A stretch of 64,000 bases of DNA from the IMG/VR virus record IMGVR_UViG_3300032224_000723, positions 1 through 64,000 of that record; one strand, written 5' to 3'. The position numbers and the translations under genes are program-made. Of the stretch, positions 1 through 64,000 are shown piece after piece. The notes beneath the pieces are model-generated. The model saw only the letters and a list, made by a program, of their open reading frames with translations. It made no database searches and was not told the origin of the DNA. Position 1 is the stretch's first letter. Every line of letters starts with the position of its first letter. The DNA comes from a virus.

Positions 1-81
1 TCACCGACACAAGATAAATATATTACAACGGGTTGGTTTAGTTATGTAGAGAAACCAACATGAAACTTTCGGAGACAAATT

Positions 82-405
82 TTGCCAACATATAATTTTG
101 TGAATAGTGAGACAGGTGAAGAGTTTGAATCGTTTATGAAAATTTCAGAGCGTGAAGAATATCTAAAAACAAATCCACATATTCAACCAGTGTTAACAGC
201 GCCAGCAATTGTTTCTGGTGTTTCTACTTCAACACAAAATCGGGTACCTGATGGTTTCAAAGATGTGTTATCTAAGGTTGCAGAGGCGCATCCAGCAAGT
301 CCTCATGGCCACCGCTATGGTAAGAAATCTATTAAACAAGCAAGGACTCAAGAGATTGTTAAAAAGCATGTTGATAAAATCACAAAGAGAGTTGGCGCTA
401 CATGA
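82..405 (+). CDS. FmdB-like small regulatory protein (MPTYxF start, no Zn-binding Cys)
   Basis: TTG start after GGAGA; MPTYNF..ETGEEFE N-terminus typical of T4-like phage FmdB-like proteins. Confidence 0.6.
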   Translation: MPTYNFVNSETGEEFESFMKISEREEYLKTNPHIQPVLTAPAIVSGVSTSTQNRVPDGFKDVLSKVAEAHPASPHGHRYGKKSIKQARTQEIVKKHVDKITKRVGAT

Positions 406-1079
406 TTTTTAACCATGTGAAAATTCCAGAATTAGATTTTGATTTAAAAGCAGTAACTACTGAATCTGGAAGAAAATACACAACACCGAATGGTGAGAAG
501 TATTCTTCTATCACCACTGTTCTATCTGCTTACAATAAAAAAGCAATCATGGAATGGCGTAAGAGAGTAGGCGAAGAGCAGGCGAATAAGATATCAAGCC
601 AAGCATCTCGCCGTGGCACTTCAGTGCATGATGTTTGTGAAAAGTTTTTGCTCAATGAATTGAGTGATATGAAAATACAAATGATGATGCCGAATGTGAA
701 GGAGATGTTTCTTCAACTGAAACCTGAATTGATGAAGAACATTGGCAACATCTATTGTTTAGAGCAAGCATTGTATTCTCATAAATTGAAAGTTGCTGGT
801 CGTGTAGATTGTATTGCTGAATGGAAAGGAAAACTTTCTGTCATCGATTTTAAAACATCAAGCAGGTTGAAAGACAAAGACCATATCAAAAATTATTTTA
901 TGCAATGTAGTGCTTATGCAATTATGTTCGAAGAGATTACTGGTTTACCAATCGAACAAATCGTGGTAGCTATTGCAGTGAATGATGAAACATTGCCGCA
1001 GATATTTGAAGAGACAAAACATAAATACATTGATGACCTTCTTTACTATGTGAAGAAACATCAAGATATTGCTGTATGA
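402..1079 (+). CDS. PD-(D/E)XK exonuclease (phage exonuclease type)
   Basis: SITTVLS, RGTSVH, AGRVDCI, IDFKTS and YFMQCSAYA motifs. Confidence 0.85.
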   Translation: MIFNHVKIPELDFDLKAVTTESGRKYTTPNGEKYSSITTVLSAYNKKAIMEWRKRVGEEQANKISSQASRRGTSVHDVCEKFLLNELSDMKIQMMMPNVKEMFLQLKPELMKNIGNIYCLEQALYSHKLKVAGRVDCIAEWKGKLSVIDFKTSSRLKDKDHIKNYFMQCSAYAIMFEEITGLPIEQIVVAIAVNDETLPQIFEETKHKYIDDLLYYVKKHQDIAV

Positions 1080-1325
1080 AGTAAAGAGAAAAGTGTTCTG
1101 GACGGGGGTGCGAATCCCCCCACCTCCACCAATTATCCATTCAAAGATAAAAGTGGATAATTGATGGGGGTGCATAGTTTCGACAGGGCAACAAGTAACA
1201 GAGTGGACAGCACGGTAGGCGATGACCGTTAATCAAGCAAAAAAAGTAAACGCAAACGACTCACAGTTCGCATTGGCAGCGTAAAGCAGCCTAGGGTAGG
1301 AAATACCTCGTAACAGAAACCACCA
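1071..1325 (+). ncRNA. ssrA: Circularly permuted two-piece tmRNA, tag (A)ANDSQFALAA
   Basis: T-arm plus CACCTCC-ACCA (1101-1131) precedes GGGGGTG..TTTCGAC (1166-1184); G3.U70 pair; intervening hairpin about 1130-1163; tag ORF 1252-1284; outer ends approximate. Confidence 0.93.
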
Positions 1326-1350
1326 AATAGGCTCTTCGGAGCCTATTTTT
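1325..1350 (+). terminator. Intrinsic terminator after tmRNA
   Basis: AAATAGGCTC-TTCG-GAGCCTATTTTT. Confidence 0.9.
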
Positions 1351-1365
1351 ACGATAAATATTTCG

Positions 1366-1473
1366 ATGATAGTTTATATACATGGCGCCAGCGCCACAGC
1401 AGAGGAGTCACTATTGGGTAACTCAAAATATCACACAGCAGTTATCTTGTGTTGGGCCGATACACAATTATAA
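1366..1473 (+). pseudogene. Truncated remnant of the alpha/beta hydrolase gene (first 13 codons duplicated)
   Basis: MIVYIHGASATAE identical to the ORF at 2702 (37/38 nt), then diverges and stops after 35 aa. Confidence 0.7.
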
Positions 1474-1482
1474 ATATACATT

Positions 1483-2589
1483 ATGGCAAATAGATATTGG
1501 GTTGGTGGAACAGGAACATGGGACAAAACAACCACAACAAATTGGAGTGCAACATCAGGTGGCGCTGGTGGTGCAAGTGCTCCTACATCTACTGATGCTG
1601 TATTTTTTGATGCAAATTCGGGTAGTGGAACAGTATCAAATACCGACTATGTACAATGTCTTTCTTTAACGTGTACTGGTTTTACTGGTACTATAGATTG
1701 CGCTGGTTTTTCTATAAGTTTATATGGTAATGCAACATTATCATCAGGCGGTACTTATACTGCTTTAAGTTTAAGTATAAACAATGTTTGCACTTTAAAA
1801 TCTGTTGGAAAGCATATTGCATATTTATCTGTAGGTAATTTTACTGGAAATGCAAATCTTACCTTGGGTGATGATTTATATTGTGGTGTGGCAGGAGATG
1901 GTGGAACTATTGGTTTTTTCGATGGCACATTTAATGCCAATAATAAAAATGTTTCTTGTAGTGGTTTTTATTCACTTGATATTGGGTTTACTCGTACCTT
2001 AAACATGGGTACAGGAACATGGACGCTGTTTGGTGGCACAGGTGATTCGGGATGGATGAGTGCTGGTTTTGATGATGTCTTTAACATGACCATCAACTGT
2101 GACACATCAACCATAAACTTTACACCTCCTGCTAGTTCTTCAGTTCAGTTTAGTTCACATAATAAAACTTATTACAATTTAAATATGGGTGGCGCTGGAA
2201 GCACATTGGAGTTTCAAACTTATATTACCAATATTTTTAATACTATTTCAACAAGCGCACAACCATGTACATTAACATTTTGCGAAGGAAGAACATATAC
2301 AGTAACAAATTTTAATGTGTCAGGAACTGCTGGAAACTTGGTCACTTTACAAAGTATTACTGCGGGTACACGATTTTCATTATCCAAAGCATCAGGAACT
2401 GTAAGTGTGGATTATTTAAGCATAAAAGATTCAAACGCCACAGGTGGTGCTAACTGGTACGCAGGCACACACTCAACCAATGTGTTAAACAATTTAGGGT
2501 GGACGTTTACAGCACCACCTGCACCCGGGGGGAAGACAGTGACAATTGGTGGCGGAATCACCATTGGTGGCGGCATTACATTCAATTAA
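1483..2589 (+). CDS. Gly/Thr/Ser-rich beta-helical virion fibre/adhesin-like protein
   Basis: MANRYWVGGTGTW..NWSATSGGAGGAS start; beta-rich composition; TATAAATA at 1469-1476. Confidence 0.65.
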   Translation: MANRYWVGGTGTWDKTTTTNWSATSGGAGGASAPTSTDAVFFDANSGSGTVSNTDYVQCLSLTCTGFTGTIDCAGFSISLYGNATLSSGGTYTALSLSINNVCTLKSVGKHIAYLSVGNFTGNANLTLGDDLYCGVAGDGGTIGFFDGTFNANNKNVSCSGFYSLDIGFTRTLNMGTGTWTLFGGTGDSGWMSAGFDDVFNMTINCDTSTINFTPPASSSVQFSSHNKTYYNLNMGGAGSTLEFQTYITNIFNTISTSAQPCTLTFCEGRTYTVTNFNVSGTAGNLVTLQSITAGTRFSLSKASGTVSVDYLSIKDSNATGGANWYAGTHSTNVLNNLGWTFTAPPAPGGKTVTIGGGITIGGGITFN

Positions 2590-2618
2590 AACCATAAATA
2601 TTCCTAAGGGAGCCTGAC

Positions 2619-2690
2619 ATGTCAGAACAACAAAAACCAGAAAAGAAAGACGAACTAGATTCTTTAAAACGGAAGATGCCCCGCATTTAG
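2619..2690 (+). CDS. 23-aa microprotein MSEQQKPEKKDELDSLKRKMPRI
   Basis: TAAATA promoter and AAGGGAG SD directly upstream. Confidence 0.4.
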   Translation: MSEQQKPEKKDELDSLKRKMPRI

Positions 2691-2701
2691 TAAGTATTAG
2701 A

Positions 2702-3298
2702 ATGATAGTTTATATACATGGTGCCAGCGCCACAGCAGAAAGTTTCACACACATCAGACAGTTTGTAAGGGATCATACTGAAGAACCCGACATAGCTCTG
2801 GAGTACAACAGTGAGGATGGGTTTGACAACAACCTAGCAAAGATGAAAGGTCAATTGGATGATGCTGATCGACTGTTCTTTGTTAGCCACAGCCTAGGTG
2901 GTATCTATGCACTGCATCTTGCCAACTACTACGAAGAAACCACAGTGGGAGGTGTTAGTCTCAGTACACCCTATGGCGGAAGTCGCCAAGCAGACTTTGC
3001 ACGTTACTTCCTACCATTCAATCGTTTAATGAAAGATATTGGCCCAATGAGTCGGCCCATGGCAGAAGCTAAAAAACTTCCAGCACCAATTAATTGGACG
3101 CAGATTGTTACAACACGTGGCGCCAGTCCTTGGATCAATGAATCCAATGATGGTGTTGTGACACTGGAGAGCCAGCGAGCTAGACAGGATTTTGAATTAG
3201 TAGAATTGCCCTTGAACCACTATGAAGTTGTAATCAGCAATGCAGTAGTTGAAATCGTACTAGATAGGATTCAACGTGTAATTGGACATCATAGTTAG
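2702..3298 (+). CDS. Alpha/beta hydrolase (esterase/lipase-like)
   Basis: YIHG oxyanion motif, SHSLGG nucleophile elbow, NDGVV Asp, NHYE His. Confidence 0.88.
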   Translation: MIVYIHGASATAESFTHIRQFVRDHTEEPDIALEYNSEDGFDNNLAKMKGQLDDADRLFFVSHSLGGIYALHLANYYEETTVGGVSLSTPYGGSRQADFARYFLPFNRLMKDIGPMSRPMAEAKKLPAPINWTQIVTTRGASPWINESNDGVVTLESQRARQDFELVELPLNHYEVVISNAVVEIVLDRIQRVIGHHS

Positions 3299-3393
3299 TA
3301 GTTACACTAACTCCTTTCAATGAATTTCACTATGTTTTTTTAAGGTTTTTAGTGTATAATAGGCATACATACTTTACACACAAGGAGAAAATT

Positions 3394-3465
3394 ATGTGGA
3401 CAACACCAACAGCCGCTGATATGCGTTTCGGATTTGAAATTACTATGTACATTGCAAATCGTTGA
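3394..3465 (+). CDS. pqqA: Coenzyme PQQ precursor peptide MWTTPTAADMRFGFEITMYIANR
   Basis: W-x-x-P...RFGFE-I-T-M-Y (E-x3-Y) PqqA signature; SD AAGGAG 3382-3387; TATAAT 3355-3360; own terminator. Confidence 0.95.
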   Translation: MWTTPTAADMRFGFEITMYIANR

Positions 3466-3486
3466 TCAGTTAGCACCAAAAAAGTG

Positions 3487-3511
3487 AAGCCTCGTAAGGG
3501 GCTTTATTTTT
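3487..3511 (+). terminator. Intrinsic terminator after pqqA
   Basis: AAGCCTC-GTAA-GGGGCTT followed by T-rich tract. Confidence 0.75.
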
Positions 3512-3566
3512 GGATAATTTATTAAATGATTGTAAATATGTATAAATACCAATATAGGAAAAATAT

Positions 3567-4193
3567 ATGGCATACAAAGTTACTGAAACAATAATTACTC
3601 CAAAAGATTCAATGGTTGAGTTTGACGCTTGGTTTGATCCCTTGCCATTGGGGTATTTTTCAAACAACCCTGATACACTTGGGAAAAACAAATTTGAAGT
3701 ATTAGAAATGATGCTAATTGGAAAGCATAAACGGGTCATTGATGGCACATTTGAAGTTGAAGTTCCACAACCATTAACAGATGAGCGAATTGATACCATT
3801 ATTGGACCTGATATTCATAATATTCATACTACCACTTGGTCAAGTAAAAGAGATTATCAATTAAATAGGGTGCTTAAAGACAAACTGTTCGATAGTCAGG
3901 AACATGTGGACTTTATTAAAAATAATTTGGATGCGTACTGTCAAGCAGATCTTGAATTTGAATTAACATATCCCAGTTATTGGTTTCAAACAGATCAAAC
4001 CGGAAAAATTATTGCCCCTAATGAAATGTTGTCAATAATACAAAAGCATTTAGGTGGTAATGCATTTAATGGTAATATTGACGTTTGGTTATTAGACGTG
4101 TGGCCAGAAGGTGATAATACTCTCCGAAAAATCAATTGTGATATTTTTGAAGCAAGTAATTCTAGAAAATCTATAACTTTTGAAGAAATTTGA
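3567..4193 (+). CDS. Hypothetical protein
   Basis: 208-aa ORF with TATAAATA (3541) and AGGA SD. Confidence 0.7.
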   Translation: MAYKVTETIITPKDSMVEFDAWFDPLPLGYFSNNPDTLGKNKFEVLEMMLIGKHKRVIDGTFEVEVPQPLTDERIDTIIGPDIHNIHTTTWSSKRDYQLNRVLKDKLFDSQEHVDFIKNNLDAYCQADLEFELTYPSYWFQTDQTGKIIAPNEMLSIIQKHLGGNAFNGNIDVWLLDVWPEGDNTLRKINCDIFEASNSRKSITFEEI

Positions 4194-4218
4194 CAAATAA
4201 TCAAATTGACTGTATAAT
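4190..4218 (+). promoter_or_regulatory. Sigma70 consensus promoter for ligase
   Basis: TTGACA-17-TATAAT. Confidence 0.85.
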
Positions 4219-4250
4219 AGCACTATTGCAACAAACAATGGTGCTTTTTT

Positions 4251-5561
4251 ATGACAGATCCATGCTATCAAGTTATCGCAGATTTGGAAAATCATCCAAG
4301 TCGTCTTAACAAAGAAGATATTATTTTGGCGCAGGCCCAACGAGGGAATAACGAATTCTTTGAGGGGTGTAGGTTAGCATTGGATTCAATGATAACTTTT
4401 GGACTTAAACAAATACCGGAGAAAACAGATGAAGATGGCCCTGGCTTACCTTGGGATAGTTTTACTCTCGCTCTTACTGGCTTTGTTACACGTAACGTCA
4501 CCGGTAATACAGCAAGGGATATGATTCAAACGATGATGAAATCCGCCACTAAAGCAGAGTGGAACGGATGGTATCGTCGTATCCTTATCAAAGACCTACG
4601 TTGTGGTGTCAGCGAAAAAACTGTTAACAAAGTAGTGGAGAAAAAATATGCTGGATATGCTATTCCTGTTTTCAGTTGTCAGTTGGCTCACGATAGCGCG
4701 AATCACGAATCAAAAGTTGCAGGGCAGAAACTTATCGAAGTTAAGTTGGACGGCGTTAGGGTTATCACTATTGTATATCCTGACGGCAGGGTTAATATGT
4801 TTAGTCGTAATGGCAAAGAGCTTGTTAACTTTCCTCACATAGCCAAGCAAGTTGCAGCCGCATTTACTGACGGCGAGGAAGCAATGGTCTTGGACGGCGA
4901 GATCATGAGCAGTAGTTTTCAAGACTTGATGAAGCAGGTTCATCGTAAAAGCGATGTCAAGGCCGACGATGCTGTGCTTAACTTGTTTGATATCTTGCCT
5001 CTAAGCGATTTTGAAAAAGGCAGTTGGTCGCGCAGTCAACACCATCGCACACAGATGGTAACCAATTGGGTCACTAAACGTCAACATCTTATGCCCAACG
5101 TTGCAGTAGTGGGACAAGAGCTCGTTGACTTGGACACCCCTGCAGGTCAACAGCGTTATAAAGAAATCAATGCACAGGCTATCGCAGGAGGATATGAAGG
5201 CATCATGCTCAAAGATCCCAATGCAGGTTATGAGTGCAAGCGTAGTGTAGCATGGCTTAAACTCAAGCCATTTATTGAAGTTAGTCTTACTGTAGTGGCC
5301 ACGGAAGAAGGCACTGGTAAGAATGTAGGTAAAATGGGCGCATTAGTCTGTGAAGGAGTAGATGATGGGAAAGCTATTCGTGTTAATGTTGGCAGCGGCT
5401 TTACTGACGAACAGCGTGACGAATTTTGGTCATGCCGAGTCGATGGACAGATCGTCGAAGTTAGAGCGGATGCTGTAACACAGAATCAAGACGGTACTTA
5501 TAGTTTGCGCTTTCCTCGTTTTAAAAGATTTAGAGGATTTGAACAAGGAGAAAAACTATGA
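4251..5561 (+). CDS. lig: ATP-dependent DNA ligase
   Basis: EVKLDGVR (motif I), LDGEI, FDIL, EGIMLK, WLKLK, VGSGFTD, SLRFPRF. Confidence 0.97.
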   Translation: MTDPCYQVIADLENHPSRLNKEDIILAQAQRGNNEFFEGCRLALDSMITFGLKQIPEKTDEDGPGLPWDSFTLALTGFVTRNVTGNTARDMIQTMMKSATKAEWNGWYRRILIKDLRCGVSEKTVNKVVEKKYAGYAIPVFSCQLAHDSANHESKVAGQKLIEVKLDGVRVITIVYPDGRVNMFSRNGKELVNFPHIAKQVAAAFTDGEEAMVLDGEIMSSSFQDLMKQVHRKSDVKADDAVLNLFDILPLSDFEKGSWSRSQHHRTQMVTNWVTKRQHLMPNVAVVGQELVDLDTPAGQQRYKEINAQAIAGGYEGIMLKDPNAGYECKRSVAWLKLKPFIEVSLTVVATEEGTGKNVGKMGALVCEGVDDGKAIRVNVGSGFTDEQRDEFWSCRVDGQIVEVRADAVTQNQDGTYSLRFPRFKRFRGFEQGEKL

Positions 5562-5848
5562 TGCCTACAGATTGGAATGAATTTACCGCAGATCAACGTA
5601 ACCACTGGCTACGACAAAATCTCAAACAAGACTTGGAAATTACATTTACCAAAATTGATGGTACAGAACGTGTGATGCCCTGTACACTACGTGATGGTGC
5701 AATGCCCGCAAAAGCAGTGACCGAAAATCATAAAACTCGTGCGTACAATCCCGAAACCCTAAGTGTGTGGTGTTTGGATAAAAGTGAATGGCGTAGTTTT
5801 CGTGTAATGAATGTTACCAATATAAAATTGTTGTCAACTGATTCCTAA
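5558..5848 (+). CDS. WYL_2/Sm-like SH3 beta-barrel protein
   Basis: ITFTKIDGTERVMPCTL...VWCLDKSEWRSFR. Confidence 0.8.
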   Translation: MMPTDWNEFTADQRNHWLRQNLKQDLEITFTKIDGTERVMPCTLRDGAMPAKAVTENHKTRAYNPETLSVWCLDKSEWRSFRVMNVTNIKLLSTDS

Positions 5849-5905
5849 GCTAGGACGTTGTATATATGTAGGGTAAGACCTTACATAACCTTAAAGGAAA
5901 TTACA

Positions 5906-6094
5906 ATGAAATCAGTTATCGCAACTCTAATCGCTTTGTCAGTTACCGCAGTTATGGCCGCAGAGCCAGCACCTGCTACAGCACCCACAGCCACTCCTGC
6001 ACCCACAGTCGCAAAGGATGCAAAGAAGCCTCACAAAAGCCATAAAAAAGCCAAGACTACTGTTACTGAAAAAGCCGCACCCGCAGTTAAGTAA
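5906..6094 (+). CDS. Small secreted Ala/Pro/Lys-rich protein
   Basis: SD AAGGAA; signal peptide MKSVIATLIALSVTAVMA. Confidence 0.7.
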   Translation: MKSVIATLIALSVTAVMAAEPAPATAPTATPAPTVAKDAKKPHKSHKKAKTTVTEKAAPAVK

Positions 6095-6308
6095 TAGTTC
6101 TGTAGAAGACGACAGTGATGATGATGACGACTTTGTACAAGACATACATGTTGGGCCACGTAGACCAACTGTAGTCCAAGACCAAGTAGACCAAGACACC
6201 GACGATCTTTCGCCTTATGTCACAATCAGACTAGCAGTAGCCAGAGCTAAAGCAATGGCTCGATACCGAGAAGTTTGGGGTAATACCCCAAACTTTTATT
6301 TTGGTTAA
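6018..6308 (+). CDS. Hypothetical acidic protein (overlaps previous ORF)
   Basis: Asp-rich middle, helical C-terminus; start uncertain. Confidence 0.45.
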   Translation: MQRSLTKAIKKPRLLLLKKPHPQLSNSSVEDDSDDDDDFVQDIHVGPRRPTVVQDQVDQDTDDLSPYVTIRLAVARAKAMARYREVWGNTPNFYFG

Positions 6309-6335
6309 ATATATTATAATCAAAAAGGATTTGAC

Positions 6336-6509
6336 ATGGCCACACAAGTAGAAACAAAAAGCACAGTAAAAGTAATCCCGCCTGCACCGGCAGCGACTGC
6401 GGCAAAATACAAAGCCCCTGCAATCACAGTGGCTCCAACCAAAGCCAAAACCGATAAAACTTTTGCGGCGGCACCAGTTGTAACTAAAGCACGTTTAGAC
6501 CTAAGATAA
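6336..6509 (+). CDS. 57-aa Ala/Lys/Pro/Thr-rich basic protein
   Basis: TAAATA and AAGGA SD; MATQVETKSTVKVIPPAPAATAAKY...; below ORF-track cutoff. Confidence 0.6.
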   Translation: MATQVETKSTVKVIPPAPAATAAKYKAPAITVAPTKAKTDKTFAAAPVVTKARLDLR

Positions 6510-6511
6510 AA

Positions 6512-7240
6512 TTAAGCTGGCGATGATCCGTTGTATCTAGTGGCGTAGTAGTTGTAATTTTGCAAGTGTTCCGCGGCGCTGAGTTCTCTAGTATACAATA
6601 ATGCGGCAGCAATTTTACCTGTGCTTTGATTGGCATTCCCACTATAACTAAAAATTTGCGGAGTTGATGCACTGCTTCTAGCACCCGTTAATGCACTTGT
6701 ACCAACTTGACTACCGTTCATATACAATGTCCAGCCAGTTGAAGTGTTAAAACTCAAACCTACATACATCCATTGGTTGGTTAAAAAAGTAGTAGGGCTA
6801 GAACTAACTTCGAAATAATTTCCGCTATTATTTCCTGCTAGCAAATAAGTACCGCTCGACCCCCACATAGTTTCTTGACCAGTTGATCCTATGATATTAT
6901 TAAAGGTTCCAGAGGAAGTCCATACTACTGCACCTTTACTATAGTTGGTGTTGGCTGGAAATATAGCACTGGCCGCTACTGCACCGTTATTGCCGGGACT
7001 ACTCCAATATGCAGTGCTAGTACCGGTGTTAACTACGGTGCCAAATGTACTACCAGTCGGTACTTGATAGAAAGTAAAATTATTTCCAAGACCACTACTG
7101 TCTGGCCATGTACTACCAGATGCATAGTTTTGCATGTCTAGATTGAACAGCAAATTAGCAGTTACTATGCCGAGTACCGGTGGATTATCAAGTACAACTC
7201 CGCCACTGATTCTAATACCCCCGGTTAATTGAATTGCCAT
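6512..7240 (-). CDS. Concanavalin A-like lectin/LamG domain virion protein
   Basis: LLFNLD..SGSTWPDSSGLGNN; NQWMYVGLSF..WTLYMNG..GKIAAALLYTRELSAAE. Confidence 0.85.
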   Translation of the reverse strand: MAIQLTGGIRISGGVVLDNPPVLGIVTANLLFNLDMQNYASGSTWPDSSGLGNNFTFYQVPTGSTFGTVVNTGTSTAYWSSPGNNGAVAASAIFPANTNYSKGAVVWTSSGTFNNIIGSTGQETMWGSSGTYLLAGNNSGNYFEVSSSPTTFLTNQWMYVGLSFNTSTGWTLYMNGSQVGTSALTGARSSASTPQIFSYSGNANQSTGKIAAALLYTRELSAAEHLQNYNYYATRYNGSSPA

Positions 7241-7381
7241 ATATAAATCCTTAATATCTATATTTATTGGTTAAATTAGTTATAATTTGGTTATCTAAAC
7301 CGTTGCAAATGTCTGGCAAAGAGTGCATAATACATCTAGCTGCTAATAAAAAACGCAGTATTTAACTCAAAGGAAATTAAA

Positions 7382-7648
7382 ATGATGTTTTCAACAAAAA
7401 CAAAAACTCACAAATTGCTGGCCGCACTTCAAGCAGGCGAAGCATTGACACCTAGCCAAATCAGCAAGCGTTTTGGTATTGGTAATCCAAGTGCTGAAGT
7501 TTCACGCATCCGCCAAGCTGGCTACGTTGTTTATGCAAACAAGCGTACAGCAGGTAACGGTGTTGTTGTTACCGAGTACCGCACTGGTAAAGCAAGCCGC
7601 GCATTGATCGCCGCTGGTTACAAAGCAATGAGCATGGGCTTGGTCTAA
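7382..7648 (+). CDS. Small winged-HTH DNA-binding protein
   Basis: LTPSQISKRFGIGNPSAEVSRIRQAGY; promoter TTGCAA-17-CATAAT and SD AAGGA. Confidence 0.7.
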   Translation: MMFSTKTKTHKLLAALQAGEALTPSQISKRFGIGNPSAEVSRIRQAGYVVYANKRTAGNGVVVTEYRTGKASRALIAAGYKAMSMGLV

Positions 7649-7665
7649 TCCATAGCAATGCTATC

Positions 7666-7688
7666 AAAGGCGCTTAGGCGCCTTTTTT
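7666..7688 (+). terminator. Intrinsic terminator
   Basis: AAAGGCGC-TTAG-GCGCCTTTTTT. Confidence 0.9.
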
Positions 7689-7689
7689 G

Positions 7690-7718
7690 TTGACTGTAAA
7701 TACAAGTTGTAGTATAAT
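7690..7718 (+). promoter_or_regulatory. Sigma70 promoter, leaderless (6 nt to ATG)
   Basis: TTGACT-17-TATAAT-accaat-ATG. Confidence 0.8.
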
Positions 7719-7724
7719 ACCAAT

Positions 7725-8546
7725 ATGAGAGTAAACGTAATTTCCGACCTACATTTAGAATTTGCTGACTTGGTTCTTCCGGGTGGCGATGTATTAATTT
7801 TGGGCGGGGATATCTGCGAAGCAAAGAACATTAAAAAAGCCGCATATGATCCCACTACCAACGAAGCCGGCAATCTTAAACGCACGGATCGTTACATTCG
7901 TTTCTTTGAAGAAGAATGTAGCAAGTATCGTGAAGTTATTTACATCATGGGAAATCATGAACACTATGGGTATCGTTTTGATAAAACCTACAATCATCTT
8001 AAAGAAAACATTCCCGCCAGTATCCACTTGTTGGAAAAAGAATCTGTGGAAATTGACGGTGTGGTGTTTGTGGGCGGTACGCTATGGACTGACCTAAACA
8101 ACCGTGATCCTATCACTGCTTATACACTAAAGAGTAGTATGAATGATTATCGAGTGATTACAAATCTTTATCCGGACAAGGGCTTGTATCACAAGTTGAC
8201 ACCTGAGCATACACTGGCTGAACACAATAAAACCAAACAGTTTATCAGTGACACAGTGGTTACGGCAGGTACAAAGCCTGTGGTTGTGGTAACACATCAC
8301 AGTCCCAGTAAATTAAGTATCAAGCCACGTTATCAAGGCGACTATCACATGAACGGTGGTTACAGCAGTGCCATGGAAGACTTTATTTTAGACCGTCCCC
8401 AGATTAAAGTTTGGACACATGGTCATACTCATGATACTTTTGATTACATGGTTGGCGGTTGTCGTGTTATCTGTAATCCACGTGGTTACACTGGCTACGA
8501 AGAACGTGCCGTAGAATTTGATCCCACTATGGGGTTTGACATTTAA
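7725..8546 (+). CDS. Calcineurin-like metallophosphoesterase
   Basis: SDLH, GDI, GNHE, THH, HGHTH motifs. Confidence 0.93.
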   Translation: MRVNVISDLHLEFADLVLPGGDVLILGGDICEAKNIKKAAYDPTTNEAGNLKRTDRYIRFFEEECSKYREVIYIMGNHEHYGYRFDKTYNHLKENIPASIHLLEKESVEIDGVVFVGGTLWTDLNNRDPITAYTLKSSMNDYRVITNLYPDKGLYHKLTPEHTLAEHNKTKQFISDTVVTAGTKPVVVVTHHSPSKLSIKPRYQGDYHMNGGYSSAMEDFILDRPQIKVWTHGHTHDTFDYMVGGCRVICNPRGYTGYEERAVEFDPTMGFDI

Positions 8547-8549
8547 AGT

Positions 8550-8624
8550 CTGGCGTTAGTATAACGGATAATACAGCGGCCTTCTAAGCCGTCAATAGAG
8601 GTTCGATTCCTCTACGCCGGACCA
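8550..8624 (+). tRNA. tRNA-Arg(TCT)
   Basis: Acceptor CTGGCGT/ACGCCGG, anticodon arm GCGGC-CTTCTAA-GCCGT, T arm AGAGG-TTCGATT-CCTCT, encoded CCA. Confidence 0.95.
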
Positions 8625-8642
8625 TTATTTTATATTATATCA

Positions 8643-9059
8643 ATGGCTACTAAAATTAATACTACTTTTCCAGGCTACAGTGCAATACCCACCAGCGTCT
8701 CTGTAACACCAACAACTTCCACTCCCAGTTATACAATCAATCATGGGGGTACCTACCAGATTAATACCACAACCGCTAGTCCATGGGTGACATCTGCTGG
8801 TGGTACTGGCACAAATCCAATGATCCTCGATCAAGGCGGAACTATTCATCTCAAAGGTAAAAATGCCGACATTGATATTAACGGTGTCAGTCTCACAAAG
8901 ACATTGGCTAAAATTGAAGAACGCCTGGCTATTCTAAAACCCAATGCCGCATTAGAAAAAGATTGGGAAGAACTCAAAGTACTGGGCGATGCTTACCGTA
9001 AGCTAGAAGCAGAGATTACGGAAAAAATGAAAACATGGGACATACTCAAAGAAGAATGA
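8643..9059 (+). CDS. Hypothetical protein, Thr-rich N-terminus plus coiled coil
   Basis: 138-aa ORF, ATGA-coupled to next gene. Confidence 0.7.
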   Translation: MATKINTTFPGYSAIPTSVSVTPTTSTPSYTINHGGTYQINTTTASPWVTSAGGTGTNPMILDQGGTIHLKGKNADIDINGVSLTKTLAKIEERLAILKPNAALEKDWEELKVLGDAYRKLEAEITEKMKTWDILKEE

Positions 9060-9253
9060 ACATCGAAGTCATCAATGACAAATACCGAATATGGTGCGGT
9101 AAGATACCAAGAAACGAAATAGACCAACGACTGCAATGGTGCGTTGATTCCTGGGGAGACAACTGGGGATTCTTTGACACTGTATTTGGTGACACTTGTT
9201 TTGTCTTTTATAGATTGGCGCATGCCAATTGGTTCAAATTAAAATACAGTTGA
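9056..9253 (+). CDS. FxL(K/R)W-family microprotein 1
   Basis: LQWCVDSWG...FVFYRLAHANWFKLKYS. Confidence 0.65.
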   Translation: MNIEVINDKYRIWCGKIPRNEIDQRLQWCVDSWGDNWGFFDTVFGDTCFVFYRLAHANWFKLKYS

Positions 9254-9278
9254 CAGAAATATCAAAACATGCTATAAT
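9250..9278 (+). promoter_or_regulatory. Perfect sigma70 promoter with extended -10, leaderless
   Basis: TTGACA-17-(TGc)TATAAT-6 nt-ATG 9285. Confidence 0.88.
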
Positions 9279-9284
9279 ATAGGC

Positions 9285-9461
9285 ATGAGTACTGTAACTA
9301 TTAATGGACAAACGACCAGCGTGTTCGATGCAATACAATGGTGTAGCAAAAACTTTGGACAAACATGGGGTGACTTAAAACATCAGTTTCCAGGGTGGCA
9401 CTGGAGATTTAGTTTTAAAGATCCGGAACAGGCAATGCTGTTTGCACTGAAGTGGGCATGA
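9285..9461 (+). CDS. FxL(K/R)W-family microprotein 2 (58 aa, missed by ORF track)
   Basis: AIQWCSKNFG...WRFSFKDPEQAMLFALKWA. Confidence 0.75.
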   Translation: MSTVTINGQTTSVFDAIQWCSKNFGQTWGDLKHQFPGWHWRFSFKDPEQAMLFALKWA

Positions 9462-9670
9462 CCAGAAAGTTGAAAATCGTTGCCACAGCAAGTAAGGCTA
9501 TGGAGCTGGCTGAAGAATTAAGATCCGCGGGACTAACTAAACAAGATTTTAGCTGGAAATTTCATCCTAATATCAATGATAGGTTTTTTGGATCTAACGA
9601 ACCTAGTTATGTAATCTTTACTTTTTACGATGATGCTACAGCAACATTTTATGAACTCAAATGGGCTTAA
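9458..9670 (+). CDS. FxL(K/R)W-family microprotein 3
   Basis: IFTFYDDATATFYELKWA; ATGA overlap. Confidence 0.7.
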   Translation: MTRKLKIVATASKAMELAEELRSAGLTKQDFSWKFHPNINDRFFGSNEPSYVIFTFYDDATATFYELKWA

Positions 9671-9738
9671 TATGCTTACAGTAAGTTTAGTAATTACCAG
9701 TAAATATTGTTACGTGAGCCAAGACCACGTAGACAATA

Positions 9739-10050
9739 ATGAAAACAATAAACAAAGTTTTGTTGGGTTTGGCGACTGCATCAACCATTCTGGCACCAAT
9801 GGTACCTAAGAATGTCAACATCAATATCAACATGGAAGCACCAGGCCTGCCTAAAAAAGAAAGACCATACAAGTTGGTTGAAACTCAATGCAGGCTTGCA
9901 AATCAGTCAACAACCAACACAGGCATGCAAGTGTGTGAATACCACTGCAATGACGGTGACAAGTCCACTGTATACAAAACATTCCGTAGCAATGCTATGA
10001 CATGTCCAGATAAAACAAACGAAAGAATAAAGAAAACTAGCAGGCAGTAA
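9739..10050 (+). CDS. Secreted/membrane-anchored Cys-containing protein
   Basis: N-terminal hydrophobic segment; four Cys. Confidence 0.6.
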   Translation: MKTINKVLLGLATASTILAPMVPKNVNININMEAPGLPKKERPYKLVETQCRLANQSTTNTGMQVCEYHCNDGDKSTVYKTFRSNAMTCPDKTNERIKKTSRQ

Positions 10051-10314
10051 ATGGCTAATTCAATCAGGCTTACTACAAGTCAGTGGCACCAAATTCGACA
10101 ACTCATACGAGAAGAATATCCCACACGGGACAGCGTGTTAATAATTCGCAGTGTTATGCAAAGAGAACTGGGATTCACAACTCGATTACACAGAGAATGG
10201 ATTCCAGAATCTGGTGCCGGACAATACGATGGATATGGGAACTATCAAGAGTCAATATATTTGGATTTTGTTGACGACATCAAAGAAACATTTTTTCGAT
10301 TAAAGTATCTGTGA
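10051..10314 (+). CDS. FxL(K/R)W-family microprotein 4
   Basis: IYLDFVDDIKETFFRLKYL. Confidence 0.7.
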   Translation: MANSIRLTTSQWHQIRQLIREEYPTRDSVLIIRSVMQRELGFTTRLHREWIPESGAGQYDGYGNYQESIYLDFVDDIKETFFRLKYL

Positions 10315-10532
10315 TGTATACAACTATAAGAATTAATGATGGTCCGGAAATTGATTGGGACGCCATATGTTATTGGGCAGTGAATCAATTCGGTACTCCG
10401 GGTCTGGAACAACGGTTTATGTTTCTTACACATTCCGAGTGGATGGACTTCTTGTTTGTTAATGAACAAGATGCTATAATGTTTACATTAAAATGGGTGG
10501 GAAATGAAAGAAAAACCAGTACACTTAGATAA
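10311..10532 (+). CDS. FxL(K/R)W-family microprotein 5
   Basis: CYWAVNQFG...FLFVNEQDAIMFTLKW. Confidence 0.7.
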   Translation: MMYTTIRINDGPEIDWDAICYWAVNQFGTPGLEQRFMFLTHSEWMDFLFVNEQDAIMFTLKWVGNERKTSTLR

Positions 10533-10752
10533 ATTGGGCCGTGAACTTAAGGTGGGAGACTGTGTGGCGTACCCGTCACATAATACCTTGTACATTGGCA
10601 CAATAGAAAAACTACACAATAAAATGGTAGCAGTTGCTAAACTGCCTGCTGGTAGATGGGGCGGTTCGTCTAATAAGTATCCATTAGACATGGTACTGTT
10701 GGAAGGATCAGAAGTCACTATGTACGTATTAAAACACAGTATGACTCAATGA
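10504..10752 (+). CDS. KOW/SH3-like small protein
   Basis: DKLGRELKVGDCVAY...IGTIEKL. Confidence 0.65.
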   Translation: MKEKPVHLDKLGRELKVGDCVAYPSHNTLYIGTIEKLHNKMVAVAKLPAGRWGGSSNKYPLDMVLLEGSEVTMYVLKHSMTQ

Positions 10753-10994
10753 AGTTTACTGACGTAGTACAAGATCTAATGCAATCGTGGAAGGAAAATA
10801 GATTCATTGTTGCTGGCCCTGAATTAACGGACAATGATCATTTGGTAGTATTGACTAACATTCAATACTGGACTGAACATGCAGATGAATTAACAGAATG
10901 GTGTCGCAATACACCAGGCACAGTACAAGAAGGTATGACTGTGGTGTTTGACAATGATAGTGCATTAACTTTATTTTTATTGAGGTGGTCATGA
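10749..10994 (+). CDS. FxL(K/R)W-family microprotein 6
   Basis: LTEWCRN...VVFDNDSALTLFLLRWS. Confidence 0.7.
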   Translation: MKFTDVVQDLMQSWKENRFIVAGPELTDNDHLVVLTNIQYWTEHADELTEWCRNTPGTVQEGMTVVFDNDSALTLFLLRWS

Positions 10995-11230
10995 TGCTAC
11001 TTGGACACGGCACAGTGTATGGCGCACAGTATTATACTGTGGCTCCGTCCATGGCAGGTGTGTCATGGAGTGAAATGGCGGCATGGTGTAGTGAGATATT
11101 TGGTCCCAGCACTGGAAATATTTGGGGCGGCGGCACCAACGCACCCGGCGAACGTTGGTACCAAAATAATGCCAAGTTTTGGTTCCGTGAAGAAGTAGAT
11201 CGTGATTGGTTTATGCTGAGGTGGCAATGA
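10991..11230 (+). CDS. FxL(K/R)W-family microprotein 7
   Basis: MAAWCSEIFG...FWFREEVDRDWFMLRWQ. Confidence 0.72.
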   Translation: MMLLGHGTVYGAQYYTVAPSMAGVSWSEMAAWCSEIFGPSTGNIWGGGTNAPGERWYQNNAKFWFREEVDRDWFMLRWQ

Positions 11231-11469
11231 TAGAATTAGTATTAACTGACAAACAAAAAAATCAATGGCTGAACTACGAGACTGGATATGAACAACTACA
11301 TCCCACTTTTGAAATTATCGATTATATGACGTCGTATAATTACAAATACGGCGAAGATTGGAAATGTAATAAAGTTACCATCTCTGGTCCTAAAATTTCG
11401 GAGCATTGTTACACATTAGTGTTCAACAACGAAAAAATTGCATCAACATTTATTTTAAAATGGACGTAA
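11227..11469 (+). CDS. FxL(K/R)W-family microprotein 8
   Basis: LVFNNEKIASTFILKWT. Confidence 0.7.
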   Translation: MIELVLTDKQKNQWLNYETGYEQLHPTFEIIDYMTSYNYKYGEDWKCNKVTISGPKISEHCYTLVFNNEKIASTFILKWT

Positions 11470-11687
11470 AAATAATACCTATTGCCCCTTATTGGGATAA
11501 CTTACAAGAATACCATCGTAGACACAATCCTGATGATTTAGACTTTTGGGATTGGATTAAACAAGAATATAGTGCGTATCAAGTCTATATTAAACCTACA
11601 CCCAGGGCTGATGGGGAGAAGGATTCTTGTGGTTTAATGTTCAGTGATGAAGATGACGCTGTTATGTTTACACTAAAATGGATATGA
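11460..11687 (+). CDS. FxL(K/R)W-family microprotein 9
   Basis: FWDWIKQEY...LMFSDEDDAVMFTLKWI. Confidence 0.7.
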   Translation: MDVKIIPIAPYWDNLQEYHRRHNPDDLDFWDWIKQEYSAYQVYIKPTPRADGEKDSCGLMFSDEDDAVMFTLKWI

Positions 11688-11875
11688 GATATACTATAAC
11701 GCTGCCACTTAGATCCCATAATAAAGAAACTCCAGCACAGTGGGCCAGAGAACACTGTAAGAGTTACCTTAGTGCAACTTGGCATTGGGACGTTGAAGAT
11801 GAGGGTAGGTCAGAAGCGGATTATTATTTTGCAGATGAAAAAGACGCAATGACATTTTCATTGAGATGGCTATGA
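11684..11875 (+). CDS. FxL(K/R)W-family microprotein 10
   Basis: AQWAREHC...YYFADEKDAMTFSLRWL. Confidence 0.72.
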   Translation: MRYTITLPLRSHNKETPAQWAREHCKSYLSATWHWDVEDEGRSEADYYFADEKDAMTFSLRWL

Positions 11876-12129
11876 TGAAGAAGAAAGCATTAAGCGAATC
11901 CAGAGAATCGTATTACGATATAAATCCTAATCTTATATATGTTGCGTACAGTCGAGCTGATTGGTCCGATACTACCCCATGGCTAGAGGAAAATGTGGGA
12001 GAATTTAACGAAACTTGGTATAAACTGGGCAGAGACGCAATTATGTTTTTATCGCCCAATTGGCGGGGCGACGAATACCTGTTTTTACGGGACGAAGATA
12101 GGGCACTTTTCATTTTAAAATGGAGTTAG
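11872..12129 (+). CDS. FxL(K/R)W-family microprotein 11
   Basis: PWLEENVG...YLFLRDEDRALFILKWS. Confidence 0.72.
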   Translation: MMKKKALSESRESYYDINPNLIYVAYSRADWSDTTPWLEENVGEFNETWYKLGRDAIMFLSPNWRGDEYLFLRDEDRALFILKWS

Positions 12130-12159
12130 GCTAAGTACATATGACAACTACGTCATATT

Positions 12160-12807
12160 ATGAAAAAGCCTAGAATAGCATTATTCTTACATCAACCCAA
12201 ATGTTCAATACAAAGCGGGAATGGCATTATTCGAGCACTGAGCTCGCACTACGACTTTAAAATTTTTACCAAGCACGAACTGGAACAGGGATTCTTCGAT
12301 GATGTCGACATGGTAGCTTTTCCCGGTGGGTTCGGCGACAGTGAAAGTTTCCACTCATTGTTTAGAACCAATGGCGACCTTGTTAGAGATTTTGTACAAC
12401 GTGGCGGTAGATATTTAGGAATTTGCATGGGTGCATACTGGGCAGGCAGTCATTACTTTGACATACTAGACCAAGTAGATGCAGTACAGTATCTCAGTCG
12501 CCCAGGTACTGACACACGTAGACCACATGCAAAAAATATCAGCATAACTTGGAACGGCGTACCTGACAATATGTTTTGGTATGATGGTTGTGCATTGGTT
12601 GGAGACAAAAATAAATTCGATACGGTAGCTACCTATGCCAACGGAGATGCAATGGCTATCTATCAAAATCGAATTGGCATAATTGGTTGCCATCCAGAAA
12701 GCGAACCTTTTTGGTATAACAGTTACAGTTGGATGAAACCACATTGGCATCATTATCGTCATCATGATCTATTATTGGATTTTGTTGACAGATTAATGAC
12801 AAGATAG
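12160..12807 (+). CDS. BPL_N / class I glutamine amidotransferase-like protein
   Basis: FPGG, GGRYLGICMGAY nucleophile elbow, HPE. Confidence 0.85.
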   Translation: MKKPRIALFLHQPKCSIQSGNGIIRALSSHYDFKIFTKHELEQGFFDDVDMVAFPGGFGDSESFHSLFRTNGDLVRDFVQRGGRYLGICMGAYWAGSHYFDILDQVDAVQYLSRPGTDTRRPHAKNISITWNGVPDNMFWYDGCALVGDKNKFDTVATYANGDAMAIYQNRIGIIGCHPESEPFWYNSYSWMKPHWHHYRHHDLLLDFVDRLMTR

Positions 12808-12813
12808 TATAAT
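12785..12813 (+). promoter_or_regulatory. Sigma70 promoter, leaderless (5 nt to ATG)
   Basis: TTGACA-17-TATAAT-agtca-ATG. Confidence 0.85.
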
Positions 12814-12818
12814 AGTCA

Positions 12819-13067
12819 ATGGCTGGCGTATTACTAAATCCTGAACATTGGGCAGAAGATAGATCTCGTCGTTGGGAATATTGGCGAAATCTTAGAGGCG
12901 CCCGGGACGAATTTTTAATAGAGTGCCCTGACGCAACTTATTTTGGAAATTGGCTGTCAGAAAAATACGGAATCAAATTACACTACGACGCTGACGGTAA
13001 CATCACTGACGAATCCACTATCATAGACGAACAAAAATATTTGTTGTTTCAATTAAAATACCTATGA
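12819..13067 (+). CDS. FxL(K/R)W-family microprotein 12
   Basis: NWLSEKYG...IIDEQKYLLFQLKYL. Confidence 0.68.
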   Translation: MAGVLLNPEHWAEDRSRRWEYWRNLRGARDEFLIECPDATYFGNWLSEKYGIKLHYDADGNITDESTIIDEQKYLLFQLKYL

Positions 13068-13285
13068 ACTTAGTTGTTAAATTTATATCCCCTTTGCGAG
13101 TAGAGATTTGGGCAGCGCCTATGACCATGGATGGACTTAGAGATCATCATATGGAACTAGTACAAGACTGGGTAGAGCAATTAGAGCTTGGTCATAGAAT
13201 GGCATTCAACCAGTGGAAACTTAACGCTGAATCCGCCATGAGTGCATTTGTGCTTTATTGGCACGGAAAACAAATTGACAAATAA
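13064..13285 (+). CDS. FxL(K/R)W-family microprotein 13 (divergent)
   Basis: VQDWVEQ...WKLNAESAMSAFVLYW. Confidence 0.6.
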   Translation: MNLVVKFISPLRVEIWAAPMTMDGLRDHHMELVQDWVEQLELGHRMAFNQWKLNAESAMSAFVLYWHGKQIDK

Positions 13286-13300
13286 CAGTAAATAACTGTT

Positions 13301-14116
13301 ATGCGTAAAATATTCTTACTATCGTTAATGGTATTGTCTTTGTCTGTACACGCACATTCAAAGCATAAACATCATACCAAACCTAAACACAAAGTTCATG
13401 CAGTAAAAACTGTACAAAGAATAAAAACTTTACCACCTACTGTATTGGTCTATAACAATACACAACACAAGAGTGTTGTCACCGACAATGCAGACACTGT
13501 AAGACCTATGGCCAGTATTACCAAATTAACCACTGCCATGGTGTCATTGGATCATTATAACCTTGCAGATAAGATTCCATTAAACAAGAAAAATTCTATT
13601 ACAGTGGAACAAGCAATGACAAAATTATTAGTGCGTTCAGATAACTCCATGGCCGAGTTGTTAGCAAGAAATTATCCTGGAGGTAGAGATAAGTTTTTAG
13701 AAGCAATGAATGCCAAAGCAAGATCGTTAAATTTATCTGTTACTAGATTCAATGACCCCAGCGGACTAGATGCAGGCAATGTTACCACTGCCACAGAACT
13801 AGCAAACATAGTCACAGCCGCAGGACGTTATCCTTTTATCACACGTATAACGTCACAGCCAGAAGTAACTAGTATTAACACAGTGAAAAATAAAATTCGT
13901 ACAGTAAGTTTACCAAATACTAATAGAACAATATTGTTTGAGTTTGATAACATATTAGTTAGTAAAACAGGATTTACCAATCATGCTGGTCGTTGTTTAG
14001 CCATGTTGGTTGACAATAAGGGCGAACAGTATGTTATAATCATACTTGGAGAACCTAGCAAACAAGCAAGGGACCAAGTAGCAAGAAATTTAATTCAACT
14101 AAGTGAGCACCAATAA
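13301..14116 (+). CDS. D-alanyl-D-alanine carboxy/endopeptidase (peptidase S11, PbpG/DacA-like), secreted
   Basis: Signal peptide; SITK (SxxK), SDN, KTG motifs. Confidence 0.93.
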   Translation: MRKIFLLSLMVLSLSVHAHSKHKHHTKPKHKVHAVKTVQRIKTLPPTVLVYNNTQHKSVVTDNADTVRPMASITKLTTAMVSLDHYNLADKIPLNKKNSITVEQAMTKLLVRSDNSMAELLARNYPGGRDKFLEAMNAKARSLNLSVTRFNDPSGLDAGNVTTATELANIVTAAGRYPFITRITSQPEVTSINTVKNKIRTVSLPNTNRTILFEFDNILVSKTGFTNHAGRCLAMLVDNKGEQYVIIILGEPSKQARDQVARNLIQLSEHQ

Positions 14117-14124
14117 ATATCTAT

Positions 14125-14319
14125 ATGGCAAATCAATCAAAACAATCCGCACCAAGAAAAAAAGTTACACTCAGTAAGCTGGCCAAAATTCGAGCAGCCA
14201 GTTACATCAATCCACATGAACGTGGAGCATTTATTCGAAGTACTTTGGCAGCAGAAAATTATGCCAATATGACAAGATATTCCAAAAATTCCACTCCCAA
14301 AGACACCGATTCGAATTGA
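14125..14319 (+). CDS. Hypothetical basic protein
   Basis: TAAATA-5 nt-ATG. Confidence 0.6.
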   Translation: MANQSKQSAPRKKVTLSKLAKIRAASYINPHERGAFIRSTLAAENYANMTRYSKNSTPKDTDSN

Positions 14320-14344
14320 CAAATAAATAGATTTATAGTATACT
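14316..14344 (+). promoter_or_regulatory. Sigma70 promoter, leaderless
   Basis: TTGACA-17-TATACT-6 nt-ATG. Confidence 0.8.
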
Positions 14345-14350
14345 ACGTAT

Positions 14351-14884
14351 ATGAATAAACCTAGTATTAGTCCCGATAGACATACTTTTCAAAGAGAAGG
14401 GTACATAGAACGCATGAACGAATCTGGTGATCCTCCTGAAGAAGACCAACTATCTTGGTTTGATAAAGCCATTGAGCGTCATAAACACAAGTTTGATGAG
14501 CCTGAAAGTCGTGTTAACAACATGGAATATGATTTGTTGACCACAGACTGGATCTTGAAGAAAGTACGTGACTCAGATACCTATGCTCAAAACTTGTATG
14601 CGGCTATGTGCAACATGCAGTTTCAAAAACTAGATGTCATGCCTATACTTAAAAATGAGCTATGGAGCGCCAGTTGGCGCTATGCAGGAGGCATCATTGC
14701 TGACATGCGTCAAGAAGGTGACTACATTAATTGGTATTGTAGCGGAATCGGCAATGAAGGTTTAGGCAACGGCGACTTTGATGGAACTAAACACTATGTA
14801 CCTGAAGGTACTGTGACAGATGAAATCAAAGAAAATTTACAACAACTAGGCTGGACTCCAGTCGAATGGGAAGACGAAGAATGA
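14351..14884 (+). CDS. Hypothetical phage protein
   Basis: YAQNLYAAMCN..WRYAGGIIAD..YINWYCSG; promoter upstream. Confidence 0.75.
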   Translation: MNKPSISPDRHTFQREGYIERMNESGDPPEEDQLSWFDKAIERHKHKFDEPESRVNNMEYDLLTTDWILKKVRDSDTYAQNLYAAMCNMQFQKLDVMPILKNELWSASWRYAGGIIADMRQEGDYINWYCSGIGNEGLGNGDFDGTKHYVPEGTVTDEIKENLQQLGWTPVEWEDEE

Positions 14885-15708
14885 ATCATTATTGGACTTG
14901 CAGTAAATTTGCAGACTGGATTCGCGGTACCACTAAACTCAAAGCTGGTACTGCCGAGGAATGGCAAGAATGGGAAAAGCGAGCCAAAGCTGATTATCCC
15001 GTTCGTTGGTGGATTGCTGAAGAAGGATTAGACCACATTCAAAAATTTGTTTATTACATTCCGGATCGACTAGATGAAATACGTTATTATATTAATAATC
15101 GCTGGATTACTAAGTCTCATGCTCTTACCGCACATCCGCGAGACATCAAGCCCGGTACATGGCAGGATGTTGGCTATCGCTTTCTTCCTTGTCTTTTCAA
15201 TGAGCTTGTGGACTTTGTTGAAGTAGAGCAAGCATGGATTCATGTTTGCTGGGATGAGGAAGCACGTAAAAAATTTAAAACTCCATGGTATCGCAAAGGT
15301 TGGCTACGACTAAGAACTTGGCGCAGTCCCGAAGCCGGGCTAGCACATCTAGACTGGGCCGCTGGTCTTACTAACAAAGAGTTTATTGAAGAAGGCGAAA
15401 AGGAAGAGCCCACACATCAAGCTCTTGCCGCAACAGAAATAAAGGAACTGTATCATTGGTGGACTGTGACCTATCGCAATCGCCCTGATCCTTATGATGC
15501 CAGCGGATGGACTGCTTACTGTGAAGCAAACCGTGAAGCCCATGGTGGTGGATTTTGGGCAAGTTTAAATGCTGACAAAAGCCCCGAACTTCGTGAGATG
15601 AGCGACACTGCACACAAAAAACTACGAGAAATCGAACAAGCCTATGCAGAAGAAGAAGAGGCTATGATGATTCGTCTTATTAAAATCCGTGAATCACTTT
15701 GGACCTAA
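14881..15708 (+). CDS. Hypothetical Trp-rich phage protein
   Basis: 275-aa ORF, ATGA overlap. Confidence 0.75.
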   Translation: MNHYWTCSKFADWIRGTTKLKAGTAEEWQEWEKRAKADYPVRWWIAEEGLDHIQKFVYYIPDRLDEIRYYINNRWITKSHALTAHPRDIKPGTWQDVGYRFLPCLFNELVDFVEVEQAWIHVCWDEEARKKFKTPWYRKGWLRLRTWRSPEAGLAHLDWAAGLTNKEFIEEGEKEEPTHQALAATEIKELYHWWTVTYRNRPDPYDASGWTAYCEANREAHGGGFWASLNADKSPELREMSDTAHKKLREIEQAYAEEEEAMMIRLIKIRESLWT

Positions 15709-15717
15709 GGAACTACT

Positions 15718-16089
15718 ATGATTGAATTTGTAACTGAATTTGCTGATTTTTGCCTTCAACTAATGTTTTGGTATTTTATAGGACAAGCCATTATTTCGTT
15801 GTTAACATTCTTTGTTTCCCGACGTTTGGAACAAGAAATAGAACACAGGGAAGAACTTATATCTTTGGTAGATGAGATAATTCATAGTGTGGAAGTAGAA
15901 GAACACAACGGAGTGTTTTATTGGTTTGATCAAAAAGATGGAGAATTTTTAGCACAAGGCAAAGACATGGAAGAAGCCATGGCACAGTTAAAAAGCAGAT
16001 TTCCCAAACATGTTTTTATTCTCAAAGCCAAAGAAAAAGTCTATAAAATTTCAGGACCTGACTGGGACTTAGAACTAATCGATTCTTAA
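15718..16089 (+). CDS. Hypothetical membrane-anchored protein
   Basis: SD AAGGAA; N-terminal TM segment. Confidence 0.7.
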   Translation: MIEFVTEFADFCLQLMFWYFIGQAIISLLTFFVSRRLEQEIEHREELISLVDEIIHSVEVEEHNGVFYWFDQKDGEFLAQGKDMEEAMAQLKSRFPKHVFILKAKEKVYKISGPDWDLELIDS

Positions 16090-16103
16090 TACTTAGGTAT
16101 TAC

Positions 16104-16132
16104 TTGACTGAATTACCAAAATACAGTATAAT
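16104..16132 (+). promoter_or_regulatory. Sigma70 promoter
   Basis: TTGACT-17-TATAAT. Confidence 0.75.
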
Positions 16133-16161
16133 ATAGCATATTTGACTACAAGGACTTGTCC

Positions 16162-16560
16162 ATGAGTATGCATCTTCATCATCCCAGCCTCAGCCTTAAT
16201 GGTAAAAAGCGTGGCAAAATTAAATTTAAAAGTGCCGAAGCCAAACGTGCCTATGAACAACAAGAACAGGCGTGGAAAGAACTTAAAAACAAATGGGCGT
16301 CTGACATAGAAGATAAAAAGCAGAGCCGTGCAATGAAAGCAGAAACACTGACTTACAAGTTAAGTGCTCCAGTGGGTAGAGATACTGGCCCAAAAATTCC
16401 TAGCTTGGACACAGGTCACACTGGTGCAGTACGCACAAAAGATATTCCCAAATACACTGGCACTAAAATTCTTGGTATTGGTACTATGCACAAAAGCAAT
16501 GCTGTGCCTATTTTCAGTGACGAAGAAGCAGTAGAAATTTCAAGGATGCGCCGTGGCTAA
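16162..16560 (+). CDS. Conserved phage protein (MHKSNAVP motif)
   Basis: YTGTKILGIGTMHKSNAVPIF...MRR C-terminus. Confidence 0.75.
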   Translation: MSMHLHHPSLSLNGKKRGKIKFKSAEAKRAYEQQEQAWKELKNKWASDIEDKKQSRAMKAETLTYKLSAPVGRDTGPKIPSLDTGHTGAVRTKDIPKYTGTKILGIGTMHKSNAVPIFSDEEAVEISRMRRG

Positions 16561-16876
16561 AACTAATCGATGCGTTTATTACTTTGAAGTATACCAAGAC
16601 CGTACAGATTACATCGATTCATGGAAGGCTGGCGTATACTCAGCACAGGGTTATATGAATGGATTTGAAGGTTGGCAAAATCGATTAGCCCTTAACTGTG
16701 ACAGAGTATGGCAGCAAGGTCCCAAGGGTGGTGTTAAGATTGTTAAAAATCGACTCCATCGACACTGGTCCGATAAATCAAACGGGGGTAAACTTGGATA
16801 CGTTACTAACAATAAAGAACTAATGAAAGACTTTGCTTGGATCAAACTGTCAGCAAAAGAGATAAAAGGTCGGTGA
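16553..16876 (+). CDS. Hypothetical protein, paralog A (WxQGPxGGV)
   Basis: VWQQGPKGGV...GYV...KDFAWIKLSA. Confidence 0.7.
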   Translation: MAKTNRCVYYFEVYQDRTDYIDSWKAGVYSAQGYMNGFEGWQNRLALNCDRVWQQGPKGGVKIVKNRLHRHWSDKSNGGKLGYVTNNKELMKDFAWIKLSAKEIKGR

Positions 16877-17148
16877 AATACAACTACTACGGTTTAAAAG
16901 GCGACTATGCGTGGCACTTGGCCACACAGTCTCATCCACGTGATCTAAGATGGTTTCAGCCGCGCCTGATCGAGTCCAGTGAAGTTGTCTGGTGCCAAGG
17001 CCCCCGAGGCGGTGTGCAAGTAGTTTATGTCAGTGACTGGCAAGGTCCACGGCAGTATGGCTACATTAGTCAAAACAGCAAGGCCATGGAAGAGTTTATG
17101 TGGATCAAATTAAAAGCACAAAGTTTGAATACTAAACTTTGGAACTAA
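16873..17148 (+). CDS. Hypothetical protein, paralog B (WxQGPxGGV)
   Basis: VWCQGPRGGV...GYI...EEFMWIKLKA; GTGA overlap. Confidence 0.7.
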   Translation: MKYNYYGLKGDYAWHLATQSHPRDLRWFQPRLIESSEVVWCQGPRGGVQVVYVSDWQGPRQYGYISQNSKAMEEFMWIKLKAQSLNTKLWN

Positions 17149-17191
17149 GCCTGAATGATTTGGTTAAATAGTATTTTAATAGGAGTATTGG

Positions 17192-17410
17192 TTGGCTAAA
17201 GAAGAAGCAATGAAGATGACAGGCAAAGTCATCGAAGTGTTGGGTAATGCTATGTTTAAGGTTCAGCTAGAAAATTCAGAACACACCTTAGTCGCTTACA
17301 TAGGCGGAAAACTACGCAAACACGATATTAAAGTTATTGCCGGAGATAAAGTTACATTGGAAATGAGCCCTTATGATTTGACCAAGGGTAGAATCATGTA
17401 CCGTAACTAA
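17192..17410 (+). CDS. infA: Translation initiation factor IF-1
   Basis: [40 protein letters not shown]; SD AGGAG, TTG start. Confidence 0.97.
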
Positions 17411-17427
17411 TTAAAATAAATAGTTAC

Positions 17428-17988
17428 ATGAGCGAAATACGTAACTTAATTAATCTAGTAGAAGCAAAAGCAAAACACGAACTGGTACTGGAAAAGCTAC
17501 CTTACAACCGTAGCGGACTAGCACCTGTAATGAGTCAAGCCACAGTGGATTACCATTATGGTGAACTGGCTAAAGGCTATGTTGACCGTTACAACAAAGG
17601 TGAAGGCGATGCTACATTCAATGAAGCTGGTGCATTTTTGCACAATATCTATTTTCCGCAGTTAATGCCGCCAAAGTCTAATAATCAACCTAAGGGCGCA
17701 AGCCTAGCATTAATTAATAGAAAATACGGTAGCTTCAAAGATTTCAAAGAAGCAATGAAAGCTGAAGCAATGAAAATACAGGGTTCGGGTTGGATTTATA
17801 TGAGCCGCAGTGGCGAAATCAAAACTATTAAAAACCATCAAATTAAAAACGACATTGCCCTACTGATTGACTGGTGGGAACATGCTTGGGCTAAGGATTA
17901 CAGCTCAAATAAAGCAAAATACTTCGACAATATTTGGCGTTGTATCAATTGGGACAAAGTAAACATTCGCATTTATGCGGGAAAATAA
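17428..17988 (+). CDS. sod: Fe/Mn superoxide dismutase with extra N-terminal peptide
   Basis: LPY..LAPVMS..YHYG, LHNIYF, QGSGW, DWWEHAW. Confidence 0.9.
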
Positions 17989-17989
17989 T

Positions 17990-18316
17990 ATGCTAACATT
18001 AACAGAAAACGCTACACTAAAACTCAAAGACTTACTGGCAGAAGAAAACAACCCTAATATTAAACTACGCATATTTGTACAAGGTGGCGGATGCAGTGGT
18101 ATGCAGTACGGTTTTACGTTCGACGAAGACAAGAATGAAGATGACTTTGATTTAGCGTTCGATGGCGTAAGTGTGCTAGTGGACTCAATCAGCAGCCAAT
18201 ATCTACAGGGTGCTAAAATTGACTACAAAGAAGATATCATGGGCTCAAGTTTTGCCATAGATAATCCCAACGCAGAAACAACCTGCGGTTGCGGTAGCAG
18301 TTTCAATCCTTATTAA
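17990..18316 (+). CDS. erpA: A-type Fe-S carrier (ErpA/IscA)
   Basis: [17 protein letters not shown]...[14 protein letters not shown]. Confidence 0.93.
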
Positions 18317-18371
18317 CACAAAACCTAATTACTGTAAACCCGATAAATAAGTTAAAGGGTTCAGCGTAATT

Positions 18372-19553
18372 ATGGCGATACAAACAATCAATGTAGGATC
18401 AAGTCCAAACGATGGCACTGGGGACAGCCTTCGTTCAGCATTTATTATATCTAATAACAACTTTGCATACCTAGCTAGTATCACTGGTAGTAATAGCAAC
18501 ATCACTGCAAATACATTAACTATTAACGGCAATGTATATTTGGGACAATCATTGAGTTATGTACCAGCAAATGCTAATTTGCAGGTTGGCGGCACTGCTA
18601 ACTCATTTGTACAAATAGCGGCACAAAATAAATCTTCGGGCACAGCGGCATCCACTGATATTGCGGCTGTAGCAGATAATGGCAGCGACAATGACGGCTA
18701 TGTTGATATGGGTATTACTTCTAGTACCTACAACCAATCAGCTTACAGCGTATACGGTCCCAATGATGGATATATTATTGCCGCTGGCAACACTACAACA
18801 GGTGGTGGTAACTTAATTTTAAACACTTACAATACCAAAGATATTGTATTTGTAACTGCAGGTACTACAACTGCAAATGAACAAGCACGTTTTAAAAGTA
18901 ACGTTGGACTAATAATCAAAACCAATGTTGCTACTTCAAGTACCTCTACAGGTGCGCTACAAGTTCAAGGTGGAGCTGGTATCACTGGCAGCATACAAAT
19001 GGGTGGTAACCTTTCTTCTGGCGGGACTGGCACCTTTACTGGAAACTTAACAGCAGGTAATTTAAGCGGAACTTACATCACAGGAACATTGACGACATCA
19101 TCTCAACCTAGTATTACATCAGTTGGAACATTAGCATCCAATTTAGTATTAGCTTCAGGCGTTTGGTTGACGTCTGTTAGTCCAGGTTCCGGAAATATTA
19201 ATCTAATTGATTTGAATGTTTTAACTGTAAAAACCTATGCTACATTTAACATAAACAGTGCAGTAACAGATACAGTGATTTTAGATGCAGGAAACTTAAC
19301 GCCACAAACTGCCGGCATATCAATGAATGCTAACGTTACATTGAGTTATAGCTCCACTATTAGTCCTGGGTATGTTAGACGAACATTTTATCAAAATTTC
19401 AGCGGATCAACAAAGCAAATTGTATTACCCAATAACATAAACAATAAAGGGACAAATGTGATAATAATTGCCAATGGTATTACGGCTAGTTTTACATATA
19501 CTGCATTAGATAATACCCAAGCAAACGTAGCGGTATTTGTGGCTAATAACTAA
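18372..19553 (+). CDS. Baseplate/tail fibre-type structural protein
   Basis: INVGSSPNDGTGDSLRSAF (T4 gp9/gp10-like start); STSTGALQVQGGAGI fibre repeat. Confidence 0.75.
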   Translation: MAIQTINVGSSPNDGTGDSLRSAFIISNNNFAYLASITGSNSNITANTLTINGNVYLGQSLSYVPANANLQVGGTANSFVQIAAQNKSSGTAASTDIAAVADNGSDNDGYVDMGITSSTYNQSAYSVYGPNDGYIIAAGNTTTGGGNLILNTYNTKDIVFVTAGTTTANEQARFKSNVGLIIKTNVATSSTSTGALQVQGGAGITGSIQMGGNLSSGGTGTFTGNLTAGNLSGTYITGTLTTSSQPSITSVGTLASNLVLASGVWLTSVSPGSGNINLIDLNVLTVKTYATFNINSAVTDTVILDAGNLTPQTAGISMNANVTLSYSSTISPGYVRRTFYQNFSGSTKQIVLPNNINNKGTNVIIIANGITASFTYTALDNTQANVAVFVANN

Positions 19554-19561
19554 AGGTAAAA

Positions 19562-22351
19562 ATGGCAGCAATTTGGCTCACCCCCGCTGGAAATTTAGGA
19601 ACTATTCCTGAATCAGTTTATTATCAAGCTCAACTTGATGCTTATAATGCTGCGGGCGGAACATTAACCTATTCATTGATTTCCGGCAGTCTACCCAGTG
19701 GGTTAACTTTTACTTCCTCTGGAATGATTTCTGGTATACCAAATGCTGTTACCACCGAAACTAAAAATTCATTCACCATAAGAATTACCAACAGTGCCAA
19801 CCAAGTCACTGATAGAACATTTAGCTTATCTGTGGGATTTATTATTCCTCCTATAATTGTACCTGAACCTGGGTCACTGGGAACGTATGTCAGTGGTGAC
19901 TGGGTAGATTTACAGTTAACAGCAACTGAACCTGTTGGTTCATTGACCTCCACTTTTAGTTTATATGCTGGTTCATTGCCCAATGGTTTAACATTGACTG
20001 ACACTGGTAGAATCTACGGATATTTAAGACCAGTTATCAGTGATACAGCAGGTCAACAATCGGGATTTGACGGCAGCGCATTTGACAAATACGTATTTGA
20101 TTTTTTAGGTGTTGAGCTAAGTAAAAATTACGTGTTTTCCGTAAAAGCCTATGATGGCGCAGCCACAGACATAAACACATTTTCTATATTTGTATATTCT
20201 AGAAATAGTGTTACTGCTGACTCAACATACTTTACCGCTGACAACAGTACCATCGTTACCGCTGACACCAGCAAAGTTTATAGTCCAGTCTTATACACAG
20301 ATCCTGGATCAATTGGTGATGTTAGACAAAACGCAAAGTTTGCATTTCAATTTATGGCAGAAGATTTTAATGCGGATACTATAACATTTAATTTAGGTGG
20401 CAATGCATTACCTACTGGACTTAATTTGAGTAGTGTAACTGGGTGGATGACTGGCATAGTACCTTACGGCGCATTGGGAAGCTCAACGTATAATTTCACG
20501 GTAAACGTCTCTAAAGTTAATAAAGGTATCACATATACTAGTCAGACTAGAGATTACAGCATAAAATTAATTGGTAGAATTGACAACACTGTTAATTGGA
20601 TAACCAGTAGTAACATAGGATCAATTTATAATGGTGCAATTAGTGAATTATCCATACAAGCCAGTACTACCAGCAATAAAACATTACTGTATAAATTAAT
20701 CGACAGTAGCATAGGTGCAATGCCTTACGGACTAACACTATTACCAGACGGTTTAATATGTGGTAGAGCCAGTTTTAATGTTGCTAGCCCAAGCCAAACA
20801 TTTACATTCACTGTGGCTGCTTACGATTCTGATAACTTAGTATACGATGAAAAAGAATTTACTATTACTGTAGTTAAACGAGATCAACGTCCATACGAAA
20901 ATCTTTACATACAAGGTTTGGTTGGAAGGGATCAAAGACAAACATATGAAGAACTTATCAATAACGGAGATGTGATACCTAATGATTATATCTATCGTGG
21001 ATCAGATCCTTGGTTTGGTAAAAACTTATTACGAAGAAGTTTGTTTTTAACTGGCTTAAATCCAGATACTATGGCTGATTTTGTTTCTGCCATGCAGTTA
21101 AATCATTATCAAAAAACACTTAGGTTAGGTAACGTTAGAACAGCAAGAGCGTTAGACGAAACTTTTAATGTAAAATATGAAGTTGTTTATTTGGAGTTAC
21201 TAGATCCTTACACTGATCTTGTGGTAAGTAATGCTGTCAGTGGTGTATCTGAAACTATCACCACACCACTGGCTCTTACTTGGCCAACAAATACACAGGG
21301 TATTACTACAGTATATCCAAATAGTTTTACTAACATGGTTCGCAGAATGTCTGCTAACATAGGATATCAAGATCGTAGTATACTGCCTTCTTGGATGACC
21401 AGTAGACAAGAAAATGGCACTGTATTGGGATTCACTAGATGTTTGGTTCTTGCTTATGTAAATCCTGGACGCAGTGCAGAAGTTGCTTTTAGAGTTAAAT
21501 CGTACTACGACGGGCTAAACAGTATTGATTATACCATTGATAGATATCTATTAGACAGTGTGTTAAGCAATAATTTTATTGTCACCCCAGTCACTGGCTC
21601 TGGAAATATAACTGCTAATATCCGTTCAGCTAATATAACTGGAAATAGCACAGCATTTACCAGTAACTTAGCCACTAATGCTAGAATCTATTCCAGCAAC
21701 ATAACACTTGGAAACGTTGCCAACGTCATAACTGCAACATCATTAACGTTGTCTGCCAACTCTTTAAGTAACGTCAGCAGTTCAAGTTGGAGTTACGGTA
21801 ACATATTCATTGTTAATAATTATTCTACTGGATCAGGCAATATATCTGCCAACACTAATAGCAACATAGTAATTGGTCAAGTAACTTATGTTACAGGCAG
21901 CGGCACTATATCAGGAACTTCGGGCAATAGTGTTATAACAGGCATTAGTACCAAATTCAGTACTGAAGTATCGCCGGGAGACAAACTATATAGAAGCCTA
22001 TTAGGCAATTTATCTGCTAATGTAATTGGTACTGTTGCAAGCATAACCAGCAACACATCATTGAAGTTGGCCGACCCATTGAGTTCTACTATATCCAGCA
22101 TCAGTTATTATGCAGACGATAGCACTACACTGTTCAGATCTGAAATTCACCAAGGTGATATTATTGTTGCAAATGGTGTAACATTGGGAACAGTTGATTG
22201 GATATCTAGCAATACTTCATTGATTCTAACAGCAAATGCAGCGGGCAACGTAGCAAACGTATCCTATACACATACTGCAAGAGACCCGTATACAGTGCCA
22301 GGACAAGGTGACTTATATTTGAAGTTTCCTCAGGTGAATATACTAGCATAA
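19562..22351 (+). CDS. Large virion protein with repeated Ig-like domains
   Basis: Repeated YSLISGSLPSGLT / LPNGLTL..G.I.G units. Confidence 0.8.
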   Translation: MAAIWLTPAGNLGTIPESVYYQAQLDAYNAAGGTLTYSLISGSLPSGLTFTSSGMISGIPNAVTTETKNSFTIRITNSANQVTDRTFSLSVGFIIPPIIVPEPGSLGTYVSGDWVDLQLTATEPVGSLTSTFSLYAGSLPNGLTLTDTGRIYGYLRPVISDTAGQQSGFDGSAFDKYVFDFLGVELSKNYVFSVKAYDGAATDINTFSIFVYSRNSVTADSTYFTADNSTIVTADTSKVYSPVLYTDPGSIGDVRQNAKFAFQFMAEDFNADTITFNLGGNALPTGLNLSSVTGWMTGIVPYGALGSSTYNFTVNVSKVNKGITYTSQTRDYSIKLIGRIDNTVNWITSSNIGSIYNGAISELSIQASTTSNKTLLYKLIDSSIGAMPYGLTLLPDGLICGRASFNVASPSQTFTFTVAAYDSDNLVYDEKEFTITVVKRDQRPYENLYIQGLVGRDQRQTYEELINNGDVIPNDYIYRGSDPWFGKNLLRRSLFLTGLNPDTMADFVSAMQLNHYQKTLRLGNVRTARALDETFNVKYEVVYLELLDPYTDLVVSNAVSGVSETITTPLALTWPTNTQGITTVYPNSFTNMVRRMSANIGYQDRSILPSWMTSRQENGTVLGFTRCLVLAYVNPGRSAEVAFRVKSYYDGLNSIDYTIDRYLLDSVLSNNFIVTPVTGSGNITANIRSANITGNSTAFTSNLATNARIYSSNITLGNVANVITATSLTLSANSLSNVSSSSWSYGNIFIVNNYSTGSGNISANTNSNIVIGQVTYVTGSGTISGTSGNSVITGISTKFSTEVSPGDKLYRSLLGNLSANVIGTVASITSNTSLKLADPLSSTISSISYYADDSTTLFRSEIHQGDIIVANGVTLGTVDWISSNTSLILTANAAGNVANVSYTHTARDPYTVPGQGDLYLKFPQVNILA

Positions 22352-22377
22352 ATATTGGTAACGGAGTATTATATTAA

Positions 22378-23607
22378 ATGACGAGCCAAATTACATCCAG
22401 TAATATTGACGGAACTTTTCCAGTAGCAGGACAAGATAATCCTAGCCAAGGGTTTCGAGATAATTTTACCAATATTAAAAACAATTTTACCTACGCTGCC
22501 AGCGAAATCAGCGACTTACAAAGCAAAGCATTATTGAAAAGTGCGTTAACTGGCACCACACTGAATAATGACATGCAGGGTGCAACCATTAACAATGCCA
22601 CAGCATTGAGTTTTAGAGAAACTGTTTATGATTTTGGTTCTGTAAGTGGCAACCAAAACATAGATTTTACCCAAGCAAATTATCAAACAATAACTTTAGC
22701 AGGTAGCGTAACTTTTGCATTTACTAATTTTGCTACCACCACAGGTACACACGCCAGAGTTAGAATTAGACTTGTTGTACCAAATGTGTTGTATACCGTT
22801 ACTTGGCCCAGCAGTGTTGACGCAACCGATTTAAGTACTATTTCTGGTGCTGTTGGGACATTGTTGACTTTTAGCAATGCTGGAACTTATATATTTGAAA
22901 TTGGTACTATCAACGGTGGTACTAGTTTCTATATTATTGATATGAGTCGTGCTAGGGATATTATACCTGGCGGTAACTTACAAGTTATCACCAGTGTATC
23001 CAATGTTGCAACAGCAGGTGTTACTCTAACTGCAACCAATATTGGCGGAGTTGTTGTGGGCAACGTTTATGCAACTAACTTCTTTGGTAATATTATCACC
23101 ACTAGTCCAAACAGTGCAAGTTTTGTAGGCAACGTTACTGCTGGTAATATAGTTGCCAACACTGGAATTTATGGAAATATTCTTACCCCTATACAAAGTA
23201 ATATTACATTACTGGGAACATTAAGCAGTTTGAGCGTAAGCGGTAATGCCAACGTTGGCAATTTAATCGTAAGTGGCACAACTGACTTCTGTGCAGCCTA
23301 TCAAGAAACAGGTATTCAGTACTTAGGTAACATTGGTACTGGCGGTAGTACAAACATTTACGGTAACGTAAGTCTAGTTATTGTAGCACCAAATGCGGCT
23401 ATTGCAAGTTATACTTTGGTCATGCCTAGCGCACCATTAAACGGACAAATAGTTCGAATTGTGTTTGCCAACACTATCACTACACTAAATCAAACAGCTG
23501 GTGCTGCAACCATAAAAGGTACATATACCACAGCCAATGCCAACGTTGGCGGCCAATGGGTTTATTATACTCCTACAACAACTTGGTATAAATTATCGGG
23601 CACCTAA
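22378..23607 (+). CDS. Virion structural/tail protein
   Basis: FPVAGQDNPSQGFRDNF start; beta-rich; TAAATA and GGAG SD. Confidence 0.7.
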   Translation: MTSQITSSNIDGTFPVAGQDNPSQGFRDNFTNIKNNFTYAASEISDLQSKALLKSALTGTTLNNDMQGATINNATALSFRETVYDFGSVSGNQNIDFTQANYQTITLAGSVTFAFTNFATTTGTHARVRIRLVVPNVLYTVTWPSSVDATDLSTISGAVGTLLTFSNAGTYIFEIGTINGGTSFYIIDMSRARDIIPGGNLQVITSVSNVATAGVTLTATNIGGVVVGNVYATNFFGNIITTSPNSASFVGNVTAGNIVANTGIYGNILTPIQSNITLLGTLSSLSVSGNANVGNLIVSGTTDFCAAYQETGIQYLGNIGTGGSTNIYGNVSLVIVAPNAAIASYTLVMPSAPLNGQIVRIVFANTITTLNQTAGAATIKGTYTTANANVGGQWVYYTPTTTWYKLSGT

Positions 23608-23659
23608 ACTTGACTTTATTAGACAATTAGTGTAAACTGTTATCTAATAGGAGAGCATA

Positions 23660-24070
23660 ATGCAAATCGATTTGAACAAATACTCAGACTTTGTTAAGGC
23701 AGTAACATCCGCAGAGTCAAACAACTACGATCACTTAAATCGCAGGATCGAAAATCTTAGAAAAGAAACACCCCCAGTTAATGTTAGTTTGTTATTAACG
23801 GCTGGGTTAGGTTTAGGCAGCGAAGGCGGTGAATTCCAAGAGATTGTTAAAAAGATTTTCTTCCAAGGTAAACCACTTAACGAAGAAAATATTTTTCATA
23901 TGAAACGTGAACTAGGCGACATTATGTGGTATTGGACCAATGCTTGTCGTGCATTGGATCTTGACCCTAATGAGGTTATTGCTGAAAATGTAGAAAAATT
24001 AAAGTCACGCTATCCAGGTGGTAGCTTTGATGCTTACTATTCAGAAAATCGTAAAGAGGGTGATTTATGA
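23660..24070 (+). CDS. MazG-like NTP pyrophosphohydrolase
   Basis: GLGSEGGEFQEIVKK..ELGDIMWY..NVEKLKSRYP. Confidence 0.92.
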   Translation: MQIDLNKYSDFVKAVTSAESNNYDHLNRRIENLRKETPPVNVSLLLTAGLGLGSEGGEFQEIVKKIFFQGKPLNEENIFHMKRELGDIMWYWTNACRALDLDPNEVIAENVEKLKSRYPGGSFDAYYSENRKEGDL

Positions 24071-24189
24071 GCGATGAACTTTATGAATCTTTAAAAAAGA
24101 TACACGATCTATTGTCCGACGGTAGAATCTTTATGGCCCGCGAACAATTAGAAGCACTGTTGGGAATAGACTCAAAAGAGGCGGCTTAA
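24067..24189 (+). CDS. 40-aa hypothetical protein
   Basis: ATGA overlap upstream and TAATG overlap downstream; fills gap. Confidence 0.55.
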   Translation: MSDELYESLKKIHDLLSDGRIFMAREQLEALLGIDSKEAA

Positions 24190-24425
24190 TGCACCCATTA
24201 ACACCAGACCTAAGTCAGTTAACCGACGCTGATTTATCTAAGAAACACAATGAGCTAACAGCTAAACTTACACAAGCATATAGGTTTGGTAATGGACAAT
24301 TGGTTTACCAGTTGCAAATGGTCTTAGAAGACTATACAATGGAAATAGGCAGACGCCAACAAAAATTAATGGACGAACTCACTAAAAGCAATAAAGAGTT
24401 TAAAGGCATTATTGATATTCAATGA
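24189..24425 (+). CDS. Hypothetical helical protein
   Basis: 78-aa ORF coupled to neighbours. Confidence 0.7.
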   Translation: MHPLTPDLSQLTDADLSKKHNELTAKLTQAYRFGNGQLVYQLQMVLEDYTMEIGRRQQKLMDELTKSNKEFKGIIDIQ

Positions 24426-24934
24426 ATTTTGACAAATACGGTCAATGTTATACAACCACAGATGAACTCTGTGAGCTACTTTATAAAAATCCCAGCATTG
24501 ATTTGACTAGATTTTTTGTACAAGATCCTGTACAATACAATAAAAGCGTCAAAGACTTGTATGCAGAGTTACCAAAACTACAACCGTACTTGGCTGTGGA
24601 TATATCCGCAGAAGAATATCATGCAAAGTTACAGAAGAATTGGCACATGCCCGAAGAGTATGTCAAATTAGATATTGCAGAACATATACTTACACAATGT
24701 AAAACTGAAGAAGAACTACAGCGTGTAGGCCAAGAACTAATACTGTATCAAGAACGTGATTTGTTTGACTTGTTGCGTTTTATGAAATACCTAGTAGATA
24801 CACTGAGAAAGAATAATTTAGTGTGGGGTGTAGGCAGGGGTAGTAGTGTGGCCAGTTATGTGTTATACTTATTAGGCGTTCATAAAATTAATAGTCTATA
24901 TTATGATTTGGACATCTCAGAGTTTCTTAAATAA
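24422..24934 (+). CDS. Stand-alone DnaE (Pol III alpha) palm fragment
   Basis: LQRVGQELILY...WGVGRGSSVASYVLYLLGVHKINSLYYDL. Confidence 0.85.
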   Translation: MNFDKYGQCYTTTDELCELLYKNPSIDLTRFFVQDPVQYNKSVKDLYAELPKLQPYLAVDISAEEYHAKLQKNWHMPEEYVKLDIAEHILTQCKTEEELQRVGQELILYQERDLFDLLRFMKYLVDTLRKNNLVWGVGRGSSVASYVLYLLGVHKINSLYYDLDISEFLK

Positions 24935-24951
24935 CTATATAGGAGACTACA

Positions 24952-25173
24952 ATGGCAAATGTATATAAAACTGCAAATGGACAAATGGTTAACATGGACA
25001 ATATGAGACTGGCAAACGAGAAAACACCAGCTATTGGAAATATGAATGTCAATGCAAGAGGAGACGAGATAGCTGCCGACGGTACTATCATTACACCTAA
25101 AAAAGATATTATGAAACAGCACTATCATAACAAGTTAGAAGCTGATAATGAATTTAATCGAAAAGAGAGATAA
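24952..25173 (+). CDS. Hypothetical phage protein
   Basis: TAAATA and AGGAG SD; GNMNVNARGD motif. Confidence 0.75.
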   Translation: MANVYKTANGQMVNMDNMRLANEKTPAIGNMNVNARGDEIAADGTIITPKKDIMKQHYHNKLEADNEFNRKER

Positions 25174-25178
25174 TCAAT

Positions 25179-25601
25179 ATGGCAATGGAAAATCCGTTCA
25201 GCGATCCGCTGAAATTCAAATTTACAAATAAAATTAGTAAACTTATTCCACTTAGCAATCATGTTATTGTTACAGACATGAACTTTGGACAGCGTAAACT
25301 TAGCAGTGGAGTTATCCTATTAGGGGACGATGGCAAAACTGATGGTATTCGCCCTCGTTGGTGTAAGGTTTATGCTATTGGTCCAGATCAAACAGATGTT
25401 AAAGTTGGTGATTGGATCTTAGTGGAGCATGGTCGTTGGACACGTGGTGTTGAAGTTGATATCAACGGTGAAGAATTAACTTTACGCAGAGTTGACCCAG
25501 ATTGCATTATGGGTGTTAGCGATGAACCTCCCAATGCAGATGACAACATTTCTACATCAGTTCATGCACAACAAAAACAGAGAGAATATTATGGCGATTA
25601 G
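25179..25601 (+). CDS. groES: GroES-like co-chaperonin
   Basis: LIPLSNHVIV..SSGVIL..VYAIGP..VKVGDWIL. Confidence 0.85.
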   Translation: MAMENPFSDPLKFKFTNKISKLIPLSNHVIVTDMNFGQRKLSSGVILLGDDGKTDGIRPRWCKVYAIGPDQTDVKVGDWILVEHGRWTRGVEVDINGEELTLRRVDPDCIMGVSDEPPNADDNISTSVHAQQKQREYYGD

Positions 25602-25758
25602 AACATGGACCGTTCCAATAGAACAAGACCCCGATGATTCAGAATCATTATTGTTGACTTTTCCAGATGAACTATTAGAAGAAGCTGGTTGGGTTGCTGG
25701 CGATACATTAATATGGATTGTAGAAGAAAACGGTTCTATTACAATTAGTAAAAAATGA
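25591..25758 (+). CDS. AbrB/MazE-like small DNA-binding protein
   Basis: LLLTFPDELLEEAGWVAGDTLIWIVEENGSITI. Confidence 0.75.
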   Translation: MAIRTWTVPIEQDPDDSESLLLTFPDELLEEAGWVAGDTLIWIVEENGSITISKK

Positions 25759-25988
25759 AAATAGACTGGAATGTTGATCAAGTTATTGGGCAATGCCAAA
25801 AGATGTATAATGGGGCAACTGACCAATATGTCACAGGTTGGAACAACTGGCCTTGCAAACAAGACTTATATCGTGTAAAATTTGCTGTGGACGAAATGTT
25901 AAACAACATTGGCAAGTTCACTGGCGAAGAAACGTGGTTAGAGGAACAAGCCAAAGCACAAACTTGGAAAATTCTAAAGAAAGAATAA
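25755..25988 (+). CDS. Hypothetical protein
   Basis: ATGA-coupled ORF. Confidence 0.65.
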   Translation: MKIDWNVDQVIGQCQKMYNGATDQYVTGWNNWPCKQDLYRVKFAVDEMLNNIGKFTGEETWLEEQAKAQTWKILKKE

Positions 25989-25989
25989 T

Positions 25990-26214
25990 ATGCCGTACAA
26001 AACAGTTTATACAGAAGTAGAAGTTGACGTAGATATCAGTGATTTTGATACTGATGATCTATTAGAAGAATTGGAAAATCGAGGTGAATTGCCTGTTAGC
26101 GATACTGATTCTAAAATACTAGTAGAAACAATCTATCAAAAGCGCCGTCTTGGCAAAGATTATGAACAAGAATTAGATTTATTGCTTTATAATGTATTAG
26201 GACGAATAGTGTGA
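25990..26214 (+). CDS. Hypothetical acidic protein
   Basis: VEVDVDISDFDTDDLLEELENRG. Confidence 0.7.
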   Translation: MPYKTVYTEVEVDVDISDFDTDDLLEELENRGELPVSDTDSKILVETIYQKRRLGKDYEQELDLLLYNVLGRIV

Positions 26215-26678
26215 TTTTCAGTAAAGTTAGAGAACTTAAAGACAAAGGTCTTAAAATCGGAATTACATTTAGTACTTTTGATTTGCTTCATGCTGGTCAT
26301 ATTGCTATGTTAGCAGAAGCACGTAATCATTGCGATTACTTGATTGCGGGACTACAAACTGATCCAACAATTGATAGACCCGATACAAAAAATAAACCAG
26401 TACAAAGTATTGTAGAACGTCAAATACAATTAGCATCATGTCGTTTTGTTGACGAAGTAGTTGTATATCAAACTGAACAGGATCTTATTGACCTTTTGCT
26501 TATACTACCAATTGATGTTCGTATATTAGGTGTAGAGTACAAAGACAGAGACTTTACTGGCAAAGCCGAGTGTATCCGTAGAAACATCGGTCTTGTATTT
26601 AATGGCAGGGATCATAGTTTTTCCAGCAGTAGTCTGAGAAAGCGTGTTGCTGATGCACAAAGTAAACCCGCAAACTAA
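26211..26678 (+). CDS. Cytidylyltransferase (TagD/glycerol-3-phosphate CT-like)
   Basis: FDLLHAGH, ERQIQL..VDEV, RDHSFSSSSLR. Confidence 0.92.
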   Translation: MIFSKVRELKDKGLKIGITFSTFDLLHAGHIAMLAEARNHCDYLIAGLQTDPTIDRPDTKNKPVQSIVERQIQLASCRFVDEVVVYQTEQDLIDLLLILPIDVRILGVEYKDRDFTGKAECIRRNIGLVFNGRDHSFSSSSLRKRVADAQSKPAN

Positions 26679-26904
26679 AAACCAAGCATTGGCATTGTTA
26701 GAGAGGCTAGGACTACTCAAACCAAGGCGTATTATCATAGGTGAAGAACGAGAACAATTATTAACTATGTTAAGACTTACGCCTTCCGAAGTTGGCAATA
26801 ATCAACATCTGTGGTCCGAAACATGGCAAATAGGAAACATAACTTACGAACACATCACCGGTGACGGTGTTGATGAATTAATGGAAATAAAAAACGATGA
26901 GTGA
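26653..26904 (+). CDS. Hypothetical protein
   Basis: Overlapping coupled ORF; start uncertain. Confidence 0.55.
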   Translation: MHKVNPQTKNQALALLERLGLLKPRRIIIGEEREQLLTMLRLTPSEVGNNQHLWSETWQIGNITYEHITGDGVDELMEIKNDE

Positions 26905-27181
26905 TGGTGGAAAAGGATCGGCTCCTAGGCCCTACAGTGTTAGCCAAGAAACATTTGGCAATAATTTTGATCGTATCTTTGGTAAGAAGAAAGTTGCAGA
27001 AACTCAATGTTACTGCTATAATTGTAACAAGGACCGAGTAACAGAGTCTGGCATACCTTTTGTAATGACACAAATGATTCTATGCCCAACTTGCGGTAAC
27101 AAACGTTGCCCACATTCAACAGACCACAACTTGGCTTGTACTAACAGTAACGAGCCAGGACAACTAGGAAGTAGATACTAA
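26897..27181 (+). CDS. Cys-rich (zinc-finger-like) protein
   Basis: GGKGSAPRP N-terminus; CYCYNC..CPTCGNKRCPH..C. Confidence 0.7.
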   Translation: MSDGGKGSAPRPYSVSQETFGNNFDRIFGKKKVAETQCYCYNCNKDRVTESGIPFVMTQMILCPTCGNKRCPHSTDHNLACTNSNEPGQLGSRY

Positions 27182-28104
27182 TGAAAGAGCTTTGGACAGA
27201 AAAATATAGACCCAATACCATTGATGGTTATGTGTTTACAGACGTCAGTGTTAAAGAACAAGTAGAGGATTGGATCAAAGAAGGCGCATGTCCGCATCTG
27301 TTGCTACATGGTCCAGCAGGCACAGGTAAAACTACACTGGCTAAAATCCTTGTTAATCAATTGGGCATTGACGGCTATGATTTTTTACAAGTTAACGCAA
27401 GCCGTGACAATGGTGTTGACTTTTTGAAGAATAAAATTGAAGGCTTTGTTAGTACACTACCATTCGGGCATCTTAAAATTGTGTTACTAGACGAAGCAGA
27501 TTACTTGAGTCATAATGCACAAGGGTTGTTACGTGGTTTGATGGAAACATATCAAGAGCAAGCACGGTTTATTTTGACTTGTAATTTAATACATAAGATC
27601 ATTCCCCCTTTAAGATCTCGTTGTGCAGAACTGCATATCAACAAAACAGACCAAACAGAGTTTACAGCAAGAGCTGCCACAGTGTTGGTCACTGAAGGCA
27701 TTGAGTTTGACTTGGATACACTAGACAGTTATGTCAAAGCAACATATCCAGATCTGCGTAAATGTTTAAACTTGTTGCAGACCAACAGCAACACAGGCAC
27801 ATTAACTAATCCTAAAGAAAGCGATTCTGGCACAGCAGACTATAAACTTGCTATGGTTGAATTGTTCAAACAACGTAGGATCAAAGAAGCACGTAAGTTA
27901 TTGTGCGAACAAGCTCGTCCAGAAGAAATGGATGAAATCTTCCGTTGGATGTATGATAACTTGGACTTGTGGAGTAAGACTGATCAAGGACAAGATGAAG
28001 CTATTGTTATTATTAGAAAAGGCATGGTCAATCACAGTCTTGCTGGAGATCCAGAAATTAACTTGTCAGCAACTATTGTGGAGCTAGCACAAATTGAAGC
28101 ATAA
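27181..28104 (+). CDS. Sliding-clamp loader AAA+ subunit (RFC small / T4 gp44-like)
   Basis: LWTEKYRP, GPAGTGKTT, NASR, LDEAD, LRSRC. Confidence 0.95.
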   Translation: MKELWTEKYRPNTIDGYVFTDVSVKEQVEDWIKEGACPHLLLHGPAGTGKTTLAKILVNQLGIDGYDFLQVNASRDNGVDFLKNKIEGFVSTLPFGHLKIVLLDEADYLSHNAQGLLRGLMETYQEQARFILTCNLIHKIIPPLRSRCAELHINKTDQTEFTARAATVLVTEGIEFDLDTLDSYVKATYPDLRKCLNLLQTNSNTGTLTNPKESDSGTADYKLAMVELFKQRRIKEARKLLCEQARPEEMDEIFRWMYDNLDLWSKTDQGQDEAIVIIRKGMVNHSLAGDPEINLSATIVELAQIEA

Positions 28105-28483
28105 AGATATCTACCTTGTGGCATTTTACGGAATGAAGCCCAAGGATCATGTTAACACCAGCGTCAAAGGTTGGATGAATGATCCTGAAAATATTCGTTA
28201 CGATGAAAGCATTGAAATTACACGGGGCATCAAAAAGAATGCTGGTGCTGCCAAAGTTATTGTAAATCTCAGTGCTAAAACTGTTGAACGCAATACTTGG
28301 AAAAATGATGCAGATTTTGACTTGTTGTTCAAGTACTTTTTTGCCAGCTATCACAAGTATATTATCGAAGTCATGACACAGTTAGATCCGGTATATTTGG
28401 AACAAATTGTCAACGAACTCGAATCTGAAATGAAAGCCGCAGGTACTTGGGACGAACAAGAACCCGAAAAAGTAGAATCATAA
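28094..28483 (+). CDS. Hypothetical protein
   Basis: 129-aa ORF with TTG start overlapping clamp loader. Confidence 0.7.
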   Translation: MKHKDIYLVAFYGMKPKDHVNTSVKGWMNDPENIRYDESIEITRGIKKNAGAAKVIVNLSAKTVERNTWKNDADFDLLFKYFFASYHKYIIEVMTQLDPVYLEQIVNELESEMKAAGTWDEQEPEKVES

Positions 28484-28490
28484 ATACTGT

Positions 28491-28733
28491 ATGAGCGACA
28501 TATTCAAATCCATGCGAGCAAAAAAGAAACGGGTAGTAGACCCCAATGCTCCGCCTCGCCCCACTTTGTTGGGACATGAGAAGGAAATGAAAACGTGGCG
28601 TCAACAATTCAGTGAAATGACTGAACGAAGCATCCAACAAAGCGTGGAAATTAATATGCTACGCAGAAAAGTCAATCGTTTGGAAAGCCAAATTGACGCA
28701 ATGACTAGCGTAGTAAATCGCAAACTACGTTGA
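28491..28733 (+). CDS. Hypothetical coiled-coil protein
   Basis: TAAATA-4 nt-ATG. Confidence 0.7.
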   Translation: MSDIFKSMRAKKKRVVDPNAPPRPTLLGHEKEMKTWRQQFSEMTERSIQQSVEINMLRRKVNRLESQIDAMTSVVNRKLR

Positions 28734-28758
28734 CTTTAACTTCCATTCATGTTATAAT
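28730..28758 (+). promoter_or_regulatory. Sigma70 promoter, leaderless
   Basis: TTGACT-17-(TGt)TATAAT-5 nt-ATG. Confidence 0.85.
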
Positions 28759-28763
28759 ACAGC

Positions 28764-29345
28764 ATGAAAAACAAAATTATACTCACTGACGCAGACGGCG
28801 TATTACTTGACTGGGAATGGGCTTTTGCAGTTTGGATGGAGGAACATGGTTTCTCTAAAAAAGAAGGATATCAATTTGAATATGATATTGGCATCCGATA
28901 TGGCATTGGGCACGAGCAAGGTAAAAAGCTAATCAAAATGTTTAACGAATCGGCGGCAATTGGATTTTTGCCTCCTTTACGTGATGCTATGTATTATGTT
29001 AAACGATTACATGAAGAACATGGATATGTATTTCACTGTATCACTAGTTTGAGTACAGATGTTAATGCTAAAAAACTACGAGAAATGAACCTACAAAAGT
29101 TGTTTGGTAAAACAGCATTTGATCGTGTAGTGTGTTTGTCTACAGGTGCAGACAAAAATTATGCACTTGAAGAATATGCCAATTCAGGACTTTGGTGGAT
29201 TGAAGACAAACCAGAAAATGCAGACGTTGGTCATGACATGGGCTTGAAAAGCATATTAGTAGAACACGGACACAACATGCATCACAAATGCCCTTATCCT
29301 GTAGTAAAGAACTGGAAGGAAATTTATAGCATTGTTACCAGTTAA
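28764..29345 (+). CDS. HAD-family 5'(3')-nucleotidase-like phosphatase
   Basis: ILTDADGVLLDW; CITS; WIEDK. Confidence 0.88.
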   Translation: MKNKIILTDADGVLLDWEWAFAVWMEEHGFSKKEGYQFEYDIGIRYGIGHEQGKKLIKMFNESAAIGFLPPLRDAMYYVKRLHEEHGYVFHCITSLSTDVNAKKLREMNLQKLFGKTAFDRVVCLSTGADKNYALEEYANSGLWWIEDKPENADVGHDMGLKSILVEHGHNMHHKCPYPVVKNWKEIYSIVTS

Positions 29346-30367
29346 CTACCGCAGTATTCATCACATTTAAACAGCCTACCTTCTGCGTAGGCTTTTTTAT
29401 CCCAGCTAGACTCTACAGCATTGAACCAAGCAATGGATTGCTCTATACCAACTTCTAATGCGTTATTGTTTTTAACTAGATCTTTTAACATCATGTTATC
29501 TTGTTGCCATGGGTGTTGATATTCTAACTTAGGATACATTCCCAACCAACAACAGGGATACACTTCTCCTGTAGCAGTGATATAAATTTCAGCACGTTTT
29601 TTGGCATGACAGTTTACTTTATTTTTTACAGGAATTGTTTTGTAATAATTTAATCTGGTAGTGGGGTTAGTTCCAGGAGCAACCCATTCGTTCCATATTT
29701 CAATTCTTTTTGGATATTTAACTTCTTTAAACATGGGATCGTCGCCTAACTGATAAACCAAGTCCCCATCTCTATTATACACAGGACCTTGATCTCTGCC
29801 TTCATCCAATAATTCAAATCTTTTAAATCCAAGCTCTTTACTTAACTTTTGGCACTCGTCAATTTGATGTTGATTATGAGACAAAGGAATCATACGCCAA
29901 ATTGCATGGCCACCAGCAGCAATAAATTTCTTTGCATTGCTGATAACTAAATTCCAATCAGTGTTGCGTCTATATAAACTGTGCGTATCTTCAAGACCAT
30001 CTAAGTCAAACCCAACAAATAAATTAGGTACCTTTGCTAATCTTTCCCATATATTAGGTTTAGCGGAGGCATTGGTTGAAATAGTAATTTCAAGACGGGG
30101 ATTAGATTCAGCAAAATATTCTACTATGTCTACGCCTTCTCTGGCAGTGACAAAGTCTCCAAAGTTTCCATTAATTAATATTCTGTTTAGTTGTTGTAGA
30201 AATGGTACAGTAAAAATTTGTTTTGCTTCTACTAAGGACATATCGTGTACAGGATAACCTAAGTCAGAATCAAATCCCGCTGTGTTTCTTGGACACAAAG
30301 GGCAACTGGCATTACATCGTGTGCTAATTTCAAAATGCACACTGCGAATCATTGAGTAGTCGATCAT
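29342..30367 (-). CDS. Radical SAM protein with C-terminal SPASM/twitch domain
   Basis: CNASCPLC; C..IYITATGEVYPCC..CDEYC. Confidence 0.92.
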   Translation of the reverse strand: MIDYSMIRSVHFEISTRCNASCPLCPRNTAGFDSDLGYPVHDMSLVEAKQIFTVPFLQQLNRILINGNFGDFVTAREGVDIVEYFAESNPRLEITISTNASAKPNIWERLAKVPNLFVGFDLDGLEDTHSLYRRNTDWNLVISNAKKFIAAGGHAIWRMIPLSHNQHQIDECQKLSKELGFKRFELLDEGRDQGPVYNRDGDLVYQLGDDPMFKEVKYPKRIEIWNEWVAPGTNPTTRLNYYKTIPVKNKVNCHAKKRAEIYITATGEVYPCCWLGMYPKLEYQHPWQQDNMMLKDLVKNNNALEVGIEQSIAWFNAVESSWDKKAYAEGRLFKCDEYCGS

Positions 30368-30398
30368 AGTGTATTTACAATCGACTACTCTGGCTCTT

Positions 30399-31133
30399 TT
30401 ATATCTCCCGATAAATTTTCAAGACTTCGATTACAGCAGGATGACGTTGAATATCCTTTCCGGTTAGTTCAACACCCGCAACAAAAGTTGCGTGTTTATA
30501 TCCTTCTACTAATGCTTTAAAGTCTAATAGACCATTGTCAGGATCTTTCCTATCTGCTTGACGAGTGTCACCTGTGACAATCATCTTGCTATTTTCCCCA
30601 AGTCGTGTTAACAGCATTTTCATTTGGTTTGGTGTCGCGTTTTGCATTTCGTCTGCAATAATCCACGAATTTTTAAATGTCCGTCCACGCATGAATGCCA
30701 GGGGAGATATCTCAATAATTTGTTCATCTAGCATTCGGGCTATTTCCTTGCGGTCATAGTATTCAGCAAGTACATCAAACAAAGGCCTTGTCCACGGTTC
30801 CATCTTTTGATTTAAGTCTCCAGGTAAGAATCCATGTTTTTCATCGTCTACACCTACGGCCGGTCTGGTCAGCACAATTTTTGTAATCACCCCCTCTTTG
30901 AGTGCTCGGATCCCAGCTAACATAGCCAACATAGTTTTACCCGTACCAGCTGGACCTGTGGCAAAGACAATAATCTTTGACGGGTCAGTCAATAGGTTAA
31001 CGTATGTTTCTTGGTTTAGGGTTTTAGGTAAAAGATGAACTTGACGTTTTTTGTTATTGTAAAATGTATTTAAACTTACAACATTATTTTCTATGGCTTG
31101 CGCCTGAAAATCTCTAATTTTTCTCTTTGACAA
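30399..31133 (-). CDS. phoH: PhoH-family ATPase
   Basis: GPAGTGKT, RPAV, GFLPG, MRGRTF, DEMQN, TGDTRQAD, RHP; SD AGGAGG. Confidence 0.96.
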   Translation of the reverse strand: MSKRKIRDFQAQAIENNVVSLNTFYNNKKRQVHLLPKTLNQETYVNLLTDPSKIIVFATGPAGTGKTMLAMLAGIRALKEGVITKIVLTRPAVGVDDEKHGFLPGDLNQKMEPWTRPLFDVLAEYYDRKEIARMLDEQIIEISPLAFMRGRTFKNSWIIADEMQNATPNQMKMLLTRLGENSKMIVTGDTRQADRKDPDNGLLDFKALVEGYKHATFVAGVELTGKDIQRHPAVIEVLKIYREI

Positions 31134-31264
31134 TGTGTCCTCCTAAAGGATTGCGGACGGGTTAAATTGTTAGCGGACTGCTAACAATGCTGTCCACAAC
31201 AATATTTAAGAAGGTAAAATAGTTACAATCAATACAGTTAATGAAATTATCTTAGGTATAAGTA

Positions 31265-31996
31265 TTAGGCTAACTTTTGATAAACAAAATACAATCTGCT
31301 GTTAGCGTCTTTCTTAAACTCCAACAACTTCAAATTAAATTTCTCAGCAAACTCGTTTACTACTTCAAAGTTCCAAGGAAATATTTCTACATATGGGCCA
31401 GCTTTGTGTGGAATGCCTGGATTAGCCCTTAGATAAAATTTCCCATTTGGCTCTAGTAAATCAACGCAATGACTCATCCTTGCTTCAATTTCATCTTTAC
31501 TGTTAAAGTTAATAGATCCCAGTGCTAGGATGTGATCATGACTAGCTGGTTTAACTTTATACTCTAAAATATCAACTTGATAGTCTGCACAATTATTATA
31601 AGGATCAATTCCAATTAGATTTGGAATGCGCCCTTTAAAAGGATGATATCCGCAACCAACATCTAGTACATTTTTGGGATTTTGTTTGGTAATTTCTTCA
31701 GCCAAAGTCCAACCAGTATAATCATAGATATCTGTTTGTGGCTTCCAAATTTCACCAAAGAATCTTTTTATATATCGTTCGCTTAGATCATTGGTTATTG
31801 CTGATAAAGTGCCCACATAATCACAGGGCAAACTGAGTTCAATTTCCACAGCATCTTTGAATTTGCTGTAACGGGCCGGAGTCCAGGGAAGGGCATCCAC
31901 TACAGTGTCTTTGTCGATAACAATATTTTGGTATTTTGGCAAGTTAAATGCGTCCTGCAGGTTTTTCGTTAGAAGATTAAAAATTTTGGTATTCAT
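31265..31996 (-). CDS. Class I SAM-dependent methyltransferase with small N-terminal helical domain
   Basis: VLDVGCG, GIDP, LALGSINF. Confidence 0.85.
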   Translation of the reverse strand: MNTKIFNLLTKNLQDAFNLPKYQNIVIDKDTVVDALPWTPARYSKFKDAVEIELSLPCDYVGTLSAITNDLSERYIKRFFGEIWKPQTDIYDYTGWTLAEEITKQNPKNVLDVGCGYHPFKGRIPNLIGIDPYNNCADYQVDILEYKVKPASHDHILALGSINFNSKDEIEARMSHCVDLLEPNGKFYLRANPGIPHKAGPYVEIFPWNFEVVNEFAEKFNLKLLEFKKDANSRLYFVYQKLA

Positions 31997-32089
31997 TGAA
32001 TTTTTCCATAGATGATAAATATTTTAACAAGAGCATAAAAAAATTTTAGCCCTTGTAGTTTTTCTATTAAATATATTTAAGGAGTTTAT

Positions 32090-32785
32090 ATGAACGCAAA
32101 ACAATTTGTTAACAAGTTAGTTGAAGAAAACCAAGCACTATTCAAAGCCAGCCAGATCAATGTCAAGGCTTACTTTGATAGCAAGCCTAGCCAACAAGAA
32201 CTAGTAGATCACTTTATTGGTCGTATGGTCAATGAGCGTATGAACATGGTTGAAATTGCTGCCCAAGTTGCTGCAATGCCAGCTGATGCTGATCCAGTTG
32301 AACTACAGTTGTTGACACAACAAGCTCACGATGAAGCTGTTCACTTCCGTCTAGTTAAGGAAGTTATCGAGCACATCCAAGGTGCCCCACTTGATGTTAC
32401 AGCCGCTATTGCCAGCGAAGCAAAAGCAGACACAGCTAAAGGTGCCGCACTATTGAAGAAATACGAAGCCGACACTGATCCCGCTGCTCTAGCTGCTTAT
32501 CAGTTGGTTGCTGAAGGCCGTGCTGAAGCTGTTTGGAATCAAATGGCAGAGTGCATTGAAGATGAATTCGTATCTGGTGCTTATGCTAAGATTGCCAAGG
32601 ACGAAGGATTCCACAGCAAAATTGGCGCACGTAAATTAGAAAAGCTAGTTGACAGCGTTGAAGAACAAGCACGTATTGAAGCTCTTGTAGCACAAATGCG
32701 TAAGGACTTATTCGACATTAGTTGCAAGAACACCATGGAAGTTCCTGCCGCTAAAGAACTAGTAGCAGAAGCTTACGGATGGTAA
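32090..32785 (+). CDS. Ferritin-like di-iron protein
   Basis: E..DEAVH and E..DEGFH paired ExxH motifs; SD AAGGAG. Confidence 0.85.
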   Translation: MNAKQFVNKLVEENQALFKASQINVKAYFDSKPSQQELVDHFIGRMVNERMNMVEIAAQVAAMPADADPVELQLLTQQAHDEAVHFRLVKEVIEHIQGAPLDVTAAIASEAKADTAKGAALLKKYEADTDPAALAAYQLVAEGRAEAVWNQMAECIEDEFVSGAYAKIAKDEGFHSKIGARKLEKLVDSVEEQARIEALVAQMRKDLFDISCKNTMEVPAAKELVAEAYGW

Positions 32786-32786
32786 T

Positions 32787-33335
32787 TTGAATATTGGACT
32801 CACTCAAAGAGTTCTGTATTATAAAGATAGAGCGTATGATTCAATTGAGCATGGATGGTATTCATACTTAAAAGAACATACGCTTTGTTTTATAGCTAAT
32901 AGAACAGATCAAGATTTCGACAAACTAGCAGACTCATTAGACATATTAATTATTACAGGCGGTGATGATAACGCAATTCGTCGCAGTGTAGAAATTAAAA
33001 TTGCTACGGCTATGTTGGTTAGAAAAAAACCTATATTAGGTGTATGTCATGGAAATTTTTTGTTGACATCTATACTAGGTGGAGAGTTAGGCAATATAGA
33101 AGATCATATGGAAACTATACATCCAGTTTACTATTTTGGTGACGAGCACATTGTAAACAGTTTTCATAATATAAGAATAGTAAAACCACACGATGAAGCT
33201 ACAGTATTAGTTGTGGACCCAGATGGAAATTGTGAAGCGTGGATAGACAAAACACTAGCAGGTATTACATGGCATCCCGAGCGTATGGACAAGCCTTGGA
33301 TACCTGATGAGATTCAAGACCTTTTAAAAATTTAA
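32787..33335 (+). CDS. Class I glutamine amidotransferase / peptidase C26
   Basis: ITGGDD, PILGVCHG, VNSFH, WHPE. Confidence 0.9.
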   Translation: MNIGLTQRVLYYKDRAYDSIEHGWYSYLKEHTLCFIANRTDQDFDKLADSLDILIITGGDDNAIRRSVEIKIATAMLVRKKPILGVCHGNFLLTSILGGELGNIEDHMETIHPVYYFGDEHIVNSFHNIRIVKPHDEATVLVVDPDGNCEAWIDKTLAGITWHPERMDKPWIPDEIQDLLKI

Positions 33336-33343
33336 GGAACGTT

Positions 33344-33652
33344 ATGAAAAAGAAATTCAATGATTGGCGACGACGTAGTGTTGCCAGATTAGTAAGTTGG
33401 CGCATAATAGGAGGTAGTGTAACAGCTGGTATTGTATATCTAGTTGCTAAAGCAGGTGCTAGTGCCGCGGAAACTGCTACTATAATTTTTGTATGTCAAT
33501 TTACTGTAAATGCCATATTATATTACATCCATGACAGAATATGGAATGTATTCCAATGGGGCAGAGAAGTGGTATTTAATGACGGTACAACTATTACCCA
33601 TGCTGAGTATTTAGAAGTTGCCAATCAAATTAAAAAAAATGAAACTGCCTAA
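33344..33652 (+). CDS. DUF2061-like membrane protein
   Basis: RSVARLVSWRIIG...LYYIHDRIW..WG. Confidence 0.8.
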   Translation: MKKKFNDWRRRSVARLVSWRIIGGSVTAGIVYLVAKAGASAAETATIIFVCQFTVNAILYYIHDRIWNVFQWGREVVFNDGTTITHAEYLEVANQIKKNETA

Positions 33653-34217
33653 TAGAATATTTTTTACAGGTGTGCCCGGGTCACGTTGGTCAGGTATTGC
33701 TCAAACTTTAGAGTCTATTCCAGGATTTAATACTACGGACCGTACACCCGAACGTACATATAATCATCACAGTTACACAGGACACCAAGGTGCGTACTTT
33801 GGGCCAGGCATGGAATTAGAATGTAGTTTTGATTCAGATTATATCGACAGTGCATGGACCGAACCTGGCGGCACAAGATTAGTTAAAAGTCATAATTGGG
33901 CGCATATATTATACGAAGTTGAACATCACTTTCCCGACGATTGGATCATGTTGGTATATCGTCCAGACATGGCTAGCTACGCCTGGTGGCACGAAGCAGG
34001 TGGATTTCAGATCAAATATCCTTGCTATGATGCTTACCAAGACAGCATGGGTATGTTGGCAGCAATAACAAGACAGAATCAGTGCATTTTAGAATATGCA
34101 CACAGCAAAAATGCCACTTGGCATCATTTTACTCCACAATGGGTTGAATCAACATTCGGGCACCCTGTGGAGATTAAAAAAACTTTCCCGGATATTTTAG
34201 TAACGGTGTTTAAATGA
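33639..34217 (+). CDS. P-loop/sulfotransferase-like protein
   Basis: IFFTGVPGSRWS, LVKSH, MLVYRP. Confidence 0.6.
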   Translation: MKLPNRIFFTGVPGSRWSGIAQTLESIPGFNTTDRTPERTYNHHSYTGHQGAYFGPGMELECSFDSDYIDSAWTEPGGTRLVKSHNWAHILYEVEHHFPDDWIMLVYRPDMASYAWWHEAGGFQIKYPCYDAYQDSMGMLAAITRQNQCILEYAHSKNATWHHFTPQWVESTFGHPVEIKKTFPDILVTVFK

Positions 34218-34444
34218 GAGATCACGTTTGGTATATCAAGTACGCCAGTGCTTGTACAATTTTAGTAGCCATGGTATTCCATGTTATGGGTTGGACTCCA
34301 TGGAACAGTTTTCTACAAATGATCGGAGCCACTGGCTGGATCTACGTAGGGTATCGTTGGAATGAGCGAGCACTGATGTTGAATTTCATACCTCAGTTCT
34401 TTATCATCATCCCAGGTTTAATTTATATGTATTTTTTAAAATAA
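34214..34444 (+). CDS. Small 3-TM membrane protein
   Basis: Hydrophobic; PWN..GWIYVGYRWNERALMLN. Confidence 0.7.
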   Translation: MRDHVWYIKYASACTILVAMVFHVMGWTPWNSFLQMIGATGWIYVGYRWNERALMLNFIPQFFIIIPGLIYMYFLK

Positions 34445-34453
34445 GGAGAGAAT

Positions 34454-35116
34454 ATGTCAGACAAACATTTATTAATTGTAACAGGACCACAAGGATCAGG
34501 TAATCACCTATTCAGTCGCATCTTAAGTCAACACCCCGACGTTGAGGGATGGGAAGACCTTAAAAAGGAATATTGGGTTCCCAGCGATCTAGAACCATTT
34601 GCAGACTACTGGGTTGATCCTACAAAATTAACAGCAGATCAATTTAACAATAGCAAGTATTTTCTAGCTAATGTAAGTTGCCCTGTATACATTAATGGTG
34701 TAAGGCAATTTCCTAAGATTCGTGAAGTTGCCGATCGTGCAAAAGAATTTGGAGTACGTGTTACCATTGCTTTAATTGTGCGAGACAAAAATATTAATAC
34801 AGTACAACAACAAAGACTCATGGGCGGATATACATCCTTGCCTGAAGCACAAGAATACTACTACAGCAACATCTTAGACAGCGGACACGATGTACACTTT
34901 GTGGACCACGAAGCATTTTTCCTACATGGCAAACACTATTTAAAATGGCTCAGCAAGATCATCGACTTCCCTATTGCTTGGGACAGCGACAGCATTTATG
35001 ATTTCATTGAAAAGGACGCTAATCACAAATATGTAACAGCCATTGACTCGCATTGGTTAGATGAACATATTCGTGCTGGCCGTAGGCCCTACAGCGAAAG
35101 GAATATCCAGAGATGA
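34454..35116 (+). CDS. P-loop/sulfotransferase-like protein
   Basis: LIVTGPQGSGNHLFSRILSQHP; LIVRD. Confidence 0.65.
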   Translation: MSDKHLLIVTGPQGSGNHLFSRILSQHPDVEGWEDLKKEYWVPSDLEPFADYWVDPTKLTADQFNNSKYFLANVSCPVYINGVRQFPKIREVADRAKEFGVRVTIALIVRDKNINTVQQQRLMGGYTSLPEAQEYYYSNILDSGHDVHFVDHEAFFLHGKHYLKWLSKIIDFPIAWDSDSIYDFIEKDANHKYVTAIDSHWLDEHIRAGRRPYSERNIQR

Positions 35117-35508
35117 AACGCATCTTAATTATGGGGTTACCGGGTGCGGGTAAAACTACATTGGCCAAACAATTGGCCGAACCATTGAATGCACAATGGT
35201 TCAATGCTGACGAAATTCGCGCCAAATACAATGATTGGGATTTTAGTACAGAAGGAAGAATCCGTCAAAGTCAACGTATGCGACAACTTGCTGATGCTAG
35301 TAAACATAACTATGTTATTGCTGATTTTGTTGCACCATTGGCAGAAATGCGTGAAATTTTTGCGGCTGATTATACTATATGGATGGACACTATTAACAAA
35401 GGAAGATTTGACGACACTAATAGTGTATTTGATCCGCCCACTCACTGGGATCTAAAAATAGTTAATTATGATTACAATGTGGAGAAGATTTTAGAGGCAC
35501 TGCGCTAA
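35113..35508 (+). CDS. Adenylylsulfate kinase-like protein (short)
   Basis: GLPGAGKTT, NADEIR, DFSTEGRIRQ, ADFVAP, FDPP. Confidence 0.85.
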   Translation: MKRILIMGLPGAGKTTLAKQLAEPLNAQWFNADEIRAKYNDWDFSTEGRIRQSQRMRQLADASKHNYVIADFVAPLAEMREIFAADYTIWMDTINKGRFDDTNSVFDPPTHWDLKIVNYDYNVEKILEALR

Positions 35509-35531
35509 CAGCCAAAAAGCTAAATAATCAT

Positions 35532-36083
35532 ATGCCTGCAAATATTAAAGACATTTTAGAAAACATCAAAGACATCTACATGACAGATAGCAGTCTAACC
35601 ACATTGTTAGACTATGAACGTGTACTTGACGAGTTAGATTTATATAGCTTTCCTAATTGGAAAAAAGGCGAGCTAATTGAAGGCCCAATTTACGAAAAAT
35701 ACTTTGTAACTTGTAGTTGGATGTTTCCTTTTAGAGAAATGCCTGATCCCAGTGGTGCAGATCGTTTACTAAACTATGGCTGTGAAGTTACATTTAAAAA
35801 GGATCATTTTACATATCCTATTAACGTAAAATCTCCAGACGATTATAAACCTGGCACTAAAAGTCCACGCATGGTAGAACGCCCAATTTGGGTAGTTACT
35901 ATTACTATACCTAAAAAACTAATGAGTGATATTGAGCAAGGTAGTATTGAATTAGAAGGCGAAACCTTAGACCAAGAAGACATCGAACAAGCCTATGAAA
36001 CAGGAGCTGACGAAGATGTTTATAAAACCCCAGACGAGCAACAAAATGCACAAGCACAACCAGAACAACTTCCAGCAGTTTAA
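35532..36083 (+). CDS. Hypothetical (late) phage protein
   Basis: TAAATA-5 nt-ATG; 183 aa. Confidence 0.75.
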   Translation: MPANIKDILENIKDIYMTDSSLTTLLDYERVLDELDLYSFPNWKKGELIEGPIYEKYFVTCSWMFPFREMPDPSGADRLLNYGCEVTFKKDHFTYPINVKSPDDYKPGTKSPRMVERPIWVVTITIPKKLMSDIEQGSIELEGETLDQEDIEQAYETGADEDVYKTPDEQQNAQAQPEQLPAV

Positions 36084-36681
36084 CGAAGGTCTCGAACAAA
36101 GTGACCTATCTCGTCTAGTACACCCCAAACTTCATATTGACGAATTTAAAAGCAAGATGGGCGACGACGCTGACATTATTGTTTTAAGTTTTAAAGTCAA
36201 TGGCAAGGAACCTGCAACAGACTTAATGAACTTTATTGAAAAAGGCTATGAGTTTGTGTTAGATTCTGACGTTAGTGCAGGTGAATTAGATGACGGTGAG
36301 TATTTAGTATTTGCAGAAATAGAGCGCGGTCCTGAAGCACCAGAACAAATTGTAGGATTGCTTGACGATATTTTAAATTTAACCGAACAAGAAATTGACA
36401 ACTGGAAATTTCAATATCGTAAAAGTTCTGTAGAGCACGATATAAGTGCTGATGAAATTGCATCCATAGTACCAACAACTCCTGAAGAATACGATGCTAA
36501 ATTTGGCGAGCCCGATGAGGAAGAACCTGAGTCCGATGAAGAAACTCCTAACATTGAATCTGACAGAGAAATTGAAGACATGATAAGTTCAATGCAGGAA
36601 TCTGCCAGAGTACCTATGCATAGAACTGCTCCTAAAAATGACTGGACAGAAAGCCTAAGGATAGCCGCAGGACTCAAGTGA
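36046..36681 (+). CDS. Hypothetical acidic phage protein, probably head-associated
   Basis: IDEFKSKMGDD..; ends LRIAAGLK; start uncertain. Confidence 0.7.
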   Translation: MHKHNQNNFQQFNEGLEQSDLSRLVHPKLHIDEFKSKMGDDADIIVLSFKVNGKEPATDLMNFIEKGYEFVLDSDVSAGELDDGEYLVFAEIERGPEAPEQIVGLLDDILNLTEQEIDNWKFQYRKSSVEHDISADEIASIVPTTPEEYDAKFGEPDEEEPESDEETPNIESDREIEDMISSMQESARVPMHRTAPKNDWTESLRIAAGLK

Positions 36682-37547
36682 TTGACCTAATAACTGTGGT
36701 ATTTGAAAAAGAAATACCACTCATTGAAATTCAAGCAAGATCCATAGAACTTTACATAGACACAGATATAATAAAAAATATCTATGTTGTTGTCAACGAC
36801 GAAGATTCTATTGTAGATCAAATTAATCCCAATTGGTGGGGTGTACATTCCAACAAAGTTCAAATAATACCACGTAGCAAATACGGAGTTGACTCTACAT
36901 TGATTGGTTGGGATAGTCAACAAATGTATAAATTGTTTGCTGCTGAATCTGCAGAATCTTCTTGGAGTATGTGTTTAGATGCTAAGACTTGGTTTGTGCA
37001 GAAATTACAGTGGGACAATTTATTTGACGAACATAGTAGAGTTAAATTTAGAAGTATGCCAGTTATACCTGTTTTTAAATCTGCACAAGAATTTCTAGAG
37101 AAATTTTACAATATAGATATGAAAGAAGTCATAGGACCTGGCGGCGTACCTTTTATGTTTCACACTGAAACTGTAAAGTCTATGTTTAAAGAACTTAAAA
37201 TTCCTTTCTTAGAATTCTTTTCTACACACGTTAGACTTCCCGCAAATATAACCGAATTTATGTTGTATTCTGCATATGTTATACACAAGAACAGAGATTA
37301 TAGTAGCTTATATTCCAAGTCACAGTATTATCACATACAAAATTTAGCAGATTTTCAAATTGATCAATTTGACGAAATACTGGAAAATATGACCTATCCA
37401 GTGACACTAACTGCTTCTATTCATCTGCGTGTTTACCCATTACTGTCAGAACAACGGTTCGAACGCTGGTGCAATTTTCTACTAGAAAAGAACTTAACTA
37501 CCAACATTGAAAACACCAAAAGTCAGCTAAATATTTTGAGACACTAA
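36678..37547 (+). CDS. Glycosyltransferase-like (DUF6492-type) protein
   Basis: DLITVVF, GWDSQQMYKL, LDAK, TEFMLY. Confidence 0.65.
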   Translation: MIDLITVVFEKEIPLIEIQARSIELYIDTDIIKNIYVVVNDEDSIVDQINPNWWGVHSNKVQIIPRSKYGVDSTLIGWDSQQMYKLFAAESAESSWSMCLDAKTWFVQKLQWDNLFDEHSRVKFRSMPVIPVFKSAQEFLEKFYNIDMKEVIGPGGVPFMFHTETVKSMFKELKIPFLEFFSTHVRLPANITEFMLYSAYVIHKNRDYSSLYSKSQYYHIQNLADFQIDQFDEILENMTYPVTLTASIHLRVYPLLSEQRFERWCNFLLEKNLTTNIENTKSQLNILRH

Positions 37548-37561
37548 TTCAAGGAATCAAA

Positions 37562-38194
37562 ATGGCAGACAGTTTCGAATTTGACTTTACACAAGATCAG
37601 CTAGAACGAATCATAGTAAAAAATCCTCACATAGACCATTGGTTTGAGGCACTATCAAAGATTCTGCCTGATTATGACATAAACACACCAGCTAGGGTAG
37701 CAGCATTTTTAGCTCAATGTGCTCACGAAAGCGGAGAATTTAGATTCATCCAAGAAAATTTAAATTACAAAGCAGAAAGCCTACGTAAGGTATTTGCCAA
37801 GTATTTCCCGTCGGACGATCTGGCGCAGGCCTATGCTAAGAAACCTGAGATGATTGCCAACAGAGTCTATGCTAACCGTATGGGCAACGGAGACGAACAC
37901 AGCGGCGACGGCTGGAGATTCTGTGGCCGCGGCCTAATACAACTTACTGGTAAAAATAACTACGCTAAGTTCGCAGAAAGCATTGATACTCCTTTGGAAC
38001 AAATTACAGAATACCTAGGAACATTTGAAGGTGCTATACAAAGTGCTTGTTGGTTTTGGGAAACCAATAACTTAAACAAATGGGCAGATGCTGGTGACAT
38101 TAAACAAATGACTAAAATCATTAACGGCGGCTACATTGGTTTAGAAGATCGCATTAAACATTATGAACATGCATTGCATGTGTTTGGGGCTTAA
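37562..38194 (+). CDS. Glycoside hydrolase family 19 endolysin
   Basis: AAFLAQCAHES, ENLNY, GRGLIQLTGKNNY, SACWFW, INGG..GLEDR. Confidence 0.95.
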   Translation: MADSFEFDFTQDQLERIIVKNPHIDHWFEALSKILPDYDINTPARVAAFLAQCAHESGEFRFIQENLNYKAESLRKVFAKYFPSDDLAQAYAKKPEMIANRVYANRMGNGDEHSGDGWRFCGRGLIQLTGKNNYAKFAESIDTPLEQITEYLGTFEGAIQSACWFWETNNLNKWADAGDIKQMTKIINGGYIGLEDRIKHYEHALHVFGA

Positions 38195-38197
38195 TAG

Positions 38198-38656
38198 ATG
38201 TGGTTATTACACTTCCTACCAGATAGTTTTATACTGTTTATCGTATATCTAGTATTGGCTGCTGGCGGAATTTTAACTGCTTTGTCTTATTTGATTAAAT
38301 GGATTCCAGGCATTAGCACTTACAAACTTCCTATGCGTATAGGGGGTATATTTTTATTAATTTGTGGTGTATACTTTTATGGCGGATACTCAACTGAAAT
38401 GATCTGGCGTGAGCGTGTCGAAGAAATGGAAGCTAAAGTTGCGTCCGCAGAAGAACAAAGTAAACAACAAAATACAAAGATTGTCACTAAGCTAGTTACA
38501 AAAACACAGACGATTAAGACTCGCGGCGAGGACATTGTTAAGTATGTAGATCGTGAAGTTGTCAAATACGACACAAAATTTGCTGCTGGTGGCGAATGCG
38601 AAATACCTAAAGAATTTATCAAAGCATTAAATGATGCAGCGGAGCAGCCAAAATGA
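38198..38656 (+). CDS. Inner-membrane spanin (Rz-like)
   Basis: N-terminal TMs plus coiled coil and Cys; follows endolysin. Confidence 0.75.
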   Translation: MWLLHFLPDSFILFIVYLVLAAGGILTALSYLIKWIPGISTYKLPMRIGGIFLLICGVYFYGGYSTEMIWRERVEEMEAKVASAEEQSKQQNTKIVTKLVTKTQTIKTRGEDIVKYVDREVVKYDTKFAAGGECEIPKEFIKALNDAAEQPK

Positions 38657-38940
38657 ATTTACTTAAATTATTTGTATTAGCAATTTTTATTATGCTTGCA
38701 TTTTTGGCAACAGGTTGTTCCACCACTGTACCAGTTACAATGAAGTTTCCTGAAGCACCAGGTAATATTGCAATGACACCATGTCCACAACTACAAAAAT
38801 TACAAGAAGATGCTAAGTTAAGTGACATTAGTAAAACTGTGTCAGTGAACTATGGTACGTATTATGAATGTGCTGTGAAAACAGATGCCTGGATTGAATG
38901 GTATCAAAAACAAAAAATTATATTTGAAAGTGTAAAATAA
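38653..38940 (+). CDS. Outer-membrane lipoprotein spanin (Rz1-like)
   Basis: Lipobox LATG-C; Pro-rich; PCPQL..YYEC. Confidence 0.8.
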   Translation: MNLLKLFVLAIFIMLAFLATGCSTTVPVTMKFPEAPGNIAMTPCPQLQKLQEDAKLSDISKTVSVNYGTYYECAVKTDAWIEWYQKQKIIFESVK

Positions 38941-38941
38941 A

Positions 38942-39490
38942 ATGGCAGAAGAAAAGAAACCTTTATCACGTAGCGAACGTGAAGCAATTATTAAAGACAA
39001 AGCAGGATGGGTCATTGTTGTATTTGCGGCATTACTTGCTATCAACACTTACATGGGTGGTAGCAATGGCAGCAAAATACTAAACAACACTATCGATGCT
39101 AACAATACTTGGAGTTTCTATCAAGCAAAATCAATCAAGCAAACATTGACTGAAATGCGTTACGATGATGCAGTTGCCGCAAAGAATACAAAACGTGCGG
39201 CAGATTTAAAAGCAAAGATAGATCGATATGAATCTGATCCTGCAACAGGTGAAGGTAAGAAAGAGTTGATGGCTAAAGCACGTGGTTTAGAAGCCGACCG
39301 TGCAGTTGCTAAACAACGTAGTCCATGGTATACCTTTGCAGGTAGTTTATTCCAAATTGCTATTGTATTATTATCTGCTAGTATATTGGCTGTAAACAAT
39401 CAATTATATCGGGCTAGCCTATGGGTAGGCGGTGCCGCTATGTTGTTAATGAGCCAAGCAATTTGGCTGTGGATCCCGTCAATATTCTAA
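38942..39490 (+). CDS. DUF4337-like membrane protein
   Basis: NNTWSFYQAKSIKQ; FQIAIVLLSASIL. Confidence 0.75.
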   Translation: MAEEKKPLSRSEREAIIKDKAGWVIVVFAALLAINTYMGGSNGSKILNNTIDANNTWSFYQAKSIKQTLTEMRYDDAVAAKNTKRAADLKAKIDRYESDPATGEGKKELMAKARGLEADRAVAKQRSPWYTFAGSLFQIAIVLLSASILAVNNQLYRASLWVGGAAMLLMSQAIWLWIPSIF

Positions 39491-39568
39491 TACCAGAATT
39501 TAACCAAAATCTATTAAATACTAATAGCCCCATGGCTGAGCTATCGCTTGGGGTTTTGAGGTACAATA

Positions 39569-40405
39569 ATGGATCCGTTTACACTCTTTGCCCTAGCCAA
39601 CGGGGCAGTACAAGCCGTGAAAAAAGGATGTCAACTCTACAAGGACATCAAAGGTGCCGCGGGCGAAGTAAAAGGTGTACTCAAAGATCTTGACGATCAG
39701 TTCCACAAAAAGTATGACGGCAAAGCACCGCCACCGGAAGCCGTTAAACAACTCAACGAAGAAAAAGCCCGTGTTAAAGAACTAAACAAGCGTAGTGAAG
39801 AAACCACTGATATCTATGTAGAAATTGGTGACTACTTAGGTCAATACTATGATGCTTATTTCAAATGTCTAGCTGTGCTTGAGGAAGAAGAACGCCGTAG
39901 TGCTACAGAAGTTTATACCGGTGGCGATAGTCTAGCTAAACGTGCATTAAAACGTGTGTTAATGAAAAAGCAATTAGAACAAATGGGTGTTGAGTTGCGT
40001 GAATTAATGATATATCAAAGCCCTCCTGAATTAGGCGCATTGTTTACTGATGTCGAACTAATGACCAAAGAGTTAGGTAAACAACAAAAAGTTCTTATTG
40101 CCAAGCAGATGCAAGCAGACGCTGCCAAAGCCAAAAGACGTAAAGAACGTATGACCAAGTATCAATTTGAATTTGTTTTTGGTATGGGAGTGCTTGTTCT
40201 TATGCTAGTAATGGGCGGATTTTTTATGTGGGTTGCCCACGATGCACAACAACGTTGGGGAGGCTATATTAACCATGATTATCGAGACACATTAGAAAGA
40301 GTAAAAAAACAAGAATGGTTTGAGCATCAAAAGAAGTTACAAGAATACGAACTTTTCCTACAACAAAAAAGACAAGAGGAACAAGCACGTGAACCCGAAG
40401 AATAA
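39569..40405 (+). CDS. Coiled-coil membrane protein
   Basis: MDPFTLFALA start; single C-terminal TM; SD GAGG. Confidence 0.75.
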   Translation: MDPFTLFALANGAVQAVKKGCQLYKDIKGAAGEVKGVLKDLDDQFHKKYDGKAPPPEAVKQLNEEKARVKELNKRSEETTDIYVEIGDYLGQYYDAYFKCLAVLEEEERRSATEVYTGGDSLAKRALKRVLMKKQLEQMGVELRELMIYQSPPELGALFTDVELMTKELGKQQKVLIAKQMQADAAKAKRRKERMTKYQFEFVFGMGVLVLMLVMGGFFMWVAHDAQQRWGGYINHDYRDTLERVKKQEWFEHQKKLQEYELFLQQKRQEEQAREPEE

Positions 40406-40724
40406 AACACTGTTAATAGTATTGGGTTCGATACTTGGAATTTTTCTAGTACCTGCAATACTAATCATATTTCACGACTACATCTATGCATTTATTTTTA
40501 TAACAACATTCCTGGGTTGTTTTATAATATTCGGGTATATCAGTTATCAAGAATTACTACCTATTATTAATGCTGAAAAAATTCAAGAAGAACAAATCTT
40601 CCATCAATTTCACGGTAACAAAGATAAAATGCGTAGATATCATGGATTTAAAAAGCATTTTGACGGGGATTTAAATTTAGAAGAATTAGAGAAGTGGTTC
40701 TTACACCTTGACAAACATCATTAA
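40389..40724 (+). CDS. Two-TM membrane protein
   Basis: GTG start inferred; two hydrophobic segments. Confidence 0.55.
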   Translation: MNPKNKTLLIVLGSILGIFLVPAILIIFHDYIYAFIFITTFLGCFIIFGYISYQELLPIINAEKIQEEQIFHQFHGNKDKMRRYHGFKKHFDGDLNLEELEKWFLHLDKHH

Positions 40725-40864
40725 CGACGGGTATAAAAATATACACCAGTTAATGTTAAAACTGCTAAGATAGCTAACCCGAATATAACTAAGGAGATGA
40801 ATAGCCAAGCATTCTCAACTCCTTCTAAGTGTTCACGTAATTCGTCTAATAGGGATTTAGCCAT
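40721..40864 (-). CDS. 47-aa single-TM microprotein
   Basis: MAKSLLDELREHLEGVENAWLFISLVIFGLAILAVLTLTGVYFYTRR; TAAATA upstream on minus strand. Confidence 0.5.
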   Translation of the reverse strand: MAKSLLDELREHLEGVENAWLFISLVIFGLAILAVLTLTGVYFYTRR

Positions 40865-40975
40865 TATGTTGTTATTCTTATTATTATTCAGTATTTAAAA
40901 GTTTCTAATAGATCAATGTCATAGCACATATCAAATTTATGATTTTTAGTATAAATATTTGAAAGGAGTTCGAAT

Positions 40976-41539
40976 ATGGCTGAGGAAGTAGAATCAAAAA
41001 TGAGCGCAAGCGAAAAGAAAAAAGAAGATTGGATGAACAGCAAATGGCGTCCTATGATGGGTTGGATGTACATGAGCGTGTGTTCATTTGATTTCGTATT
41101 AGCGCCTATTATGTGGAGTTTATTACAAAGTTTAAGTCACGGTGCAGTAAATGTACAATGGCAACCACTGACATTGCAAGGTGCTGGTTTATTCCACATC
41201 GCAATGGGTGCTGTACTCGGTATCGCTGCACACGGCCGTACACAAGAAAAACTAAATGGGGCAAATAATGGCGGGCTAGGTGCCGGCACTACTTATACTC
41301 CACCAGCACCAGTCACCAGTGGAGGATTTGGAAATGCAACAACACCAGTTACCAACTCCAGCGGATCACAACCCCTCGGCGGAGGATTTGGTTCGACAGC
41401 GAGCACAGGAGGCTTTGGCAGTAGTTCAGGTTTTGGAACGGGAGCGTCTGGATTCGACTCCACAGTTGCCACAGCAAACCCATCAGTAAATGCTAAAGGA
41501 CAAAAAGTTGTTCCTCCAGCAGCGTTTCCAGAAATTTAA
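40976..41539 (+). CDS. Holin, 3TM (GTA-holin-like) with Gly-rich tail
   Basis: WMNSKWRPMMGWMY...LGIAAHGRTQEK. Confidence 0.8.
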   Translation: MAEEVESKMSASEKKKEDWMNSKWRPMMGWMYMSVCSFDFVLAPIMWSLLQSLSHGAVNVQWQPLTLQGAGLFHIAMGAVLGIAAHGRTQEKLNGANNGGLGAGTTYTPPAPVTSGGFGNATTPVTNSSGSQPLGGGFGSTASTGGFGSSSGFGTGASGFDSTVATANPSVNAKGQKVVPPAAFPEI

Positions 41540-41551
41540 AAGGATATTAAA

Positions 41552-41752
41552 ATGAGAGATTTAAAAACAGCATTTTGGGCAATATGTGTAGTTATTGGAT
41601 TTGCTTTCCCTGCATGGAACAACCATGTTTTTGCGGCAACACCAGTTAAAGCAGAAAAGAAAGTAGAGAAGAAAAAGAAGGAAGAAAAGAAAGTCAAAAA
41701 ACATAAAAAGTTTGATGGCACAAAAATTCCAGACGACAAAAAGAAAAAGTAA
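41552..41752 (+). CDS. Small exported Lys-rich protein
   Basis: Signal peptide, poly-Lys tail; SD AAGGA. Confidence 0.7.
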   Translation: MRDLKTAFWAICVVIGFAFPAWNNHVFAATPVKAEKKVEKKKKEEKKVKKHKKFDGTKIPDDKKKK

Positions 41753-41771
41753 TTAACTTTACAGAAAGAAC

Positions 41772-41800
41772 AAAAGGCAGCTTGACCACTGCCTTTTTTT
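41772..41800 (+). terminator. Intrinsic terminator whose loop holds the next -35 box
   Basis: AAAAGGCAG-CTTGACCA-CTGCCTTTTTTT. Confidence 0.85.
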
Positions 41801-41810
41801 GTTGTATAAT
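41782..41810 (+). promoter_or_regulatory. Sigma70 promoter, leaderless for DnaJ-class gene
   Basis: TTGACC-17-TATAAT-6 nt-ATG 41817. Confidence 0.8.
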
Positions 41811-41816
41811 GTATCA

Positions 41817-42650
41817 ATGAATCCATATGAGATTTTGGGTGTTGCTAAAACTGCAACCCCTGAAGAAATTAAAAAAACCTATCGTAAACTAGCTGCTCAG
41901 CATCATCCTGACCGCGGCGGCGACACTGCCAAATTCCAAGAAATACAAGCCGCATACGATACATTGAGTGATCCCGAAAAACGTGCTCAATTAGATAACC
42001 CAGTTCACCAAATGGGGCCAGGACATTTCCACTTTGATTTTGGCAATGGTGACATTAATGATATATTTGCAAGGTTTAATTTTGGCGGTGGTGATCCCTT
42101 TGGACAGTTTAGACAACAGCAACCTAGACGCAATAGAGATGTTAGAGCCGAATTAAATGTAGGCTTGCAAGAAACACTGAATGAAATAACAAAAACTCTA
42201 AATATAAAAACATCAGAATCACAACGACAAAACATCGATGTTAAGATTCCCAGAGGTATTACCAGTGGTACTACAATAAAGTATCCAGGATTGGGCGACA
42301 ACTTATTTGGAAATCTTCCCCCTGGAGACTTGTATCTAACCGTAAATGTATTACAGCACCCAACATATAAAGTCAGCGGATTAGATTTGGTAATGGGCTT
42401 GACAATAGATTGTTTTCAAGCTATACTAGGTTGTGAGCAAACAATCGTAGGATTGGATAATAAAGTATTCACCATACAAACACCGCAAGGTTGTCAACCA
42501 GGAACTAAACTAAAGATACCAGGAGAAGGATTATGGGGATTTCAACAAGATATCAAAGGCAGTCTATTTGTGGAAGTAGCAGTAACAGTTCCTAGAAATT
42601 TAACAGAAGAACAACGACAATTAATTCAAACAATACAAAACCAACGGTAA
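41817..42650 (+). CDS. DnaJ-class co-chaperone (CbpA-like, no Zn finger)
   Basis: YEILGV..HHPDRGG J-domain, G/F region, PGDLY C-domain. Confidence 0.95.
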
Positions 42651-42658
42651 ATATTTTT

Positions 42659-44935
42659 ATGCTTCAAACAAATCCAGAAATTAACACAATCATTGAAACA
42701 GCTACAGAATGTGCTGCCACTAAGAATCACGAATATGTGACTCTTGAACACTTGTTGTTGGCCATGGTCAACCATCCACCATTTAAACATATTATTGAAC
42801 AATTTGGTGCAGATGCCAGTGGCTTGATTGAAGACTTAGAATCTTATTTAGATCTTCAGACATATTTGATTAGCCAGGGCTATGATATTGTGCCTAAGAA
42901 AACACACAGTTTAGAACGTGTGTTTAATCGTGCATTTACACAAGTACTGTTTAGTGGACGCCAACACATGCAGGTCATTGACTTGTTCCTCAGTATTATG
43001 AGTGAGGAAAAAAGTCATGCAAGATACTATCTTGTCAAATACGGTTTGGAGAGAAAGAAACTTGTTGACTTTTGGAACTCAAATTACACTGAACAAAAAG
43101 AAAAGAAAAAGTCCAAAACTAATGCAGCTGATACAATTCTGCAAGAGTATTGTGAGAATTTAAATGAACTAGCAGAATCAGGAGAAATTGATCCTGTGAT
43201 CGGACGTGAAAACGAAATTGACGAAATTACACAAGTCCTAGCAAAACGCAATAAAAGCAATGTACTAATGGTAGGCGATCCTGGTGTAGGTAAAACTGCC
43301 ATTGCAGAAGGACTTGCACTGAACATTGTCACAGGAGATGTTCCAGACTATCTTAAAGATCACACTGTTTATAATTTAGACATTGGTAGTTTACTTGCTG
43401 GTAGTAAGTACCGTGGAGAGTTTGAAGAAAAACTCAAAGACGTTATCAAAGCATTGAACATCAAAGGCAAGGCTATTTTGTTTATTGATGAAGCACATCA
43501 AATGCGTGGTGCAGGATCAGGCAGTCAAAGCGGTCCAGACTTTGCTAACATGATTAAGCCTGCATTAACTAAAGGACGCATCAAAGTCATTGCCAGCACT
43601 ACATGGGAAGAATACACACAGAGCTTTGAGAAAGATCGTGCGCTGATGCGCCGCTTTTATAGACTTACTGTTGAAGAACCTACTCCTGAAGTAGCAAAAC
43701 AAATTCTACGTGGACTTAAAGATAACTTTGAAGAATTCCATGGTGGAACCATCACAGAAGAAGCTATTGATGCCGCAGTGGATCTTAGTGTACGCTATCA
43801 AACAGATAAGCGGTTGCCCGACAAAGCAATTGACTTGATTGATACTTCGGCAGCACGACTAAAGATTACTACAACAGACTTCGTTGTACGCAAGAGTCAT
43901 ATTATTGATGCTATCAGTAAATTTACAAAGATTCCAGTTGAGCAATTAGACACAGTTGCAGTTAAGAATCTTGAAAATCTAGAAGGTAACATCAAAGGCA
44001 AACTGTACGGACAAGATTCCGCAGTTACCGATGTATTGGATAAAATTTATGTCAGTAGGGCAGGATTAAAATCATTGAACAAACCTGTGGGTAGTTTCTT
44101 GTTCCTTGGACCTACTGGTACTGGTAAGACTGAGTTAGCAAAATTGCTGGCCGAAAATCTCGGGATGAAACTATTAAGATATGATATGAGTGAATACCAA
44201 GAGCGTCATTCAGTTGCAAAATTGATTGGTGCTCCCCCCGGGTATGTAGGTTACGATGATGGTAACTTGGGTGGTGGTTTATTAATTAGTGATGTAGAAA
44301 AGAATCCAAACTGTGTAATACTGTTTGATGAAGTAGAAAAAGCACACCCAGATGTCAGTAATATTCTTCTCAGTCTTATGGATGAAGGTATTGTTACCAG
44401 TAGCAATGGCAAGAAAGCAGACTGCCGCAATGCAGTTGTTATCTTAACTAGTAATTTGGGTGCCGCTGACAATGAACGCAACAGCATCGGTTTTGGTCGT
44501 AGTTTAGAAAAGTCAGGCGAGGATGATAAAGCTGTTAAAGACTTCTTTAAACCCGAGTTCCGAAACAGACTAGATGCTATTATTAAATTCAACAAATTAG
44601 ATCAAACCAGCATCCGTCGTATTGTTGACAAGTTTATTTTAGACATGAACGATTTGATCAGTGACAAACATATTCAAGTTTTGTTAACTGACAAGGCTGC
44701 TGACTATATTATTAGTCAAGGTTATGATAACAAAATGGGCGCAAGGCCACTGGCACGTAAGATTAACGAGTTGATTAAAGTGCCGTTGAGTAAACGTATC
44801 TTATTTGACAACATCACAAACTGTGTGGTCACAGTGGATTACACAGATAAGATTGAATTTGACGTTAAAGAGAATTTTGCTCTCTACGGCAACACTACTA
44901 TGATTGACGAAAACGGCTATGTTGTTGTGGAGTAA
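42659..44935 (+). CDS. clpA: ATP-dependent Clp protease ATP-binding subunit ClpA
   Basis: Clp N-domain; GDPGVGKT and GPTGTGKT; no ClpB middle domain; SIGF ClpP-docking loop. Confidence 0.93.
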
Positions 44936-45626
44936 ATTAAATTCTGACGTTAAAATAATTGATACAAAGAAGAAATTCTTTAATCAATATTTGTACAAAG
45001 CCGTGGTAAACACGCCTTTCTGCAGACTTATTTTAAGTAATCAAGTTAATTTAACCGCCGAATTTCAAAGGCGACTTGATTTGAGTCGACATTATAATTA
45101 TGGAGGTAGTTGGAATAAAAAGAACACTTCCACTAAAGCTAATATAAGTGAGATATCATATTATCAAAATCTTAGACTAAGAAATATAGACGAGTTAAAA
45201 TTTAGAGTAGAAGAACCTTATCTTTCAATTTACTCCAACGATGAAAAATATTTGTACGATATTGTTTCTCAAGCTGGTAGTACAGTTACAGAAATACATA
45301 AACCTGCAAGTGAATCCGCCAAAGATATTTTGAATCAAGGCAACATTGTTATTAAAAAAGCCTCAGACTACGAGTATAAAGTTGTACTAAGAGAAAGCAG
45401 TGCAATTTCATTCGAAGTTCGAGAACAAGTATATAACTATTTGATTGGTTTAAATGACGCTGTCAGAATGACTAGAAGTTGTAAACGCAATCTAACTGAG
45501 CGCCATTATTGGTTTACCAGTACATATTTTTATACCAAAGATCCGTCGGTGCTGACGTTTTTGAATTTAATTAGTCCGGACATAGTGTCAGGAATTTTTA
45601 AACTCACTGTGGCTATCGATAAATAA
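44919..45626 (+). CDS. Hypothetical protein
   Basis: 235-aa ORF; start inferred. Confidence 0.7.
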   Translation: MLLWSKLNSDVKIIDTKKKFFNQYLYKAVVNTPFCRLILSNQVNLTAEFQRRLDLSRHYNYGGSWNKKNTSTKANISEISYYQNLRLRNIDELKFRVEEPYLSIYSNDEKYLYDIVSQAGSTVTEIHKPASESAKDILNQGNIVIKKASDYEYKVVLRESSAISFEVREQVYNYLIGLNDAVRMTRSCKRNLTERHYWFTSTYFYTKDPSVLTFLNLISPDIVSGIFKLTVAIDK

Positions 45627-45648
45627 TTGTATATTCAAGGAGCCTTAG

Positions 45649-45813
45649 ATGGCAAAAGTTCAAGAAGAAGTAATCGTAATCACCGTCAGTAAATTAGTTA
45701 AAAATGACGAAACATCAACAGAGATAGTTGCCGACGATGTTATCACAGCATTAACATCAGTGGCAGAAGAATTACTCGGCAACGGAGTTGTTGTCGAAGT
45801 TAATAAAGCATAA
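45649..45813 (+). CDS. 54-aa protein MAKVQEEVIVITVSKLVK...
   Basis: TAAATA and AAGGAG SD; missed by ORF track. Confidence 0.75.
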   Translation: MAKVQEEVIVITVSKLVKNDETSTEIVADDVITALTSVAEELLGNGVVVEVNKA

Positions 45814-45835
45814 TCAACAAACTAGAAAGAAATCA

Positions 45836-46768
45836 ATGAGCGATAAAAAATCAGTAAGCGCAAAAGAAATCATGACTAACTTGGGTGCATCAAAAACTCC
45901 TGTACCCAAATTAACAAAACCAATTATGCCTGTTCCAGGCGGCATGGTTCAAAGCCAACCACAGCAACAAGGTCAACAATTTGACTTTAGCAAAGTGCAT
46001 GTTCACTTTGCTGTTCCATGTTATGGCGGTATGGTAAGTGAGCCAACAATGACCAGCTTCTTGCGTTTTACATTAATGGCAGCTAAAATTGGTCTAAACT
46101 GGAGTTTAGACACAATGGTCAATGAAAGTCTTGTAACTCGTGCTCGTAATAACTTGTGCGCTAAGATGATGACCAACGATCAAGCAACACATTTTATGTT
46201 TATTGACGCAGACATTCGCTTTGAACCAGAAGCTATCTTTGGTATGATTGCTTGCGACAAGGACGTTATCGGTGGATTGTATCCTAAAAAATCTTTGCCC
46301 ATTGACTACGTTATTAACTTGAAAAATGGTGGACGTATTGAAGGTCCTATTTTCCAAGTCGACACACAGGGCACAGGTTTCTTGTTGTTTAAGAAACATG
46401 TATATCAAAAACTAGTCAATGCACATCCAGAATGTAAGTATGTTGACGACATTGGTCTAGGCAAACAGTTCGAGCCTTTCATGTACAGTATTTTTGACAC
46501 AGTGATCGACGAGCGTGGTCATTACTTGAGTGAAGACTGGACATTCTGCCGTCGCTGGCAAGCACTGGGTGGCGACATTTGGGCCGATAGTCGTGTATTG
46601 TTGAACCACATCGGACACTATGAATTCAAGGGTGACTTGAGTGCATTGGAACGCAAAGGTTTGAAACGTGTTGATGTTAATACTCCTGAAGGTAGAGCGG
46701 CAGTTGAAGCTCAACTAAAGGCTGCACAAGAACAACAAGCACAACAAAATGAGCCAGCCACAGCTTGA
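45836..46768 (+). CDS. GT-A fold glycosyltransferase-like protein
   Basis: AVPCYGG, ESLVTRARN, FMFIDADI (DxD), GTGFLL, YLSEDWTFC. Confidence 0.85.
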   Translation: MSDKKSVSAKEIMTNLGASKTPVPKLTKPIMPVPGGMVQSQPQQQGQQFDFSKVHVHFAVPCYGGMVSEPTMTSFLRFTLMAAKIGLNWSLDTMVNESLVTRARNNLCAKMMTNDQATHFMFIDADIRFEPEAIFGMIACDKDVIGGLYPKKSLPIDYVINLKNGGRIEGPIFQVDTQGTGFLLFKKHVYQKLVNAHPECKYVDDIGLGKQFEPFMYSIFDTVIDERGHYLSEDWTFCRRWQALGGDIWADSRVLLNHIGHYEFKGDLSALERKGLKRVDVNTPEGRAAVEAQLKAAQEQQAQQNEPATA

Positions 46769-47210
46769 AACTGAAACACTGTCATTCCGTATAGGATTAA
46801 GTGGAACATACTGGAATCGTAGACCCGATTTCAGTGTGTTGATTAATGACAAAGAATTAGCTAAAGGATCTATTACTGAACCCAGTGAGCAAGTTCAGTA
46901 TATAGACTTTAGCTATGATTTTGTAGAAAATTCTACGAACAAATTACAAATCCGACTCACTAACAAAGATAACTCGGATGTCGTACAAAACGAAGATTGT
47001 ACTGAAATCCTCAAAGACATGTTGCTAAACATTGTTAGTATAGAAATAGATGACATTGATTTAGGGCAGTTAGTTTGGAGTTGTAGTAAATTTATTGCTG
47101 ATGACCCCAATCGACCAACACTAGCAAAATGTGTTAACTTAGGTTGGAACGGTGCATATACCATAGAATTTTCCAGCCCATTTTATCTGTGGTTACTTGA
47201 AAATATTTGA
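46749..47210 (+). CDS. Hypothetical protein
   Basis: Ends LGWNG..FSSPFYLWLLENI. Confidence 0.7.
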   Translation: MSQPQLETETLSFRIGLSGTYWNRRPDFSVLINDKELAKGSITEPSEQVQYIDFSYDFVENSTNKLQIRLTNKDNSDVVQNEDCTEILKDMLLNIVSIEIDDIDLGQLVWSCSKFIADDPNRPTLAKCVNLGWNGAYTIEFSSPFYLWLLENI

Positions 47211-47240
47211 TAGCTAAATACTACATTAACTGATTGTAGT

Positions 47241-49952
47241 ATGTTCATTACCGATTTATTTGAAGCAAAAAACACGCCTGTGATAGTAACATATCCAGGA
47301 CGCTTCCAACCCTTTCATCAAGGCCATGCAGGTGTATTTGCTGAACTGCAAAAACTCTTTGGCAAAAATAATGTTTATATCCTAACCAGCAACGATCAAT
47401 CAGGACCTAAGAGTCCTTTTAATTTTGCTGACAAACGTCAACTAATGACGGCTGCGGGTGTTCCTGGAGATCACATTGTACAGACTACTGCAATGTACGC
47501 ACTTCCAGAAGGATTTGACCCACGCAATACTATATTTGTCACAGCAGTGGGCGCACCCGATGCTGATAGACTAAACCCAGACTCAGTACTCAAAAGAGAC
47601 AAAAAAGACAAAGACGGCAATATAATAAAGCCTGCAGGCAGTCCAGGATACTACAAGACTTGGGGTGGTGCGGCTCAAGCAGTCACAGCAGATCAACACG
47701 GATATGTTGTTGTAATTCCTGAAATACACAAAGAAGTTAAAATTAAAGATCGTGTCTACGATGTAAGTCATGGCACAGAATGTCGTAACCTATGGAATAT
47801 GATACGTGGTGATGCTAAAGCCAGGTCAGAATTTTTAAGTCAGTTATATGGTAGACCTGATGCTAAGTTAGGACAAATATTTGACAAGATTCCTGCAGCA
47901 GTAGCAGAAGGTGATCCAGCGACTGCCACAAGAGGAGATCCTCATCCTGAAAATGATTTTTATTTTCCCGTCAAAGATCAATGGCCTGAAAAACTTGGCC
48001 CAATGGGCAAAGTGGCAGAAGATGCACCTCCTGGTGCCAAAGCTGAACGTATGGTCAAGCATATTAAAAAAGGATATGCTCGGGACGGTAAACTAACTGA
48101 CAAAGAAAAATCAATTGCTTTTGCCACAGCATGGAAGGCACACAATGCTGGAAAAGTAGAAGAAACAGATATCAATGCAGTAGTAGACACTAATACAGAT
48201 GCCCGCGGGAAACAAGATACATTAGGACTTAATGTTGGCACAAAAGTGGGCCCAGGTAATGCATCAGTACAACCAATAGCATCAGTTTCCCAAGACTATG
48301 ACCCAACACAAGTAACTGCTGGTGTTAATGCAAATTATGGATTGGATGTGGGCAAGGGCAGTGTCACTGCTGGCGTTACAAGAATGAGGGGCATGCCTAA
48401 CAACCAATTTAATCTACAAGCAAACTATCCAGTGGGCAGTGGCAATTTTAATGCTGGAGTATCTAGCTCCAAAGATCAGCCAAATAATATTAATCTAGGA
48501 TACTCTAATGGTGGATTTAATATTGGTTACAATCAATCTCAAGATGGTAAAAATAAAAATCTAGTAGCCAAATACACAAAGACTTTTGAAGAGTGGAGTC
48601 AAAAGTATAAGAAAAGTATCAACTGTAGTCATCCAAAAGGCTTTAGTCAAAAGGCTCATTGTGCTGGTAAAAAGAAACACAATGAAAGCATTGAAATGGA
48701 AATGACATGCCCTGATTGTGGCATGTGCGAAACACACGGTGATCATTCAAAAAATAAATTAGACGAATTAAAGTGCTGGCCAGGTTATACTAGAGTTCAA
48801 GGTGTACCAGCTGGTGCTCCAGGTAGTTGCAAAAAGAAAAAGAAAACTAACGAAGCAGGATCACCGGCACAACAAGCCGCTATTGCTATTGCAATGAAAA
48901 AAGCTGGCAAGAAACCAAAGCACGTTGACGAAGATGCTGCCGGAGTAGGTGTTGTTGCCACAAATAAGAAAATGGCAAGAGATCCACGTTACTCTACTAG
49001 TATGACAGTAGATGTACATCCAGACACTCCCAAGAAACAACTCAAAGCACTGAAACTTGCTGAAATGAAACCCAGCGACTTTGAAATAAGAAACTTTGAA
49101 AAGCTGGATACTATATTAGCAGAACTATGCCGGCAAGTTATTGCACATCAAAAAAACGATGCCGACTATTGGGGTATGGTGGCTGCTTGTGTTGTTGATC
49201 CCGATGACAACGTAGTACCCGGCATTAATTATTTAGACGATAGCGGCAAGCGTGTTCACGCAGAACGTGCAGCCATTGATTCCTATCGTGAACACTTTGG
49301 CGAAATACCTGAAGGCAGTATCATTGTTACTACACTAAGCCCTTGCTGTCATCCATTGGAAGAACGCTATGGTGAAAGTTGTACTGAACTAATCAACGAC
49401 ACAGACGTACACAAAGTCTATTGTGGATACAAAGATCCTACGCAAGAACAAACAATGAATCGTACATTCCATATAATGCAGACACGTAATGCTAGCATTG
49501 TGGAACTATGTAAATCATTTGCAGATACATTTCTTGGCAAAATAAACGAAGAAACTGAAAACAAACACAGCATTGACGAAGATGAAATGATGGTCATGGT
49601 CCGAGAGTTTTTGCCAGTGGCTATGAAGGATTTAAAGATTAAACGTCTACCACACATTGTGCTACAACCTTATGTAGAAGAACACGATGGACAAGCAACA
49701 TTTGGTAGATTTGTTGATTCTGAAGAACGCATTTATCTGGGCATTGCGGATCGTCATCCTGTGGACATACTACGCACATTAGCACATGAACTAGTACATT
49801 TTAAACAGTACGAAGATGATAAGATGTATCCAGGTGCTGGCCAAACAGGTAGCCCGATTGAAAACGAAGCACACGTTGTAGCAGGCATTATCATGCGTCA
49901 CTTTAATAAAAAGTATCCCATGGCCATTAAGTCCAAACCCCTGGAGTTATAA
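47241..49952 (+). CDS. Mosaic polyprotein: HxGH nucleotidyltransferase, beta-rich module, basic/Cys peptides, deaminase, HExxH metallopeptidase
   Basis: YPGRFQPFHQGH; HAERAAID..LSPCC..C; LAHELVHFKQ..PIENEA; modules joined at xxE linkers; MFITDLFE start. Confidence 0.85.
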   Translation: MFITDLFEAKNTPVIVTYPGRFQPFHQGHAGVFAELQKLFGKNNVYILTSNDQSGPKSPFNFADKRQLMTAAGVPGDHIVQTTAMYALPEGFDPRNTIFVTAVGAPDADRLNPDSVLKRDKKDKDGNIIKPAGSPGYYKTWGGAAQAVTADQHGYVVVIPEIHKEVKIKDRVYDVSHGTECRNLWNMIRGDAKARSEFLSQLYGRPDAKLGQIFDKIPAAVAEGDPATATRGDPHPENDFYFPVKDQWPEKLGPMGKVAEDAPPGAKAERMVKHIKKGYARDGKLTDKEKSIAFATAWKAHNAGKVEETDINAVVDTNTDARGKQDTLGLNVGTKVGPGNASVQPIASVSQDYDPTQVTAGVNANYGLDVGKGSVTAGVTRMRGMPNNQFNLQANYPVGSGNFNAGVSSSKDQPNNINLGYSNGGFNIGYNQSQDGKNKNLVAKYTKTFEEWSQKYKKSINCSHPKGFSQKAHCAGKKKHNESIEMEMTCPDCGMCETHGDHSKNKLDELKCWPGYTRVQGVPAGAPGSCKKKKKTNEAGSPAQQAAIAIAMKKAGKKPKHVDEDAAGVGVVATNKKMARDPRYSTSMTVDVHPDTPKKQLKALKLAEMKPSDFEIRNFEKLDTILAELCRQVIAHQKNDADYWGMVAACVVDPDDNVVPGINYLDDSGKRVHAERAAIDSYREHFGEIPEGSIIVTTLSPCCHPLEERYGESCTELINDTDVHKVYCGYKDPTQEQTMNRTFHIMQTRNASIVELCKSFADTFLGKINEETENKHSIDEDEMMVMVREFLPVAMKDLKIKRLPHIVLQPYVEEHDGQATFGRFVDSEERIYLGIADRHPVDILRTLAHELVHFKQYEDDKMYPGAGQTGSPIENEAHVVAGIIMRHFNKKYPMAIKSKPLEL

Positions 49953-51466
49953 TGCGAGCACATGAGTTTATAACAGAAGCCAAAACAACCCGAGAAGATT
50001 TTGAGGGCATGACCATTGAGATGGTTAAGAATGGTCATGTATTAGTGATCAATGCGCTTGATGATTGGGGCAATAACGTATTGGGTTCTGTTGCTTTTAA
50101 CATTGGCGATGACAATGAACTAGATCCGCAAGACTTAAAAGTTGATGAAAGATATCAAGGTCAAGGTATTGCTAAAATAATGTATGATTATGCAAAAAGC
50201 AAAGGCTACGAGATTCATCGTAGCTATGACCAGACTGATGCAGGCAAGGGTTTTTGGGACAAGCATCGCGGAGAAGATGTTCGTGTTTGGGAAGCCTTTA
50301 ACCGACCTTATAAAGGTAAATGGGAAAAGAGTGAATATAGTGGTAGTGTTGATGTATTAACCAAGTTGCCTGACGGAACACATTTGAGTATTATGTTCAA
50401 TGATGAAGGTGATGGAGAATATCAAGTTGAATTTCATAGAAACAATAGTCAATCAGTTACTGGCGAAGGTGACGCTCAACGAATATTTGCCACAGTATTA
50501 GCAGCCATACAAACATTCATTAAAAAATACAAACCCTGGCGTTTAACATTCTCTGCAAGTAAAGAAATAGACATGGACGCAGATTATGACCAGGCACGAT
50601 TTAATCCAGAAAGTCGTGCTAAGTTATACAACAGAATGGTACAGCGTTATGCAAGAGCATGGGGTTATGAGGATTATGCTGAGGATCATGGCGACCAAAT
50701 CACATATGAACTTACACAATTAAAGCAAGGTGCAGTAAAAGAAGATGTTCGTGTTTGGGAAGGCAAACAAACTGTTACTGAATACAGAGATAGGATGTAT
50801 CAATATCTCAAGAGTATTGTTCCAAATTGGCCAGACTATATTGTAAAAGATTGGTTATATGCCAACTTTGCCAAAGGACCAACACAAACCGCCAACTGGA
50901 GTTTTGAAACTATAGGAAAAGATATTCCTGTTATGTTAAAGGACATGGGACTAAGCGTTAACACCAATTGGCAACTTGTACCTAATATGAAGTTTACGAT
51001 GAACATGTGGGAACCAAAAACTTTAAAACGCCTACAAGCCAGAGCAGGTGGTAATACTAAAAGTGCGGACCCTATGGTACATATACCTGCCAATGATGCC
51101 GAACGTCATGCCACACAGGCTGCACTTGCAAAGCAACAAGGCGGTGTGCGTAATGAGCCTGTTATCTTAATGAAAACTGCACAAGGTTATGAATTGCTTG
51201 AAGGCTGGCATAGAACTATACAACATTTTGCTATGTATCCACAAGGTTATACTGGTCCAGCTTATGTAGCAGTAGCTGGTGCTGTACAAGAAAACTTTGC
51301 CGACGGACGTAATCCACAAGACAAAGGCGATAGCAAACGCTATCATGTACCTACTAAAAGCAGTGTCAGCAACTTACGCAAATTTGCTAAAAGTCACAGT
51401 GGACGTGCGGCACAGTTAGCACATTGGGCCGCAAATATGAAAGCTGGCAGGGCTAAAAAGAAATGA
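49952..51466 (+). CDS. Mosaic polyprotein: GNAT acetyltransferase, unknown domain, ParB/Srx-like domain, basic peptide
   Basis: VDERYQGQGIAK..QTDAGKGFW; EPVIL..YELLEGWHR; MRAHEFITE start. Confidence 0.85.
   Translation: MRAHEFITEAKTTREDFEGMTIEMVKNGHVLVINALDDWGNNVLGSVAFNIGDDNELDPQDLKVDERYQGQGIAKIMYDYAKSKGYEIHRSYDQTDAGKGFWDKHRGEDVRVWEAFNRPYKGKWEKSEYSGSVDVLTKLPDGTHLSIMFNDEGDGEYQVEFHRNNSQSVTGEGDAQRIFATVLAAIQTFIKKYKPWRLTFSASKEIDMDADYDQARFNPESRAKLYNRMVQRYARAWGYEDYAEDHGDQITYELTQLKQGAVKEDVRVWEGKQTVTEYRDRMYQYLKSIVPNWPDYIVKDWLYANFAKGPTQTANWSFETIGKDIPVMLKDMGLSVNTNWQLVPNMKFTMNMWEPKTLKRLQARAGGNTKSADPMVHIPANDAERHATQAALAKQQGGVRNEPVILMKTAQGYELLEGWHRTIQHFAMYPQGYTGPAYVAVAGAVQENFADGRNPQDKGDSKRYHVPTKSSVSNLRKFAKSHSGRAAQLAHWAANMKAGRAKKK
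50272..50762 (+). repeat. 23-bp direct repeat AGAAGATGTTCGTGTTTGGGAAG flanking an in-frame module
   Basis: Identical copies at 50272-50294 and 50740-50762 (EDVRVWE twice). Confidence 0.9.
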
Positions 51467-51999
51467 AACTTGTTGAGTTTAGTCCACTGACTTTGCCGGG
51501 TAGTTTCCATCGCGGATTAGTGTTCAACAAGTTATGGCTAATACACGAATTAGAAAAAATACAAAATAGTTTTAGTACAATCTACATACTGGGATCATGG
51601 TATGGAAACATGAGTATTTTACTGGCACGAAGTTCCATTGAATTTGACCATATAGTCAACGTAGACACTGATAAACAAGCAATGGTTACTGGGCAACGGA
51701 TAGCTCAACACATGGGCATTGATGATAAAATTGAGCCAATGGTCAAAGATGCTAATGCGTTAGACTATAGACAATTAGATTCTGATGGATTGGTAATAAA
51801 TTGTAGTTGCCATGACATGACCAATCAAGGCTGGTTTGATAATATTCCCCAGGGAGTTATGGTAGCATTACAAAGTAGAGACGATGTCAATGACGATTTA
51901 ACTGATTACGCATTGAGTCAAACACTGTTTGAAGGCACCAAGCAATTACGTGATCCAGAAACAGAATATACTAGCATATTAAAAATAGGTATAAAATGA
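51463..51999 (+). CDS. Class I SAM-dependent methyltransferase
   Basis: IYILGSWYG, VNVDTD, KDAN, VINCSC. Confidence 0.8.
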   Translation: MKLVEFSPLTLPGSFHRGLVFNKLWLIHELEKIQNSFSTIYILGSWYGNMSILLARSSIEFDHIVNVDTDKQAMVTGQRIAQHMGIDDKIEPMVKDANALDYRQLDSDGLVINCSCHDMTNQGWFDNIPQGVMVALQSRDDVNDDLTDYALSQTLFEGTKQLRDPETEYTSILKIGIK

Positions 52000-52298
52000 A
52001 CGAAGTAAAAATTACAGCAGATATCTACTGCGATCACAATTTTAGACCACTTGAGTTTGCTACAGATGGGGAAAAGTCCTATAGAGTATATGTAAACGAC
52101 GACTTAATAACAGAACGCACATATATTTGGCATAATAACGAATACTTTGTGCGGGAAAACATTGTAGTTAGGTTACCTGCAGGCGAACACAAATTTAAAG
52201 TAGTACCGGCGTATCCATTCTTTAATGTATTTTTCTTTAAAAACTTTACAGTAAATGATCAGTTACAACTTTATGATGGCCAATTCCATATAGACTAA
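51996..52298 (+). CDS. Hypothetical protein
   Basis: YRVYVNDDLITERTY. Confidence 0.7.
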   Translation: MNEVKITADIYCDHNFRPLEFATDGEKSYRVYVNDDLITERTYIWHNNEYFVRENIVVRLPAGEHKFKVVPAYPFFNVFFFKNFTVNDQLQLYDGQFHID

Positions 52299-52324
52299 TA
52301 AATATAACATATTGAGGATTTCAC

Positions 52325-53317
52325 ATGAAAAGCTACGATTTTTTAACTGAAGGCATTGTCGAAGACGCACACGAAATGCACCAGGATCACGAAGTACAAA
52401 TGGCACGTAAGGACTGCTACCAAGCCGCAGAAAATGCTATTGCACTACACAAACTACTGCGTCACGTCAGTGAAAATCAAGGCATTGAGGGATGGGTAGC
52501 TGCTAAAATTACATTGGCCAGCGACTACTTGAACACAGTGCGTGAATACTTGGAATACGAACTAATGAATCAGCACAGCGAGCCAATGGCCGGTGCTCCT
52601 GTTAGTGTTGAGTTTCCTATTGCCGAAAGTCGTCAGATAGACGAAAGCAAAATGAAGGATCTAGACTTAGATTTAAAAAAGCCTCCAGTGGGCATGACAG
52701 ATCAAGCGTTTAAGAAAAAATACAACATGACCAAAGCAGAAGCTAATTCTAAGTTTTCTGCTAAAAAAGAAGTTGAAGAAGGCGTCATTGGTAAAAAGAA
52801 GCCTAAAGCAGATAGTTACCACATTGTTGGCAAAGATGGCAAGCCAGTAAACCTAGCTAGTTATAATGACCGTGCAAGTGCTGAAAAGGATCGTGACGAA
52901 AAACATCCTGGTGCTAAAGTACAACAAGTTGGCGCAAGAGGTAAAGTTAAAGGTGTTACAGAAAATGTTGATGCCAATACAATTTGGAATCAATATGGTC
53001 ATTACTCTAAGGATGACTTAATGCAGGAATTCCCACAATTAAGTCCTAAAGATGCACAGACTATTGTTAACTTTGCTGAATATGGTTGGACAAATATGCC
53101 TAACCGTCAAGAGTATAGAGATGAAGTAATAAAGAGAGTACTACATGCTATGAGCGGACGACAAGGTGTTTCAGAAATGAGCGCAGGTAGTGTTGCTACT
53201 GTGGTCAATCCTACACCTAAGAACAAAGCAAAAGTAGGTACACTGTTTGGTGGCACTTATCAAAGAGAAGAAGCAGATACTCCTTCTAAAAAAAGAATGT
53301 TTAATAAAAAGGCCTAA
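52325..53317 (+). CDS. Mosaic head-associated polyprotein
   Basis: MKSYDFLTE start; DHEVQMAR..EGWVAAKITLASDYL; xxE-delimited modules. Confidence 0.75.
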   Translation: MKSYDFLTEGIVEDAHEMHQDHEVQMARKDCYQAAENAIALHKLLRHVSENQGIEGWVAAKITLASDYLNTVREYLEYELMNQHSEPMAGAPVSVEFPIAESRQIDESKMKDLDLDLKKPPVGMTDQAFKKKYNMTKAEANSKFSAKKEVEEGVIGKKKPKADSYHIVGKDGKPVNLASYNDRASAEKDRDEKHPGAKVQQVGARGKVKGVTENVDANTIWNQYGHYSKDDLMQEFPQLSPKDAQTIVNFAEYGWTNMPNRQEYRDEVIKRVLHAMSGRQGVSEMSAGSVATVVNPTPKNKAKVGTLFGGTYQREEADTPSKKRMFNKKA

Positions 53318-53320
53318 GCT

Positions 53321-54790
53321 ATGAGCGACCTACGCCAACTAATTGCAAAAATGGACCAAATCGAATCGGGTTCATTGCCAAAGAAGAAAAAAACTATTAA
53401 AGAAGATGCTGCTATTCCTGTGTCATCGGGCGGCGATATTATTGGTGGTATAAAATCACTGGGGCCTAAAGTAGCTAAAAAAGTTGTCCCTGCATTGGGT
53501 TTCGTTGATGCTGGAATGAGAGCACACGAAGGTGATTACACTGGTGCGGCTATAGGCACTTTGGGCGGCATTACTGGCGCAATACCACATCCGATAGCAC
53601 AAGGTATATCATTGAGTGCAGATGCTGTAAATCAATTACGTGACTACGCCAAGGAAAAAGGCGGATGGGGCGAAGTAGCCAAAGAAATTAGTCAGTCAAT
53701 GAAAAGCCATGATGATAATAATTTTCTTCCTGAAAATTTAGAAACATTAGACGAAGAAGGACTACGTAGTTGGTTAGCTAAAAAAGGTATTAGTGCTGCT
53801 GAATATTTAAAAAATTTAGTTAAGCCTGCAGAAAAAGAAATTGCTGATGTAAGTGCTGCCCGCCCAACTGATATTTCTGGAATCGGTTCTGATGTTCCTG
53901 GCACGATAAGAGTTGGTACTCCAGCAAAACCACCCGAAGTTCCTTCAGCAGCCACAACTACAAAATCACTGGATCAACGTGCCCAAGCTGCGAGCGAGAT
54001 AAATGCAAAATTAGATACGTTACCAAAACCTAAAATAAATGCTAAAGATTATCAAGCACAATTAGCAAAACAACAAGAACTAGAAAAACAATTAAAAGAT
54101 CCAAGACCCGCAGTATGGAAAGATCCAAGAAATCCTGAATTGCCAGCGTCAAAATCTCCCCCAGCGGCAAATGTGGAACCTCCACAACCATTGAATGGTA
54201 AATCATTTAAAGATGCTTCAGCAGAAGTTAATAAAACCACCGGGCCTAAAGTAAATAGAGATGAGTTAGGAAGACCGTTGGACAATCAAGGTCGAAACAC
54301 CACAACCTTAGGTGGTGAGCCTATTACCTATGATGCAGCCGGTAATCCTAGCATTGGCACTACGCCTAAATCTAATTTTAATAGACCAAGTTCAGCTAGA
54401 GGTGACACAGAAATGGGTCCTGAAATAGATCCTAATGCACCACCTGAATGGTTTCAACAATGGCAGGCAAACCAGCAAGCCCAGCAATTACCCCAACCGC
54501 CGGTAGATGCAGACAAGCCGGGTATATTGAAATCAATTGGCAAAGCAATGTGGAATAATCCAAAAACAACTGCCGCAGTTGCCACTGGGGCAGAGTACGA
54601 AAGAGAAAAAAATGCTAACTGGAAAGGTGCTAAAGCAGCTGGTCAACTTGCACACCCAGATGATGATTTTTGGTCATATCAAAATCAAATAAAAGACTTT
54701 GGTGTTAAACCAGAACTAAAAACTCCTACCAAAGAATCATTACAAAATAAATTGTTTAACGAATTTAAAACATTTGTAGAAAAGAAATAA
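53321..54790 (+). CDS. Low-complexity virion/ejection-type protein with Gly-zipper segment
   Basis: GDYTGAAIGTLGGITGAIP; Pro-rich; ends LFNEFKTFVE. Confidence 0.7.
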   Translation: MSDLRQLIAKMDQIESGSLPKKKKTIKEDAAIPVSSGGDIIGGIKSLGPKVAKKVVPALGFVDAGMRAHEGDYTGAAIGTLGGITGAIPHPIAQGISLSADAVNQLRDYAKEKGGWGEVAKEISQSMKSHDDNNFLPENLETLDEEGLRSWLAKKGISAAEYLKNLVKPAEKEIADVSAARPTDISGIGSDVPGTIRVGTPAKPPEVPSAATTTKSLDQRAQAASEINAKLDTLPKPKINAKDYQAQLAKQQELEKQLKDPRPAVWKDPRNPELPASKSPPAANVEPPQPLNGKSFKDASAEVNKTTGPKVNRDELGRPLDNQGRNTTTLGGEPITYDAAGNPSIGTTPKSNFNRPSSARGDTEMGPEIDPNAPPEWFQQWQANQQAQQLPQPPVDADKPGILKSIGKAMWNNPKTTAAVATGAEYEREKNANWKGAKAAGQLAHPDDDFWSYQNQIKDFGVKPELKTPTKESLQNKLFNEFKTFVEKK

Positions 54791-54791
54791 C

Positions 54792-56873
54792 ATGAGTGAT
54801 ATGCGCCGACTACTAGAAGCCATGGACAGCATGAGTCGTGCTGAGAAGAAACCCACAGGTCCAAAATTTCCAGGTTACTGGAAAGGTACAGATCCTGCCA
54901 GTGCTGCTAAAAATAAAATGGTTGGCGGCTGTGAGCAAGAAAGTGTTATTCCCGAACTAGCAAAAACAGCAAAGAAGAAATCTACAGAATGGGAATTAGA
55001 AGAAGCATTCAAACAATTTAAAGAAGGCGAATTTAGACGAGACGTTATCCCCCAACAACAAGCACCAGTGAATACTAAATTAGATCCAGGATATGGAAAG
55101 CCTTTAGATAGACTTCCTGATCCTCAAGGAGATCAAAGCGGCGGATTTAAGAAAGTACTGCCCGGTGAAAAATTTGATAAAGACCAATGGTCTCTGCCAG
55201 GTAAACCTAGCGGTACTCCTAATTTGCCAGTTAGTCCTGATGTCAATACCCCATTATATACACCGCCGTATGCAGGTGATCCAGGTCTGGGAGTAAAAGT
55301 TCCCACTGATAGATTTGATGTCATTGGTGATGGGCCCACCTATGCACAAGGAATCAGACCTCCTTATCAAGCCAGATATAAACCTGGCAAAGAACCTGTA
55401 GAATTAAAAACAACAGAACCGCCAGTTTCAGTAGCTGGTCCAGAGCAAGAAAAATTTGATGTTAAGACTAATTCAATTAAAGTTAATCCAGCAACTGGTA
55501 ATGTTACTAAACAAGATAAACCTGAATTTGCTGGTCCCACAGATACATTTATCAAAGATAAGAATGGCAAGTGGGTAGAGAATCCAAAATACTCAAAGCC
55601 TAATACAGATATTAGTCCAGAAGAAAATGCTGAAATTGATCAACAAATAAAACAACAGCAACAAGTACAGCAACCACCGGAAGTTAAACCTGCCCCAGAA
55701 GTTAAATCAGTATCCACTACTGGTTCAGATACACTAAGAACTAATATAAACAAAGCCAGTAGCGGAAGTGACAACTCTGCCGTTAAAACTGGAACCTCTT
55801 CTCCCACACAAACTGAGCCAGAACCTCGACCAGGTAGCTGGCAAGAACTTGCAAAACTGAATAATATCACTGATCCTACTAAATTACGTGCAGGACAAAC
55901 AATTAGATTGCCGGACGACAGTAATTATACCATAAGTCCAAATGATACACTTAGTGGCATTGCTCACTCCTTGCGTACTACTGGTCAGCCACCAGGACAA
56001 CTAAAAAGCCAAAAAACTACGCAAGCTGATCGAGATCAAACTCCACCGTCCGATGGGACAGCAAAATCTGTAACTACTACACCAGTATATGTGGGTGGTA
56101 AGGCTAAAAGAAAAGCAGCGACTATTACAACACCAGAGATTAATTATTCACGAGACCCTGATGTCATGTCTGATCCAACTGCACCAGAAACTAAAGGATA
56201 TCAACGTAGTCCAGAACAAAAAGCCGCAGATGCGGCTGCACTAGCCGCGGCAGAACGAGCAGAAAGAGCACGACAAAAACTAAGATCGAACTTGCCGCAA
56301 TCAAAAAACAAACCAAAACCTCAAATCGCTGTTCCTGAATCATTCAGTCAACGACTAGCCAAAGACTTCGAACAGTTTTTAGAATCAGACGAGCCTTATT
56401 CGGGTTACGATCAAGATGTTAAAAAATTAAAACAACGTGCCAAGTTAGGCCCGATGAAAACTGTATGGGATGAGAAAACACAGAGATATCGTGTAGTACC
56501 AGTTAAGCCACAGGAAAAACAAATTAAAGAATATGGTAATGCACAAGACGCTAACCAACAAGCTACTAATGCCAACCAACAACAAACATCGCAAACAGGT
56601 GACCAAAAAGCCATAGACCAACAAGTAGACATTGCCACTGCTAAGTCAACAATGTCTGGCTTAAAAAATGTTCTTGGTCCACAACTTAATACCAATGCTG
56701 CTGCCAGTGGTGTTGTAAAAATGAATGACGGGAAACCTTTATCAGTACCAGAACGTGAAGCGATAAGTACACTAACACCATTGGTATCAAAAGCAGCAGA
56801 AAATCCTGCTACCGCCAGTGCATTAAAGTCAGCGTTAAGTACAGCAGGTATGTTGGCCAAGCAAGGAAAATAA
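54792..56873 (+). CDS. Low-complexity virion protein with LysM-like domain
   Basis: MSDMRRLLE start; LAKLNNITDPTKLRAGQTIRLP..YTISPNDTLSGIA. Confidence 0.75.
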   Translation: MSDMRRLLEAMDSMSRAEKKPTGPKFPGYWKGTDPASAAKNKMVGGCEQESVIPELAKTAKKKSTEWELEEAFKQFKEGEFRRDVIPQQQAPVNTKLDPGYGKPLDRLPDPQGDQSGGFKKVLPGEKFDKDQWSLPGKPSGTPNLPVSPDVNTPLYTPPYAGDPGLGVKVPTDRFDVIGDGPTYAQGIRPPYQARYKPGKEPVELKTTEPPVSVAGPEQEKFDVKTNSIKVNPATGNVTKQDKPEFAGPTDTFIKDKNGKWVENPKYSKPNTDISPEENAEIDQQIKQQQQVQQPPEVKPAPEVKSVSTTGSDTLRTNINKASSGSDNSAVKTGTSSPTQTEPEPRPGSWQELAKLNNITDPTKLRAGQTIRLPDDSNYTISPNDTLSGIAHSLRTTGQPPGQLKSQKTTQADRDQTPPSDGTAKSVTTTPVYVGGKAKRKAATITTPEINYSRDPDVMSDPTAPETKGYQRSPEQKAADAAALAAAERAERARQKLRSNLPQSKNKPKPQIAVPESFSQRLAKDFEQFLESDEPYSGYDQDVKKLKQRAKLGPMKTVWDEKTQRYRVVPVKPQEKQIKEYGNAQDANQQATNANQQQTSQTGDQKAIDQQVDIATAKSTMSGLKNVLGPQLNTNAAASGVVKMNDGKPLSVPEREAISTLTPLVSKAAENPATASALKSALSTAGMLAKQGK

Positions 56874-56874
56874 A

Positions 56875-59262
56875 ATGAATTTACATAGTTTGTTTGAAAA
56901 TGTAGCAGAAGAAAAATGTCCGCATTGCAATGGGCCAATGTTCAGTGAACTAATGATCAATGAAAAGAAAGATGCTTGCTACTACAAAGTCAAGAGTCGT
57001 TATAAAGTATGGCCCAGTGCTTATGCCAGTGGTGCATTAGTTAAGTGTCGCAAAAAAGGCGCAGACAGTTGGGGCAATAAATCGGAAAGCGTGGCGGAAG
57101 CCACAGGTGATGAGAAGTTTGATACCATGATGGGCAGGATACAGCAAGAACCAAAGTATCCTGATTCACAAATGCCTCCAACAGATGTAAAAGATCTGTA
57201 TCAATGGGCAGTCAAAAACAACAAGCCGTATCATAAAATTTTTGCTGAATGGGCCATGAGAGAGGGTTACAAGTCTGTTGCCCCGGCATTACAGAAAGCG
57301 GGTAATTTAGATAGTGACGCTTTAGATTATTGGACTCCACGTGTTTGGAAAATATATTGGGGCGAAGTCCGGGGTATTGATTCAGAAATGCCCCCAGAAT
57401 GGGCCAAAAAACGTATACCTGCGGAATTGAGATATTATCTTGATGATGTGTTTGATGCTTATGATCGTATAGTGTTTGATTGGCCCACAGAATATCGTCA
57501 GATTGGTCAGCAAGGCATGGCGGAAGGTTTAGATAAACCTGAAGAAAAATCTATGTATGATTATCGTGGTGTTCCTGGTTTAGATAAACCTGAAGAAAAA
57601 TCTATGTATGATTATCGTGGTGTTCCTGGTTTAGATAAACCTGAAGAAAAATCTATGTATGATTATCGTGGTGTTCCTGGTTTAGACGAAGGCATGAAAG
57701 CCGATGAGCTTTCACGCTACTGTGAAGAACTTGTGGCAGAAAAAGGCTGGGATGCCGCATACAAACATGCTAGATTTATGGCACAAGGTGCTACAGATCC
57801 TGCCTGGGGCAGTGTATTAAAATATCTTCATGCCATGAAAGACGGAGTATCAGAAGATCAACTAGACGAAAATTTACGTCAGTGGTTCAAAGAAAAATGG
57901 GTACGATTTGGTCCAGACGGAAAGATTCGCGGAGACTGTGCCAGAGGAGATGACAGCGAAGGTAAGCCAAAATGTTTGCCTCAAGCCAAAGCACACGCAC
58001 TGGGTAAAAAAGGTCGTGCCAGTGCTGCCGCAAGAAAACGCAGAGAAGATCCCAATCCTGAACGCCGCGGCCCTGCACACAATGTTGCTACAAAATCTGA
58101 AAGCTCGTTAAACGAATTTGCGCCAGGCAGTGATGACGGCAACGATGGATTCAGTGATGAAATACTAAAGCGTTTAGCCGCACAATGGTGGCAAGGTGAC
58201 GAAGATCCAAGAGTAGAACGCACACTAGCGGCCGCTGGTTGGGAAATTGGGCAAGACGAAGGCTATGACAACGGTGGTGTATTTGTTGTAATGTCCGGTG
58301 ATGAGCATGGCCGCAGTTACATGAGCTGGCCCGCAGAAGAGTTGGAAGGCTTGTCGGAAGGCTACTACAATGACATAGGTCCGGAATACGGTGGTGCTGG
58401 CAAGGGTCGTTCCGAAGATGCAATGATGACTACCAAACTTACTAGACAAGCAAAAGCTGCCGCCAAAAAAGCTGGCAAAACATTTAATACCAGTGCTGAA
58501 TATCGTTTGTGGCATAGGAAACAAAAAGAAAAACAAGGTGTGTCGGAAGCACAAACTGATTATCAAAAGCGCCGTCAACGTGAACGTGATGTAGATGCAG
58601 GTAAGCCAGTTAAACGTCAACCAAAGAATCCACAGAATGATTATTTTGCACGTCGTAAAAAAGAACGAGACTTAGCAGAAGACCAAGCTGTACAACTATC
58701 ACCTAATATATCAGCAAGACCAAATCAAGATCCTGACTCGCCCGAAGACTATGACTACTTTTATAAAGACATGCAGGTAATGCCCGGGCAAGATTTTCAC
58801 ACACAGATAAAAGATCAACATCTACGTCAAATGGATCCTGCATATAATACTATGCGAACAGCATTTGATAACCCTATTAAGCCAGGACCGACTACAACTT
58901 ACAAAGAACCTAAGGGCGACACAATAATCCCAGTGCGTCCGCAAGAGCCAGAAAAAATGAAGGACATAGAAGGCAATCCTGTTAGACTAAGAGATTATGT
59001 TCCCGGTGATCCAAGGATATCAGAGTCTCGCTTATACTATAATGTCATAGGCACAGCAGATAAAGAACTACGTTCAGCCTTTGGTATGAGAAAAGATAAA
59101 AACGGTTGGTTCTTAAAAGAATCCAGCAGTACAAAATATAAAATGATGGCGCAACGTGCATTTGGTAGTCCTAAGTTGCAGGAATATAATTTTCCTGCAG
59201 GGCAAGCTACTAAAGGCAGTGAAGGTGTAATCAGTCCTGTTGGCTCTATCCCACGTAATTAA
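56875..59262 (+). CDS. Mosaic polyprotein of about 10 small modules joined by G(V/M/L)(A/S)E-type linkers
   Basis: MNLHSLFE start; WPSAYASGALVKCRK and LRQWFKEKWV..KCLP basic modules. Confidence 0.8.
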   Translation: MNLHSLFENVAEEKCPHCNGPMFSELMINEKKDACYYKVKSRYKVWPSAYASGALVKCRKKGADSWGNKSESVAEATGDEKFDTMMGRIQQEPKYPDSQMPPTDVKDLYQWAVKNNKPYHKIFAEWAMREGYKSVAPALQKAGNLDSDALDYWTPRVWKIYWGEVRGIDSEMPPEWAKKRIPAELRYYLDDVFDAYDRIVFDWPTEYRQIGQQGMAEGLDKPEEKSMYDYRGVPGLDKPEEKSMYDYRGVPGLDKPEEKSMYDYRGVPGLDEGMKADELSRYCEELVAEKGWDAAYKHARFMAQGATDPAWGSVLKYLHAMKDGVSEDQLDENLRQWFKEKWVRFGPDGKIRGDCARGDDSEGKPKCLPQAKAHALGKKGRASAAARKRREDPNPERRGPAHNVATKSESSLNEFAPGSDDGNDGFSDEILKRLAAQWWQGDEDPRVERTLAAAGWEIGQDEGYDNGGVFVVMSGDEHGRSYMSWPAEELEGLSEGYYNDIGPEYGGAGKGRSEDAMMTTKLTRQAKAAAKKAGKTFNTSAEYRLWHRKQKEKQGVSEAQTDYQKRRQRERDVDAGKPVKRQPKNPQNDYFARRKKERDLAEDQAVQLSPNISARPNQDPDSPEDYDYFYKDMQVMPGQDFHTQIKDQHLRQMDPAYNTMRTAFDNPIKPGPTTTYKEPKGDTIIPVRPQEPEKMKDIEGNPVRLRDYVPGDPRISESRLYYNVIGTADKELRSAFGMRKDKNGWFLKESSSTKYKMMAQRAFGSPKLQEYNFPAGQATKGSEGVISPVGSIPRN
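57526..57686 (+). repeat. Perfect 3 x 51-bp in-frame tandem repeat (GLDKPEEKSMYDYRGVP)
   Basis: Units at 57526, 57577 and 57628 plus partial fourth. Confidence 0.97.
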
Positions 59263-59287
59263 ATAAATAAGACATAAGGTATGTAAA

Positions 59288-59722
59288 ATGGATGAACTCA
59301 TTAAAGCAATGAAAATTGCATTTGCAACAGAATATGGCTTTGCTGTAAAAGCACAGTTTTGCCATTGGAATGTAATAGGACCAGAGTTCCCACAATACCA
59401 TGCATTGTTTGACACTATCTACACAGAAGTATATGGCAGCATTGATCCATTTGCTGAAAATATTCGTAAGTTAGGTAGTTATACTCCAGGTAGCTTCCAA
59501 CGTTTAAGTATGTTAAGTCAAATCGACGAAGACCTTGAAGTTCCCCCTGCTATGACTTTAGTCGCTGGTTTATTAGAAGACAGCGAAAAATGTAGTAGAC
59601 TATTTAAAATGGTTTATGATCTAGCAGAGCGCGAAGGCAAACATGGCCTAAGCAACTTCCTAGCAGAACGCATGGATGCACATGACAAGCACTCTTGGAT
59701 GCTTAGATCAACTTTAAAATAA
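59288..59722 (+). CDS. dps: Dps / DNA-binding ferritin-like protein
   Basis: HWNVIGPEFPQYHALFD..IDPFAENIRKLG..HDKHSWML. Confidence 0.93.
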   Translation: MDELIKAMKIAFATEYGFAVKAQFCHWNVIGPEFPQYHALFDTIYTEVYGSIDPFAENIRKLGSYTPGSFQRLSMLSQIDEDLEVPPAMTLVAGLLEDSEKCSRLFKMVYDLAEREGKHGLSNFLAERMDAHDKHSWMLRSTLK

Positions 59723-59729
59723 TTAATCA

Positions 59730-60848
59730 ATGAATTCAACTTATTGCAGTGCCGTGGACACGGGACTGTTTGTTAGTACTCAAGGTCAGGTAGGGTTATG
59801 TTGCAGTGGAGCACAGCCTTTGGGTAACATCAAACAACAACCCATTAAAGAAATATTTGCTAAATCAAAGTTTCCAGAAATACGTCTAGCACTTAAAAAC
59901 AATCAACCTCATGAATATTGTTCAGGCTGTGATAGAACTGAGCAACAAGCCGCAGGATCTAGTCAGCGCAGTGCGTTTAATGATCAATTCCCCAATCCCA
60001 CAAAACGTGAAATTAAACTAATTGATGTACGTTGGAGCAACGTCTGTAATCTAAGTTGCAGATATTGTAACGTATACGACAGCAGTGAGTGGAGTAGAAT
60101 TATGAACATTCCTATTCCGTCAGTGAATAAAGACTACACCGATTCCTTATTTGAGGAAATTGCAGAAAATAGAGATTCTATTGAGTGTATGTATTTGTTA
60201 GGCGGTGAGCCACTGATGCAAAAGCACAACGAAAGATTGTTAGACATCATTAATCCTAGTGTTAAGATAGATGTGCTAACCAATCTCAGTGTTAAATTAG
60301 ATAAAAATAAAATCTATGAAAAACTAAAAAAGTTTCCAATGGTACTTTGGAATTTAAGTTTTGACAACATCGGTGATAGGTTTGAGTATGTTAGACATGG
60401 TGCTAAGTGGGATATATTCACAGACAATATAAAACAACTATGCGATGACTTTGGCGCACATAGAATAACATTTCACCCAGTGTATACCATTTGGAATGCA
60501 TTGAACTTAGAAGAATATTACGAGTTTGCCAGCAAACAAAACTTCAGAGTTAATTGGCAAATGGCCATGCCCAAATCAGGAATAAGTGATATAGAAACAG
60601 AAAGTTTTATTACATTTGGACACAAGTCCAGTATTATGACCGCAGCCATAAAAGAAATAGAATCTGTAAATGTTGCTGACCCTATAGTTGATAACATCAA
60701 ACAAAGTTTAATCAACAACATTGAAATTCCCAATAAGGATCAAGACTTCTTAACATGGACTGCACAGTCTGAAAGTATTATACCACCCAACAAACCATTT
60801 AGCGAGCTATGGCCTGAGTTAAATAAGTTATTAACAGGCACACAATGA
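59730..60848 (+). CDS. Radical SAM protein with N-terminal twitch/SPASM-like domain
   Basis: C..GQVGLCC..CSGC then CNLSCRYC; GGEP. Confidence 0.92.
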   Translation: MNSTYCSAVDTGLFVSTQGQVGLCCSGAQPLGNIKQQPIKEIFAKSKFPEIRLALKNNQPHEYCSGCDRTEQQAAGSSQRSAFNDQFPNPTKREIKLIDVRWSNVCNLSCRYCNVYDSSEWSRIMNIPIPSVNKDYTDSLFEEIAENRDSIECMYLLGGEPLMQKHNERLLDIINPSVKIDVLTNLSVKLDKNKIYEKLKKFPMVLWNLSFDNIGDRFEYVRHGAKWDIFTDNIKQLCDDFGAHRITFHPVYTIWNALNLEEYYEFASKQNFRVNWQMAMPKSGISDIETESFITFGHKSSIMTAAIKEIESVNVADPIVDNIKQSLINNIEIPNKDQDFLTWTAQSESIIPPNKPFSELWPELNKLLTGTQ

Positions 60849-61546
60849 CTGAACTCATATACACATTAATCGTAACACATATCACAATTATTTGTGTTAC
60901 GGTGTTTTTACATCGCGGCCAAGCACACAGAACATTGATATTCAGTCCTGTGCTCAGTCATTTCATGCGTTTTTGGTTATGGTTAACTACTGGTATGGTC
61001 ACTAAAGAGTGGGTGGCAATACATCGCAGACATCATGTTAGCAGTGATTCTCCAGGGGATCCGCATAGCCCACATGTATTTGGTATATGGCGTGTGTTAT
61101 TTGGCGGAGCATTGCTGTATAGAGATAGTTCTAAAAATTCTGCCATAATAGCGCAGTACGGTATAGGAACACCTGACGATTGGATCGAACGTAAGGTATA
61201 TACTCCTTATAACTTCTTAGGCATTCTTCTAATGCTGGCCATTGACTTGTTGTTATTTGGTCCATGGGGATTGGTAGTATGGGGCATACAAATGATTTGG
61301 ATTCCGTTTTGGGCTGCTGGAGTCATTAACGGACTAGCACACTGGTGGGGGTATCGTAATGGTGAAACTAAAGATAAAAGTACGAACATTAGTCCTTGGG
61401 GTATTATTATTGGCGGTGAATGTCTGCACAATAATCATCATTTGGAACCCGCGAATCCTCGCCTCAGCCGTCGCTGGTTTGAATTTGACATAGGATGGCT
61501 GTATATAAAGATATTCGAATTTTTAAGACTCTTAAAGATAAAATGA
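60845..61546 (+). CDS. Membrane fatty acid (delta-9-type) desaturase
   Basis: His boxes HRGQAH, HRRHH, HNNHH; FDIGW. Confidence 0.95.
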   Translation: MTELIYTLIVTHITIICVTVFLHRGQAHRTLIFSPVLSHFMRFWLWLTTGMVTKEWVAIHRRHHVSSDSPGDPHSPHVFGIWRVLFGGALLYRDSSKNSAIIAQYGIGTPDDWIERKVYTPYNFLGILLMLAIDLLLFGPWGLVVWGIQMIWIPFWAAGVINGLAHWWGYRNGETKDKSTNISPWGIIIGGECLHNNHHLEPANPRLSRRWFEFDIGWLYIKIFEFLRLLKIK

Positions 61547-61621
61547 CCTTGGCCTTAGGACCGGGTGGGCGGCTACTGCCTTGACTTATACAATTCGCTA
61601 CTGTATAATATAAAGTGTAGC
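61546..61621 (+). other. Candidate structured RNA element overlapping a sigma70-like promoter
   Basis: Three adjacent hairpins, possible GCTAC/GTAGC pseudoknot; TTGACT-17-TATAAT at 61581-61609. Confidence 0.4.
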
Positions 61622-61644
61622 AATTAACTTTTTCAAATAATATT

Positions 61645-62736
61645 ATGATAATCTGGTTCAACTGTAAAATAACTGACGTACGACTAAATCCACAGAGTAT
61701 TGTACGATACAATCTACGCAACGATAGCCGTTTTGATGTAGCAAAATATAGCTTTGCTAGTTTTGCTCCGTTGGAACCCTTGACTACTAAATTTATTTTT
61801 AATTTAGAAATGGCCGACGGATATGAAGGCCGGGAAGAAGAAATGGCTACTTGGCTTAAAGGAATTTTTCCTGAGGAAAAACTAAGTCTACATTGGCACC
61901 GTTGCAATAATATTGCACAATGGCGTGAAGTCAAAGCAGAAATGGATGAGTTAGATGACGATTTAATTTTCCCTGCAGGCAATGAAGACCATATTTTCTT
62001 AGATGACAATATTGATATATTCCGTGAAGGTTTAGAATTAATTGCTAAAGATCCTGACCCATACGCTGTTCTAATGACCAGCCATTATCCAGAAAGTATT
62101 AGAGCTGTTTCTTACTTTAACGGACAACCAGCCAGTTATAATTACTTAACTTATAACATGGAAAACAACGATGCCATTAGAGTTATGAAAAAAGAATACT
62201 TTGAATGGTACTTGGATCAAGCTACTAATCCAGATCAATTTATTTTTAGAACTGAGCATTGGAACAACATTAGAATCCTACGCAATAAACTATACATCCC
62301 CACTAAAGAGCAGTTTAGACACTTTGACGGATATCATCACGTACAAGTAGGACCAGACGTTTGCCCTCCATTGGAAATCCCCGCAGGATTCTTTGAAGGC
62401 ATGACCATACGCTATGGATTTGATGATAGGCAAGCAGATGCAGTGAATATTAATCCCCAAGCCAAAGATTTATATACTGTTGATCCCGACAGGGGCACGG
62501 ACTATAGATTTACTCTTGACACACTGCCTGCATTTTGGAAGCCTTACATCAAACAAGTTGTCTGCGCAGACAACATTGATGAAGAAAAAATGAATCAAGC
62601 CTATGATACATACTTGTTGGAATTGACTAGGATTGACATTAATTGGCATCATGTGGGTGCAGTGTTTGACGATTCAAATTGGCCACCCGCACAGTGGCTC
62701 AACAACCACACCAAAGCCTACGTATTTGAAGAATAA
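61645..62736 (+). CDS. Hypothetical protein
   Basis: 363-aa ORF; NEDHIFLD, RHFDGY. Confidence 0.75.
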   Translation: MIIWFNCKITDVRLNPQSIVRYNLRNDSRFDVAKYSFASFAPLEPLTTKFIFNLEMADGYEGREEEMATWLKGIFPEEKLSLHWHRCNNIAQWREVKAEMDELDDDLIFPAGNEDHIFLDDNIDIFREGLELIAKDPDPYAVLMTSHYPESIRAVSYFNGQPASYNYLTYNMENNDAIRVMKKEYFEWYLDQATNPDQFIFRTEHWNNIRILRNKLYIPTKEQFRHFDGYHHVQVGPDVCPPLEIPAGFFEGMTIRYGFDDRQADAVNINPQAKDLYTVDPDRGTDYRFTLDTLPAFWKPYIKQVVCADNIDEEKMNQAYDTYLLELTRIDINWHHVGAVFDDSNWPPAQWLNNHTKAYVFEE

Positions 62737-62789
62737 TACAGTTGCTTTTGTTTGGTATTTCACGTATAATAACTTTTTAGGAGATAACT

Positions 62790-63056
62790 ATGACTGACTA
62801 TAATCGCAGTTTTAATGGCGATGCCAAAATTAAACTCACACAACTAATCAACGAAGGCATGCAAGTTCTTCAAGAAGTTGAAGACTTGAATGCAGGCCTT
62901 AATGAAACAATTAAAGCAGTGGCAGAAGAACTTGAAATCAAACCTGCTACACTTAAAAAAGCAGTTAAGATTGCACACAAAGCCAAACTTGGCGAAACTA
63001 ATCGCGACCACGATGAACTAAACACTATTTTGGAAACAGTGGGCAAAACTCTTTGA
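62790..63056 (+). CDS. T4 DsbA-like dsDNA-binding protein
   Basis: LTQLINEG..IKAVAEELEIKPATLKKAVKIAHK; promoter TTGCTT-17-TATAAT and AGGAG. Confidence 0.75.
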   Translation: MTDYNRSFNGDAKIKLTQLINEGMQVLQEVEDLNAGLNETIKAVAEELEIKPATLKKAVKIAHKAKLGETNRDHDELNTILETVGKTL

Positions 63057-63343
63057 ACGATATATTAAATGGTGTCTTTAACTGGATCAGAGAAGATTAC
63101 AAAAGCAATAGAATTCGTTTTTGTCTTGAGGTCCTTGCTTGGGCTATTTCTATTGGCTGTAGTATCACTATGGCACTCACCGTTCCAACACCACCTCTCC
63201 TCTATATGTACCCAGTGTGGATCACTGGTTGTGCTATATATGCTGGGTGTGCTTATAGTCGGCGTTCCTTTGGTATGCTTGCTAATTACATTCTTCTTAC
63301 CACAATCGACACAATCGGATTAATAAGGATGCTTATTGCATGA
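63053..63343 (+). CDS. Small multi-TM membrane protein
   Basis: Three hydrophobic segments. Confidence 0.7.
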   Translation: MNDILNGVFNWIREDYKSNRIRFCLEVLAWAISIGCSITMALTVPTPPLLYMYPVWITGCAIYAGCAYSRRSFGMLANYILLTTIDTIGLIRMLIA

Positions 63344-64000
63344 GTTATGTTGACGCACTATTTGATAGGCAAAAGGATCGAATTCACGTGGTAGAACGTG
63401 TTAATGGTGAACGTGTATACACAGAGTATCCTGTTAATTATATTTTTTATTATGATGACCCCAAGGGAAAACATCGTACTATCTATGGTACACCAGTAAC
63501 TAGATTTGCTACACGCAGTGGTAAAGAGTTTCAAAAAGAACTAAGACTACAAAACGGCAAACGCATATGGGAAAGTGATTTCAAGCCTGTATTCCGTTGT
63601 CTCGAAGAAAACTATTTAGGTGCAGAACCTCCTAAACTACACACAGCATTCTTTGACATTGAAGCCAACTTTGATCCCGAACGTGGCTTTGCACCTACTA
63701 ACGACCCATTTAATAACATCACTGCTATCAGTGTGTACTTGGACTGGCTAGACAAACTAATTACACTGGCTATCCCACCTAAGTCAATGAGCTGGGAAAC
63801 AGCAGAAGAAATCTGTGCTAAGTTTGAAAACTGTTTTATCTTCGAACGTGAAGAAGATATGCTAGATACATTCTTAAACCTAATAGATGATGCAGATATT
63901 ATAACTGGCTGGAACAGTGAAGGCTATGACATTCCCTATACAGTTGGTCGTATTACTCGTGTGCTGAGTAAAGACGACACACGTCGTATGTGTTTGTGGG
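63340..64000 (+). CDS. Family B DNA polymerase, N-terminal and 3'-5' exonuclease part (runs off window)
   Basis: MSYVDALF..; Exo I FFDIEA; Exo II ITGWNSEGYDIPY. Confidence 0.92.
   Translation, partial: MSYVDALFDRQKDRIHVVERVNGERVYTEYPVNYIFYYDDPKGKHRTIYGTPVTRFATRSGKEFQKELRLQNGKRIWESDFKPVFRCLEENYLGAEPPKLHTAFFDIEANFDPERGFAPTNDPFNNITAISVYLDWLDKLITLAIPPKSMSWETAEEICAKFENCFIFEREEDMLDTFLNLIDDADIITGWNSEGYDIPYTVGRITRVLSKDDTRRMCLW

Follow-up and report, generated by a model that had tools for sequence, protein, structure and literature searches.

Leader-bearing mosaic proteins of a T4-superfamily jumbo phage as candidate head-packaged cassette polyproteins

The locus and its phage

The window analysed here is a stretch of 64,000 nucleotides (positions 1 to 64,000 of IMG/VR virus record IMGVR_UViG_3300032224_000723). 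It is part of a 157-kb fragment (45% complete), whose parent phage is a jumbo phage of about 350 kb from the T4 superfamily. The same record encodes a gp6-like wedge, a gp5-like hub, a gp55-type late sigma factor, and gp47, at which the fragment ends. A complete syntenic relative of 364 kb with terminal repeats (G001) has 110 of the 210 record ORFs in common with it, at a median identity of 42%. Megablast of the 12-kb region of interest against cultured phages gave no match, and PADLOC returned zero matches for the six leader-bearing proteins discussed below.

All eight ORFs of the initial annotation (ORF1 to ORF8) are present and co-directional (Table 1). They form two operons, each headed by a late-promoter-like TAAATA motif. 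This motif is enriched 5' of ORFs, preceding 42 of the 210 ORFs against 117 occurrences record-wide, and is found 5' of the baseplate and tail genes on the record and of the head genes in G001; it occurs 5' of non-structural genes too. The cluster does not adjoin head genes. A gene for a ClpA/B-like AAA+ ATPase lies 2.3 kb upstream of it and is syntenic in G000, G001, and G002.

Table 1. Features of the cluster (nucleotide positions in the window; cassettes in residues of the protein)
Feature	Position	Strand	Description
TAAATA motif	47215..47220	+	Late-promoter-like; 20 nt 5' of ORF1; heads operon ORF1-ORF4
ORF1	47241..49952	+	903 aa; leader MFITDLFE, then cassettes
ORF1 cassette	9-223		HxGH nucleotidyltransferase; Pfam CTP_transf_like 18-71
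ORF1 cassette	224-260
ORF1 cassette	261-308		DUF6321-like, basic
ORF1 cassette	309-451		Beta-rich
ORF1 cassettes	452-482, 483-509, 510-538, 539-564, 565-608		27-44 aa, mostly basic, several with Cys pairs
ORF1 cassette	609-780		Zn deaminase; Pfam dCMP deaminase 634-729
ORF1 cassette	781-903		HExxH, IrrE/M78-like
ORF2	49952..51466	+	504 aa; leader MRAHEFITE, then cassettes
ORF2 cassette	10-114		GNAT, marginal Pfam match
ORF2 cassette	115-270		DUF6934-like
ORF2 spacer	271-277		7 residues
ORF2 cassette	278-447		ParB/Srx fold
ORF2 tail	448-504		Basic, net +11
ORF3 and ORF4	51463..52298	+	178 aa (methyltransferase-like) and 100 aa; without leader or cassette structure
TAAATA motif	52299..52304	+	Context AATAAATA; 20 nt 5' of ORF5; heads operon ORF5-ORF8
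ORF5	52325..53317	+	330 aa; leader MKSYDFLTE; candidate cuts 107, 152, 213, 284
ORF6	53321..54790	+	489 aa; 15-residue class-3 leader; long low-complexity body
ORF7	54792..56873	+	693 aa; class-3 leader as ORF6; Pro/Gln/Thr-rich body; LysM 349-374 (Pfam)
ORF8	56875..59262	+	795 aa; leader MNLHSLFE(NVAE), then cassettes
ORF8 cassette	13-75		Cys4, basic
ORF8 cassette	76-217
ORF8 cassette	218-272		Three perfect 17-aa repeats
ORF8 cassettes	273-332, 333-414, 415-495		333-414 basic Cys2; 415-495 acidic
ORF8 cassettes	496-558, 559-602, 603-717, 718-795

N-terminal leaders

Seven of the ORFs had initially been credited with similar, Glu-containing N-termini. This stands for six of them, but the N-terminus of ORF3 (MKLVEF) is not a leader. 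The six leaders are recurrent sequences of 8-15 residues that end in hydrophobic-x-Glu, and they fall into three classes: M-[RK]-[AST]-x-[ED]-F-[IL]-x-E (class 1; ORF2 and ORF5), M-x-I-x-[ED]-L-F-E (class 2; ORF1 and ORF8), and a weaker class 3 (ORF6 and ORF7), for which two look-alikes were spotted by eye. The complete relative G001 carries eight leader-type ORFs.

A scan of IMG/VR for the commonest class-1 form, MRAxEFIxE, found it in at least 120 stretches. Among the matches listed (80 loci), it starts at the first ATG of an ORF in 85 of 95 cases and stands before bodies from at least 19 unrelated clusters; the leader is thus portable. The resemblance to the T4 capsid-targeting sequence noted at the outset is borne out by the T4 genome (NC_000866), where IPII and IPIII both begin MKTYQEFIAE/A (a slash marking the cut or putative cut), close to MRAHEFITE/A in ORF2 and MKSYDFLTE/G in ORF5. 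Short leaders ending in hydrophobic-x-E also open T4 gp22, gp21, gp24, and gp67. A Sec signal peptide was discarded on inspection, the leaders being short, acidic, and without a hydrophobic core.

Cassettes

Several of these proteins had been described as strings of unrelated modules. ORF1, ORF2, ORF5, and ORF8 are indeed mosaics, but ORF6 and ORF7, which bear leaders and have few internal [LIVM]-x-E-type sites, are not clearly polyproteins; the C-terminal module of ORF7 is common to relatives. ORF3 has weak methyltransferase-like matches in Pfam, and its homologue in G001 sits elsewhere, at 252 kb. Together with ORF4, it is probably a co-transcribed gene embedded in the cluster and not cargo.

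The modules named earlier were recovered with differing support. Pfam and PHROGs, used for ORF1, and Pfam matches elsewhere identify the CTP_transf_like, dCMP deaminase, and LysM domains, GNAT is marginal, and the HExxH and ParB/Srx assignments are weakly supported. When single cassettes were searched against Pfam (E <= 1), the HExxH, beta-rich, and ORF8 cassettes could not be usefully assigned. The nucleotidyltransferase of ORF1 has a nucleotide-binding motif alone in common with the core cytidylyltransferase of cyanophages (E 0.011), and orthology is not claimed. For the HExxH module nothing in Pfam rises above threshold (E 0.11); ESM Atlas structural matches span ORF1 781-899, with stand-alone viral IrrE/M78-like clusters (14% share) as a lead only. 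In relatives, the same module is found inside a 1638-aa chain and also as leader-tagged stand-alone proteins.

The cassettes of the four mosaic ORFs recur in relatives in other orders, as stand-alone genes, or immediately after a leader; the last cassette of ORF5 (285-330), for example, directly follows leaders in other phages. Residues 271-447 of ORF2 have more than 200 stand-alone homologues (coverage 95-97%), and the AF2 model of 278-447 predicts a confident single-domain fold (pLDDT 85.8) that begins at the putative cut; in the PDB it comes closest to sulfiredoxin and ParB-N, with weak E-values of 0.015-0.1. ORF8 matches 4019 representative clusters (E <= 1e-3; clustered at 50% identity), and the best matching stretches begin or end at about 70, 220-226, 327-328, 410-411, and 497-516. 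The stand-alone homologues, the modelled fold, and the structural matches of the HExxH module mark the cassettes as autonomous units.

The junction motif

All 14 linkers listed in the initial annotation (AVAE, KVAE, KVEE, KLDE, HVDE, KLAE, TVTE, AVQE, GVTE, GVSE, SVAE, GMAE, GLSE, and SLNE) are present, and the cassette boundaries coincide with such x-x-E linkers; breakpoints do not fall in domain interiors. Against relatives, ORF1 breaks at 308, 451, about 482, 538, 564, and 780. (The fragment charges of ORF1 were calculated with three cuts set 1-2 residues early; the correct positions are 451, 482, and 538.) Nearly all breakpoints lie immediately after [LIVMF]-x-E, a residue pair for which we estimate a chance level of about 2% from residue frequencies. 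This motif precedes the cassette starts of five surveyed cassettes in 7 of 7, 6 of 6, 6 of 6, 7 of 7, and 7 of 8 cases, and those of a sixth in 90-91 of 91.

Leader and junction are equivalent, since cassettes that stand behind a leader in one phage turn up after an internal junction elsewhere. The sixth cassette, ORF2 278-447, puts numbers to this. Among its 91 homologues, a leader of 8-9 residues directly precedes the cassette in 79 (a leader logo was built from 76 stand-alone homologues) and the cassette is internal in 12; the P1 residue is Glu in 90 and P3 is I, L, V, or F in all. In diverged sequences, taken as the 150 proteins that scored best in a library clustered at 50% identity, all 89 junctions retain the Glu and 83 of them an aliphatic P3.

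The signal is positional only, since these ORFs are not enriched in [LIVM]-x-E overall; many such triplets lie inside folded domains, and not all can be cut. An automated comparison of all BLAST HSP ends with [LIVM]-x-E placed 7 of 29 within 3 residues (P about 0.07). As HSP ends are too fuzzy, exact breakpoints and surveys of cassette starts replaced this test, and the strong junction result depends on exact breakpoints. At some junctions (..HNE/, ..TNE/, ..KSE/) the hydrophobic P3 is missing, and in certain cassettes the motif may belong to the conserved N-terminus of the cassette itself. A linker QGVAE recurs in many loci.

The prohead protease of the lineage

A T4-type prohead protease, on which the initial reading depended, is present in the lineage but not on the fragment itself: no protease, scaffold, or capsid genes were found on its 157 kb, and the link to the protease rests on relatives because the fragment lacks head genes. 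The head module of G001 is situated some 10 kb past gp47 and holds a gp21-type Peptidase_S77 gene (E 5.6e-28; G001:285722-286357, minus strand) beside genes for a gp22-like coiled-coil scaffold and Gp23 (E 2.8e-99). For the present phage, this module would be expected no more than about 15 kb past the end of the contig. This protease retains the His and Ser motifs of T4, and a site L-A-E/S in the G001 gp23 aligns with the T4 maturation site L-T-E/A. All five other leader-bearing genomes tested (258-525 kb) encode an S77 peptidase as well.

Relation to known systems

The internal proteins of T4, the precedent named from the start, hold up as such. IPI, IPII, IPIII, and Alt carry a capsid-targeting sequence and are processed by gp21 (Mullaney and Black 1996, as reviewed in PMC9026906, PMC3012670, PMC5694885), and in T4 an Asp at position 10 prevents this processing (PMC9026906). 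They likewise have a leader of 9-10 residues with nearly the same sequence and a hydrophobic-x-Glu end, unrelated bodies with the leader alone in common, and many basic products, and the gp21-type protease, gp22-type scaffold, and gp23 capsid are also present in the lineage studied here. However, each of them is one small protein that is cut at the leader (Alt at the C-terminus as well), whereas the precursors described here, known from sequence alone, reach 903 aa and up to about 11 cassettes with a cut-site motif before each, come with several leader classes, and have cassettes that are shuffled among genes and phages.

A second close precedent, absent from the initial annotation, is provided by the polyvalent proteins of phages and conjugative elements (Iyer, Burroughs, Anand, de Souza, and Aravind 2017, PMC5512222). 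Their long chains draw on conflict-type domains such as a zincin-like metallopeptidase hub and ParB-like (DdrB-type), nucleotidyltransferase, acetyltransferase, and lysozyme or peptidoglycan-binding domains, and the prediction is that the chains undergo packaging, injection, and processing into separate units. The two to fifteen conflict domains of that definition are found here, in ORF1 as the nucleotidyltransferase, deaminase, and HExxH module and in ORF2 as the GNAT and ParB/Srx-fold cassettes. In that model an embedded metallopeptidase cuts and no junction rule is given, whereas a head-protease-like motif stands at the joints here, together with an N-terminal T4-type leader, and many cassettes are basic peptides of 27-80 residues, not enzymes. 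The same authors describe T4-like phages as lacking genuine polyvalent proteins with ART domains (PMC5512222).

Inner-body and ejection proteins of phiKZ, 201phi2-1, and SPN3US are processed by gp21-related proteases (PMC5694885, PMC9026906). There, too, many head proteins are cut after Glu, sometimes at several sites, and propeptides act in targeting, but the motif is S/A/G-x-E, the propeptides exceed 100 residues and are discarded, the phages are not of the gp23/gp22 type, and no cassette shuffling is described. With I, L, V, M, or F at P3 and leaders of 8-15 residues, the present proteins do not belong to this type.

Some links to virions come from cultured phages. The "structural protein" T4-GC0119 / T4-GC_110 of the T4-like cyanophages S-P4 and S-MbCM100, defined in the gene clusters of Sullivan et al. 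2010 (PMC3037559), is directly homologous to ORF8 25-90 and 323-408. The S-P4 protein is itself a mosaic of the same basic Cys modules split by ..E junctions and is encoded among late and structural genes, but the two copies inspected lack an MRA-type leader, and the label "structural" was carried over from the proteomics of related phages. Virions of S-SM1 contain a cytidylyltransferase (PMC3037559). In PA5oct, four leader-like proteins picked by eye are all marked by ESI-MS/MS, against a baseline of 93 of 461 (PMC7318152), a small and post hoc comparison. Clear leaders are few in PA5oct, and its leaderless nucleotidyltransferase-like protein is absent from the virion proteome.

Interpretation and alternative explanations

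Because T4-style leaders are combined with cassettes joined at a head-protease motif, the six proteins are probably packed, cut, and delivered. We consider it fairly probable that they are late precursors of a T4-superfamily jumbo phage that are packaged by their leaders, cut by the gp21-type protease into cassettes, and delivered with the DNA. The leader (M, a few residues, then acidic-hydrophobic-hydrophobic-x-Glu) would act as a capsid-targeting sequence by which the precursor attaches to the prohead's scaffolding core. Once activated, the serine protease would cut after the Glu of [LIVMF]-x-E, behind the leader as well as at the equivalent joints from cassette to cassette, so that one precursor yields several products. 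The small, strongly basic peptides, often with Cys pairs, would probably sit on the packaged DNA, and the folded enzymes (HxGH nucleotidyltransferase, Zn deaminase, GNAT, ParB/Srx-fold protein, and zincin-like HExxH protein) may exit the head alongside the DNA and work at an early stage in the next host. As each cassette starts just after a cut site, in-frame swaps of cassettes from gene to gene or phage to phage would leave function intact, which would explain the extreme mosaicism. The initial proposal of head-packaged polyproteins is thereby supported in part: the leaders, cassette structure, junction rule, equivalence of leader and junction, lineage protease, and TAAATA motifs agree with it, but it does not extend to ORF3 and ORF4, which probably fall outside the cargo, and as regards polyproteins not clearly to ORF6 and ORF7.

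It is conceivable, but in our view unlikely, that the leader alone is removed, or nothing at all, and that the proteins act as intact polyvalent chains, packaged or not, with the internal junctions serving as flexible joints for in-frame recombination. Polyvalent proteins are delivered intact in some systems (PMC5512222), the QGVAE linker is recurrent, and the DNA itself has features that would suit such joints: identical 23-bp direct repeats (50272-50294 and 50740-50762) encode the junctions on both sides of ORF2 cassette 115-270, and in ORF8 the sequence ..TG-NCG-GAA-G, with its rare GCG/TCG codons, recurs at four junctions, although this last signal is weak (about P 0.03, post hoc). For a recombination joint, however, DNA similarity would suffice; an invariant Glu and an aliphatic P3 are not needed, yet they are kept while codons and other residues vary, and the same cassette start is seen behind true N-terminal leaders, where recombination is not at issue. 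Cutting by another enzyme appears highly improbable. Following the proposal of Iyer et al. 2017 (PMC5512222) that embedded peptidases process polyvalent proteins, the zincin-like HExxH peptidase, not the prohead protease, would process the chains before packaging or after injection. ORF1 does end in such a module, relatives have it within the long chain and as leader-tagged proteins, and the domain set (ParB-like, nucleotidyltransferase, GNAT, peptidase) fits the inventory of PMC5512222. Yet only one of the six ORFs contains the module, its family assignment is a lead only (Pfam and Atlas, as above), and the motif at the junctions is the same as that of the T4 gp21 rule and of the maturation site predicted in this lineage's gp23.

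Finally, the proteins might not be virion-associated, their N-termini being a translation or degradation signal, perhaps for a ClpA/B-like ATPase, and the mosaics ordinary fusions in a hyperplastic region. The distance of the cluster from head genes, the Clp-like gene that is syntenic with it, and the TAAATA motifs before non-structural genes would all agree with this. We nevertheless regard it as improbable: the leaders closely resemble the T4 leader defined by experiment and the N-terminal ends of T4 core proteins, S77 is found in all leader-bearing large genomes tested, cultured phages have cassette relatives and leader-like proteins with virion annotations, and neutral fusions would lose the junction motif.

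Biological significance

The broader claim is a tentative one, to which we give slightly less than even chances: environmental T4-type phages, from cyanophages to jumbo phages of 350-500 kb, may have in common an undescribed "cassette polyprotein" cargo system. Head-protease sites would serve as universal in-frame joints for thousands of shuffled injected enzymes and DNA-coating peptides, and each virion would carry a custom kit released by one protease. If the junctions are cut, this would be a T4-type route to multiply and diversify injected cargo, which we did not find in the literature searched. A single leader would load a whole string of products, and cassettes could move to any position or phage while keeping their release site. 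Such a system would provide a function for a great deal of "hypothetical" phage sequence, as the matches of ORF8 alone illustrate, and account for the peculiar mosaic "structural proteins" found in marine cyanophages. It would also offer a large pool of candidate effectors of early host takeover or anti-defence and of DNA-condensing peptides, as well as natural rules for engineered multi-cargo packaging in T4-type capsids.

Phage Identity and Late-Promoter-Like Motif

The window covers the first 64 kb of an IMG/VR virus record of 156,993 bp; CheckV puts the completeness of this record at 45%, so that the whole genome would measure about 350 kb. Because genes for a gp6-like baseplate wedge, a gp5-like hub-lysozyme, a gp55-type late sigma factor, and a gp47/SbcD-like nuclease lie on the same record, we place its source among the jumbo phages of the T4 superfamily. 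A complete relative (G001; 364,247 bp with terminal repeats) has 110 of the record's 210 ORFs in common with it, at a median identity of 42%, and keeps the gene order around the candidate cargo locus. By major capsid protein, the cultured phages nearest to G001 are Vibrio phage 2.275.O, Pseudomonas phage PA5oct, and Rak2-like coliphages (64-67% identity).

The eight ORFs of this locus are arranged as two tight operons (ORF1-4 and ORF5-8), and TAAATA lies 20 nt upstream of each. This hexamer is enriched 5' of ORFs (42 of 210 are preceded by one of the 117 occurrences in the record), being found within 45 nt before 20% of ORFs in the record and 15% in G001, most structural genes included, while its total in both genomes is about half of the base-composition expectation. 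It stands before baseplate and tail genes in the record and before head genes in G001. As the core of the clade's late promoter, TAAATA is a good candidate, and it fits a T4-type late promoter that would be read by the gp55 homologue. Since it also precedes non-structural genes, it indicates late timing at most.

Coordinates of the candidate cargo locus and of additional features
Sequence	Coordinates	Feature	Remarks
Window	1039-1375	tmRNA-like gene (ARAGORN)	Tag ANDSQFALAA
Window	8550-8624	tRNA-Arg(TCT) (ARAGORN)	
Window	42659-44935	758-aa ClpA/B-like AAA+ protein	phrog_4871, E 5.8e-245; 2.3 kb upstream of cluster; position kept in G001 and G002
Window	47241-59262	ORF1-ORF8	Filled by eight co-directional ORFs
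Window	48165-48593	ORF1 309-451, Gly/Asn-rich, beta-looking cassette	YTKTF before joint; end by eye recalls outer-membrane beta-barrel C-termini
G002	L009:14742-15383	Counterpart of ORF1 309-451	Stand-alone leader-tagged protein
Window	50272-50294, 50740-50762	Identical 23-bp direct repeats	Spacing 468 bp (156 codons); code for EDVRVWE junction at either end of ORF2 cassette 115-270
Window	57086-58549	ORF8 junctions at 75, 217, 495, 558	All four TG-NCG-GAA-G with GCG (7% of Ala codons in genome) or TCG (4% of Ser codons)
Window	57526-57686	Perfect 51-bp tandem repeat in ORF8, 3.2 copies	Directly after GMAE junction; encodes three identical 17-residue units
Window	59288-59722	144-aa ORF immediately 3' of ORF8	Own TAAATA; Dps/ferritin-like by eye
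G001	120584-121024	Counterpart of the 144-aa ORF	Amid leader-gene cluster
G001	13510-13689 (+), 201018-201194 (-)	Small ORFs, 124 and 139 aa (loci L021, L020)	Match only first 55-61 positions of Pfam Gp23 profile, the mature capsid-protein N-terminus
G001	122249-123442	Leader-tagged 397-aa protein	C-terminal GH19-type lysozyme motif by eye
G001	123439-124260	Next ORF	Signal-peptide-like start, nuclease-like look

Capsid-Targeting-Like Leaders

T4 internal proteins IPII and IPIII start with MKTYQEFIAE/A (a slash marks a known or predicted cut), a leader in which positions 4 and 7 have a part in targeting and positions 8 and 10 in processing (PMC9026906). The T4 core proteins gp22, gp21, gp24, and gp67 have the same kind of short hydrophobic-x-Glu start peptide. 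ORF2 begins with MRAHEFITE/A and ORF5 with MKSYDFLTE/G, and relatives carry MRAQEFINE, MRAREFIRE, and similar forms. A DNA pattern scan found MRAxEFIxE in at least 120 IMG/VR stretches; among the matches listed (80 loci), 85 of 95 start at the first ATG after a stop, and at least 19 unrelated clusters of protein bodies follow the leader. A second recurrent class comprises ORF1 (MFITDLFE) and ORF8 (MNLHSLFE), and in one member elsewhere an HxGH nucleotidyltransferase again comes next. ORF6 and ORF7 have a third, longer N-terminus in common, for which two look-alikes and no more were found. The initial annotation had ascribed similar leaders to seven ORFs; six of these stand, in three classes, whereas MKLVEF of the methyltransferase-like ORF3 was rejected.

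Cassettes and Their Junctions

Apart from ORF3, the observation of leader-bearing ORFs, several of them modular with xxE linkers, is confirmed by cassette mosaicism and by surveys of [LIVMF]-x-E junctions. Pieces of ORF1, ORF2, and ORF8 occur in relatives in other orders and other proteins (BLAST), and all clean breakpoints, read at residue level, lie directly after Glu. The GNAT cassette always ends in VWE/, followed by six different neighbors. For five cassettes, [LIVMF]-x-E, as leader or junction, precedes the start in 7/7, 6/6, 6/6, 7/7, and 7/8 of the retrieved loci. ORF2 278-447 has 226 short homologues covering 95-97% of the cassette; where the start is locatable (91), an 8-9-residue leader stands directly before it in 79 and the start is internal in 12, with Glu at P1 (before the predicted cut) in 90/91 and I/L/V/F at P3 (two positions earlier) in 91/91. 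At a larger scale, ORF8 matches 4019 representative clusters at E ≤ 1e-3 (672 at E ≤ 1e-30) among the 1.84 billion of the library searched. The best-matching stretches begin and end at recurrent query positions (about 70, 220-226, 327-328, 410-411, and 497-516) and lie at arbitrary places within targets of 214-1601 residues. Among the 150 best of the 4019 clusters, one ORF8 cassette is directly preceded by Glu in 89/89 cases, P3 being aliphatic in 83/89. No predicted domain spans a supported junction; module boundaries match the linkers, as had been suggested.

Leader and internal joint can take each other's place. The ORF2 leader junction FITE/ before GNAT corresponds to an internal DLTE/ in a 1638-aa protein of the relative contig G002, the internal KVEE/ before the beta-rich cassette of ORF1 corresponds to the leader MRAREFIRE/ in G002, and the first ORF8 cassette is internal in another phage, behind GVAE/. 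This equivalence is the main argument for joints being processing sites, since the same mature N-terminus would result either way. The main rival explanation, that the internal joints serve recombination and, though conserved, are not cut, draws on the 23-bp repeats at both junctions of ORF2 cassette 115-270, a pattern that insertion or duplication of this cassette through recombination at the joint would be expected to leave; we consider this rival rather unlikely. That leader-tagged polyproteins are packed in the head, cut at their joints by the head protease, and delivered with the DNA is, in our judgment, moderately probable. The head-packaged polyprotein reading is partly supported, all of its computationally testable predictions having held (protease in the lineage, leader likeness, junctions, cassettes).

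As side observations, the GCG/TCG codons at four ORF8 junctions, a weak and post hoc signal, may point to a foreign origin or to some role of the joints at the DNA level, and the ORF8 tandem repeat looks like a recent expansion.

Head Protease in the Lineage

The T4-type prohead protease expected in the genome was not found on the 156,993-bp fragment (no Pfam Peptidase_S77, nor Gp23) but is present in G001. The record ends at gp47, and the G001 head module lies about 10 kb past gp47, comprising an acidic core protein, a 211-aa Peptidase_S77 (E 5.6e-28), a 365-aa coiled-coil scaffold, and Gp23 (E 2.8e-99). Aligned with the T4 proteins (NC_000866), the G001 protease keeps its His and Ser motifs, and L-A-E/S of G001 gp23 coincides exactly with the T4 maturation site L-T-E/A after residue 65; the T4 gp23 propeptide has 65 residues (PMC5694885). 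The enzyme is therefore present in the lineage, and the alignment points to the T4 cleavage rule being shared. In G002, a closer relative than G001, gp23 comes first at the contig end. All five large genomes (258-525 kb) among the MRAxEFIxE matches listed encode S77.

Links to Cultured Phages

Single cassettes match hundreds of T4-like cyanophages, including the S-P4 "structural protein T4 GC0119", which is built from the same basic Cys modules in a row. A cytidylyltransferase was detected in S-SM1 virions by Sullivan et al. (PMC3037559); the ORF1 nucleotidyltransferase module has the nucleotide-binding motif alone in common with a cyanophage cytidyltransferase. The PA5oct GenBank record flags virion proteins found by ESI-MS/MS (PMC7318152): its leader-like EST35_0150, 0151, 0203, and 0237, a small sample picked post hoc, are marked in 4/4 cases versus 93/461 overall, and a leaderless nucleotidyltransferase-like protein bears no mark. 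These links to experiment are thin.

Predicted Products and Their Significance

The cassettes behave as units of folding. ORF2 278-447 is modeled as one compact domain beginning at the predicted cut (pLDDT 85.8, pTM 0.80; 67 homologues in the alignment). Because its best PDB matches, sulfiredoxin and ParB N-domains, are weak but consistent (E 0.015-0.1), its earlier ParB/Srx-like label is reasonable at fold level. Stand-alone viral proteins match the ORF1 HExxH module over 781-899, some clusters being labelled IrrE/M78, a lead only. Predicted enzyme products are a nucleotidyltransferase, a deaminase, a GNAT, a ParB/Srx-fold domain, and an HExxH domain, alongside several acidic modules and many short peptides (27-82 residues; net charge +4 to +11), several of which contain Cys pairs. 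A packaged wall-degrading enzyme, as the leader-tagged 397-aa G001 protein may be, would fit the cargo reading.

In T-even phages, the leader-plus-gp21 route is established for diverse cargo (PMC3012670, PMC9026906), and polyvalent proteins, chains of conflict domains, are predicted to be packaged and processed (PMC5512222). What is added here are strings of exchangeable cassettes, each bounded by a head-protease motif; our literature search found no account of T4-type phages in which such strings follow a capsid-targeting leader. T4 internal proteins are lysine-rich and in contact with DNA (PMC3012670). By analogy, the basic peptides would sit on the packaged DNA. The putative enzymes would act early after ejection.

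Follow-up and report, generated by a model that had tools for sequence, protein, structure and literature searches.

A phage gene made of small unrelated modules raises the question of how these modules are joined and exchanged in frame. ORF 56875 is such a gene; it lies in the window analysed here, by which we mean the whole 64-kb stretch of virus DNA. The original prediction for this locus was that four module junctions share a 15-nt motif conserved as DNA rather than as protein, that each cassette brings a Glu cleavage site, and that cassettes are inserted or swapped there by an integron-like mechanism.

Architecture of ORF 56875

Table 1. Coordinates of the features of ORF 56875 and of the genes preceding it. 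The arrow marks the predicted cut after Glu.
Feature	Position	Strand	Basis
Mosaic gene for a 795-aa polyprotein of about 8-9 small, functionally unassigned modules	56875..59262	+	ORF list
12-aa leader at the N-terminus, containing ..LFE and ..VAE, T4 capsid-targeting-like	56875..56910	+	sequence reading
Junction 1 linker GAA AGC GTG GCG GAA GCC (ESVAE↓A)	57085..57102	+	exact pattern match, in frame
Junction 2 linker CAA GGC ATG GCG GAA GGT (QGMAE↓G)	57511..57528	+	exact pattern match, in frame
Perfect tandem repeat, 51 bp x 3.2, 17-aa unit	57526..57686	+	100% identity between copies
Probable degenerate junction G-V-S-E (GGA GTA TCA GAA)	57844..57855	+	homologue-alignment border
Probable border K-S-E↓S-S-L-N-E↓F, non-canonical Glu linkers	58093..58119	+	HSP peaks
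Junction 3 linker GAA GGC TTG TCG GAA GGC (EGLSE↓G)	58345..58362	+	exact pattern match, in frame
Junction 4 linker CAA GGT GTG TCG GAA GCA (QGVSE↓A)	58534..58551	+	exact pattern match, in frame
I-S-E where the last module begins	59017..59025	+	peak of HSP starts (residue 715)
Preceding genes headed by CTS-like leaders (47241, 49952, 52325, 53321, 54792)	47241..56873	+	leaders, synteny

More than 4000 database homologues of ORF 56875 were found, each spanning only 8-44% of the protein at 60-93% identity and fused to partners that vary from one homologue to another. The module borders are marked by peaks of HSP starts and ends. A Pfam scan of the whole protein and of each module separately gave no family above the cut-off. 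Megablast against cultured phages returned no matches, and in the protein search only the first module (residues ~3-90) matched T4-like cyanophages. A search for free-standing forms of module 2 yielded only 13 small proteins; their contigs measure 0.7-3.5 kb, and they are probably polyproteins cut short.

Junction 1 separates module 1, which is DUF5872-like, from module 2. The 51-bp tandem repeat begins at the residue right behind the cut site of junction 2. At the G-V-S-E border, residue 328 is a peak of HSP ends and residues 326-329 are a peak of HSP starts; at the next border, 25 HSPs end at residue 411 and others start at 408-412. S/Q/K-L-N-E, as seen at that border, comes after many canonical linkers in relatives. 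In the leader, the V-A-E junction uses GTA GCA and represents the linker in degenerate form, and in the related loci L011 and L023 the Zn-ribbon-like module that adjoins the leader is preceded by the canonical GTG GCG GAA linker. The last module is the only one shared with the positional orthologue of the closest near-complete relative (G008), where ..SISE↓S lies ahead of the homologous module. The preceding gene run (47241..56873) is syntenic with G008 and lies upstream of Dps and DNA polymerase; ORF 54792 carries a LysM domain (Pfam).

The shared motif and its codons

The pattern AARGYDTGKCGGAAG was re-found at exactly four sites of the 64-kb window (57086, 57512, 58346 and 58535), all on the + strand and all in frame, thus confirming the observation that the four junctions share a 15-nt motif. 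Among 100 shuffles of the window 0 matches are expected, a test that is partly circular because the pattern was derived from those four sites. The peptides at the junctions are ESVAE↓A, QGMAE↓G, EGLSE↓G and QGVSE↓A.

Codon usage was computed from 168 long ORFs of the 157-kb contig (38.6% GC) that contains the window. GCG and TCG, which had been called uncommon by eye, account for 7.3% of Ala and 4.0% of Ser codons, respectively, GTG for 16% of Val and TTG for 23% of Leu codons. Within ORF 56875 but outside the junctions, the counts are 5/65 for GCG, 3/43 for TCG and 4/33 for GTG. Peptides of the type [VMLI][AS]E[AGS] use an NCG codon in only 4 of 26 cases over the whole contig, and these are the four junctions. 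The 157 kb contain the core TGKCGGAAG at six sites, and ORF 56875 accounts for four of these. The naive probability of four NCG codons is ~8.5e-6, a post hoc figure. Codon usage, whether genome-wide or local, thus fails to account for the NCG and NTG codons of the motif.

A linker common to the whole family

A scan of related phages revealed that the window sites are partly decayed copies of an 18-20 nt linker, CAA GGT GTG GCG GAA GGC (Q-G-V-A-E↓G), from which they differ by 3-5 changes. TCG corresponds to GCG with one G>T change, ATG and TTG to GTG with one first-base change, and the longest identical run that the four copies have in common with one another is only 9-10 contiguous bases. IMG/VR contains at least 120 phage stretches with the exact 18-mer, the longest contig measuring 374 kb; of 101 copies, 100 lie in frame. 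Each genome holds 2-6 copies, all within reading frames and on one strand per genome; a Chi-like role for the motif is unlikely given this number and location. In related loci, the core motif lies on the coding strand 59 times and on the opposite strand 7 times.

Forty-nine independent junction contexts with unrelated flanks all share xAR CAA GGT GTG GCG GAA GGC. The 18-20 nt unit stays in register at these junctions, with no indels or partial duplications; beyond ~20 nt conservation stops, and there is no dyad symmetry.

The silent positions of the linker are fixed beyond what the peptide needs, in agreement with the idea of conservation at the DNA level. In a sample of 79 distinct G[VMLI][AS]E sites from 78 related loci, Ala is encoded by GCG in 50 of 68 cases (74-77% across samples, background ~9.5%) and Val by GTG in 48 of 61 (background 29%). 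The Gly four residues ahead of the cut is GGT or has a third-base T in 73-88% of cases (background 42%), and the Gly directly after the cut is GGC or has a third-base C in 60-76% (background 33%). A further 105 G-V-A-E sites from the same loci, which had not been selected by DNA search, carry GTG-GCG in 73 cases.

In the polymerase genes of six genomes, the same codon is used at identical residues with a frequency of only 0.49 (chance ~0.40). All relatives checked nevertheless retain exact or nearly exact 18-mers. The persistence of the 18-mer despite near-saturated polymerase silent sites therefore requires that linkers are copied or exchanged all the time. Where the flanks of two junctions are unrelated, their linker codons agree at a frequency of 0.62. 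In junction pairs with one homologous flank it is 0.74, against 0.70 for the flank itself, a difference too small to show direct purifying selection on the nucleotides.

Module exchange at the linker

Alignment of related loci showed that breakpoints of homology fall in the motif. In 11 junction pairs one flank is 70-94% identical at the nucleotide level while the other is random, and only one pair has homology on both flanks. Of 1432 nucleotide HSP ends that are internal, 221 fall no more than 12 bp from a motif, compared with 10.9 expected (~20 times chance).

The clearest event was found in L008 and L009, which are 97-98% identical: one L008 module is replaced by two others in L009, and identity stops and restarts inside the linker at both sides of the cassette. 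This is the only cassette swap found between near-identical contigs. One L008 insertion is bordered by V-E-E↓G and M-E-E↓G instead of canonical linkers; therefore exchange does not strictly require the consensus. In the one further indel pair examined (L059 and L063, 90-98% identical, from a more distant lineage), the difference is a C-terminal extension and no linker is present at its borders.

All four window junctions are exchange points in related contigs, and are real module junctions. At junction 1, module 2 occurs with at least 5 other upstream neighbours and module 1 with at least 15 other downstream neighbours. The left flank of junction 2 is 91% identical in nucleotides to L002 up to the motif and unrelated beyond it; five different downstream modules are found there in relatives. 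The left flank of junction 3 is followed by at least 9 different modules, and the module on its right comes after a different module in L001, via a canonical QGVAE↓G. The right-flank module of junction 4 has three different predecessors (in L001, L007 and L187), joined through QGMAE or QGVAE.

Module order is not preserved among orthologues. The polymerases of G008 and G009 are 86% and 78% identical in amino acids to that of the window contig, and the positional orthologues in these two near-complete genomes, although they occupy the same syntenic place as the window gene, have hardly any module in common with it. Cassettes are common to more distant genomes at 78-83% nucleotide identity, where polymerase identity is only 70-71%.

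Leader, protease and predicted capsid cargo

In phage T4, 10-residue leaders direct internal proteins into the capsid, and the prohead protease gp21 cleaves after Glu in L/I-x-E (PMC9026906). The window linkers read V/M/L-A/S-E followed by G/A, as compared with this T4 rule. Leaders of the form hydrophobic-x-Glu head ORFs 47241, 49952, 52325, 54792 and 56875, and resemble the T4 CTS by pattern only. A protein of cultured cyanophage S-P4 with related modules is annotated as a structural protein (T4-GC0119).

The window contig is a 157-kb fragment, 45% complete, in which the head genes gp21 and gp23 were not found. Because this incomplete contig is without a head module, a protease of the window phage itself can be deduced only from its relatives. 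Peptidase_S77 (gp21) is present in the linker-bearing genomes G001, G006, G008 and G009; G007 (99% complete) gave no match. G001 additionally encodes gp22 and gp23, and the N-terminus of its capsid protein contains L-L-E↓G twice. A Glu cleavage site at each junction, as originally proposed, is plausible because relatives carry a protease of the T4 gp21 type. The linkers would be cut by the prohead protease, and the product of ORF 56875, a probable capsid-cargo protein, would be packaged.

A linker with two predicted roles

The explanation that we regard as probable is that ORF 56875 encodes a cargo polyprotein whose linker does two jobs, as a protease site and as microhomology for in-frame module exchange. 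The host of the gene would be an uncultured jumbo phage of the T4 superfamily, with a genome of roughly 340-370 kb. Unrelated small modules would be strung together by the short linker, of family consensus Q-G-V-A-E↓G, and the N-terminal leader would target the polyprotein into the capsid. As a peptide, the linker would be a cut site (hydrophobic-x-Glu) for a gp21-type prohead protease, and the modules would be freed inside the capsid once the leader had brought them there. As DNA, it would offer ~18-20 nt of in-register homology, identical even at silent positions, at which the general recombination and replication machinery could exchange, insert or delete modules in frame. Paralogous genes and co-infecting relatives would serve as exchange partners.

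New junctions would inherit their linker copy from old ones, and cassettes would pass between lineages; because of these two processes, the consensus would spread faster than it decays. Junctions no longer exchanging would drift away from the consensus. The four window sites would be such drifted copies, and may be relics rather than active sites.

Regarding the machinery, a RecA/UvsX family match was obtained in G006-G009, including all three complete genomes; the 157-kb, 45%-complete contig gave no match to RecA. A length of 18-20 bp is short for RecA/UvsX-type exchange. We infer that DNA identity drives the exchanges rather than only marking them, and the evidence points to ordinary recombination rather than to an integron-type enzyme.

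Proteins that a phage delivers together with its DNA serve as front-line tools against host defences, and little is understood of how they diversify so rapidly. This locus offers a concrete, testable design: unrelated modules are carried on one frame, one word probably permits their release by the head protease, and any exchange at that word keeps the frame. A practical annotation rule follows, namely that huge "hypothetical" proteins can be split into functional units at the linker. The arrangement could also serve as a natural template for the design of modular cargo proteins to be placed in phage capsids. A literature search with the linker peptide, a short term, gave no phage paper among the ten top-ranked matches.

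Alternative explanations

The 18-nt word might instead be actively maintained and dual-coded, as a capsid-protease site and as a dedicated in-frame recombination signal, possibly read by an unrecognised nuclease or annealing protein. We consider this unlikely. If true, it would mean that selection favours rapid re-assortment of injected cargo modules, and that an intragenic counterpart of the integron is common to a whole jumbo-phage clade.

Linker DNA might also have no role at all. Illegitimate recombination would then occur anywhere, selection would keep the joins that are in frame and cleavable, and the identity would reflect young age and common origin. Such a process would suit the clearly fast turnover of modules, the presence of decayed linkers (the window sites, V-E-E and M-S-E variants) that still lie at module borders, and the finding that, in flank-sharing pairs, conservation of the linker codons does not exceed that of the homologous flank. 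However, random joins would not produce an in-register 18-20 nt unit at 49 junctions, nor would they explain why the identity of near-identical contigs ends and resumes in the motif on both sides of a cassette, or why the 18-mer is kept across genomes whose polymerase silent sites are near saturation. We therefore give this explanation a small chance only.

A function in mRNA or translation could fix the silent positions, with recombination as a by-product; a GCG pause, a Shine-Dalgarno-like stretch or a weak two-tetrad G-quadruplex might be involved. The motif is bound to the reading frame and to the coding strand, and GCG is the rarest Ala codon. However, only one of the six linker codons is rare, GGT, GAA and CAA being the commonest synonyms, and the fragment encodes no tRNA for GCG or GTG, its sole tRNA being Arg-TCT. 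Pairing with the anti-SD sequence (-5.7 kcal/mol) is weaker than the shuffle mean (-7.4 kcal/mol), and no start codon comes after the motif. For the quadruplex, the candidate runs are GG-TGT-GG-C-GG-AA-GG; the third positions of Val and Ala, the most fixed silent bases, make two of the four GG runs, and a folding model that allows G-quadruplexes places one on the consensus. The predicted gain is merely ~2 kcal/mol, however, so that the structure is formally possible but weak, and it leaves unexplained the silent bases fixed outside the G runs (the third positions of the two Gly codons). Fixation at positions without a part in the quadruplex fits identity as such. An mRNA function is, altogether, quite improbable.

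The integron-like mechanism of the original prediction, or a shufflon-like one, would require a dedicated recombinase that uses the motif as the core site to excise and insert cassettes. Conservation of the motif, its directionality (always one strand per genome), the breakpoints inside it and the clean in-frame cassette replacement are all what such a system would produce. However, neither the 157-kb contig nor six relatives, of which three are at least 97% complete, gave a match to a tyrosine recombinase (PF00589, Phage_integrase) or a serine recombinase (Resolvase family) in searches whose controls matched (14 of 14 control genomes for PF00589), and GIY-YIG gave no match in the contig. Complete relatives do encode a RecA/UvsX-type recombinase. 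Stretches of 91 nt around all four junctions were folded on both strands and compared with shuffled sequence. With z between -0.9 and +0.65 they fold no better than the shuffles and form no hairpin, and the flanks are unconserved past ~20 nt, so that nothing attC-like is present. Moreover, the motif is found only inside reading frames, and another, non-canonical Glu linker also acted as an insertion border in L008. Site-specific recombination is thus very unlikely, with a small chance left for a recombinase or nuclease of an unfamiliar kind, and "integron-like" describes the outcome only.

Finally, chance, general codon usage or chimeric metagenome assembly can be dismissed: although the pattern was written from the four sites, which makes the shuffle test circular, both codon backgrounds are insufficient, the 18-mer recurs family-wide in hundreds of independent contigs, the shared stretch is below the usual assembly k-mer length, and identical junctions occur in contigs of different samples (e.g. 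L012-L015, L032/L033).

Comparison with known systems

Integrons use IntI, a tyrosine recombinase whose gene adjoins the array, to recombine attI with the attC sites of cassettes, imperfect inverted repeats that form hairpins at every cassette border. ORF 56875 resembles them in outcome, as a variable, one-orientation cassette array between conserved flanks. It differs in having no IntI-type recombinase and no folded attC-like site, and its units are in-frame modules of one ORF, whereas each integron cassette is a gene of its own, usually without a promoter.

The polyvalent proteins known from phages and conjugative elements (Iyer et al. 2017, PMC5512222) also bring together numerous unrelated domains in a single polypeptide and are strongly mosaic, as is ORF 56875. 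Delivery with the DNA and processing into units were proposed for them in that paper, with release via embedded zincin-like peptidase domains. Its text contains neither of the terms 'linker' and 'shuffl', and the passages on which we draw describe no conserved junction peptide, DNA motif or junction exchange. None of the polyvalent hallmark domains (zincin-like MPTase and others) was detected by Pfam in ORF 56875 or in its separate modules.

The T4 internal proteins IPI-III and Alt (PMC9026906) have short leaders ending in hydrophobic-x-Glu, make up a variable and fast-evolving cargo, and are processed by the gp21-family protease. ORF 56875 has a leader of similar pattern and would encode a comparable cargo, and the protease family is present in relatives. 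Unlike the predicted polyprotein, with its many modules and repeated predicted sites, the T4 proteins are single proteins with one cut site (two in Alt).

In the adhesins and tail fibres of T-even phages, motif swapping involves the glycine-rich motifs of gp38 (PMC3157838, which cites Tetart et al. 1998 for His boxes). There too, short conserved coding motifs lie between variable segments, and recombination near them yields in-frame chimeras. However, those motifs are structural parts of one fold and serve to swap the specificity loops of one protein, whereas the linker is a spacer between unrelated, apparently autonomous modules. We found no report in the literature of fixed silent positions in the gp38 or His-box motifs.

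In genomes of the T4 superfamily, PeSL cassettes (Arbiol et al. 2010, PMC2839356; Comeau et al. 2014, PMC4122927) are likewise variable units flanked by short conserved sequences. Where relatives differ by an inserted, deleted or replaced unit, the crossovers lie in the conserved element, and general phage recombination machinery acts with no dedicated integrase; the authors themselves liken the arrangement to integrons. PeSL differs in being an intergenic promoter and stem-loop, conserved over ~100 bp, that moves whole ORFs, whereas the linker is 18-20 nt long, intragenic and frame-keeping, and probably doubles as the code for a protease site. For PeSL, inverse PCR demonstrated mini-circles, whereas exchange at the linker is read from sequence comparisons.

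The closest analogy is the homology-driven modular shuffling of T4-type phages (PeSL, gp38 and tail-fibre motifs) rather than site-specific capture. Three features of this shuffling recur here: a short conserved sequence flanks variable units (49 junctions), crossovers lie inside the conserved element (HSP ends and the L008/L009 swap), and general machinery without a dedicated recombinase is found in the complete relatives, the 45%-complete contig giving a match to neither.

Codon usage and modular organization of the mosaic gene

The degenerate 15-mer found at module junctions has four matches in the 64-kb window, all on the same strand and in frame in a single ORF, hereafter the mosaic gene (see table). 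The shuffle test of this pattern is circular, as it was built from the same four sites; codon usage and related contigs were therefore examined instead. The IMG/VR contig whose first 64 kb form the window has 156,993 bp and 38.6% GC and is 45% complete (CheckV estimate). Across its 168 long ORFs, Ala is encoded by GCG in 7.3% of cases, Ser by TCG in 4.0%, Val by GTG in 16% and Leu by TTG in 23%. The mosaic gene outside its junctions gives similarly counted values of 5/65 for GCG, 3/43 for TCG and 4/33 for GTG. Among the 26 [VMLI][AS]E[AGS] peptides of the contig, only the four junction sites carry an NCG codon, and four of the six copies of TGKCGGAAG in 157 kb lie within the mosaic gene. The original observation of four in-frame copies with uncommon NCG codons is thus borne out by position and by contig-wide and within-ORF counts.

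Coordinates of the mosaic gene and its linker sites (slash: putative cut site)
Feature	Position	Strand	Description
Mosaic ORF	56875-59262	+	795 aa
Fifth linker copy, leader-to-module 1 joint	56902-56910		GTA GCA GAA
Junction 1	57086	+	ESVAE/A, Glu at residue 75
Junction 2	57512	+	QGMAE/G, Glu at residue 217
Junction 3	58346	+	EGLSE/G, Glu at residue 495
Junction 4	58535	+	QGVSE/A, Glu at residue 558

The mosaic gene has no Pfam match, as a whole or per module, and matches only PHROGs families of unknown function. It has more than 4000 matches among database proteins, each aligning with 8-44% of the sequence (60-93% identity) and showing differing fusion partners (ParB-like, LysM, chitinase-like, nucleotidyltransferase and methyltransferase domains, among others). 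BLAST alignment starts and ends cluster at the four motif sites and near residues 328, 411 and 715; therefore the protein is a string of about 8-9 modules. Cultured-phage relatives cover module 1 only; this module bears a weak resemblance to DUF5872 and has its matches in T4-like cyanophages. One of these, Synechococcus phage S-P4, carries the corresponding gene (L081 2047-3636, MH920639.1) under the annotation structural protein T4-GC0119. Its product likewise consists of small basic Cys-containing modules strung together with Glu-ending spacers, and these modules are related to modules 1 and 5 of the mosaic gene. Positions 57526-57686 of the window also contain 3.2 perfect copies of a 51-bp unit (17 aa) in tandem. 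The first residue of this repeat is the one right after the junction 2 cut site; here a mini-module adjoining the linker has recently been amplified in frame.

A linker common to related loci

Across 78 related IMG/VR loci, the coding strand carries the core motif 59 times and the opposite strand 7 times; nearly all copies are in frame in long ORFs. Alignment of 49 junction contexts with mutually unrelated flanks gave the consensus xAR CAA GGT GTG GCG GAA GGC (Q-G-V-A-E/G). At 79 peptide-defined sites, Ala was encoded by GCG in 50/68 cases (9.5% in the background of the same ORFs) and Val by GTG in 48/61 (29%). GGT encoded the Gly four positions ahead of the cut in 73% (42%), and GGC the Gly right after it in 76% (33%). 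The exact 18-mer occurs in at least 120 IMG/VR stretches, on contigs of up to 374 kb. In 80 loci among the matches listed, only one of 101 copies is out of frame, and GTG-GCG is also used at 73 of 105 further G-V-A-E sites, which were not selected on DNA. The linker thus recurs in related phage genomes, with codons fixed beyond background.

The window's four sites are 3-5 positions out of 18 off this consensus. TCG derives from GCG by a single change (G>T), ATG and TTG from GTG (first base), and AGC from GGC. Drifting copies of one ancestral word are the simplest explanation for residues that vary while NTG-NCG-GAA-G is kept. Module 1 is preceded by a canonical linker in two related loci (L011 and L023) instead of the GTA GCA GAA of the window. 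The window's own four copies, being decayed, may be relics.

Exchange of modules at the linker

The orthologue comparison originally proposed was made with the two closest near-complete relatives, G008 (338.5 kb and 97% complete, with a polymerase 86% identical to the window's in amino acids) and G009 (374 kb, 78%). Both keep the order neighbouring genes, mosaic gene, Dps and polymerase. Their positional orthologues share at most one module with the window gene; module order is thus not kept despite identical synteny. The G008 orthologue comprises seven to eight modules, each 33-142 aa long and mostly joined by GGT GTG GCG GAA GGC. Two other relatives, G007 and G001, with polymerase genes 70-71% identical in nucleotides to the window's, have modules in common with it at 83% and 78% nucleotide identity, respectively, whereas the closer G008 (polymerase 79%) has none detectable at the DNA level. 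Module sharing is not in step with the core phylogeny, which points to horizontal movement of cassettes from lineage to lineage.

Breakpoints fall at the motif, as originally predicted. Module 2 has five other upstream neighbours in related loci, every joint passing through the linker; its silent sites are free to vary while the linker is fixed. Eleven canonical junction pairs have one flank 70-94% identical in nucleotides and the other random, identity beginning or stopping inside the motif; one pair shares both flanks. Across 199 loci, 221 of 1432 internal nucleotide-HSP ends lie within 12 bp of the motif (10.9 expected), and each of the window's four junctions is a site of exchange. A single swap was found between near-identical contigs: in place of a 54-aa module of L008, L009 (97-98% identical) carries two unrelated ones, linker to linker, identity being lost and regained within the linker on both sides.

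Conservation of silent positions

The exact 18-mer is present in 5/5 relatives scanned. Counting copies with up to two mismatches, each relative has 2-6, invariably on a single strand. Linker codon agreement is 0.62 between junctions with unrelated flanks. In pairs sharing a homologous flank it reaches 0.74, versus 0.70 for the flank itself, the linker being no better conserved. This pattern fits continual copying and exchange of linkers (concerted spread).

A function of the silent positions in mRNA or translation has little support. The linker could formally adopt a two-tetrad G-quadruplex (GG-TGT-GG-C-GG-AA-GG), though a weak one, but this leaves unexplained why silent bases that lie outside the G runs are fixed (T of GGT, C of GGC). 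Anti-SD pairing is weaker than in shuffled sequence, GCG is the only rare codon, and the fragment encodes no tRNA for GCG or GTG. Strong purifying selection on each linker nucleotide does not appear to fit the pattern either. Neutral decay under vertical descent does not account for the 18-mer, which persists where silent sites are nearly saturated: polymerases of six genomes of the clade use the same codon at identical residues at 0.49, versus about 0.40 by chance.

The integron-like mechanism originally proposed was not supported. Searches for tyrosine and serine recombinases gave no match in the window's contig (45% complete) or in six relatives (three at least 97% complete), although control genomes matched. 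The four window junctions have no hairpins, and the 49 contexts show no conservation beyond about 20 nt. Moreover, one L008 insertion is bordered by V-E-E/G and M-E-E/G, not by canonical linkers. A RecA/UvsX-type protein is encoded in 3/3 complete relatives. Homology-driven exchange at a short conserved word is the best fit. Separately, ORF 49952-51466 contains an exact 23-bp direct repeat (50272-50294 and 50740-50762, 468 bp apart) bracketing an in-frame segment.

Putative processing and packaging

The clade is T4-related; the nearest polymerases are those of Sinorhizobium phage Phosso, Agrobacterium phage Atu_ph07 and Rak2-like jumbo phages. A gene for a gp21-type prohead protease is present in four relatives (G001, G006, G008 and G009), one of which, G001, also has gp22 and gp23, with L-L-E/G near the capsid protein N-terminus. 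The head module is lacking in the window's contig (45% complete). In G007 (99% complete, four linker copies), no Peptidase_S77 match was found; this relative may have a divergent protease or one of a different kind.

T4 gp21 cleaves after Glu in L/I-x-E, and T4 internal proteins reach the head via 10-residue leaders (PMC9026906). The mosaic ORF and four to five neighbours (47241-56873, a block syntenic with G008) have leaders ending in hydrophobic-x-Glu (..DLFE/A, ..FITE/A, ..FLTE/G, ..RLLE/A), which resemble by pattern the T4 capsid-targeting sequence (CTS). Taken together, the protease in relatives, the T4 rule and these leaders make linker cleavage and capsid packaging of the polyprotein a well-motivated proposal. 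Given the architecture of S-P4 T4-GC0119, cultured T4-like cyanophages could serve for testing cleavage.

Other genes were recorded nearby. Just before the polyprotein block comes a ClpA/ClpB-like AAA+ ATP-dependent protease homologue (758 aa, 42659-44935; phrog_4871, E 6e-245). The polyprotein gene is followed directly by a Dps/ferritin-like gene (59288-59722; PF00210, E 2e-18), whose position is kept in G008 and G009. Outside the window, the minus strand of the same contig carries a 4465-aa ORF (G000:C1:129500-142897, L203).

Comparison with known systems

The ingredients are known: polyvalent proteins, CTS and gp21 processing, and motif-mediated shuffling. The accessible part of the polyvalent-protein paper (PMC5512222) contains neither 'linker' nor 'shuffl' and does not mention such a linker, and none of the ten best-ranked literature matches for the linker peptide is about phages. 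Thus, we found no description of one in-frame word as both probable cut site and exchange point, with its silent positions fixed. Its closest counterpart is the exchange that T4-type phages undergo at PeSL cassettes (intergenic promoter and stem-loop elements) and in gp38 and tail-fibre genes, which resembles exchange at the linker here.
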